Made by a program: the position numbers and the translations under genes
Shown: piece after piece, positions 1-24,000 of the stretch
Numbering within the stretch: the first letter of the stretch is position 1
Layout of the letters: every line of letters begins with the position of its first letter
DNA from: an uncultured Pseudomonadota bacterium
GTDB taxonomy: Bacteria; Pseudomonadota; Gammaproteobacteria; Burkholderiales; Rhodocyclaceae
Reading direction: 5' to 3'
Assembly (NCBI GenBank): GCA_903870055.1
Contig: CAIQBG010000016.1
Coordinates: 52,709-76,708 of the forward strand
Length of the DNA: 24,000 nt
The notes under the pieces: generated by a model
Databases searched by the model: none
What the model was told of the DNA's origin: nothing
What the model saw: only the letters and a program-made list of their open reading frames with translations

Positions 1-267
1 TATCGACAGAAAGCAGTGTACGGACACTCCATCGATAAATCCAATTGATTGTTGCTAAACATCTGTTAGTTAAAAGCTATGGCCCAATAGCGTGTGTATG
101 ACAGCAAATGTGAAGAAATCCTTGAAAAATCAACCTAAAGGGCGATGCATTGACTAGAATTAGCACCCTTTTGTGTTGCGCAGATTAAGACTTGCTGAAG
201 TTGCGGCAGTTTTTGCCGGTGTTTTGATCTGGCGCAAGGTTGATGTGTTGTTAAGAGTTGTAGGCTG

Positions 268-2172
268 ATGGAATTTCCGGAACGTTTTGATGTGATTGTT
301 GTAGGTGGCGGCCATGCCGGTACCGAAGCCGCGCTGGCTTCGGCCCGCACGGGTGCGCGCACGCTGCTGTTGACGCACAGCATGGAAACGCTGGGCGTGA
401 TGAGTTGCAACCCATCCATCGGCGGTATCGGCAAGGGCCATCTGGTTAAAGAAGTCGACGCCTTGGGCGGCGCTATGGCTGCGGCCACCGATGAAGCCGG
501 TATTCAGTTCCGCATTCTTAATGCCTCGAAAGGCCCGGCTGTTCGCGCCACGCGCGCTCAGGCCGACCGTGTTTTGTACAAGCAGGCAATTCGTCGTCGT
601 CTGGAAAACCAGCCAAACCTGACGATTTTTGCGCAGGCCTGTGATGATCTGATTATGGAAGGCGACCGCGTCGTAGGTGCGGTTACGCAGTTGGGTGTGC
701 GCTTTCGAGCCGATGCCGTGGTGCTGACTGCCGGCACCTTCCTCAATGGTCTGATCCATGTGGGGCTGAATAATTACTCTGGCGGGCGCATGGGTGACCC
801 CCCTTCGGTGTCTTTGGCCGCGCGCTTGCGCGAGCTGAAGCTGCCGCAAGGCCGCCTGAAAACCGGGACGCCGCCGCGCCTGGATGGGAAGAGCATTGAT
901 TTTTCGGTGATGCAGACCCAGCACTCGGACGACCCGATGCCGGTGTTCTCCTTCCTCGGCAATGCCGCTCAGCACCCGGCGCAACTGCCCTGCTGGATTA
1001 CCGATACCAACGAGCGCACGCACGACATTATTCGCAATAACCTCGACCGCTCACCGATGTACACGGGTGTGATTGAGGGCGTGGGCCCGCGTTATTGCCC
1101 ATCGATTGAAGACAAGATTCACCGCTTTGCCGACAAGGCGAGCCACCATGTGTTTCTGGAACCGGAAGGTCTGGATACGCACGAGATTTATCCGAACGGG
1201 ATTTCCACCTCCCTGCCCTTTGATGTGCAGCTGCAGATCGTGCGCTCCATCCGCGGCATGGAGCAGTGCCACATCCTGCGTCCGGGTTACGCCATTGAAT
1301 ATGATTACTTCGATCCGCGGGGCTTGAAGGCCTCGCTGGAAACCAAGGCTATTAACGGCTTGTTCTTCGCTGGCCAGATCAATGGCACCACGGGTTATGA
1401 AGAAGCCGCCGCGCAAGGCTTGCTGGCCGGGCTGAACGCGGCCCGCCTGACGCGCGGCGAAGCGGCTTGGAGCCCTCGCCGGGATGAATCCTATCTGGGC
1501 GTGCTGGTTGACGACCTCATTACCCGCGGAGTGAGCGAGCCGTATCGCATGTTTACCAGTCGTGCCGAATTCCGTTTGAGCTTGCGCGAAGACAACGCCG
1601 ATCTGCGTTTAACCGAGATCGGGCGCCAGATGGGCCTGGTGGACGATGTGCGATGGGCAGCATTTAGCGCCAAACGTGAGGCGATTGAGCAAGAACAGCA
1701 GCGATTGCGCACGCTTCGTGTTAATCCGCTAAAAATTAGTCAGGATGTAATCGAGCCGATTCTGGGCAAGGCGCTGGAACGGGAAACCACAATCTTTGAA
1801 CTGCTGCGCCGCCCGGATACCAATCATGCACAACTTCAGCTGCTGGCTGCCGCTGCCGGCTTGGCGGAGGCGGTGACTTTGCCGGCCGAGGTGATTGAGC
1901 AGGTCGAGATTCAGGCCAAGTATCAGGGCTATATTGATCGCCAGCGTGATGAAGTGGCACGCCAGATCACCTATGAAAGTCTGGCCCTGCCAGAGACGCT
2001 GGATTACAGCGACGTGATCGGCCTATCGCGCGAGGTTTGCCAGAAGCTACAGACGCAGCGGCCACAAACGCTGGGTCAGGCAGCGCGGATCCAGGGCATT
2101 ACGCCGGCCGCAATTGGTTTGTTGCTCGTACATCTCAAGCGCATGGGCGTGGCGCTGGGGGCTGCGCTGTGA
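268..2172 (+). CDS. mnmG: tRNA uridine-5-carboxymethylaminomethyl(34) synthesis enzyme MnmG (GidA), FAD-dependent
   Basis: 634-aa ORF. N-terminal FAD-binding GXGXXG ([15 protein letters not shown]) and GidA-typical stretches ([30 protein letters not shown]). Canonical position upstream of rsmG-parAB. Confidence 0.97.
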
Positions 2173-2831
2173 GCGCAAGCCGTGCGGCAGAAGCTGCCCA
2201 GCTGATCGCTGGCGCAGCCAAAATGGGCGTGGCGCTGACGGAAGCGCAGAGCGAGAAGCTGCTCGATTATCTGGATCTGTTGCAGAAGTGGAATAAGGCT
2301 TACAACTTAACGGCGGTGCGCGAACGGCCGGCGATGCTGACGCAACATTTGCTGGATTCGCTGTCGATCGTGCCGCATCTGCCGCCTGGCGATTTGCTGG
2401 ATGTGGGTAGTGGCGGTGGTTTGCCGGGGATTCCGCTGGCCATTCTGCAGCCGGAGCGCTCCATTACGCTGGTGGATACCGTCGGGAAAAAGGTGGCGTT
2501 TCTCAAGCAGGCAGCGATGACGCTGGGTTTGAAGAACCTGCAGGCAGTTTCAACCCGGATTGAATCCTGGGTGCCGCCCGCCGAACATACGGGCGGTTTT
2601 GCATTGATTACAGCGCGAGCTTATGCCACTTTGCAGACTTTGGTGGGGCAAACACAGCGACTTTTAGCCCCAAATGGGGGGTGGTACGCTATGAAAGGTG
2701 TCATTCCGGCCGCCGAAATGGCAGAATTAGCCTCTGATGTCTCTGTACGTGCAGTCATTCCGCTTGATGTACCTGATTTGGGTGCAGAAAGACATCTGAT
2801 TCTGCTGGCTCCGGTCGGCTCCGGTTCTTAA
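2169..2831 (+). CDS. rsmG: 16S rRNA (guanine527-N7)-methyltransferase RsmG (GidB)
   Basis: The ORF track gives 2037..2831, but its first 44 codons overlap mnmG. An in-frame GTG at 2169 overlaps the mnmG stop (GTGA) and gives 220 aa. Motifs [13 protein letters not shown] and SAM-binding [17 protein letters not shown]. The start choice is less certain than the gene call (ATG at 2223 is the alternative). Confidence 0.9.
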
Positions 2832-2848
2832 GGTTAAAAAGGCGCAGC

Positions 2849-3625
2849 ATGCGTATTCTGGCAATTACCAATCAAAAAGGCGGCGTGGGTAAAACCACTT
2901 CGGCCGTCAATCTGAGCGCAGCGCTGGCCCACCTGAAACAACGAGTGCTGCTGATTGACCTGGATCCGCAAGGCAATGCCACCACCGGTTGCGGCATCGT
3001 GAAGACCGATGCGCTGCCGACGGTATATCAATTGCTGCTGGGCGACACGACGCTGGCTAACGCCATTCAGAAAACCGAATTCGGCTTCGATATCCTGCCG
3101 GCCAACCGTGAACTGGCGGGCGCCGAAATTGAACTGATTGAGCTAGATGGTCGCGAACAGAAATTGAAAGAGGCGTTGGCTACGGTGACCGATCGTTACG
3201 ATTACGTGCTGATCGATTGCCCGCCGGCGCTGAATATGCTGACAGTGAACGCCCTGGTGGCTTCACAGTCGGTGATGATTCCGATGCAGTGCGAGTACTA
3301 CGCGCTGGAAGGTTTGTCGGACCTGGTGGAAACGCTGCGCAAGGTGCGTGGCAACCTGAATCCGGATCTGGAAATCGAAGGTTTGCTGCGCACCATGTAC
3401 AACGCGCAGAGCACGCTAACGCAGCAGGTGTCGGATGAGCTGACCAGCCACTTTGGCGATAAGGTTTACAGCACCATCATTCCACGAAATGTGCGTCTGG
3501 CCGAAGCGCCGTCGCACGGCAAGCCGGCGATGGCTTACGATGCCGCCTCCAAGGGCGCGCAAGCCTACACGGCCCTGGCCGAAGAGTTGCTGGGCCGTCA
3601 TGGCAAAGCAACGGCCACGAAATAA
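2849..3625 (+). CDS. parA: Chromosome partitioning ATPase ParA/Soj
   Basis: 258-aa ORF. Deviant Walker A of the ParA family (ITNQKGGVGKTTSAVNL) and Walker B-like YVLIDCPP. Lies directly downstream of rsmG. Confidence 0.95.
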   Translation: MRILAITNQKGGVGKTTSAVNLSAALAHLKQRVLLIDLDPQGNATTGCGIVKTDALPTVYQLLLGDTTLANAIQKTEFGFDILPANRELAGAEIELIELDGREQKLKEALATVTDRYDYVLIDCPPALNMLTVNALVASQSVMIPMQCEYYALEGLSDLVETLRKVRGNLNPDLEIEGLLRTMYNAQSTLTQQVSDELTSHFGDKVYSTIIPRNVRLAEAPSHGKPAMAYDAASKGAQAYTALAEELLGRHGKATATK

Positions 3626-3638
3626 GTAGAGATATCAG

Positions 3639-4544
3639 ATGAACGCAAAAAACAAAGCCCGGGGTCTGGGTCGCGGGCTCGACGCCCTGCTCGGCGGCAA
3701 TGCTGCAAAGGTGGGCGCTGCTGCGGCCGCTGCGCCAGCGACGAATGAGGTGCCACGCACGCTGCCGGTAAAAGATCTGCAGCCGGGCAAGTACCAGCCG
3801 CGTACACGCATGGATGAAGCTAGCCTGAATGAGCTGGCCGCATCGATCGCAGCGCAAGGCCTGGTGCAGCCGATCATCGTGCGCCCACTGGGTGCCGGTG
3901 CCACGACGCCCTATGAAATTATTGCGGGCGAGCGCCGCTGGCGCGCATCGCAGATTGCCGGCCTGAAAGAAGTGCCGGTGCACGTGCATCACATCGCCGA
4001 TGAAGCGGCGCTGGCGATGGCGCTGATCGAGAATATCCAGCGTGAAGATCTGAATCCGCTGGAAGAAGCGCAGGGTCTGCGTCGCCTGATTGATGAATTT
4101 GATTTAACGCACCAGCAGGCAGCAGAAGCCGTTGGCCGTTCGCGTTCGGCGGCCACGAATCTGTTGCGCTTGCTTGAGCTGGCAGTGCCGGTGCAGGATC
4201 TGCTGATGCATGGCCGTATTGATATGGGTCATGCGCGCGCCCTGCTGTCGCTGGTGGGTAGCGATCAGGTGGCTGTGGCGCAACAGGTAGTGCTGAAGGC
4301 TTTATCGGTACGTGAAACAGAAGAGCTGGTGCGTCGCCGTCAGAGTGCGAAACCCGCACCAAAACCGGGTGCAGGCGCGGCAAAGGTTGAAAATTCGGAT
4401 GTTACAAGGCTGAGCGAAAAGCTGGCTGACACGCTGGGCGCCGAGGTAAAAATCGCCGCCAACAAACAGGGTGCGGGCAAGATTACGATTAGCTTCCAGA
4501 GTCTTGATCAGCTCGATGGGCTAATTGAGCATTTTTTTGATTGA
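3639..4544 (+). CDS. parB: Chromosome partitioning protein ParB/Spo0J
   Basis: 301-aa ORF. N-terminal RGLGRGLDALL box, arginine patch IIAGERRWRAS, and an HTH segment (LTHQQAAEAVGRSRSAATNLLRLL). Starts 13 nt after parA. Confidence 0.95.
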   Translation: MNAKNKARGLGRGLDALLGGNAAKVGAAAAAAPATNEVPRTLPVKDLQPGKYQPRTRMDEASLNELAASIAAQGLVQPIIVRPLGAGATTPYEIIAGERRWRASQIAGLKEVPVHVHHIADEAALAMALIENIQREDLNPLEEAQGLRRLIDEFDLTHQQAAEAVGRSRSAATNLLRLLELAVPVQDLLMHGRIDMGHARALLSLVGSDQVAVAQQVVLKALSVRETEELVRRRQSAKPAPKPGAGAAKVENSDVTRLSEKLADTLGAEVKIAANKQGAGKITISFQSLDQLDGLIEHFFD

Positions 4545-4569
4545 CGGCGGCGAAAGCTCGCCGTATAGT
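4541..4569 (+). promoter_or_regulatory. Putative sigma70 promoter of the atp operon
   Basis: TTGACG (4541-4546), exactly 17 nt, then TATAGT (4564-4569). The -35 element overlaps the parB stop codon. The atpI ATG at 4621 is preceded by GAGG at 4615-4618. Confidence 0.55.
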
Positions 4570-4620
4570 TACGGCGTTTGAAGGCGCCTTGTTAGGCACA
4601 GCACACAACGCGATGAGGTA

Positions 4621-4968
4621 ATGGTGTTCCGAGTTATACGCCTGCAACTGATCGCAATAATCATAGCTGTGACACTGGCCGGGTTGCTTGTGGGGTGGCG
4701 TGGCAGTATTTCTGCTGCGATCGGAGGAGGGGCAGTTTTGCTACCCAATTTTCTGTTCGCGCTGAGATTAATGGCGGCGTCGGCGGGTCGTGCAAGTGTA
4801 GCGACAGCCGGAGTCTTCATCGTCTACGAATTCTTCAAGCTTGCCCTCACACTTATTTTGTTGGCGGTTGCCATCGCGCTGTATGCGGACCTTAGCTGGC
4901 CCAGTATGCTGCTCAGTATGGCGATCACCTTGCAGGTAAATTTTTTAGCATTGGCGAAAAGAACCTGA
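4621..4968 (+). CDS. atpI: ATP synthase protein I (AtpI)
   Basis: 115-aa strongly hydrophobic ORF abutting atpB (TGA, 1 nt, ATG). Size and position are typical for AtpI; the sequence itself is poorly diagnostic. Confidence 0.75.
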   Translation: MVFRVIRLQLIAIIIAVTLAGLLVGWRGSISAAIGGGAVLLPNFLFALRLMAASAGRASVATAGVFIVYEFFKLALTLILLAVAIALYADLSWPSMLLSMAITLQVNFLALAKRT

Positions 4969-4969
4969 G

Positions 4970-5872
4970 ATGGCGACTGAAAACGTAGCGAACGCAGCAG
5001 CTCTCGGCGCGGCCCAAGGCCCGACGCAGGGCGAGTACATTGTTCACCACTTGACCCACCTGAATTCCACAGGTGAGGCGCAGAAGTCTATTGTTGACTT
5101 CTCGGTGCTTAACCTTGACTCATTCATCTTCTCCACCGCGCTGGGTATCCTGGCTGTGTTGTTGCTGGCCTACGTGGCTCAGCGTGCAACCGCTGGCGTA
5201 CCGGGTCGTCTGCAATCGGCCATTGAAGTGCTGGTCGAAATGGTTGCCGATCAGGCCAAGGGCATTATTCATGATGCCAAGTCGCGCCTCTTCGTGGCAC
5301 CGCTGGCGCTGACCGTATTCGTTTGGATCTTCTTCCTGAACGCCATGGATCTGCTGCCGCTGGATCTGTTCCCGAAGATCTGGTCCACTTATTACGAAGC
5401 TTCGGGTCACGATCCGCACCACGCATTCCTGCGTATCGTCCCATCGGCCGACTTGAACATCACGCTGGCGCTGGCACTGGGTGTGCTGATTGTCTGCTTG
5501 TACTACAACATCAAAATCAAGGGTATTGGCGGTTGGGTGCATGAGCTGTTTGCAGCCCCGTTTGGTTCCCATCCTGTGCTGGCACCGATCAACTTCCTGA
5601 TGCAGATGATCGAATTCGCCGCCAAAACAATTTCTCACGGCATGCGGTTGTTCGGTAACATGTACGCCGGTGAGCTGGTCTTCATGCTGATCGCCTTGAT
5701 GGGCGCATCGTGGGCCGGTATGCATTCGTTGTCGGGTGGCCTGCTATTCGCCGGTCACGTGATTGCTGGTTCCATCTGGGCCATCTTCCACATCCTGATC
5801 ATTACCCTGCAGGCATTCATCTTCATGATGCTGACGCTGGTGTATGTCGGTCAGGCGCACGAATCGCACTAA
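4970..5872 (+). CDS. atpB: F0 ATP synthase subunit a
   Basis: 300-aa polytopic membrane ORF with the subunit-a signature and essential Arg (ISHGMRLFGNMYAGE). Confidence 0.96.
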   Translation: MATENVANAAALGAAQGPTQGEYIVHHLTHLNSTGEAQKSIVDFSVLNLDSFIFSTALGILAVLLLAYVAQRATAGVPGRLQSAIEVLVEMVADQAKGIIHDAKSRLFVAPLALTVFVWIFFLNAMDLLPLDLFPKIWSTYYEASGHDPHHAFLRIVPSADLNITLALALGVLIVCLYYNIKIKGIGGWVHELFAAPFGSHPVLAPINFLMQMIEFAAKTISHGMRLFGNMYAGELVFMLIALMGASWAGMHSLSGGLLFAGHVIAGSIWAIFHILIITLQAFIFMMLTLVYVGQAHESH

Positions 5873-5881
5873 GTTTCTTAG

Positions 5882-6205
<324 letters not shown>

Positions 6206-6238
6206 TCCTGAACAACCTTTTTCAGGAGGGCACGTAGC

Positions 6239-6709
6239 GTGAACTTAAACGCAACATTATTCGCCCAGCTCATCGTATTCTTCATACTCGTATGGTTCAC
6301 GATGAAGTTTGTCTGGCCGCCGATTACGAAGGCGCTAGATGATCGTGCGAAAAAAATCGCTGATGGCCTGGCTGCAGCAGACCGTGGTAAGCATGAGCTA
6401 GAGCTTGCCAGCAAACGTTCGGCTGAAGTTGTGCGCGAAGGCAAAGAAAAGTCGGCTGATGTTCTGGCTAACGCTGAAAAGCGTGCAATCCAGATCATCG
6501 AAGAAGCCAAGGTCCAGGCCAAGGTTGAAGCTGATCGTATCGTGGCAAATGCTCGCGGTGAAGTTGAGCAAGAAGTTGTTCGCGCACGTGAACAACTTCG
6601 TGATCAAGTCGCTGCGCTGGCTGTAGCGGGTGCTGAAAAGATTCTCCGTAAGGAAATCAATGCAGGTGCCCATGCAGAAATTCTGGTTGCTATCAAGCAA
6701 GGTCTGTAA
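6239..6709 (+). CDS. atpF: F0 ATP synthase subunit b
   Basis: 156-aa ORF with a GTG start and RBS CAGGAGG. One N-terminal TM helix followed by a long charged Ala/Glu/Lys-rich helix, as in b subunits. Confidence 0.9.
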
Positions 6710-6712
6710 CCA

Positions 6713-7249
6713 ATGGCTGAATCCCTCACCGTAGCCCGTCCTTACGCCGAAGCGGTTTTCCGTCTCGGTCGCGAGTCAAGCGCGCTAGCCGACTGGAGTG
6801 GTTGGTTAGGTCGCCTGTCGCTGATTGCCAATGAATCGGCAATGCGGGACTGCTTTGGCAATCCGAAGCTGAATTCCCGTCAAGTCACTGACCTTGTGGT
6901 GGGCGTGCTCGGGGTGGAAGCCCCGCAGCCGCTGTCACGTTTTATTGAGGTGCTTGCCGAAAACAAGCGCCTGTCACTCCTTCCCGAAATCCAGACTCTT
7001 TTCGAAGAGCTGAAATCGGAAGAAGAAGGTGTGAAGGATGCGCTGATCATCAGTGCATTCCCGATGGACGATGCCCAGGTTGCTCAGGTACTGCCTGCAC
7101 TGGAACAGCATTTCTCTTCAAAGCTCAAGCCGCGCGTTACCGTGGACTCCTCGCTGATTGGCGGAGTCAAGGTTGAAGTCGGTGACGAGGTGTTTGACGC
7201 CTCGGTGCGTGGCCAGCTCGACGCTATGGCTGTCGCGTTAAAGAACTAG
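6713..7249 (+). CDS. atpH: F1 ATP synthase subunit delta (OSCP)
   Basis: 178-aa ORF. N-terminus ARPYAEAVF and C-terminus IGGVKVEVGDEVFDASVRGQL are typical for delta/OSCP. Lies between atpF and atpA. Confidence 0.9.
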   Translation: MAESLTVARPYAEAVFRLGRESSALADWSGWLGRLSLIANESAMRDCFGNPKLNSRQVTDLVVGVLGVEAPQPLSRFIEVLAENKRLSLLPEIQTLFEELKSEEEGVKDALIISAFPMDDAQVAQVLPALEQHFSSKLKPRVTVDSSLIGGVKVEVGDEVFDASVRGQLDAMAVALKN

Positions 7250-7260
7250 GAGTTTTCTAA

Positions 7261-8799
7261 ATGCAACTGAATCCTTCTGAGATCAGCGAGCTGATCAAGA
7301 GCAAGATTGAGAACCTTGGCCTGGGTGCTGAAACCCGGACCCAGGGTACTGTCGTATCGGTTACCGATGGCATTTGCCGCGTACACGGTCTGGAAGACGT
7401 GATGCAAGGTGAAATGCTTGAGTTCCCGAACGGCATCATGGGTATGGCACTTAACCTCGAGCGCGACTCTGTCGGTGCCGTGGTTCTTGGCGAATACGAA
7501 CAAATTTCGGAAGGCGACATCGTTAAATGTACGGGCCGCATTCTGGAAGTGCCTGTTGGTCCTGAACTGAAGGGTCGCGTTGTTAACGCCCTGGGTCAGC
7601 CAATCGACGGCAAGGGTCCGCTGGGTAACAAGCTGACCGACAAGATTGAAAAGGTTGCCCCGGGCGTGATCTGGCGTAAGTCAGTGTCGCAACCGCTGCA
7701 AACCGGTGTTAAGGCTGTTGACGCCATGGTGCCGATCGGCCGTGGTCAGCGTGAGCTGATCATTGGTGACCGTCAGACGGGTAAGACCGCTGTCGCCATC
7801 GATACCATCATTAACCAAAAGGGTCAGGGCGTAACCTGTATCTACGTTGCAGTCGGTCAGAAAGCTTCGACCATTGCTAACGTGGTACGCGCTCTGGAAG
7901 AGCACGGCGCTCTGGAATACACCATCATCGTTGCTGCTACCGCTTCGGATCCGGCTGCTATGCAGTTCATCGCTCCGTACTCGGGTTGCACGATGGGTGA
8001 ATACTTCCGTGACCGCGGTGAAGACGCCCTGATCGTATATGACGATTTGACCAAGCAAGCTTGGGCCTACCGTCAGATTTCTCTGCTGCTACGTCGTCCG
8101 CCAGGCCGCGAAGCTTACCCGGGTGATGTGTTCTATCTGCACTCGCGTCTGCTGGAGCGTGCTGCTCGCGTGAGCGAAGAGTATGTAGAAAAGCTGACCA
8201 ACGGCGAAATCAAGGGCAAGACCGGTTCGCTAACCGCGCTGCCAGTGATTGAAACCCAGGCAGGTGACGTTTCGGCCTTCGTTCCGACCAACGTTATTTC
8301 GATTACCGATGGCCAGATCTTCCTGGAAACCGACCTCTTTAACGCAGGTATCCGTCCGGCTATTAACGCCGGTATCTCGGTGTCTCGCGTGGGTGGTGCG
8401 GCTCAGACCAAGATCGTTAAGAAGCTGTCGGGTGGTATCCGTACCGATCTCGCCCAGTACCGTGAACTGGCTGCCTTTGCGCAGTTTGCTTCGGATCTGG
8501 ACGATGCAACCCGTAACCAGCTGGAGCGCGGTCGTCGCGTTGTGGAAGTGCTGAAGCAGCCACAATACGAGCCACTGAATGTTTCCAAGCAGGCTGTGGT
8601 TCTGTACGCGATTACCCGTGGCTACGCCGATGATGTGGAAGTGAACCGTGTACTCGAGTTCACCCGCAACCTGGTTAGCGACATCGAGCACAAGAACGCT
8701 GCACTGATGCAAAAGATGGAACAGACCAAAGATCTGGATGCTGATTCGGAGAAAGCACTCGTTGCTGCCATCGAAGCTTTCAAGTCCAGCTGGCTTTGA
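7261..8799 (+). CDS. atpA: F1 ATP synthase subunit alpha
   Basis: 512-aa ORF with Walker A GDRQTGKT. Alpha-subunit sequence is conserved throughout. Confidence 0.98.
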
Positions 8800-8813
8800 T
8801 CTAGGAGAGCGCC

Positions 8814-9677
8814 ATGGCAAGCGGCAAGGAAATCCGTACTAAGATCAAAAGCGTAGAAAATACGCGGAAGATCACCAAAGCTATGGAAATGGTTGCGGCG
8901 TCCAAAATGCGTAAAGCGCAAGACCGGATGCTCAAGGCCCGTCCTTATGGCGAGAAGATCCGCCGCGTTGCTGCGCACCTTTCGCATGCGTTGTCAGAGT
9001 ACAAGCATCCGTTCCTCGAGAAACGTGACCAGATTAAAAAGGTCGGCATCATTCTCGTGACTTCGGATAAAGGTCTCTGCGGCGGCTTGAACACTAACGT
9101 TCTGCGTCAACTCGTGAATAAAATGCGCGAGCTCGATGGCCAGAAGGTCGATGTTCAGGTCACAGCGATTGGTAGCAAAGGCTTCGCTTTCCTCCAGCGC
9201 AATGGTGCACAAGTTGTATCGCATGCTATTGGTCTGGGTGACAACCCGCACATTGACAGCCTGATTGGGCCAGTTAAGGTGCAGATTGATGCCTACAATG
9301 CCGGTGAAATCGATGAACTGCACATTGCCTACACGCGTTTCGTTAACACGATGCGCCAGGAGCCGGTTGTCGAACAACTGCTGCCGCTTGCGGGCGACAC
9401 AGTGGGTTCGGAATCGAGCCGCTGGGATTATGTTTACGAGCCGGATGCCAAGTCCGTGATCGATGATCTGCTGGTGCGTTACCTCGAGGCGCTGGTTTAC
9501 CAGTCCGTCGCCGAGAATATCGCATCGGAACAAAGTGCTCGGATGGTAGCCATGAAGGCTGCTTCCGATAACGCCAAGAACGTAATCGAAGAGCTGAAGC
9601 TGGTCTACAACAAGACCCGCCAAGCAGCGATTACGAAAGAGCTGTCCGAGATCGTCAGCGGCGCAGCAGCGGTTTGA
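8814..9677 (+). CDS. atpG: F1 ATP synthase subunit gamma
   Basis: 287-aa ORF with the conserved gamma termini ([30 protein letters not shown] ... [14 protein letters not shown]). Confidence 0.96.
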
Positions 9678-9685
9678 TTTTTTAG

Positions 9686-11104
<1,419 letters not shown>

Positions 11105-11158
11105 CCGGAAGTTCCATCCCCCCGCCGCGCGGTAACGTGCGGCGGATCAGGAGCAAAT

Positions 11159-11578
11159 ATGTCATTAAGAATCCATGTAGACGTAGTCAGCGCTGAAGAG
11201 ATGATTTTCTCGGGTGAAGCTGATCACGTAGTACTGCCGGGTGAATCGGGCGAGCTTGGTATCTGGCCACGCCACACCCCGCTGCTGACGCGTATCCGTC
11301 CGGGTGCCGTTCGCATCAAACTGCCAGATGGCGGCGAAGAGTTCGTCTACGTTTCCGGCGGCATGCTGGAAGTACAGCCGACGATGGTAACGGTTCTGGC
11401 TGATACTGCCATCCGTGCCCACGATCTAGATGAAGCCCGTGCTCAGCAGGCCAAGAAGGCTGCCGAAGAGCTGCTGCAAAAACGTGATAGCAGCATGGAC
11501 TACGCCAAGGCCGAAGGCGAACTGGCCGACGCAATTGGTCAGCTGGCTGCCATCAAGAAGCTGCGCAATAAGCACTAA
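11159..11578 (+). CDS. atpC: F1 ATP synthase subunit epsilon
   Basis: 139-aa ORF, last gene of the operon. N-terminal beta-sandwich-type sequence ([29 protein letters not shown]) and a C-terminal helical region. Confidence 0.93.
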
Positions 11579-11620
11579 CGCATTAGTCGCACTAAGTTTC
11601 AGGTAGCAATACCTAAAACG

Positions 11621-11650
11621 AAAAAGACCACCTTCGGGTGGTCTTTTTTT
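11621..11650. terminator. Bidirectional rho-independent terminator between atpC and ubiJ
   Basis: Perfect 8-bp stem AGACCACC (11625-11632), loop TTCG, GGTGGTCT (11637-11644). It is flanked by an A-run (11621-11624, continued by the stem A at 11625) and a T-run (11645-11650), so it can terminate both convergent transcripts. Confidence 0.85.
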
Positions 11651-11665
11651 ACGTCGCTGAAGCCC

Positions 11666-12247
11666 TTATCGGGTTAGGCGATCAACGCGCTGCTGCAGGC
11701 GTGCCACATCGTTGCGCAGGGTGTCGACGTTATCCATAAAGGCGTGTACCTCTGGGGTAGGCACAATCACCGATTGCCCTTCGGCCACGTGTTCGGTGAA
11801 CTGATCCTTCAATCGATTAACCAGATCTTCAGTGCCCTGCTTCAGGGAATAAAAGAAACCCATGGCACGGTGTGCCGCTATGTCACCAATCTTCGATGCC
11901 AGAAAGGCTTCCGGGTCCGGGCGAATCTGATCCATCACATCGTTTAATGCATTGGCCAGATCGATATTGCCGCGAATCTTTGCGGCTTTGATCACGCCTT
12001 GGCGACCATGGCTCAGGAAGAGTGAAGCGGCATTCGCCGGCAGATCTATGGAGAGTGTGGGGTCGTCATCACCAAAGACCTGATGCGCGGCCAGCAGACC
12101 ATCCGGCTCAATCGTGTAGCGCATCAATGAGCGCTCAGCCATAGAGATACGTAGCGACGATCCGTTAAAGGCAGCCAGACGTGATGCCGCCCACGGATCA
12201 TCGCGCAGGGCTCGATTAATAACGGGCAAGGTTAGGCTGTGCAGCAT
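11666..12247 (-). CDS. ubiJ: Ubiquinone biosynthesis accessory factor UbiJ (SCP2 domain)
   Basis: By hand alignment it resembles E. coli UbiJ (PDPEAFLASKIGDIAAHRA vs FDPAELLAPYTGDIAAEGI, with a C-terminal coiled helix). It lies immediately downstream of ubiE. The start is taken at ATG 12247 (MLHSLTLPVINRAL), because the longer ORF to 12322 would overlap ubiE by 68 nt. Confidence 0.8.
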   Translation of the reverse strand: MLHSLTLPVINRALRDDPWAASRLAAFNGSSLRISMAERSLMRYTIEPDGLLAAHQVFGDDDPTLSIDLPANAASLFLSHGRQGVIKAAKIRGNIDLANALNDVMDQIRPDPEAFLASKIGDIAAHRAMGFFYSLKQGTEDLVNRLKDQFTEHVAEGQSVIVPTPEVHAFMDNVDTLRNDVARLQQRVDRLTR

Positions 12248-12254
12248 AGCGCGC

Positions 12255-13010
12255 TTAGAACTTGTCGCCGATGTGCAGCGCGACAACGCCACCTGTGAGG
12301 TTGTGATATTGCACGCGGTCAAAGCCCACGCCTTCCATCATCTGCTTGAGCGTTTCCTGATCGGGGTGCATGCGGATGGACTCGGCGAGATAGCGGTAGC
12401 TATCAGCATCCTGAGCCACGATTTGTCCCACTTGCGGGATCACCTTAAAAGAATAGAAATCGTAGATGGGCGCGAGCAATGGTGTGACCTTGGAAAACTC
12501 CAGTACCATCAGCTTGCCGCCTGGCTTGAGCACGCGGCGCATCTCGGTGAGCGCACCGTCTTTATGTGTCATGTTGCGCAGGCCGAAAGCTACCGTAACG
12601 ATGTCAAAGTAGCCATCAGGGAATGGTAGTTTTTCAGCATCGCACTGCGCTGTCTTGATAACGGTACCGGCGTTGAGCAAACGATCACGACCGCAGGTGA
12701 GCATGGCGTTGTTAATGTCGGTTAACCAGACTTCACCGCTAGGGCCGACTTTCTTGCTGAAGGCCTTGGCCAGATCGCCTGTGCCGCCCGCAATGTCCAG
12801 CACCTTCATGCCGGGGCGCACGCTGCTACGGCCGATGGTGAAGATTTTCCATAAGCGGTGCAGACCCCCGGACATCAGGTCATTCATGATGTCGTATTTG
12901 GTTGCGACTGAATCAAAGACGTTGCGTACGCGACCCGCCTTTTCCCGTTCATTCACGGTTTCGTAGCCGAAGTGGGTGGTACCCGAATTGTTGTTGATAG
13001 GGTTCGTCAC
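12255..13010 (-). CDS. ubiE: Demethylmenaquinone/ubiquinone C-methyltransferase UbiE
   Basis: 251-aa ORF. UbiE/MenG N-terminus ([44 protein letters not shown]) and SAM motif [12 protein letters not shown]. Confidence 0.95.
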
Positions 13011-13011
13011 G

Positions 13012-13386
13012 TTATGCCTTACGCGTATGGCCGGCTGCTTGCAGCCGTTGTAAATAAGAGTGCCAGAGTGCCTGATGATTGCTGGCGAATTCGTGGAGAA
13101 GGTCCCAAGAGTACAAACCGCTATCGTGCCCGTCCGAGAAAATCAGTTTCACGGCGTAGTTACCTACGGGTTCGATACCGGTGATGGTGACCTCTTCTTT
13201 GCCGACCTGCAGCACCTCGTTGCCCTGACCGTGCCCGCGGACTTCTGCCGAGGGCGATGAGACACGTAAAAACTCGGCGGTCAGCTCAGCAGCGCCCATA
13301 TCCGGATAGGCGATACGTAATATGCGCCCACCACTAGAGAGCCGAAGCTCATCGGGGATAGGGGTAGAGTTCTGCAAGCCTGCCAT
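13012..13386 (-). CDS. DUF971 (gamma-butyrobetaine hydroxylase-like N-terminal domain) protein
   Basis: Sequence typical of the DUF971 family ([14 protein letters not shown]...[32 protein letters not shown]). Its stop abuts the ubiE start. The start is taken at ATG 13386 (MAGLQNST); the 23-codon upstream extension to 13455 is unsupported. Confidence 0.75.
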
Positions 13387-13479
13387 AGCGCCATGATAAC
13401 AAATTGAGCCCCAAGCAAGGCAGAGACGGAATGAGTCTTTGCTCAGGTTGAGCATAGGGGCATTAATCGAGAGGCGGCT

Positions 13480-15588
13480 ATGGAAAAAACGGTCAAAAAT
13501 CTACCAGAAATCGGGATCCTATGGGCCTTGCGTTGCTTAGTGCGCCTGGATGGCTATAAGCAATTCCTTGCAGAAGATGGTTTTATGGACGATGCACTCG
13601 CCCGTACATTAGGTCTTGGAACCTATATTCCTGAAACTGAGGCAGAAGGGAATATGTTCAACCGACACAAAATGCTTTCGAAGCTGCGCTTCAAATTGAA
13701 ACAGATGGAAGCAGATACAGAACACATCCGCGTGCCGGAGGATTTGGCCGAAAATATTAGCCGCTTACAGTCAATGACGCGGATGTCGGATACTGAATGC
13801 CGTATTCTTGAGTTCGCGATTATGTCGCACGGTATGCGTGACATTGAGCGTATTACTGAACTACCCCCTTGTATTCGTCCGGCCGAAGTCGCTAAACATA
13901 TTGCGATTTATCTGGGCACGCCCGTTAACGACGTGCTCAAAGCGGTTAATCGTCAGTCACTGATGGTCCGCTCAGGTTTGTTCTGCATCTCGGGGAATGA
14001 AACTTTTATGCCCTCACTTTGCGAGCATATGAAGCTGGTGTCATATACGTTTGCCGAACAAATGCTCTCGGCCAATTGTGATTTTGAGCAGATTTTTCAT
14101 GACATGGTTTCGCCAGGCAGAAAATCAACACTGACAATTAATGACTTCTCCCATCTTAAGGATCAAGTAGAGATTCTTTGCCAATACTTATCCCATGCTG
14201 TGAAAGAAAAGAAGCAAGGTGCCAACGTTTTAATCTGGGGAAAGCCTGGTGTTGGCAAGACTGCGTTGGCACAGGTGGTTGCCGATGTTGTTGGTTTGCC
14301 GCTCTATGAAATTTCCAGCGAGGGGCAGGACGGTATGCCTTTGACGGGTGATGAGCGCTTCCGCGCCTACACGGCTGCGCAGTCTTTCTTGTGCCAGAAA
14401 GATAGCCTCTTTGTATTTGATGAGGTGGAGGATGTTTTTAGTGGAAACCGCGTTTTGACCAACCTGTTGGGTGGGCGTGATCGTAATGTGAACGCCGGGC
14501 TGAATAAAGCCTGGATCAACAATACGCTGGAGAGCAATTCGGTCCCGACGATTTGGATCAGCAACTCTGTCCACGGAACCATTGATCCGGCGCACGCCCG
14601 CCGCTTCTCTCTGATAATCGAAATGCCGATTGCGCCACAAGCGCAGCGCCGTCGAATGATCATGGATATGGGTCAGGGTTTGCTCAATGAGGAAACCGTT
14701 AACTTGCTTAGCCAATCTGAGCAACTTGCACCGGCAGTTGTTAGTCGTGCGATTGATGTCATTAAAACGATAGAGCCAGATATGGCGCAAAAGAAAGCAT
14801 CGGCATGGGCTAAGTTGATGGTTAATGCCACCTTGGAAGCTCAGTCACACCAATCGTTGCCTGCAAACGCCTCGAAGAAATTGATGGACTATGATCCGAT
14901 ATTTGTGAATGCCAATTACGATCTTGCCGAGGTGGCCAAAGGCCTGGCACGCGCCAACCAGGGTCGTTTATTGCTCATGGGGCCGCCTGGCTGCGGCAAG
15001 AGCGGTTATGCCGCTTGGTTAGCCCATCATTTAGGTAAACCATTGCATGCAAAAAAAGGCTCAGATTTTCTGGGGGCTTATGTAGGAGAGTCCGAAAAGA
15101 ATATTGCCAAGGCATTCAAAGAGGCAATGGAGGCAGACGCGATTTTACTAATTGACGAGGTGGACTCGTTCCTGGCCAAGCGTAGCAATGCCACACATAA
15201 CTGGGAAGTCTCTTTAGTGAATCAGGTGCTCGTCGAGATGTCGGAGTTTAATGGCTACCTGGTTGCAACGACAAACATCAATGCGGACCAGTTGGATCCT
15301 GCAGCGTTGCGTCGCTTTGATTTGAAAGCCAACTTTGAATACCTGCGCCAGGAGCAGGTGATTGCCATGGCTCAAAAACACTGCGCCACCTTGGGTCTTA
15401 GTGCGTTAGAGACAAACCATCAACAAGCATTGACTCAGCTTCACAAGCTGACGCCCGGTGACTTTGCTGTGATTGAGAGTCAGGCGAAATTCATTGAAAT
15501 TACTTCGACGGATAAGTTAATTGAAGCGCTAACCCGTGAGCATAGCGTCAAAGCCGCGACTAATATGGCTATGGGGTTTATTCATTAG
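13480..15588 (+). CDS. Tandem (D1-D2) classical-clade AAA+ ATPase with an uncharacterised ~240-aa N-terminal domain
   Basis: 702-aa ORF with RBS GAGAGG. D1 has Walker A GKPGVGKT (aa 254-261, nt 14239-14262) and Walker B LFVFDEVED. D2 has Walker A GPPGCGKS (aa 501-508, nt 14980-15003), Walker B ILLIDEVDS, GESEKNIAKAF and PAALRRFD. No TM segment and no protease domain. Confidence 0.85.
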   Translation: MEKTVKNLPEIGILWALRCLVRLDGYKQFLAEDGFMDDALARTLGLGTYIPETEAEGNMFNRHKMLSKLRFKLKQMEADTEHIRVPEDLAENISRLQSMTRMSDTECRILEFAIMSHGMRDIERITELPPCIRPAEVAKHIAIYLGTPVNDVLKAVNRQSLMVRSGLFCISGNETFMPSLCEHMKLVSYTFAEQMLSANCDFEQIFHDMVSPGRKSTLTINDFSHLKDQVEILCQYLSHAVKEKKQGANVLIWGKPGVGKTALAQVVADVVGLPLYEISSEGQDGMPLTGDERFRAYTAAQSFLCQKDSLFVFDEVEDVFSGNRVLTNLLGGRDRNVNAGLNKAWINNTLESNSVPTIWISNSVHGTIDPAHARRFSLIIEMPIAPQAQRRRMIMDMGQGLLNEETVNLLSQSEQLAPAVVSRAIDVIKTIEPDMAQKKASAWAKLMVNATLEAQSHQSLPANASKKLMDYDPIFVNANYDLAEVAKGLARANQGRLLLMGPPGCGKSGYAAWLAHHLGKPLHAKKGSDFLGAYVGESEKNIAKAFKEAMEADAILLIDEVDSFLAKRSNATHNWEVSLVNQVLVEMSEFNGYLVATTNINADQLDPAALRRFDLKANFEYLRQEQVIAMAQKHCATLGLSALETNHQQALTQLHKLTPGDFAVIESQAKFIEITSTDKLIEALTREHSVKAATNMAMGFIH

Positions 15589-16208
15589 CGGTGGCTTTGG
15601 AGCAAGCATAGCGATTTAGCAATTTTCCAGGCAAGGATTGCATCAGTAGGGTCGCCGAGTGTGTCCAGCACGAAGTTGTGTCGTCCATCGCTGCCCACGA
15701 TCCACAAACATTCACCTCCGGCAGCATGAAAGCCTGTTTGGGAGTCGGACGTGCTACAAGAGATCTTTGCTTTGTGGCCAAACCATCCGATACCACTGAT
15801 TGCTTGTGCAGGCCCATTACCAAACCTGCCAATGTTGGGACGAACCACCCCCTTGTCTTTAACAAAGATGCTTTCTTTGTGGTTGGCAGCATTAAAATCG
15901 CCTCGGGCGACTTTAATATGCACGACGTAATTGCTAGGTTCGAGCATTCGTTTGCCGTTAAATAAAAGATCCGTGTTGTTTTGACTGAGCAACCTCTTCG
16001 TGTGTTGTGCCGAAGGTTTAGTCAGGACATAAATGTCCTGACCTTCAGTTTTGATTAGAAATTTAGGCGGATAGCAAAACGAGACCCCAAGTTGTAGATT
16101 GCTGAAGCGTTGCCAGTTTTTTCCGTAAAAACTGCAGTCAGTTGCATTTGCAGTTATGGGTAGTAGCCCCACTAAAACTATTGCTAATGTCTTAAGCCGC
16201 AGATTCAT
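15585..16208 (-). CDS. Secreted protein of unknown function (Sec signal peptide, six Cys in the mature part)
   Basis: 207-aa ORF. Signal peptide MNLRLKTLAIVLVGLLPITANA/TD. Its ATG lies 17 nt inside the 3' end of the upstream FtsH-like gene, and its stop overlaps the stop of the convergent AAA+ gene. Confidence 0.6.
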   Translation of the reverse strand: MNLRLKTLAIVLVGLLPITANATDCSFYGKNWQRFSNLQLGVSFCYPPKFLIKTEGQDIYVLTKPSAQHTKRLLSQNNTDLLFNGKRMLEPSNYVVHIKVARGDFNAANHKESIFVKDKGVVRPNIGRFGNGPAQAISGIGWFGHKAKISCSTSDSQTGFHAAGGECLWIVGSDGRHNFVLDTLGDPTDAILAWKIAKSLCLLQSHR

Positions 16209-17571
16209 TTAGGACACCATATTCAATCGCCATGGATTTGAGATGGCCTTTGTCCAGAATCTTTTGCTTAACAAGACGATCAGCGATTGCCTCAAGAAAA
16301 ACACGGTGAGCCCGAAGTTGGTCAAGAACCACATCGTACTGTCGTGAAAGAAACAAACGGGCAGCATTCTCAATACGATGTTTTTCAGTATCAGAAACAT
16401 CGGTGCCTATTTTCAGTAAAAGATTAGATCCAGCGGTAGATTCATCTTCCATTGTTGGGCTAATGCCATAACGACCAATCAGATCTTTGGCGATGTCTGT
16501 GGCATGACGGAGATCACTGCGAGCGCTAGTGACAGACATATCTTCAATCCCAACAGTTAGTTGCTCGGCAGCACGACCTGCGAGCAGCACCCTCACAAGG
16601 TGGCGTTTGTATTTGTAAATGCCAATGGAAGGTATTGATGCCAGAAATTCATAAGATGCTGAAACCTGCCCCAAAGTGCCTATGGATGGAACAATCCCGG
16701 CGTAATCCGGAATGTTCATGCCGGATGAGTCAACTATGCTGACGAGTGCGTGCCCAGCCTCATGCAGTGCAATACTGTGTCTGAACTCTTTAGACGTGTT
16801 ATTAGGTACGTATTCACCCGTACCGTGTAGTGCAAAGTTAATCAGATCGCCGAACTCCACCTTGCGTTTTTCACGGTAAGCCAGCCGCTTTAGTGCGATG
16901 ATAATCAGGCCTACACGGCGCTCATCGGCAGCTTCGCAATCTAGAACCTGTCCGATTGGCTTAGGATCTGACAGCAAAGAGCTGCCACAAATATCAAGGG
17001 GCAACATCTCGACAAAAGCGAGCCCACGGTCGTGTAGCGATATGTCATCTACAAAGAAACGACGATCAAACGCCCCAGGGCTGCGCAGATCTTCTACTAA
17101 GTCGCACGGATCGTCACCGTAAGTAACAAATACCAGGTGTTTATCCGCAGGAATTTGAGCCATGAGTTCGGCAAATTTTTTATGGAAGGCCTGGATCTCA
17201 TCGGCATTCGAATGATCTTTGGTATCGGCAGACCAGATACCCAATGGCATCATGACTAGCGTGGGATCGAGAATCTCCGTGAATCCATTGGCAAAGAATT
17301 CAAAAATTTTATCTGCTGCCAATTCCCTTACTTGATAGCCGGATGCTTGTGCAATTTGATGAATGATTTTTTTGCTGTACTCCTTGTTGTCGTTCACAAT
17401 CATCGCAGCACGCCCAACAATTTCCCAGTCAATGGTTTGAGGTACACAGTTACTCGCCATATTGGCGAGTTCAATTGCCCAGGCTTTAATGGGGCGAAAC
17501 CGATCCGGGTTGCTCCACCCGGTTACCATGGGTTCGCTGGCAACCCGCATGTTTTGAAATGTTGATTTCAT
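16192..17571 (-). CDS. Soluble FtsH-like protein: degenerate (Walker A/B-less) AAA module fused to an intact M41 zinc-peptidase domain
   Basis: 459-aa ORF with strong RBS GGAGAAGG. M41 motif ALHEAGHAL (nt 16750-16764), third-ligand Glu in GRAAEQL, and AAA remnant LRSPGAFDRRFFV (compare [12 protein letters not shown] of FtsH). MIVNDNKEYSKK and LVMMPLGI occupy the Walker A and Walker B positions. No TM helices. Confidence 0.85.
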   Translation of the reverse strand: MKSTFQNMRVASEPMVTGWSNPDRFRPIKAWAIELANMASNCVPQTIDWEIVGRAAMIVNDNKEYSKKIIHQIAQASGYQVRELAADKIFEFFANGFTEILDPTLVMMPLGIWSADTKDHSNADEIQAFHKKFAELMAQIPADKHLVFVTYGDDPCDLVEDLRSPGAFDRRFFVDDISLHDRGLAFVEMLPLDICGSSLLSDPKPIGQVLDCEAADERRVGLIIIALKRLAYREKRKVEFGDLINFALHGTGEYVPNNTSKEFRHSIALHEAGHALVSIVDSSGMNIPDYAGIVPSIGTLGQVSASYEFLASIPSIGIYKYKRHLVRVLLAGRAAEQLTVGIEDMSVTSARSDLRHATDIAKDLIGRYGISPTMEDESTAGSNLLLKIGTDVSDTEKHRIENAARLFLSRQYDVVLDQLRAHRVFLEAIADRLVKQKILDKGHLKSMAIEYGVLNESAA

Positions 17572-17644
17572 AGACCTTCTCCAAGAATTACAGATAATCT
17601 AAGTAGGACTAAAGACGCTTGGTGTCTTAAGACATCGCACTAGA

Positions 17645-17980
17645 CTAGTGAAAACTGCCTTGAAAGCAGTGGCGCAGCTCGTGCCCTAAAACATGCATCG
17701 TTGTCTGACGTGCCGTAATGATGGTGCAGCTGTTTTTGTCCCAAAAGGAGCAGGCATCGACGGCGTAGCCAAAGCCTCCGAGTTTTCGTTGGCGACTTTC
17801 GGCTTCGCACGCCTTCTGTACGTTATCGGTGAAGCGCCAGGCAATCTGCTTGGAATCTGCGTGGCGTTCCGTAGCGCTAAACTTTGTTTCTGGATTGCGC
17901 CAAGTCGGCTCGCTTCCCCATGACGGTATTCCTGTAAAAACGAGACCTGCGATTAGGGGCCAATTAAGAAGCGTTTTCAT
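17645..17980 (-). CDS. Small secreted four-Cys protein with C-terminal HExxHxxxGxxH (putative minimal zincin), paralogue 1
   Basis: 111-aa ORF. Signal peptide MKTLLNWPLIAGLVFTGIPSWG/S. The C-terminus GHELRHCFQGSFH (nt 17648-17683) ends the protein. About 28 of 59 aligned C-terminal positions are identical to the 125-aa ORF at 20002..20379 (hand alignment). Confidence 0.6.
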   Translation of the reverse strand: MKTLLNWPLIAGLVFTGIPSWGSEPTWRNPETKFSATERHADSKQIAWRFTDNVQKACEAESRQRKLGGFGYAVDACSFWDKNSCTIITARQTTMHVLGHELRHCFQGSFH

Positions 17981-18020
17981 GTCGGGTGATTTGCTTTAGA
18001 AAATAAGATAAGACCATCGG

Positions 18021-18043
18021 GTGAAGACAAATCTAGTCTTCAC
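18021..18043 (-). other. Perfect 8-bp inverted repeat (hairpin) in the lipoprotein/mini-zincin intergenic spacer
   Basis: GTGAAGAC (18021-18028), 7-nt loop, GTCTTCAC (18036-18043). It starts 7 nt after the lipoprotein stop on the minus strand. No adjacent U-run, so it is not a canonical intrinsic terminator. Confidence 0.35.
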
Positions 18044-18049
18044 GCGTTG

Positions 18050-19108
18050 TCAGTTAAATTTCAAGCGGAACTTCAGGTCATATCCTTCCGTGACCCAGTT
18101 GCTAGCAAAGTTTAGGTTTCCTTGGACATTAATTGCTTTTTCAGCAACGAGATCGAATTTCGATTTAGGACGATTCTGATCATCAACCCAGGGGGTTTTG
18201 GTATCTACATGCTGGTTTAGTGTGACAACGCCATCGCGAACCGGAAATCCAGCTACCGTTGTCCCGTCTCGGTTCATGATCGCAACGATTGCTGCTGCAT
18301 TAATCTGTTCATAGACTTCATCGGCCGCCCACCCTTGGTAACAATTAACTTCGCCTTTCCCGGCAAAGCAAAGGCTGAATGAATCGCCAGGGTTAGGTGG
18401 CGCCGTTGTATTGCTTTTGTTTTCGATAAAGGGCGCCACGATAATCGCTACTGGTATAAGCACTGGTAAAGCCGCTAATACAAGGAAACCCTTTCCAAGC
18501 TCGGCCCAGTTGTTTTTTTCGTGGTAGCTGTGCTTTGTGCCGTGCACCGTCAGAAAAGATTCAATGTCTGTCAGCCATTTGGGGCTGGGTATAATTTTTG
18601 TGAATTGGACTGCCATTCCAACGCTGCCATCCGCATTTACTATGGGATCGATGGTCCGTGATTCAACCTGGATCATTTCAGGTCGACGAACAAGTTTACG
18701 AAGCAGCTCTCGCGTACTGATTTGCTTGTTGAGATGGCGCTCGACTACGCCTAGGTCAATATTTTTCTCGGTGTTGACGACGATGCTTTTGGCATCAGGA
18801 GAAACCTTGGCTTCTATAGAAACTGTACAAGGCGATCCTCCCGAGTTTGATAACACTTTGTAGCTTTGCACAATGCCACCACTGTATTCATCAATAGACT
18901 CAGCGTATTCGTTGGCATTATTCAGGCTGCGCCGGCTGCTCAAAAAGCTGCCCTTGTAGTCTTCAGTCGCCTTAACTTTGGCCTGTTGTAATGCTTCTGT
19001 GCAATTGCGTCCGTAACCATCTGCTCGGAATCCCTGAGCGTCCGGTTTAACTGAAGCGCAGGCAGAAAGCACTAGCACTAACAGCCACGGTCCGATCTTT
19101 TTGATCAT
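18050..19108 (-). CDS. Lipoprotein with an internal transmembrane helix, function unknown
   Basis: The start is taken at ATG 19108 (RBS GAGGAG 7 nt upstream) rather than the ORF-track 19186. Signal/lipobox MIKKIGPWLLVLVLSAC, and a hydrophobic 22-mer GFLVLAALPVLIPVAIIVAPFI about 205 residues into the mature protein. Confidence 0.75.
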   Translation of the reverse strand: MIKKIGPWLLVLVLSACASVKPDAQGFRADGYGRNCTEALQQAKVKATEDYKGSFLSSRRSLNNANEYAESIDEYSGGIVQSYKVLSNSGGSPCTVSIEAKVSPDAKSIVVNTEKNIDLGVVERHLNKQISTRELLRKLVRRPEMIQVESRTIDPIVNADGSVGMAVQFTKIIPSPKWLTDIESFLTVHGTKHSYHEKNNWAELGKGFLVLAALPVLIPVAIIVAPFIENKSNTTAPPNPGDSFSLCFAGKGEVNCYQGWAADEVYEQINAAAIVAIMNRDGTTVAGFPVRDGVVTLNQHVDTKTPWVDDQNRPKSKFDLVAEKAINVQGNLNFASNWVTEGYDLKFRLKFN

Positions 19109-19254
19109 GATGGGTCTCCTCGATGAGAGAACAATTAGATCAAGGGGTCGAGACAATATATGTCTTAAGCAACCTCTATCCTGCATAGCACTTCCGGATT
19201 ACACCGGAGGAGCCATCAGCCATATTCATATCTCTTAAACTAAGGAATCTCTTC

Positions 19255-20001
19255 GTGAACACAGCAGAATTCTTAGGCGCACTACGTGAGCCGCTCCCAA
19301 ATTGGCTAAAAACTTATAGGCTAGGGAATAGGATCACGTTAGATGATTTTTTTGATTCGCGTACGGTGTATTACCCAGGGTCAGGCCATGACGGGCAGCC
19401 AGTTGCTTTATTTGGATCCTCAGGCGCAGCTCATTGTTTTGTATTCGCCGACTATGGCGTTAGCCAAGCTGAGATTACGGTTGATCTACAGAGTCGCTCC
19501 AATTCATTTCGAGGTTACAAGTCCTTAGTTCGTATTCACCTGAGCCAAGACGATTTAACACCAAACGGTTGGGCGGCACATATTCAACAACATGAAATCA
19601 CGAATAAATGCTTTATCCAGGGCTTTGTGACGCCGTTCGGATTTTTGGAAATCCTCGAACGTTTCAAAAATCTGGATGATACCCATGGGCCTAAAAGGCT
19701 CGCGGTTCTATTTCTTGGCGCCGATGGCATCGCAGCATATGACGCTATTTTTTGCCAAGGTACCCACAAGCCACCATTTGCTGTTGTCATTCAAGAGCAC
19801 GGGTTTGGGGGTAACTACGATGCCTTCGGCAGGGGAAGTCTTTTAGAACTGGTTGCTATGCGTGCTGGCAGTTTGCCAGCACTACAACTGGTTTCTCAAA
19901 ATGGTCAATGCTGGGAGGGCTACGAAGCAGTTCCAGATCTTCTTCCAACGTATGGGGGTGAGCACTCTGTGGAACGCAGGCTCTGCCGGCGTCTCATGTA
20001 A
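19255..20001 (+). CDS. Hypothetical cytoplasmic protein (possible Rossmann-like fold)
   Basis: 248-aa ORF with a GTG start and RBS TAAGGAA 8 nt upstream. No signal peptide. Glycine-rich YYPGSGHDG followed by FVFADYG and LFLGADG weakly resembles beta-strand/loop motifs of nucleotide- or SAM-binding folds. Confidence 0.55.
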   Translation: MNTAEFLGALREPLPNWLKTYRLGNRITLDDFFDSRTVYYPGSGHDGQPVALFGSSGAAHCFVFADYGVSQAEITVDLQSRSNSFRGYKSLVRIHLSQDDLTPNGWAAHIQQHEITNKCFIQGFVTPFGFLEILERFKNLDDTHGPKRLAVLFLGADGIAAYDAIFCQGTHKPPFAVVIQEHGFGGNYDAFGRGSLLELVAMRAGSLPALQLVSQNGQCWEGYEAVPDLLPTYGGEHSVERRLCRRLM

Positions 20002-20379
20002 TTATTTATGATAATTGCCCTGCATACAGTGCCTGATTTCGTGTCCGATCGTATGGTAATTGGCAACTGTAGCTAGTACAACTGTACATTTATTGTTGAT
20101 AGATGCACTATCCCAGAATGAGCATGCTTCGACTGAGGCCTTAAAGCCTCCAAATCCACGCTTCTTGCTCTCTACATCACAAACGGCACGAACATCTTTG
20201 ACGATAACGAATGTCACTTGAATCTTATCGGAATTAAGTTTCGTTAGATTAAACTCTTCATGCGGATTTTCACTTGATGTAAATATTTCTCCATTCTTAC
20301 CGGAGCCAGCAACAGAGAGTTGTGCTATCAATAAGAGCGATAGGCATATTGCTAGCTTGGGATTTACCAGTAAAGCCAT
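20002..20379 (-). CDS. Small secreted four-Cys protein with C-terminal HExxHxxxGxxH (putative minimal zincin), paralogue 2
   Basis: 125-aa ORF. Signal peptide MALLVNPKLAICLSLLLIAQLSVA/GSG. The C-terminus GHEIRHCMQGNYHK carries the motif (nt 20008-20043). Its ATG is 3 nt after the stop of the upstream nuclease gene, with AAGGA embedded in that gene's last codons. Confidence 0.65.
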   Translation of the reverse strand: MALLVNPKLAICLSLLLIAQLSVAGSGKNGEIFTSSENPHEEFNLTKLNSDKIQVTFVIVKDVRAVCDVESKKRGFGGFKASVEACSFWDSASINNKCTVVLATVANYHTIGHEIRHCMQGNYHK

Positions 20380-20382
20380 ACT

Positions 20383-21843
20383 TTAGTCCTTTGCCCAGGC
20401 GTTCCATGTCTGATAAATCATAACCATCGCTAAAGTATCCAGCTCGCAGTACCTGAGCAAAGCCTTCCTGGTTGATTCTCTTAGTAGATCCGTCACATCT
20501 TCGAATTGCATACGTGCATAAGCAGTCGTGGCAGCACCTCCTTCGCGAATATCGTCACCCGCAACCGCATCCTCTCCAACGAGTTCCGATTGTTCAATGT
20601 CAGCAAAAATAGGGGGCAACAGATCATACGGATTCTTTGCACCATCTCCATCGGCAACCCACCAAGTCATCCCTTGTGCACCATCAATTGGGAAATTTTT
20701 GCTGGAAATACCGTTCGGTGCACCATAAACCGGTTGGCTATAAACACTTCTTAGCCATTCAGAAGATTTCATGACCGCCGGGAGAATCACTTTGATGCTG
20801 GTGCGTCCCTTGGTATCTGGATGGAAAAAGCACTGTCCAGCCAACACATTTAGATCGACCATCGTGCGAACGCCACGAACCACTGTTTCTTTACCGACTT
20901 TTCTGGTCGTTAATGATTCCGCAAACTTGATTAATTCATCCGCATCCGAAGGGGCTTTGCCAATTGCCTTAAGCTCCAGAAGGTCAGCGCGCAGACCGTT
21001 GAGCATGGTGTTTTCATAGTGACTCCACATGAACACGGTGCCTTTTTCCTGCCCGGGAGTACAAAGTGCCTTTTTGAGGGCCCGCAGGAAATCGATGGAT
21101 GGGTCAATACCAGGTGATAGATCTAGGAATTCGTTGGCATGTGTCACAGTGCCATTCGCGTCCAGCACATGGTGCGAAAACTGGAATGCAACCTGCGAAT
21201 AGGGCCGTTTGCCAGATACGAATGGCAATGCTGGTCGCGAGCCTTCAAAGTCGATGAAATGTAACGGGAAGGTGAATTCCGCTGCGGCTTGATGCCATAC
21301 AGCCTTGTCAAACTCGAATGGTTTTGCCTGACCCCACTCACCAAAAACTTGTAAATATTGGCGATAAGCCCGACTCATGCCTTGTCCCGCCTTGGTCTCT
21401 TCGAAATCTTCTTCTTCCAAAGTAGATAACCACAGGCCGCGGGATTTAATTAACTTATCGATCTGGCCTTTGACTGGGTAATACAATTCTGTGATCGGTC
21501 GATTTTTCTGGATATCCGCATATGAGACATGCGTGGCCTCAGCCCAGCATTCATGAAATCCACTTTTATGCTGAGCGTCGGGGTTGGCCGAATAAAACTC
21601 ACAAGTTCGGCAATGCTTACCGACAACGGCTTTGATTCGCTTTTTCTCAGCATAGGCATTAGCCCAATCCACGGCTGCCGCTTTAAAAAAACCCTCACCT
21701 CCCGGAAAGTGGATTGTTCCCGAAATAATTTGATCTACGAAACTGCTCACATCGACCGATTTAAGAAGTGGATTCCCAACCGAAGAAAGATTAGTTCCTG
21801 GCACGGTTACAGCCCAGCTTCGCTGATTGTCGCCATTGTTCAT
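20383..21843 (-). CDS. DUF2779-type protein, C-terminal part: Cys cluster plus DEDD/RNase H-like exonuclease-type domain
   Basis: 486-aa ORF. Contains HCRTCEF...HECW (three Cys). HFIDFEGSRPALPFVSGKRPYSQVAFQFSHH, GRTSIKVILPAV and LLRYCELDTLAMV match my memory of DUF2779 hallmarks and of ExoI (DxE) and ExoIII (Yx3D) motifs. It overlaps the upstream ORF by 53 nt in another frame. Confidence 0.7.
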   Translation of the reverse strand: MNNGDNQRSWAVTVPGTNLSSVGNPLLKSVDVSSFVDQIISGTIHFPGGEGFFKAAAVDWANAYAEKKRIKAVVGKHCRTCEFYSANPDAQHKSGFHECWAEATHVSYADIQKNRPITELYYPVKGQIDKLIKSRGLWLSTLEEEDFEETKAGQGMSRAYRQYLQVFGEWGQAKPFEFDKAVWHQAAAEFTFPLHFIDFEGSRPALPFVSGKRPYSQVAFQFSHHVLDANGTVTHANEFLDLSPGIDPSIDFLRALKKALCTPGQEKGTVFMWSHYENTMLNGLRADLLELKAIGKAPSDADELIKFAESLTTRKVGKETVVRGVRTMVDLNVLAGQCFFHPDTKGRTSIKVILPAVMKSSEWLRSVYSQPVYGAPNGISSKNFPIDGAQGMTWWVADGDGAKNPYDLLPPIFADIEQSELVGEDAVAGDDIREGGAATTAYARMQFEDVTDLLRESTRKALLRYCELDTLAMVMIYQTWNAWAKD

Positions 21844-22222
21844 CTGCTGTACCGCTCAAAGAATCGTAAGACTTTGACTTGACTTCGATCAATTCAATTT
21901 TCTTACCACGCTTTCGGATCACATCAATTCTGGCAACCCAGTGGCCATATTGAACCGTGCCCTCGAAAATTGTGACATCGGTCTGCTGAAGTAGTTGTTT
22001 GGTGCGTGCAATCTGATCTACCTGATCGCGATCGGTTACCTCGATACCTTCTGGATAGAGAAGCTTGGCCAGTTCACCGACCTGAAAGCCCCCATCGGCG
22101 AGTGCTTTTAGAAAGTCATTGCTTTTCTTGGTGTCTACGTAGTCTGGTTTGCCCACATAATCCAGCTTTGTTGGGCACTCGAGGGCTGTCTTAAAACGAC
22201 TTTTGCTCAGGTAGCGGCTCAT
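21791..22222 (-). CDS. PD-(D/E)XK (Cas4/RecB-like) nuclease core, N-terminal part of a split DUF2779-family gene
   Basis: The start is taken at ATG 22222 (MSRYLSKSRFKTALECPTKL, the typical DUF2779-protein N-terminus; purine-rich AAGAGA upstream). Nuclease core ARIDVIRKRGKKIELIEVKSKS. The ORF stops 27 codons after the EVK motif. This may be a frameshifted pseudogene fragment. Confidence 0.6.
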   Translation of the reverse strand: MSRYLSKSRFKTALECPTKLDYVGKPDYVDTKKSNDFLKALADGGFQVGELAKLLYPEGIEVTDRDQVDQIARTKQLLQQTDVTIFEGTVQYGHWVARIDVIRKRGKKIELIEVKSKSYDSLSGTADEQWRQSAKLGCNRARN

Positions 22223-22235
22223 TATTTCTCTTGCC

Positions 22236-22892
22236 TCACCAAAGCACAATTCGGTCATCTGGGCTAAGCAAATCACGCCCTGCAGTACCGTTTAGTAGAT
22301 TAATGTGTGAAGCGTTTTTGCCTGGCCAAAGTTTGGCAACAATTGCATCAAGGATGCCAGCCTGATTGCCAATGATTGCCGATTCAAAGCGCTCAAGATT
22401 AGCCTTGGGCTGAATCACGGTGCTGTTAAATTTGGAGACGGCAACACGCGCATCTTTAAGTAGATCACCCGGGCCGCCAAGTGCAGTGAATCGTTCAGTT
22501 GCAAAGTCGCGCCAGTTTTCAGGATGGTGTACGCCCCCAATAGTGTCGGCGTTCGAACCGACATGGCTCCCCGTTGCTTTTACACGGTGTTTCTTCAAGC
22601 GATTCAATACGCCTTCACTTGCTTTCGAATCATTTGACGCAATGCCTACATATAGGGTCGGTTTCGGAATGTCTACTGCGAAAAGATAGATCCCATACCA
22701 GGCTTCAAGTGCTTGAGCATCGGGTGTTACGGGCTCGAGAGACTTGCTCCATGTCGTGTAGGTGGCGCGATCGCGCACGGGTGTCCAGCCTTGCGCGGTC
22801 TTTTGATGAGACAAAGGACCCCAAGGCGCCAGATCAGCTGGAACCGTAAAGTGCGTTGACACATCAAGGGGGAGATTGAAATGTAGTTCCAT
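22236..22892 (-). CDS. GIY-YIG superfamily nuclease-like protein
   Basis: 218-aa ORF with RBS AAGGAA. GIY (aa 67-69), 11 residues, then YVG (aa 81-83), followed by NRLKKH (compare KRWKRH of I-TevI), and later a candidate catalytic Glu/Asn in LERFESAIIGN. Confidence 0.55.
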   Translation of the reverse strand: MELHFNLPLDVSTHFTVPADLAPWGPLSHQKTAQGWTPVRDRATYTTWSKSLEPVTPDAQALEAWYGIYLFAVDIPKPTLYVGIASNDSKASEGVLNRLKKHRVKATGSHVGSNADTIGGVHHPENWRDFATERFTALGGPGDLLKDARVAVSKFNSTVIQPKANLERFESAIIGNQAGILDAIVAKLWPGKNASHINLLNGTAGRDLLSPDDRIVLW

Positions 22893-22917
22893 CGCTATTC
22901 CTTAGAATCGGAGAGGT

Positions 22918-24000
22918 TTACTTGCTGTACATGCTGGCCGCTTTTTTCAAGTCTTCGGCGACGCGATTTTTGAGTACTTTGGGGCCAATAACGCGGACAT
23001 GATTGGCCATGCTGAGGATCCAGTAGACCAATTCTTCGCGGAGGGTTGTGGTCAGGCTCAGTTCGTAGCCATCCTTAACCTTTTTGGCAGTTTGGCTTTC
23101 ATCCAGGGGTGTTTCAGATATCCAGCCATAAGTGCCTTCGTCTACCCAGAGCTTAAGGTTAATAGGGTTGCCTAGGATGTCCTCATCAAATACCGGGTAC
23201 GCCAGTCCCTTCTTAAGGAAGGCGTCTAGATCAAAATCCTCGCCGCCTTTGACCGCAGCATAGTCAACAGAGTGCACGTCTTTGACTTTCTTGATGCGCG
23301 GGATTGTAAAAAAAACAGGAGCGGTCCCGTGCCCACGTTTGATACCAATCAGATAGCGGCGCACGCCGCGCTGGACGAGACCCAATGGTTTAACGACAAA
23401 CTCTTGGTCGCGGTACTGAATTTCAATCAACTTTTCCTGATACAAGGCCTCGTGAACCTGCTTCTCGACTTCAGGAGAGCTCTCGGGTGCTACAAAGCCG
23501 ACAGTTTCCGAAAGAATGGCGACCTTACTGAGCCACTTCTCTTCGGCCGCCAACGCCGCTTTGTTTGGGATTTTTTTGCCTAAATTTTTGTCTGCTTGGC
23601 TCTTCAGCAGTTCATTCTTATGAATGGCAGTAAATAGGGGGGCGAGCTCATCTACGAGAGCCCTAGGGACAAGACCAAGGCCAACTTTCTGCAGCACACC
23701 AAGTGCAACTGATTGGGCTGAGGTCAGCGCATTAACCATTAAGCCTGAACCGCCCTCTTTCCAGCTATAGGCGTTTTCACGATAGGCATGGCCTTTGTCA
23801 TCTTCGGCAAGCACCTTCTTGGATTCGATAGCGCCAGTAATCTGCTTAAGATGACGGAGATCGCGGGCAATCATTTGACGAAATCCAACGTCTTGGGCAT
23901 TTTTCTTTTTATCGGCAACACGGCAGGCGATCATTTTGACCGTCATCGGTTTGTCACTGCCTTGTAGGGTAGAGAAAACCGCCCAGATACGTTTGTTCAT
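22918..24000 (-). CDS. WYL-domain transcriptional regulator (BrxR/CapW/PafBC-like: wHTH - WYL - WCX)
   Basis: 360-aa ORF whose ATG is the last triplet of the window, so it could extend further upstream. N-terminal HTH (MTVKMIACRV...RQMIARDLRHLK). WYL-type segment LIEIQYRDQEFVVKPLGLVQRGVRRYLIGIKRGHGTAPVFFTIPRIKKV. C-terminal WCX-like ELVYWILSMANHVRVIGPKVLKNRVAEDLKKA. Confidence 0.8.
   Translation of the reverse strand: MNKRIWAVFSTLQGSDKPMTVKMIACRVADKKKNAQDVGFRQMIARDLRHLKQITGAIESKKVLAEDDKGHAYRENAYSWKEGGSGLMVNALTSAQSVALGVLQKVGLGLVPRALVDELAPLFTAIHKNELLKSQADKNLGKKIPNKAALAAEEKWLSKVAILSETVGFVAPESSPEVEKQVHEALYQEKLIEIQYRDQEFVVKPLGLVQRGVRRYLIGIKRGHGTAPVFFTIPRIKKVKDVHSVDYAAVKGGEDFDLDAFLKKGLAYPVFDEDILGNPINLKLWVDEGTYGWISETPLDESQTAKKVKDGYELSLTTTLREELVYWILSMANHVRVIGPKVLKNRVAEDLKKAASMYSK

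Follow-up and report, generated by a model that had tools for sequence, protein, structure and literature searches.

A protein of 459 residues encoded in the window (the whole 24,000-nucleotide stretch of DNA analysed here) belongs to a family of FtsH paralogues that carries the fold and the zinc site of FtsH on a soluble chain. On alignment and structural modelling, its N-terminal half is a true AAA+ fold without catalytic ATPase motifs; its M41 site is, by alignment, complete, with HEXXH and the downstream acidic residues in place. Reasoning by analogy with known systems, we hold with moderate confidence that it would be an ATP-independent, FtsH-derived zinc protease on a WYL-controlled promoter, induced by an ssDNA signal.

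16192 to 17571, minus strand: gene of the soluble FtsH paralogue, 459 aa, pseudo-AAA+ module plus Peptidase_M41 (ORF, Pfam, fold match, hhalign).
16798 to 17571, minus strand: pseudo-AAA+ module, residues 1-258, an alpha/beta core and helical lid with the catalytic ATPase motifs all gone (alignment, model, fold search).
16234 to 16797, minus strand: Peptidase_M41 domain, residues 259-446 (Pfam and TIGR01241 matches).
17371 to 17394, minus strand: Walker A-equivalent loop NDNKEYSK, residues 60-67, variable in the family and without GK[ST] (alignment).
17242 to 17259, minus strand: Walker B-equivalent strand LVMMPL, residues 105-110, with PL here for the DE of FtsH (alignment).
17062 to 17070, minus strand: SRH remnant F168-D169-R170, kept, with Ala167 for the preceding Arg of FtsH RPGRFDR (alignment).
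16750 to 16764, minus strand: zinc-binding and catalytic motif HEAGH, H270/E271/H274, invariant in the family (alignment).

The reading frame is intact and opens with an ATG, with a GGAG Shine-Dalgarno sequence 9 nt 5' of it. A Pfam search of the protein returned Peptidase_M41 alone (residues 259-446, E = 1.1e-20, 74.7 bits against a cut-off of 29.9) and no AAA match, in keeping with the first-pass annotation, which had called a dead ATPase joined to an intact M41 site. The FtsH model TIGR01241 matched the C-terminal part only, at 61.6 bits (equivalog cut-off, 600), and NF008004 scored 28.3 bits (cut-off, 1008). The protein begins where the AAA module begins, so that the N-terminal transmembrane (TM) pair and periplasmic domain of FtsH are absent, and no TM helix was found along the chain (maximum 19-residue Kyte-Doolittle hydropathy, 1.31); the earlier description of a soluble protein without an N-terminal TM pair therefore stands. 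An AlphaFold2 single-chain model was predicted with high confidence (pLDDT 91.5, pTM 0.85), and Foldseek matched it to the cytosolic regions of FtsH, YME1 and AFG3L2 over ~450-487 columns (TM 0.6-0.71). Structures of plastid FtsHi (8xku, 8xqw, 8xks) were among the fold matches.

Global profile-profile alignment with hhalign, in which 56 family members were set against 13 genuine FtsH sequences (probability 100%, E = 2e-59, 440 columns), locates the losses. NDNKEYSK lies opposite GPPGTGKT of FtsH and MMPL (residues 107-110) opposite FIDE, the very sites at which Walker A and Walker B had been reported as replaced; across the family, the Walker B DE position reads [E/P/D]-[P/Q/L]. At the pore-1 loop, which carries the aromatic MFVG in FtsH, a deletion has removed roughly 10 residues; the sensor-1 Asn position is variable, and the first SRH arginine has become Ala, Leu or Cys. 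R170, the FDR arginine, remains in 55 of the 56 members, and D169 is invariant. A later FtsH landmark segment has its counterpart in TYGDDPCDLVEDLRSPGAFDR, again where the first-pass annotation had seen AAA landmarks persist.

H270, E271, H274, E336 and D353 are invariant among the 56 diverse homologues. Crystal structures of FtsH show zinc bound, as its third ligand, by the aspartate of the xxDLxxAT helix. We take D353 to fill that position here, and not E336, the equivalent of E. coli E479. The claim that the peptidase half is complete thus survives for H270, E271, H274 and E336 as conserved residues, and needs correction in naming E336 the third ligand. Because E336 and D353 are both invariant, the reassignment leaves the conclusion on the M41 site unchanged.

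The family comprises ~160 clusters at 50% identity and forms one clean clade apart from genuine FtsH; the pseudo-AAA+ module alone, used as a query, retrieved 159 family clusters and 0 genuine AAA ATPases. Of the 219 full-length members, 217 keep HExxH, and a P-loop is absent from the Walker A-equivalent site in every one. The degenerate motifs are thus shared by the homologues, and HEXXH-less relatives, which the first-pass annotation had named as the sign of a relic, are two sequences in the whole set. Neither of the two refuting conditions set out there overturns its claim. R229, R236 and D242 are also invariant in the 56 homologues, and the pseudo-AAA domain has family-specific invariant residues of its own (W31, W49, W113 and G111). 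Pairwise identity is 0.30 in the N-domain and 0.40 in the M41 domain, with a correlation of r = 0.80 between them.

The loss of all ATPase motifs, together with a low-GC setting beside a frameshifted DUF2779 gene, would suit an FtsH pseudogene of a mobile island, decaying or kept as a non-catalytic scaffold, with no protease function. We consider this reading very improbable, given an intact 459-residue frame, a family of at least 159 clusters at 50% identity, a confidently predicted fold and a promoter architecture conserved across loci. With the catalytic residues invariant, HExxH kept in nearly every member, constraint correlated between the domains and the clade clean, the family-wide motif loss appears to be under selection and not the product of decay.

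Some family members are fused, where FtsH has its membrane anchor, to YbjN/TY-chaperone-like domains or zinc ribbons, which suggests dedicated substrate- or partner-binding modules. No member was found by tblastn with the N-domain in phage and plasmid collections, or by scanning viral contigs with N-domain patterns. A scan of genome contigs with the generic pattern [IV]A[VIL]HEAGHA returned almost exclusively genuine FtsH, with a single family member (locus L001); 79 loci from it served as negative controls. A hand-built DNA pattern of fixed spacing was specific on known loci and gave four matches in metagenome contigs; three of these (L090, L092, L093) were rejected as chance matches to an unrelated conserved region, and the fourth (L091) spans 1.5 kb, too little for use. 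Our literature search found no earlier description of a soluble or ATPase-dead FtsH. The 'FtsH ternary system' (PMC7159879) concerns another protein, which carries FtsH-type AAA domains in tandem and is active in the second. The family is small and undescribed, and its genes now carry the mistaken annotation 'cell division protease FtsH'.

The promoter of the gene points to its regulation.

17612 to 17628, minus strand: operator palindrome AAGACACCAAGCGTCTT, 41 bp 5' of the M41 start codon and at the -35 position, a putative WYL site (motif search).
17596 to 17601, minus strand: TAGATT, a -10-like hexamer of the form TAnnnT that follows the operator after exactly 10 nt (promoter comparison).
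18024 to 18040, minus strand: second operator AAGACTAGATTTGTCTT, 44 bp 5' of the start of a 111-aa ORF (motif search).
19150 to 19166, minus strand: third operator AAGACATATATTGTCTC, 42 bp 5' of the start of a lipoprotein gene in its 352-aa reading, the gene call from L084 (motif search).
13423 to 13439, plus strand: fourth operator GAGACGGAATGAGTCTT, 41 bp 5' of the start codon of a tandem AAA+ gene (motif search).
22918 to 24000, minus strand: HTH-WYL-WCX regulator gene of the island, 360 aa, start codon at the window edge.

DdaA, a WYL protein, activates DNA-damage and anti-phage genes and binds the box CGWCA-N5-TGWCG; 'ftsH' is listed in its regulon in basal lineages, and the ancestral DdaA regulated uncharacterised genes adjoining its own locus (PMC12392091). 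WYL regulators of this kind sense ssDNA (PMC11662680). In the window the DdaA consensus is not enriched (4 one-mismatch matches vs 2.7 expected), and we therefore examined the related box AAGAC-N7-GTCTT, which occurs four times against 0.64 expected, a count reached in 0 of 100 shuffles. All four boxes lie 41-44 bp 5' of a start codon. The 17-bp palindrome thus takes the form AAGAC-N7-GTCTT in the window, and GCGACA-N5-TGTCGC, the published DdaA box, in other loci. Two of these, L096 and L098, have an exact DdaA box ~60 bp 5' of the M41 start, and the search of both found four exact boxes in 36 kb, vs three in 1.28 Mb of control sequence.

No canonical -35/-10 sigma-70 promoter was called on the M41 strand of the window. 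Boxes precede the M41 gene in 8 loci, and in every one of these 8 promoters TAnnnT follows the box after 10 nt. This spacing suggests an activator-type layout, and the position of the box would also be compatible with a repressor overlapping the -35 region. Of 13 independent family loci, 10 have a WYL gene in the neighbourhood and 7 a DUF2779 gene; three loci (L001, L081, L099) have neither a WYL gene nor a box. From the co-occurrence of WYL protein and box we infer their pairing, although the WYL gene of the window is not next to the M41 gene, and predict that the M41 gene belongs to the regulon of WYL regulators encoded in the island, its promoter appearing to be switched on by a regulator that senses DNA damage or phage. 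The link between the M41 family and WYL operators is new here, and the family may account for the 'ftsH' entry in the published DdaA regulon. The WYL operator and the defence/DNA-damage setting of the island were missing from the first-pass annotation.

Proteases also shape regulatory responses: CapP cleaves CapH, ImmA cleaves ImmR, and FtsH degrades lambda CII or sigma-32. The M41 protein could likewise be a site-specific regulatory protease, not a bulk degrader, that cleaves the WYL regulator or another factor and so shapes or ends the response. A WYL gene sits directly 5' of the M41 gene on the same strand in L094, L096, L098 and L100/L101, and directly 3' in L085, and W31, W49, W113 and G111 could form a recognition surface; protease/regulator pairs recur in defence regulation, but WYL regulators sense ssDNA themselves, with no need of a protease (PMC11662680). 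In the window, moreover, the WYL gene is ~5 kb from the M41 gene, in a separate operon; a WYL gene is absent from three loci. Each box-bearing M41 gene has its own operator, like other regulon targets, which argues for an output and not a partner of the regulator. We therefore regard a regulatory protease as unlikely, and favour the ssDNA-induced, ATP-independent protease.

Whether a putative dead-ATPase ring would be fed by a separate motor is a question that the neighbouring genes address.

13480 to 15588, plus strand: tandem AAA+ ATPase, 702 aa, both P-loops intact, IetA-like and with its own operator, convergent with the M41 operon.
15585 to 16208, minus strand: signal-peptide protein, 207 aa, whose start overlaps the M41 stop by 17 nt (ORF, hydropathy).
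20383 to 22276, minus strand: DUF2779 gene, repeatedly found alongside the family and, in the window, broken into ORFs of 161 aa and 486 aa.

The M41 protein and the tandem AAA+ ATPase could form a two-gene machine in the manner of IetA/IetS or ClpX/ClpP. The ATPase has both P-loops, matches the PADLOC models of IetA (E = 6e-35), which acts as the ATPase partner of a protease in a defence pair, and has the same operator 41 bp 5' of its start codon. Furthermore, L094 keeps the M41 gene, a ~205-aa gene and the tandem AAA+ gene together at ~50% identity while the remaining neighbourhood is rearranged, and an operator again precedes the AAA+ gene. Nevertheless, only the window island (L084) and L094 have kept the tandem AAA+ gene; it is missing from 11 of 13 independent loci, including L102, a relative at 58% identity. 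The two genes are convergent and share no operon, and a shared operator amounts to co-regulation, an interaction between the products being a prediction. We give this machine little weight. An obligate external unfoldase for the family is unlikely, since the co-regulated ATPase is conserved only in a narrow lineage, and its distribution favours ATP-independent action on unfolded substrates over external unfolding, the two options that the first-pass annotation had reasonably put forward. No PADLOC model matched the M41 protein, and no S8 (IetS) protease is present beside the IetA-like ATPase.

The 17-nt overlap makes translational coupling of the 207-aa gene to the M41 gene likely. This gene is kept 3' of M41 in L094 only (31% identity) and shares no homology with the 206-aa gene found downstream in L083; we therefore rejected its product as a family-wide partner. 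The M41 gene itself lies in a low-GC island, near the frameshifted DUF2779 gene. The operon partners (the lipoprotein, of 352 or 378 aa, and the 111-aa and 207-aa signal-peptide proteins) are exported, no obvious fit with a cytosolic protease.

In the mechanism that we infer, the AAA+ module would be kept as a structural scaffold, with the ring, presumably a hexamer, and its chamber probably still built, and ATP binding, hydrolysis and substrate translocation would be lost. With neither ATP nor translocation at its disposal, the protease would therefore be expected to cleave peptides and unfolded or adaptor-presented polypeptides without ATP, as LonC does. The palindrome, in place of a -35 element, would be read by the HTH-WYL-WCX regulator of the island, acting as an activator of the DdaA/PafBC/DriD type; on such recognition the protease would therefore be made mainly when the regulator senses ssDNA, during DNA damage or the replication of phage or mobile DNA. 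Nucleases (DUF2779, GIY-YIG), a nucleotidase-like protein and, in the window lineage, the tandem AAA+ ATPase would be made with it. In FtsH, the protease function in isolation normally depends on the ATPase, and ATP-independent activity is for that reason an extrapolation from LonC.

A defence role for the M41 protein is suggested by its genomic context. Tentatively, the family could be the proteolytic output of an unrecognised variable cassette under ssDNA-sensing WYL regulators, serving as an inducible defence against phage and mobile DNA; this possible cassette would comprise the M41 pseudo-ATPase, the DUF2779 nuclease-like protein, a PDC-S08/PF06189 nucleotidase-like protein and, in some lineages, GIY-YIG and tandem AAA+ proteins. 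If so, the protease would destroy invader or host proteins once replication of foreign DNA is sensed, giving bacterial immunity its first M41 protease effector and providing the first natural case of an FtsH active without ATP. The link to WYL regulators and their operators adds an uncharacterised, putative protease to the genes under ssDNA-sensing WYL regulators in defence and DNA-damage islands, and offers an experimental handle, namely induction by DNA damage or phage. FtsH is the textbook protease coupled to an in-cis AAA+ motor. A clade that keeps the fold and the zinc site without the ATP-handling residues is a natural experiment on the M41 chamber minus its motor, and also on what an AAA ring contributes as pure scaffold.

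The family shares with FtsH, YME1 and AFG3L2 the AAA+ and M41 fold throughout the cytosolic region and, with FtsH, HEXXH, the GRAAE glutamate, the xxDLxxAT aspartate, the SRH 'FDR' and lid-domain residues. It differs in lacking the N-terminal TM helices, periplasmic domain, Walker A and B, pore-1 loop, sensor-1 and one Arg finger, and in forming a separate clade that is island-encoded and putatively WYL-regulated, whereas FtsH is a housekeeping enzyme. Its promoters resemble the DdaA/PafBC/DriD regulons in having a GAC-N7-GTC palindrome directly 5' of the -10 and adjacent WYL genes (PMC12392091; PMC11662680); L096 and L098 match the DdaA consensus exactly, whereas the window has the variant box AAGAC-N7-GTCTT and a divergent WYL protein. 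The IetA-like AAA+ neighbour, which shares its regulation with a protease gene in an island of defence type, is a point of likeness to IetAS, but IetS is an S8 subtilase, whereas here the protease is an M41 zincin, the AAA+ protein is tandem, and the pairing is not conserved across the family.

Two comparisons bear on the inactivated half. Plastid FtsHi, of the Ycf2-FtsHi import motor, is also an FtsH paralogue with one catalytic half inactivated and the fold kept; it retains the ATPase, has lost HEXXH, and is membrane-bound and eukaryotic, whereas the M41 family has kept HEXXH, lost the ATPase, and is soluble and bacterial, so that the 'mirror image' drawn in the first-pass annotation is a fair analogy. 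LonC of Meiothermus taiwanensis is a Lon that forms hexamers, carries an AAA-like domain and has no ATPase activity; its ATP-independent degradation is limited to unfolded substrates (PMC3391209). As one evolutionary solution reached in two AAA+ protease families, both proteins fuse a protease domain to an AAA-like module without canonical motifs (PMC3391209; PMC13069640), yet the likeness is functional and architectural: LonC has the Ser-Lys dyad of Lon, unrelated to a zincin, still binds nucleotide, whereas the P-loop position of the M41 family is not even conserved, and has no reported WYL or island context. Thus, the family would be to M41 what LonC is to Lon, and the converse of plastid FtsHi.

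The M41 protein has a soluble FtsH fold with an intact M41 site, is devoid of ATPase, translocation and membrane elements, and belongs to a conserved clade. Its gene (16192-17571, minus strand; 459 aa) starts with ATG, 9 nt downstream of a GGAG Shine-Dalgarno sequence. The sole Pfam domain is Peptidase_M41 (residues 259-446; E=1.1e-20; 74.7 bits where the cut-off is 29.9), and the same search returned no AAA family even at E<=10. NCBIfam FtsH equivalogs match in the C-terminal part only (61.6 bits vs. a cut-off of 600), and all PDB sequence matches are protease domains of FtsH or YME1. Hydropathy peaks at 1.31 over a 19-residue window, so the protein has no TM helix, and its N-terminus coincides with the start of the FtsH AAA module, which bears out the earlier view of a soluble protein without an N-terminal TM pair.

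From alignment and structural modeling, the N-terminal half is predicted to be a genuine AAA+ module that is dead. An AlphaFold2 model built from a 56-sequence family alignment was confident (mean pLDDT 91.5, pTM 0.85), with a beta-alpha-beta core at residues 55-173 and a helical lid at residues 179-249. In Foldseek searches, the whole chain aligned over ~450-487 columns to cytosolic FtsH (3kds, 7tdo), YME1 (6az0) and AFG3L2 (6nyy), and also to plastid FtsHi subunits (E-values down to 2e-19, TM up to 0.71). Thirteen genuine FtsH proteins encoded in the retrieved loci were aligned globally, profile to profile, with the family over 440 columns (probability 100%, E=2e-59). The alignment places NDNKEYSK (60-67) at Walker A (GPPGTGKT in FtsH), MMPL (107-110) at Walker B (FIDE) and TYGDDPCDLVEDLRSPGAFDR at the 20-residue sensor-1/SRH stretch, reproducing residue by residue the hand alignment of all three regions in the first-pass annotation. 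Other changes were absent from that annotation: ~10 residues are deleted in the family at the pore-1 loop site (MFVG in FtsH), the sensor-1 Asn position is variable across the family, and the first SRH arginine is Ala167, leaving R170 of the FDR motif as the only SRH arginine kept.

The pattern of motor loss and protease retention holds across the family. Homologues number at least 486 by word-indexed protein search. When only the N-domain served as query for an exhaustive HMMER search of 1.84 billion representatives, 159 clusters at 50% identity came back, all of them family-size proteins, with zero genuine AAA ATPases. H270, E271, H274, E336, D353, D169, R229, R236 and D242 are invariant in the 56-sequence alignment; W31, W49, W113, G53, A74, P103 and R170 are nearly so, and the Walker A-equivalent positions 60-68 are variable. 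HExxH is kept in 217 of 219 full-length members, and the seven incidental matches to [AG]x4GK[ST] among the 219 all lie away from the Walker A position. The degenerate motifs and intact zinc site read from one protein are thus family traits. Of the two findings that the first-pass annotation said would refute it, a canonical P-loop elsewhere in the N-terminal region and homologues lacking HEXXH, neither came out against its reading. Crystal structures of FtsH show an Asp in the xxDLxxAT helix, D353 here, as the third zinc ligand. E336, which the first-pass annotation named as that ligand, is equivalent to E. coli E479, and both residues are invariant. Pairwise identity is 0.30 in the N-domain vs. 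0.40 in the M41 domain, the two being correlated (r=0.80), and a neighbour-joining tree of M41 domains sets the family cleanly apart from FtsH. Judged on sequence, chance or decay can be excluded as the origin of the motif pattern. The possibility that the M41 protein is a relic is likewise excluded because of this family-wide conservation of zinc site, HExxH and correlated domain identities.

In about 35 members, a YbjN/TY-chaperone-like extension of ~170 aa at the N-terminus stands where FtsH has its membrane anchor. A zinc ribbon is fused to the N-terminus of one other member, and a DnaB_C-like domain to the C-terminus of two (fusion-type members noted: P0091, P0131, P0149, P0161, P0202, P0027 and P0127). 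These architectures suggest that the fused domains are dedicated to binding substrates or partners. At locus L100/L101, a stand-alone YbjN/TY-Chap1 gene (L100 7839-8222) is found close to the M41 gene, and the YbjN-fused member at L099 lies near a ThiF-containing cluster, with no WYL gene found nearby.

Core chromosome fills the left 13 kb of the window, with mnmG/gidA, the ATP synthase operon, ubiE and a GBBH-like gene. From ~13.4 kb onward, GC falls from ~0.55 to ~0.47, and an island appears to have inserted beside ubiE and the GBBH-like gene; its junction (~13400) is also present in L084, whose island is 98% identical. The features of the island are:

22918-24000, minus strand: WYL regulator
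between the WYL regulator and the DUF2779 gene, minus strand: 218-aa ORF
20383-22276, minus strand: DUF2779 gene, split into a 161-aa ORF (21791-22276) and a 486-aa ORF (20383-21843)
between the DUF2779 gene and the lipoprotein-like ORF, minus strand: 125-aa ORF
18050-19186, minus strand: lipoprotein-like ORF, 352/378 aa
17645-17980, minus strand: 111-aa signal-peptide ORF with a HELRH motif
16192-17571, minus strand: M41 gene, next after the 111-aa ORF
15585-16208, minus strand: 207-aa signal-peptide ORF, overlapping the M41 stop by 17 nt
13480-15588, plus strand: 702-aa tandem AAA+ ATPase, convergent

Both P-loops of the tandem AAA+ protein are intact, and it matches the IetA models of PADLOC (E=6e-35). 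The DUF2779 gene is intact in L084 (684 aa), and both pieces align to single 655-684-aa proteins of L087, L094, L096 and L098; the split is either a frameshift/pseudogene or a sequencing error near 21791-21843. The 111-aa ORF has a signal-like N-terminus and, near its C-terminus, the HExxH-type HELRH, possibly marking a mini-zincin or arising by chance; Pfam and PADLOC searches gave zero matches. In its 378-aa reading (352 aa in L084), the lipoprotein-like ORF contains LSAC, which resembles a lipobox, and a strongly hydrophobic stretch at residues ~233-255; its L094 homologue is 36% identical. Exported-type proteins share an operon and regulon with a cytosolic M41 protease. A terminator-like call on the plus strand (16021-16042) falls inside the 207-aa gene, ~430 bp past the point where the convergent AAA+ gene ends; it is a perfect 10-bp inverted repeat (GTCAGGACAT/ATGTCCTGAC) with a T-rich tail behind it.

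DdaA is a WYL activator of DNA-damage and anti-phage genes that binds the box CGWCA-N5-TGWCG (2025, PMC12392091); its ancestral targets were uncharacterised genes adjoining ddaA, and 'ftsH' is reported among the regulon members of basal lineages (PMC12392091). L096 and L098 have an exact DdaA box ~60 bp ahead of the M41 start, and their divergent promoters carry it too (4 in 36 kb vs. 3 in 1.28 Mb of control loci). No exact box was found in the window. The window holds a related palindrome, AAGAC-N7-GTCTT, with 4 copies at <=1 mismatch vs. 0.64 expected (0/100 shuffles reach 4), each 41-44 bp ahead of a start codon:

17612-17628: M41 gene, start codon 17571
18024-18040: 111-aa ORF, 44 bp downstream, start codon 17980
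19150-19166: lipoprotein in its 352-aa reading, start codon 19108
13423-13439: tandem AAA+ gene, 41 bp to the ATG, start codon 13480

The lipoprotein-like ORF is the first gene behind operator 19150-19166, and box 13423-13439 runs into the initial codons of the divergent GBBH-like gene. In L094, a box of the same type precedes the M41 start by 44 bp and a second lies between the genes for AAA+ and GIY-YIG, and L083, L087, L089 and L102 have GAC-N7-GTC-type boxes at the same place. In every one of the 8 M41 promoters with a box, exactly 10 nt separate the 17-bp box from a downstream TAnnnT (chance at a fixed position roughly 1/64 per promoter), so the box occupies the -35 position; canonical -35/-10 calling on the M41 strand returned none. 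A putative WYL-type operator thus replaces the -35 element of the M41 promoter, the layout expected for activator-type WYL regulators. In L085 (~7930) and L100 (~4180), the two loci with PafBC-like WYL pairs, the palindrome gives way to CTGTCAGACCCC ~60-70 bp before the M41 start, and we consider this motif reminiscent of the mycobacterial PafBC/RecA-NDp TGTCRGTG motif.

We compared 13 independent family loci (the window, L001, L081, L083, L085, L087, L089, L094, L096, L098, L099, L100 and L102). HTH-WYL-WCX regulators occur in 10/13, directly upstream of M41 on the same strand in L094, L096, L098 and L100, and as PafBC-like pairs in L085 and L100/L101; DUF2779 occurs in 7/13. Three of the 13 carry a PF06189 '5-nucleotidase' gene (L096 7862-8842; L098 5329-6252; L094 14628-15530), which is PADLOC candidate PDC-S08 (E=5e-134). 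This gene and the WYL gene are divergent and share a promoter that holds a DdaA box, which suggests that PDC-S08 is also a WYL-regulon output. The loci are islands with further defence or toxin-antitoxin genes (MAD7, McrBC, GmrSD, MmeI-type RM, AbiE, RES-Xre and an SLFN-like helicase).

WYL regulators, activators and repressors alike, sense ssDNA (PMC11662680). M41 expression would be triggered when the WYL regulator senses ssDNA from DNA damage or phage/mobile-DNA replication, along with co-regulated nucleases and the nucleotidase-like protein. The AAA fold core, FDR motif and lid residues may keep the ring and chamber, in which peptides or unfolded or adaptor-presented polypeptides could be cleaved without ATP, by analogy with LonC, a hexamer without ATPase activity that degrades only unfolded substrates (PMC3391209). 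Alternatively, the protease could be fed by an external unfoldase, the co-regulated tandem AAA+ protein encoded beside it. This is plausible for the window's lineage only, because the pairing is missing from 11/13 loci: the tandem AAA+ and 207-aa proteins recur only in L094 (~50% and 31% identity), and are absent even from L102, a 58%-identity relative. It is also possible that the enzyme acts on the WYL regulator or one specific factor; however, WYL proteins detect ssDNA themselves, and the M41 gene is preceded by an operator of its own, as other regulon outputs are.

We found no earlier description of a soluble, ATPase-dead M41 family in the searchable literature. Members are annotated as 'cell division protease FtsH', 'Peptidase family M41' or hypothetical, and the unexplained 'ftsH' in the DdaA regulon is the only possible earlier sighting. 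The M41 protein belongs to the Peptidase_M41 family and fails most defining features of FtsH, since in contrast to FtsH proper it lacks the TM anchor, Walker A and B, pore loop, sensor-1 and an equivalog-level score. It is the converse of FtsHi and is to M41 proteases what LonC is to Lon. The concept has precedents; what is new, and can be tested directly, is the clade, with its complete motor loss and its putatively WYL-controlled promoter.

Follow-up and report, generated by a model that had tools for sequence, protein, structure and literature searches.

Two paralogous genes of a genomic island belong to a large family of small exported four-cysteine proteins, carried mainly by phages and islands and proposed to be minimal zincins

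We have found that two small genes of the window, i.e., the whole stretch of 24,000 nucleotides that was analyzed, belong to a family of proteins that is real, large and under strong constraint, and whose gene is found above all in (freshwater) phages and in genomic islands. To the reading that these proteins are minimal zinc hydrolases, exported by the Sec pathway, stapled by disulfides and acting in the envelope of the host as products of a phage or island accessory gene, we give a probability of roughly one half.

Both genes are encoded on the minus strand. The first one, P1 (17645..17980, stop codon included), appears in the list of open reading frames as a precursor of 111 aa, has 58 close homologues and matches the family profile with 140 bits (E 6e-43). 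Its residues 1–22 (MKTLLNWPLIAGLVFTGIPSWG, 17915..17980, minus strand) are predicted to be a Sec signal peptide, with a cleavage site placed from the sequence. What follows is a mature domain of 89 aa (residues 23–111, 17648..17914, minus strand), delimited with the help of conservation and of the AlphaFold2 model described below. The domain finishes with the motif H100-E-L-R-H104-C105-F-Q-G108-S-F-H111 (17648..17683, minus strand), and the stop codon comes directly after it, the third His being the last residue of the protein (C-terminus GHELRHCFQGSFH). The second gene, P2 (20002..20379), also in the list of open reading frames, encodes a precursor of 125 aa that ends in HEIRHCMQGNYHK and matches the family profile with 120 bits. 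Its motif is H113-E-I-R-H117-C118-M-Q-G-N-Y-H124 (20008..20043, minus strand), and a single Lys separates the third His from the stop codon (C-terminus GHEIRHCMQGNYHK). The original prediction is borne out here in its main points: two ORFs with a signal peptide and four Cys end at an HExxHCxxxxxH motif, the third His is found at +11 (H100-E101-x-x-H104-C105-x-x-G108-x-x-H111 in P1), and the chain stops at this His in P1 and one residue past it in P2.

When compared by BLASTP, P1 and P2 shared 43 of 112 positions (38%) over nearly their full length, with an E-value of 2e-29. The similarity is far above chance and, judged from this alignment, the two proteins are paralogues. They had been described as having unrelated N-terminal regions, and this has to be corrected: the mature N-terminal segment is homologous in both and carries an N-P-x-x-x-F pattern that is found across the family (P30 in 73% and F34 in 81% of 200 members). 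Searching the six-frame translation of the window with the family profile gave these two copies only. In the subfamily of P2 the hairpin that joins strands two and three is longer by 4 residues, and the closest relatives of P2 are the second copies in four closely related loci (L001–L004) together with island copies in three others (L009, L011 and L012). Each of the two proteins is orthologous to one of the copies in the related contigs, with identities of 71% for P1 and 65% for P2, so the duplication that gave rise to them appears to be old.

The database of clusters at 90% identity contained 58 homologues of P1, all of them of 84–126 aa, lacking any Pfam domain and named only as 'hypothetical protein'. 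An exhaustive profile search over 1.84 billion representative proteins, with clusters at 50% identity, brought the family to 472 clusters at E <= 1e-3 (233 at E <= 1e-10), and among the 150 matches listed from this search the proteins measured 69–168 aa. A hydrophobic leader was present in 285 of 288 members, and the viral ones have canonical signal peptides of the MKK...AxA type. Among 200 diverse members, C58, C77 and C85 were conserved in 100% and C105 in 99%, while H100, E101, H104 and H111 reached 98% each and the glycines G99 and G108 94% and 89%. The homologues therefore keep the H, E, H and H of the motif and the four Cys (98–100%). In the narrower set of 148 sequences C58, C77, C85, H100, E101, H104 and C105 were invariant. 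The exact pattern HExxHCxxxxxH was found in 150 of 200 family proteins with HExxH, and the chain ended at the third His in 117 of the 200 and one residue later in another 44. About 2% of the members lack H/E or the second His, which would be expected of an enzyme family that includes some inactive members.

In the sources and libraries that we searched, the family has no name. Scans of P1 and P2 against Pfam, NCBIfam, PADLOC and PHROGs assigned them to no family, with the exception of weak matches to phrog_27783 (function not known). These matches involved the C-terminal 30 residues (E 0.002–0.24) and were given by P2, two viral members and ORF25 of Alteromonas phage V22, to which we return below. 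In the case of PADLOC, the only matches within the window were to a neighbouring AAA protein (IetA-like) and to a WYL protein, P1 and P2 being unmatched. Searches of the PDB sequences, both with single sequences and with the profile of 148, gave nothing relevant, and in the literature on the motif and on exported phage zincins we found no description of the family.

The full-length P1 was modelled with a pLDDT of 82. The mature domain of 89 aa, modelled with AlphaFold2 from the alignment of 148 sequences (model mca24e227ff1a), reached a mean pLDDT of 96.0 and a pTM of 0.86. In the numbering of the precursor, the model consists of a strand (45–51), a helix (54–64), two more strands (76–80 and 84–90) and a last helix (95–107), and the four Cys of the domain are at positions 58, 77, 85 and 105. 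The HExxH is located on the last helix, after which a tail of four residues ends at H111. A zincin-like core had been suspected from the succession of strand and helix in the sequence, and the confident model agrees with it, as the order strand-helix-strand-strand-helix fits that of the elements in the upper subdomain of zincins (backing helix, edge strand and active-site helix). The lower subdomain and the Met-turn are absent, and the chain ends at or one residue past the third His in 161 of 200 members. Covariation within the family (Meff about 200) was weak and placed strands 1 and 3 side by side (W48-T89, rank 2), which would leave strand 2 as the edge strand, as in zincins. Similarly weak signals put both helices on the sheet (W48-F106 and A57-I88) and linked the N-terminal segment with the beginning of the active-site helix.

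Foldseek with both models against 350,542 PDB chains retrieved nothing at E < 0.1 and no zincin in the top 50, so that the comparison with solved zincins, as proposed with the original prediction, gave no significant match to any of them. The best PDB matches, small GTPases and VOC-fold proteins (E 0.1–0.7, TM <= 0.43), were discarded as noise. The search of the BFVD, a library of viral structures, recovered two members of the family itself (E 2e-11 and 8e-3). The other matches were weak (E 0.4–2.5, TM 0.26–0.42), and seven among the top 50 were annotated as IrrE, SprT-like or PolyVal metallopeptidases. This enrichment gives modest support to a zincin-like core in the model, short of proof.

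None of the zincin models in Pfam or NCBIfam matched P1 or P2 at a meaningful E-value and the same was true of Pfam with the 148 members, which taken one by one gave only weak matches, the commonest being Reprolysin_3 (6 of 148, best E 0.042). Compared by features, the nearest proteins are the mini-zincins of M94 (Acel_2062/DUF1025/Zincin_1; 3E11, 2EJQ). They share with our family a single domain with a three-stranded sheet and helices, an HExxH...third-ligand motif near the C-terminus, the lack of a Met-turn and an activity that is likewise putative. The 113-aa 'mini-zincin' Acel_2062, devoid of Met-turn, was called the minimum known zincin domain, and the minimal zincin scaffold was described as a three-stranded mixed sheet (PMC3890501). 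With a mature length of ~85–89 aa against these 113 (PMC3890501), the family lies below that minimum, and its members, if they are peptidases, would be at the size limit of minimal zincins, as had been proposed from the sequence. Nevertheless, the M94 proteins are of about 110–113 aa, cytoplasmic and dimeric, and their motif HExxHxxGxxD is followed by a further C-terminal helix and an aromatic residue, whereas the members of the family are exported, have four Cys and end at the His in +11. No Pfam match to M94/DUF1025 was obtained with P1, P2 or the 148 members, and 3E11 and 2EJQ were outside the top 50 PDB matches of Foldseek.

Metzincins (snapalysin M7, reprolysin M12B and archaemetzincin M54) resemble the family in the three His, in the turn mediated by a Gly after the active-site helix (a putative one in the family) and in being secreted. 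However, in their motif HExxHxxGxxH/D the Gly and the third ligand occupy +7 and +10, in contrast to the +8 and +11 of HExxHCxxGxxH, and they possess a Met-turn and a C-terminal subdomain, while in the family both are missing and nothing comes after the third His. Even snapalysin, with ~130 aa, is much larger than the mature domain of the family. The minigluzincins (M95: proabylysin, projannalysin and selecase) and the WLM/SprT-like proteins are also very small (~105–120 aa) and their core has the same order of strand-helix-strand-strand-active-site-helix as our model, to which phage SprT-like and IrrE proteins gave weak Foldseek matches (TM 0.36–0.42). They differ in that the third ligand (Glu or His) lies on or after a further helix, in having a helical lower subdomain, in their cytoplasmic location and in lacking the four Cys, and no match at the level of sequence profiles was found. 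Past H111 there is no helix, nor any residue, that could correspond to the 'glutamate helix' of the M95 criterion.

The last candidate, DUF4157 (PF13699), had been suggested in the original prediction. This domain of ~80 aa has an equal predicted order of elements and a motif (LLAHELTHVVQQ) that resembles the LGHELRHCFQG of P1, both with a Gln three residues past the second His. It differs by the lack of the third His, the Cys pattern and the signal peptide, and in most cases it forms the N-terminal part of a larger protein. We fetched 319 PF13699 proteins with a consensus of the domain, and 54 of them formed the profile that was compared. The hhalign probability was 15% over 17 aligned columns, only around the HExxH, and we rejected the kinship. 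By the membership criteria of these groups, the family is most like a mini-zincin yet outside the metzincins, M94/DUF1025, the minigluzincins and DUF4157, and its belonging to the zincin fold of MEROPS clan MA in a broad sense is plausible. It may be described as an abundant exported 'half-zincin' with putative disulfides, ~20% smaller than the smallest zincin described.

From ~13.4 kb on, the GC content of the window is 45–50%, compared with 54–60% in the adjacent upstream gidA-par-atp region, which fits with the claim that the two genes are in an island. Their neighbours code for an M41 peptidase of 459 aa, a secreted protein of 207 aa, a lipoprotein, a DUF2779 protein, a WYL-WCX regulator and a double-AAA protein that gave IetA-like matches. 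The lipoprotein gene (18050..19186, minus strand, lipobox LLVLVLSAC), which is located directly upstream of P1 and could be assigned to no family, is taken as context only. It was conserved only in the closely related loci L001–L004, and the lipoprotein genes found beside the small gene in L009 and L011 have no detectable homology to it or to each other. The closely related contigs have retained the arrangement and both copies. Besides, P2-type copies recur together with the AAA-AAA, M41, WYL-WCX and DUF2779 genes, though their order is shuffled, in MAGs of Burkholderiaceae, Comamonadaceae and other Burkholderiales. We considered whether the small protein might be a component of a defence system and rejected it, since many members are found outside of such islands, and the association is treated here as co-carriage.

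Members of the family occur in MAGs assigned to freshwater Betaproteobacteria. Solitary copies were located in four MAGs, one of them assigned to Candidatus Methylopumilus, with hslVU on one side and the genes of a zinc-ribbon protein and a short-chain dehydrogenase on the other, and other solitary bacterial copies are flanked by a TctC and a DUF350 gene. One more copy (P0033) is part of an island that also carries integrase, Abi_C, DprA and HNH genes, and another (P0054) belongs to a phage-like contig. The original prediction had seen in the two copies a role of the family in the island. The two copies stand, but the gene is mainly one of phages and mobile elements, with relatives encoded in 386 viral contigs of IMG/VR and with the mentioned solitary copies in bacteria.

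We have examined the neighbourhoods in 80 of the 386 IMG/VR contigs, where two architectures were recurrent. In the first one, the gene stands alone on the opposite strand, with a replication block (including a family-B polymerase) on one side and on the other a second block, whose first gene is convergent and in most cases codes for a protein that has a peptidoglycan-binding domain (PG_binding_1 match with E 7e-7 in the convergent neighbour, with related segments in clusters c31, c32, c35 and c52). In the second architecture it opens an operon that diverges from a radical SAM/SPASM cluster, and a homologue of IF-1 comes next. All-against-all clustering of the neighbours, with 17 loci from bacteria and 80 from viruses, revealed no universal partner gene, and the genomic contexts offered no consistent hint as to the substrate. 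Among cultured phages we did not find any clear member: tblastn with three family sequences gave only a match of 16 residues, in Alteromonas phage V22. The ORF25 of this phage, a possible distant relative, is a lipoprotein of 107 aa that ends in TLGHELMHCLYGNYHK and keeps only two of the Cys, the one of strand 3 and the one after the second His. It sits between the genes of the tail protein gp24 and of gp26, the latter verified experimentally as the receptor-binding protein (PMC7289586).

We propose that each protein would be the upper subdomain of a zincin alone, with a three-stranded sheet, a backing helix and the HExxH helix in ~85–100 residues. A single zinc ion would be held by H100, H104 and the C-terminal H111, with G108 allowing the chain to turn back like the Gly of the metzincin motif, and E101 would act as the general base. 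In the periplasm the four Cys may pair into two disulfides, C58-C77 and C85-C105 being the likeliest, which would staple the two helices to the sheet and stand in for the missing stabilization by the lower subdomain and the Met-turn. This pairing is suggested by V22 ORF25, because the two Cys that it retains would be precisely a pair. The conserved N-terminal segment probably packs by the start of the active-site helix. In every characterized zincin, to our knowledge, the lower subdomain forms the floor of the cleft as well as the S1' pocket, and its absence means that catalysis by the monomer is not assured.

As for the function, the protein would act in the periplasm or outside the cell, upon a protein or a peptide of the peptidoglycan in the envelope. 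In phages, it may be an independently transcribed accessory gene whose product would modify the envelope or receptor of the infected cell and lead to superinfection exclusion, and the copies in the island of the window would be acquired versions of this gene. That the role is to modify receptor or envelope is a reasonable, if weakly supported, guess. Superinfection exclusion is plausible by analogy with llp and cor, and its one local support is the location of V22 ORF25, a possible distant relative, beside gp26. T4 Sp, T5 Llp and Cor are proteins of ~80–100 aa, exported or lipid-anchored, expressed independently of their neighbours, that act by binding and do not have an HExxH. Like the family they are encoded by phages, and we detected no homology between them and the family. 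The gene llp of T5 adjoins the receptor-binding gene, a position typical of receptor-blocking lipoproteins, and V22 ORF25 adjoins the gene of a receptor-binding protein in the same way. Taken as a whole, the proposal that these are active zinc peptidases made of the upper subdomain alone, with ~85 residues, two disulfides and a C-terminal zinc ligand, spread by freshwater phages and islands and modifying the envelope or the receptor, seems to us doubtful in its entirety.

The example of Sp and Llp leads to the main rival explanation, which is possible, if on the unlikely side: an exported protein that binds a metal or a target and is not catalytic, in which the His/Glu and the Cys would hold a structural or sequestered metal and the small domain might block a receptor or inhibit an enzyme of the envelope. 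A chain that stops at the third His, and so has neither lower subdomain nor S1' pocket, would suit such a protein, as would the lack of significant structural matches to active zincins, the moron-like placement in phages as an independently transcribed accessory gene, and a possible relative in V22 that is a lipoprotein encoded beside the receptor-binding protein gene. However, the Glu of the HExxH is as conserved as the His (98%), which is typical of a catalytic base and unneeded if the protein only binds metal. The glycines at both sides of the motif are conserved too, and the few members without H/E look like exceptions within a catalytic family.

A hydrolase of the peptidoglycan, endolysin-like and used in phage lysis or in envelope remodelling, would be a special case of the exported zinc hydrolase preferred here, and we hold it as improbable. 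The protein is exported to the compartment of the peptidoglycan, and in one of the viral architectures the convergent neighbour usually has a peptidoglycan-binding domain. Against it, no recognizable lysis cassette with holin or spanin genes was seen, and the bacterial copies are found in housekeeping contexts, one of them kept in the Candidatus Methylopumilus MAG. The small peptidoglycan peptidases that we know of have motifs of the LAS or M23 type, never HExxH.

Much less probable is that the gene codes for a Cys-rich precursor of a modified peptide or protein, matured by neighbouring radical SAM/SPASM enzymes. This would explain the second viral architecture, with the gene divergent from clustered genes for radical SAM/SPASM proteins and methyltransferases, but the association is missing from the first architecture and from all the bacterial loci. 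With its Sec signal peptide and a domain of 89 aa whose fold is modelled with confidence, the protein is unlike the leader and core peptides of such precursors; furthermore, radical SAM enzymes work in the cytoplasm, whereas disulfides are made once the protein has been exported. Finally, that these are chance ORFs with a coincidental motif has only their small size in its favour and is practically negligible, having already been ruled out by the BLASTP similarity of P1 and P2 and by searches that gave hundreds of homologues of equal length and end point, with orthologous pairs of both copies in the related contigs.

If the exported minimal zinc hydrolases proposed here are active, the size limit of zincins would drop from about 105–113 residues to about 85, and the lower subdomain and the Met-turn would be dispensable when disulfides stabilize the core, with a bearing on the evolution and design of minimal metalloprotease scaffolds. 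Were they active peptidases, no smaller autonomous HExxH metallopeptidase would be known. The family makes up a sizeable piece of phage 'dark matter' (472 clusters, 386 IMG/VR contigs) for which a concrete biochemical hypothesis is now available. The accessory genes for superinfection exclusion and receptor masking have so far coded mainly for binding proteins, and a phage enzyme that is exported to work on the envelope of the host would bring an enzymatic mechanism into this class.

The part of the window that holds the small zincin-like genes is set apart by its base composition. The GC content, 54-60% in the gidA-par-atp region, is only 45-50% from ca. 13.4 kb onward (window 13400-24000), and the far boundary of this low-GC island lies beyond the window. 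No tRNA genes were found within the window. The island carries a gene set (window 13480-17571) made up of a double-AAA protein of 702 aa with IetA-like matches in PADLOC (E 6e-35), an M41 peptidase of 459 aa that has no AAA domain of its own, a WYL-WCX regulator and a DUF2779 protein. This set recurs with shuffled gene order in several Burkholderiales MAGs (L009, L010, L011 and L012), and in L010 and L012 a protein judged by eye to be ClpS-like and a 300-aa partner are added. The combination resembles a defence-like ATPase-plus-protease module; the set as such is absent from PADLOC.

The DUF2779 gene of the window (20383-22276, minus strand) is disrupted. Compared with the intact orthologue of 684-688 aa in the closely related contig L001, residues 4-137 align at 22225-21824 and residues 200-685 at 21852-20395 in a different frame, with ca. 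62 residues absent; the window copy is likely a pseudogene or an assembly error. The related contigs L001, L002 and L003 also have a gene for a 442-aa GIY-YIG (LEM-3-like) protein (8365-9696) inserted between the small gene and the M41 gene. This insertion is absent from the window, and a second GIY-YIG copy of 304 aa is located at the island edge.

Two MAGs have the small gene tightly grouped with genes for three further exported proteins (L009 9965-11740; L010 9009-11027): a Cys-rich secreted protein (cluster c31) and two lipoproteins (c29 and c30). The two MAGs differ in the order of these genes, and none of the three proteins could be assigned to a family.

We found other recurrent neighbors in the viral loci. 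One of them, a 222-aa protein (cluster c9, 26 loci; e.g., L024 9198-9863), is encoded downstream of the small gene at a distance of three or four genes. It has its own HExxH motif (VVHEFKHQRQ) and no match in Pfam or PHROG, and may represent another unrecognized zincin-like family carried by the same phages. In one of the viral architectures, the genes convergent with the small gene (e.g., L031 8295-9065, L081 8280-9155, L033 6895-8199 and L087 8318-9508) code for variable, Ala/Pro-rich products. These contain a segment for peptidoglycan binding (in L031, PG_binding_1 at E 7e-7) and have neither a recognizable catalytic domain nor a signal peptide. Freshwater phage contigs (L021-L023; among the viral loci, for example, L026, L047 and L091) have clusters of three to five radical SAM/SPASM genes with a methyltransferase gene, and a gene for a 72-aa homolog of IF-1 (eIF-1a fold) adjoining the small gene.

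A possible distant relative of the family appears in Alteromonas phage vB_AmeM_PT11-V22 (L104, MN877442.1). Its ORF25 (2728-3051), a predicted lipoprotein of 107 aa, has the C-terminal end TLGHELMHCLYGNYHK and is flanked by the tail protein gp24 and gp26, the experimentally verified receptor-binding protein (PMC7289586); ORF25 is not discussed in the same paper. Together with weak phrog_27783 matches, ORF25 hints that cultured phages carry members of a broader superfamily.

Follow-up and report, generated by a model that had tools for sequence, protein, structure and literature searches.

Four ORFs encoding 360, 218, 143 (counted from its ATG) and 486 aa, all on the minus strand, occupy the end of the 24,000-nucleotide stretch (the window). 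They are joined in this order by a 25-nt gap, a 13-nt gap and a 53-nt overlap, and the 25-nt gap holds an AAGGAA ribosome-binding site that ends 5 nt ahead of the second start codon, an ATG (Table 1). This layout is exactly that given in the preliminary description, and every motif quoted there (GIY-11 aa-YVG, NRLKKH, IDV...ELIEVK, FIDFEG, and YCELD) was found in the sequence. No promoter-like or terminator-like sites were found between the cassette genes. The dN/dS values against the related locus L024 (0.13 for the first ORF; 0.45 for the second, resting on 22 changes only; 0.07 and 0.13 for the last two) indicate that the ORFs are real genes and not chance reading frames. The start codon of the first ORF coincides exactly with the window end, and thus its promoter and operator, as well as an 88-aa upstream gene present in relatives, lie beyond the window. 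The four ORFs represent three genes, encoding a WYL regulator, a GIY-like nuclease, and a split DUF2779 protein, and not, as initially proposed, four genes whose products include three separate nucleases, since ORF3 and ORF4 are pieces of one DUF2779 gene.

Table 1. Features of the cassette and of its recurrent companions in the window
Feature	Position	Strand	Basis or remark
Double-AAA+ ATPase (702 aa), companion and candidate member, far island end	13480..15588	+	Pfam AAA
M41 (FtsH-type) metallopeptidase-domain protein without AAA domain, candidate member	16192..17571	-	Pfam Peptidase_M41, 1e-20
p248, conserved protein (248 aa), companion and candidate member	19255..20001	+	Homologues in related loci
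DUF2779 pseudogene (Cas4-like Fe-S PD-(D/E)XK and DEDDy 3'-5' exonuclease domains)	20383..22222	-	Pfam, intact orthologues
ORF4, DUF2779 fragment, 486 aa	20383-21843	-	Pfam PF11074, 1e-20
Deletion junction, one copy of the 9-bp repeat CAATGGCGA left	21830..21839	-	Alignment with L024 and L004
ORF3, DUF2779 fragment, 143 aa	21791-22222	-	ORF read
Predicted stand-alone GIY-YIG-superfamily nuclease, 218 aa	22236..22892	-	Motifs, fold matches, remote homologues
AAGGAA ribosome-binding site	22898-22903	-	Upstream of GIY-like ATG
wHTH-WYL-WCX transcription factor gene (360 aa)	22918..24000	-	Pfam and PADLOC models

Compared with L024, which carries an intact 684-aa DUF2779 gene at 96% nucleotide identity, 215 bp are missing from the window at 21838/21839. 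This segment is bounded in L024 by the 9-bp direct repeat CAATGGCGA, and alignment with L004 shows the identical 215-bp gap. As 215 is not divisible by 3, the reading frame changes, which accounts for the 53-nt "overlap." The lost segment holds the conserved family motif LPYLQDVAFQxYV (QxxxY-type; protein alignment A2), and the four invariant cysteines of the family fall one on ORF3 and three on ORF4. L024, L004, and members of the same 90% cluster have intact 684-aa orthologues, and among the 120 best listed of more than 7,196 DUF2779 homologues, almost all measure 650 to 700 aa. A separate 2,376-bp contig, listed for three samples, shows the identical split, with an ORF of 143 aa followed by one of 366 aa that the contig end cuts off. 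Judging from these alignments, loss of 215 bp between 9-bp direct repeats has inactivated the gene here; what had been described as a stack of three nucleases amounts in the window to two nuclease genes, of which the frameshift has broken one.

By Pfam, this third gene is a true member of the DUF2779/PF11074 family (PMC3985635, PMC13621843), although the window copy is truncated and frameshifted. The gene carries the D...ExK motif, the four cysteines, and the DEDDy motifs, with the invariant residues C16/C276/C279/C297, D100/E113/K115, and D396/E398/D528/Y663/D667 in the intact protein, whose predicted model (pLDDT 89.8) resembles Cas4 (Foldseek probability 0.97), RNase T (0.90), MGME1, and ACE1. 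Motifs, model, and literature (PMC3985635, PMC13621843) thus bear out the Cas4-like PD-(D/E)XK core with four cysteines and the DEDD(y) module, but not their assignment to separate proteins. As the DUF2779 family has no established function, membership by itself assigns no role.

The 218-aa protein had no match in Pfam, NCBIfam, PADLOC, or PHROG. Its family is rare (27 homologues among 5.8e9 proteins; 146 clusters among 1.84e9), and its candidate catalytic set, Y69 and Y81 (GIY-11 aa-YVG), R98, K101/H102, and E170, is invariant in 26 homologues. A Foldseek search with its AlphaFold model (pLDDT 95.9) placed Hpy188I, a GIY-YIG restriction enzyme, first among PDB structures (E 0.15) and also listed Eco29kI, while GIY-YIG homing endonucleases made up most of the top BFVD matches (probability up to 0.72). 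The E values of these fold searches are weak (0.05 to 5), and we counted them against the reading favored below. Moreover, the remote homologues P0184 and P0189 exceed the Pfam GIY-YIG gathering score and align with the GIY-like family across the motif region (hhalign probability, 97% and 96%, respectively). Altogether, motifs, weak but consistent fold matches, and remote homologues uphold the original GIY-YIG assignment and argue for a rare, previously unannotated branch of this superfamily. Hpy188I and Eco29kI, the closest solved folds, are similar in size (170 to 214 aa versus 218 aa) and, like the GIY-like protein, consist of the catalytic domain alone without a separate DNA-binding module, yet the similarity to the model is weak (E 0.15 and 5; TM 0.24 to 0.28). 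No cognate methyltransferase was found among the ORFs examined at 13 to 24 kb, nor in most related loci. CMoRE, a type IV restriction endonuclease made of a single GIY-YIG protein (PMC12923530), is also a small nuclease without a methyltransferase partner, and an anti-phage effector role, shown or proposed, is common to both. Unlike CMoRE, the protein described here has a GIY-L-F motif without the third tyrosine, carries its core after a conserved 60-aa N-terminal segment without a sensor domain, matches no PADLOC model, and is encoded next to a WYL regulator.

For the first gene, the wHTH-WYL-WCX architecture was recovered: Pfam detects WCX (3e-11) and WYL (4e-7), and of the two matching PADLOC WYL models (8e-25 and 5e-8), the latter covers residues 4 to 342, including the N-terminal part. 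BrxR and CapW (PMC9122601, PMC9122589, PMC9122588, PMC11662680) have the same three-part architecture and head BREX, CBASS, and other defence loci, just as the gene here comes first in a tight codirectional cassette within a defence-type island; by analogy, sensing of nucleic acid (ssDNA) may be expected here as well. Nevertheless, the regulator is longer (360 aa versus about 290 to 300 aa), and the downstream effectors are unrelated to those of BREX or CBASS. The specific kinship proposed with BrxR and CapW did not hold, as the family profile (A5) lies far nearer to PafBC (1.4e-20) and DriD (about 1e-19) than to BrxR (6.7e-6 and 0.05) or CapW (0.03), and DriD is also the best match of the single sequence. 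Since PafBC and DriD are activators responding to DNA damage, calling the regulator a repressor is an assumption. SiwR-type local regulation offers a further parallel, the neighbors of the regulator being DNA-processing enzymes here too; PafBC, DriD, and SiwR are, however, chromosomal and control repair regulons, whereas this regulator is island cargo among restriction-type genes.

The cassette genes occur together in other genomes, within defence-type islands, in line with the original interpretation, but in no fixed order: the strict succession of WYL, GIY-like, and DUF2779 genes is limited to this lineage. Of 12 loci with sufficient flanking sequence, 6 have a WYL gene no more than 6 kb from the GIY-like gene; the other half (L005, L008, L009, L010, L020, and the P0026 contig) lacks one. 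The WYL genes of L007, L012, and L022 are oriented divergently or convergently and might act on a different operon. Operons in which the GIY-like gene closely follows WYL (13 to 25 nt apart) were found in three genomic contexts, counting this island (window, L024, and L015) and L013, where the insertion site differs and DUF2779 is absent. DUF2779 and GIY-like genes share one codirectional cluster in three different arrangements, including WYL-AAA-DUF2779-247aa-GIY-like in L018 (GIY-like identity of only 40%) and AAA-DUF2779-x-x-x-GIY-like in L008. The independent locus L027, chosen by sequence length only, carries AAA and WYL-79aa-DUF2779-652aa-p248. The DUF2779 family (>7,000 proteins) is more than 50 times commoner than the GIY-like family and mostly occurs without it; its loss in this genome and absence from L013 indicate that DUF2779 is dispensable.

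The unit is probably larger than the 20383-24000 region to which it had been confined, as three further genes recur with the cassette genes. Homologues of the double-AAA+ ATPase, whose second AAA domain resembles IetA (6e-35, across part of the model only), immediately precede DUF2779 in L008 and L018; in L027 one is close to WYL/DUF2779, and in L013 and L014 the GIY-like gene has one nearby. Those of p248, which has no Pfam or PDB match, follow DUF2779 in L015 and L024 and DUF2779-652aa in L027; in L007 one comes after the GIY-like gene with a gap of 3 nt. L015 has a homologue of the M41 protein, as does L007, where two small genes (0.8 kb) separate it from the GIY-like gene downstream. In a raw count, WYL is the commonest family among 140 neighboring proteins, alongside LeoA/LeoBC (Eleos-like dynamins), McrBC, GmrSD, type I/II restriction, HEC-06, and Bil genes; TIR proteins and integrases adjoin individual loci. 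L007 also has, at its edge, genes for an error-prone polymerase (IMS) and an S24 peptidase. In line with the initial view, no system in PADLOC-DB v2 was matched.

We propose, tentatively and at slightly less than an even chance, a WYL-regulated nuclease cassette on an integrative island, triggered by ssDNA and cutting invading or damaged DNA, with the WYL and GIY-like pair as conserved core and DUF2779, the double-AAA+ ATPase, p248, and the M41 peptidase as separable partners of shuffled order. The cassette is probably an inducible anti-phage or DNA-damage module, and an unnamed WYL-controlled nuclease module, degraded in this genome, is plausible. In this model, (i) the window region would be the promoter-distal part of a cotranscribed cassette, (ii) the WYL domain would sense a nucleic-acid signal, most likely ssDNA from phage replication or DNA damage, as reported for WYL regulators such as CapW, DriD, PafBC, and SiwR (PMC11662680, PMC10853764, PMC11804915, PMC10693628), (iii) the regulator would then turn on transcription of the nucleases, (iv) the GIY-YIG enzyme would nick or cleave invading (or damaged) DNA, and (v) an intact DUF2779 protein would resect ends, 5'-3' via its Cas4-like domain and 3'-5' via its DEDDy domain. 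Transcriptional silence of the nucleases would limit self-damage, no methyltransferase being present. With DUF2779 destroyed by the deletion, only the WYL and GIY-like proteins could still work here as designed.

Points against this model are the loci where the GIY-like gene has no WYL neighbor or a divergent or convergent one, the far greater abundance of DUF2779 than of the GIY-like family, and the dispensability of DUF2779. The profile of the regulator, nearer to DNA-damage activators than to defence repressors, also counts against it and speaks for a DNA-damage response, in which a PafBC/DriD-type activator would sense ssDNA and induce repair nucleases (a UvrC/Cho-like GIY-YIG incision enzyme and an AddB/Cas4-like and DnaQ-like end-resection enzyme) for the benefit of host or island and not for immunity. 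There are documented WYL activators that drive adjacent genes in response to genotoxic stress (PMC10693628, PMC10853764, PMC11804915), the IMS polymerase and S24 peptidase of L007 would fit, and DUF2779 is quasi-essential in the minimal Mycoplasma JCVI-syn3, with the repair nuclease MrfB as its best DEDD match (PMC13621843), which suggests a housekeeping DNA-processing role in some lineages at least. Nevertheless, we consider this unlikely: the genes are patchy, horizontally scattered island cargo (4 loci in 185,579 species genomes), a rarity and mobility unusual for core repair genes; McrBC, RM, GmrSD, Eleos-like, TIR, and Bil genes surround them; and the profile likeness falls in the generic WYL-WCX region and does not fix the sign of regulation.

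The nucleases might otherwise serve the life cycle of an integrase/AlpA-type mobile island (e.g., helper-phage DNA processing or interference, replication, or packaging), the WYL protein tying expression to helper infection, as with domesticated phage-satellite nucleases, of which a satellite-encoded endonuclease is documented (PMC8096241). In L004/L015, a tyrosine integrase and an AlpA-type gene precede the cassette by 2.1 kb, DUF2779 abuts an integrase in L026, and the GIY-like gene follows a resolvase in L005. Yet no relatives were found in 2.9 million IMG/VR viral contigs, 50,697 phage records, or 72,556 plasmids, several loci (L013, next to kdp, and L010) have no mobility genes nearby, and the island parts examined hold no capsid, primase, or packaging genes, making this reading quite improbable. 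Finally, there may be no single system, but independent single-gene modules (a GIY-YIG toxin or restriction-like enzyme under WYL control, a lone Cas4-like DUF2779 nuclease, and an AAA+/protease pair) cotravelling in the variable cargo of related islands. L013 lacks DUF2779, L025, L026, and L027 lack the GIY-like gene, L005, L009, L010, and L020 lack any partner, each lineage has its own gene order, and DUF2779 was lost here while its neighbors were kept. We regard such cotravelling as rather unlikely, given that the same four to five rare families meet in independent loci at 31 to 45% identity and form tight codirectional arrays in L018, L008, and L027, a recurrence hard to obtain by chance for a family of about 146 clusters in 1.84e9 proteins.

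Direct reading of the sequence recovered the four minus-strand ORFs, their junction lengths, the AAGGAA ribosome-binding site, and every motif quoted in the preliminary description, but the number of genes is three rather than four, as ORF3 and ORF4 are two pieces of one broken DUF2779 gene. The WYL regulator gene and the GIY-like gene are separated by 25 nt, with AAGGAA at 22898-22903 and the ATG 5 nt further on, and the gap between the GIY-like gene and ORF3 is 13 nt. Simple scans between the cassette genes returned no promoter-like or terminator-like site, which is compatible with co-transcription of the cassette. The window stops exactly on the initial base of the WYL start codon, and the WYL promoter is therefore off-window.

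Features of the window and of related loci (L-numbers) from other genomes and metagenomes
Locus	Feature	Coordinates	Strand	Remark
window	Core genes mnmG, rsmG, parA, parB, atp operon, ubiE	268-13010		
window	AAA702, double-AAA+ ATPase, 702 aa	13480-15588	+	second AAA domain IetA-like, 6e-35
window	p207, 207-aa ORF	15585-16208	-	no PADLOC match
window	M41 (FtsH-type) peptidase-domain protein without AAA domain of its own	16192-17571	-	
window	Small secreted-type HExxH protein, 111 aa	17645-17980	-	
window	Lipoprotein-like protein, 378 aa	18050-19186	-	
window	p248, 248-aa protein	19255-20001	+	
window	Small secreted-type HExxH protein, 125 aa	20002-20379	-	
window	ORF4, 486 aa	20383-21843	-	ORF call
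window	ORF3, 143 aa	21791-22222	-	ORF call; counted from the ATG picked in the preliminary description
window	GIY-like protein, 218 aa	22236-22892	-	ORF call
window	WYL regulator, 360 aa	22918-24000	-	ORF call
L027	Member of small family beside WYL and/or DUF2779 genes	6637-6876		
L025	Members of the same small family	6700-6864, 14910-15179		
L018	Member of the same small family	3868-4083		
L015	Member of the same small family	8180-8431		
L013	Member of the same small family	8094-8651		

By its sequence, the third gene of the cassette is a fresh DUF2779 pseudogene. Alignment with the intact gene of L024, a close relative of 96% nucleotide identity, revealed that 215 bp are missing at 21838/21839; in L024, this segment is bounded by two copies of the 9-bp repeat CAATGGCGA, of which one is left in the window, and alignment with L004 showed the identical 215-bp gap. 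Since 215 equals 71 x 3 + 2, the reading frame shifts, resulting in the premature stop of ORF3 and in its apparent 53-nt overlap with ORF4. The deleted block holds the conserved motif LPYLQDVAFQxYV, shared by the intact L004 protein and 27/27 N-terminal homologues from the database. Four cysteines are invariant in the family (C16, C276, C279, and C297); ORF3 has one of them and ORF4 the other three. In the homologous island of L004 and L015, the same WYL and GIY-like genes are followed by one gene for a DUF2779 protein of 684 aa, and the 90%-identity cluster containing the 486-aa ORF also includes three 684-aa proteins together with the 143/155-aa fragments of the window. The family counts >7,196 homologues, nearly all of the best 120 being 650 to 700 aa long, and the window encodes the 143-aa and 486-aa ORFs in place of a single polypeptide of about that length. 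A programmed frameshift, or a true two-gene DUF2779, was rejected, given that the deletion between the repeats takes out a conserved motif and that near-identical relatives are intact. An assembly artifact is unlikely, since repeats of 9 bp are not long enough for an assembly to collapse on them and since a second contig of 2,376 bp, recorded under three samples, is split in the same way: the 143-aa ORF is present, and the next ORF, of 366 aa, runs off the contig end. The dN/dS values against L024 are 0.07 and 0.13 for the two halves, and such low values in both indicate that the inactivation is recent relative to the 4% divergence.

The invariant residues and the matches of the predicted structure fit a DUF2779 protein made of a Cas4-like PD-(D/E)XK domain and a DEDDy exonuclease. 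ORF4 matches Pfam PF11074 at 1e-20, and the DEDDy set, i.e., FIDFEG (D396/E398), D528, and YCELD (Y663/D667), is invariant in 44 homologues. The N-domain residues of the family are D100, E113, K115, Y152, Q159, and the four cysteines, with D100/E113/K115 invariant. The model of the intact orthologue (pLDDT 89.8) matched Cas4 (probability 0.97), RNase T (0.90), MGME1, and the Argonaute-associated Cas4 protein ACE1; sequence-profile searches of the PDB with the N-domain (profile A2) and with intact DUF2779 gave no meaningful match. This assignment agrees with Majorek et al. (PMC3985635) and with a 2026 analysis (PMC13621843), according to which DUF2779 is functionally uncharacterized and quasi-essential in JCVI-syn3. 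Thus, the DnaQ/RNase H-like module proposed earlier is upheld, and the Cas4/RecB-like domain with Fe-S-type cysteines is right for the family but not as an intact domain of the window, where the D...ExK and the cysteines are kept while the QxxxY-type block (Y152-Q159) is deleted and the domain is split over two frames. As the PD-(D/E)XK and DEDD parts belong to one gene, broken here, the idea of a stack of three separate nucleases needs correction.

We accept the GIY-like family as a new, divergent branch of the GIY-YIG superfamily, as judged from its motifs and remote members. The protein reads G67-I-Y69, 11 residues, then Y81-V-G83; none of the 26 homologues deviates at G67, Y69, Y81, or G83, nor at R98, K101-H102-R103, H123, or E170, which gives the GIY-11 aa-YVG, Arg, and Glu pattern of a GIY-YIG nuclease. 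From order and spacing rather than superposition, R98 and E170 would be equivalent to I-TevI R27 and E75. None of the 26 family members scanned at E <= 10 had a Pfam, NCBIfam, PADLOC, or PHROGs match, the window protein and its 25 close homologues being unmatched by Pfam GIY-YIG PF01541 at that threshold, and the family profile (A1) had no meaningful match among PDB sequences. Two remote members found with the family profile, P0184 and P0189, score 23.6 and 23.2 bits against PF01541 (cut-off, 22.6) and align to the family over the motif region with hhalign probabilities of 97% and 96%. The link is firmer by transitivity, since these two members pass the Pfam gathering score and align to the family. 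The AlphaFold model (pLDDT 95.9) had the GIY-YIG restriction enzyme Hpy188I as best PDB match, with Eco29kI also listed, and most of its top BFVD matches were GIY-YIG homing endonucleases, in both cases with weak statistics. Altogether, the initial GIY-YIG call holds. The core occupies about residues 60 to 175 of 218, with no extra C-terminal domain. The family is rare, with 27 proteins among 5.8e9 and 146 clusters among 1.84e9 representatives; we found 4 loci in 185,579 species genomes (two Acetobacteraceae, one Rhodanobacter, and one Luteibacter) and 10 loci in JGI metagenomes, and no relatives in IMG/VR viral contigs, INPHARED phages, or PLSDB plasmids.

The wHTH-WYL-WCX architecture named for the regulator was borne out by Pfam for WYL (residues 180 to 240, 4e-7) and WCX (residues 279 to 355, 3e-11). 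No Pfam HTH match was obtained for its wHTH part; PADLOC WYL models match the regulator, PDLC01457 aligning over residues 4 to 342, and T20 and R49 are invariant across diverse homologues. Searched alone against solved structures, the regulator sequence gave weak matches, the best being DriD at an E of about 0.2. Profile A5, built from the regulator and nine WYL proteins of related loci, matched PafBC at 1.4e-20, DriD at about 1e-19, BrxR at 6.7e-6 (7qfz) and 0.05 (7t8k), and CapW at 0.03. The nearest characterized relatives are ssDNA-sensing activators of DNA damage regulons rather than defense repressors such as BrxR and CapW, whose architecture was invoked in the preliminary description. 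In CapW, DriD, PafBC, and SiwR, the WYL domain is an ssDNA-binding module that switches transcription (PMC11662680, PMC10853764, PMC11804915, PMC10693628).

An exact search for the WYL protein gave no entry, and one for the GIY-like protein gave short contigs alone; the DNA upstream of the WYL gene was therefore viewed in the relatives L024 and L015 instead of the window. A gene of 88 to 90 aa (L024:776-1042, L015:8599-8871) ends there 26 nt ahead of the WYL start codon, so that the operon probably starts before the window's end. Perfect inverted repeats of 16 nt (L024:589-625) and 15 nt (L015:8439-8474) are located about 150 nt upstream of the 88-aa gene and are candidate operators.

The comparison covered 27 loci, of which about 17 are distinct and have the GIY-like gene. 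The synteny of WYL, GIY-YIG, and DUF2779, for which a check was suggested earlier, was confirmed as recurrence but not as a fixed order, the genes being shuffled, joined by extra recurrent partners, and each family also found without the others. Tight WYL-GIY-like operons (gaps of 13 to 25 nt) occur in the island lineage of the window and in L013, which is inserted beside the kdp operon and is devoid of DUF2779. In L018 (GIY-like identity of 40%), the co-directional order is WYL-AAA-DUF2779-247aa-GIY-like; L008 has AAA-DUF2779-three ORFs-GIY-like, and L007 has a divergent WYL gene next to M41-96aa-NUDIX-GIY-like-p248-McrBC. The ORFs between AAA/DUF2779 and GIY-like genes in L008, L014, and L018 have no Pfam match and no detectable mutual similarity. 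A WYL gene lies within 6 kb of the GIY-like gene in 6 of the 12 loci with enough flank. Three distant DUF2779 genes, picked solely on contig size, were also inspected: L027 reads AAA, then WYL-79aa-DUF2779-652aa-p248; L025 has a WYL gene at 6.6 kb from DUF2779; and in L026, DUF2779 belongs to an island with an integrase, accompanied by a Bil system, RES-Xre, and an RNase T gene. In the census of 140 neighboring proteins, WYL was the commonest family; LeoA/LeoBC, IetA-like AAA, HEC-06, McrBC, GmrSD, and type II restriction enzymes also occurred, and individual loci adjoin type I RM and GmrSD or TIR proteins.

In the window, the GC content is about 55% up to ubiE (12255-13010) and about 48% beyond a boundary near 13.0 to 13.5 kb, right after this gene; all that follows from about 13.4 kb onwards has the look of integrative-island cargo, the far end of the island and any att site falling outside the window. 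The genes at 268-11578 (mnmG, rsmG, parA, parB, and the atp operon) form an origin-proximal housekeeping cluster, and their presence suggests an insertion site near the chromosomal origin of replication. In L004 and L015, the same island contains McrBC and is preceded by a tyrosine integrase gene and an AlpA-type gene; in L015 it adjoins dnaJ. Homologues of AAA702 and M41 recur near GIY-like/DUF2779 genes in the unrelated contigs L007, L008, L013, L014, L015, L018, and L027, a possible sign that ATPase and protease form a split module connected with the nucleases. Those of p248 follow DUF2779 in L015, L024, and L027 and lie 3 nt after the GIY-like gene in L007; p248, which has no Pfam or PDB match, including by a PDB profile search with its alignment (A6), may be an unrecognized component. 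This protein is well conserved, with invariant YPG..D..P, ADY, LTP..W, and Q.HG motifs.

Known systems did not account for this gene set, as first supposed. With PADLOC-DB v2.0.0, the sole match among the cassette genes was the WYL protein (generic WYL models); the GIY-like protein, both DUF2779 fragments, intact DUF2779, p248, M41, and p207 had none. CMoRE (PMC12923530) is a characterized single-protein GIY-YIG defense nuclease whose hallmarks are a GIYxY-YIG motif and a modification sensor at the C-terminus, whereas the GIY-like protein reads GIYLF (family consensus GIY(I/L)x, the third tyrosine being absent), has no C-terminal sensor domain, and is paired with WYL rather than single-component. 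No methyltransferase was found among the ORFs examined from 13.0 to 24.0 kb, the only ones of the window being the core genes ubiE and rsmG, and L013 has none either. A type II RM system was thus rejected for want of an adjacent cognate methyltransferase, as was a GIY-YIG restriction enzyme with p248 as its methyltransferase, since searches with p248 gave no signal for a methyltransferase or anything else and since L013 is without a partner of any kind. AAA702 was not retained as the IetA of IetAS, the match being limited to the generic second AAA domain over part of the model, with no IetS-type serine protease. The cassette is therefore filed as an unnamed WYL-gated nuclease cassette of defense-island type, not part of a named system.

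As for function, the most economical reading would be an ssDNA-gated nuclease cassette. The WYL regulator would hold a small methyltransferase-less GIY-YIG endonuclease off until an ssDNA signal arises from phage replication or DNA damage, and, in genomes with an intact DUF2779 gene, would govern this end-resecting enzyme as well. The island context favors a defense module, which we put forward tentatively, as a little short of probable. The same context speaks against a DNA damage or repair role, a serious rival, to which the PafBC/DriD affinity of the regulator and the DUF2779 literature lend weight but which we consider unlikely overall. It also seems doubtful that the genes are independent co-travelling modules, and a role in the life cycle of the island itself is quite improbable. 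An ambitious version of the defense reading, to which we give a low probability, is that WYL, GIY-like, DUF2779, AAA702, and p248, with or without M41, could be interchangeable parts of one unrecognized modular anti-phage system in which a PafBC/DriD-like WYL protein senses ssDNA and induces nucleases against invading DNA. The candidate is credible, unnamed, rare, and damaged in this genome, and its roles in repression and defense are putative.

If the modular anti-phage system were true, it would provide the first biological role for the DUF2779 family (>7,000 members); the shuffled but recurrent linkage already offers a testable context for this large Cas4-like/DEDDy family without a settled role (PMC13621843). 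Should the WYL and GIY-like pair protect against phage, the growing class of WYL-gated defense cassettes would gain a new effector family, one recognized by no domain library used and counting about 146 sequence clusters in 1.84 billion proteins, and this compact stand-alone GIY-YIG nuclease might be a useful enzyme. Moreover, the affinity to PafBC/DriD rather than BrxR/CapW bears on the wiring between DNA damage sensing and immunity. The clone of 20,000-24,200 from this genome that the preliminary description suggested would carry the cassette with its third gene dead, the intact gene being available in an L024-type strain.

Several minor observations accompany these loci. A small family of about 50 to 90 aa (185 aa in L013) recurs at independent loci as the direct neighbor of a WYL gene, a DUF2779 gene, or both (phmmer E values of 1e-16 to 7e-3). 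The DUF2779 island of L026 (L026:2426-4961 and 6409-6996) also carries a BilABCD-like ubiquitin-type defense operon and RES-Xre toxin-antitoxin pairs, and its gene for a 195-aa RNase T-family exonuclease is located 4 nt ahead of DUF2779. The 125-aa and 111-aa proteins of the window are paralogues with signal-peptide-like N-termini and a C-terminal HE(I/L)RHCxQGxxH zinc-protease-like motif; together with the 378-aa lipoprotein-like protein, they form a trio devoid of Pfam matches that is also present in L015, while L024 lacks the 125-aa gene (a 349-bp difference). Finally, the GIY-like members P0059 (513 aa), P0076 (495 aa), and P0092 (358 aa) carry an additional 140 to 290 aa at the N- or C-terminus, with no Pfam match, and these fusions might reveal partner functions.
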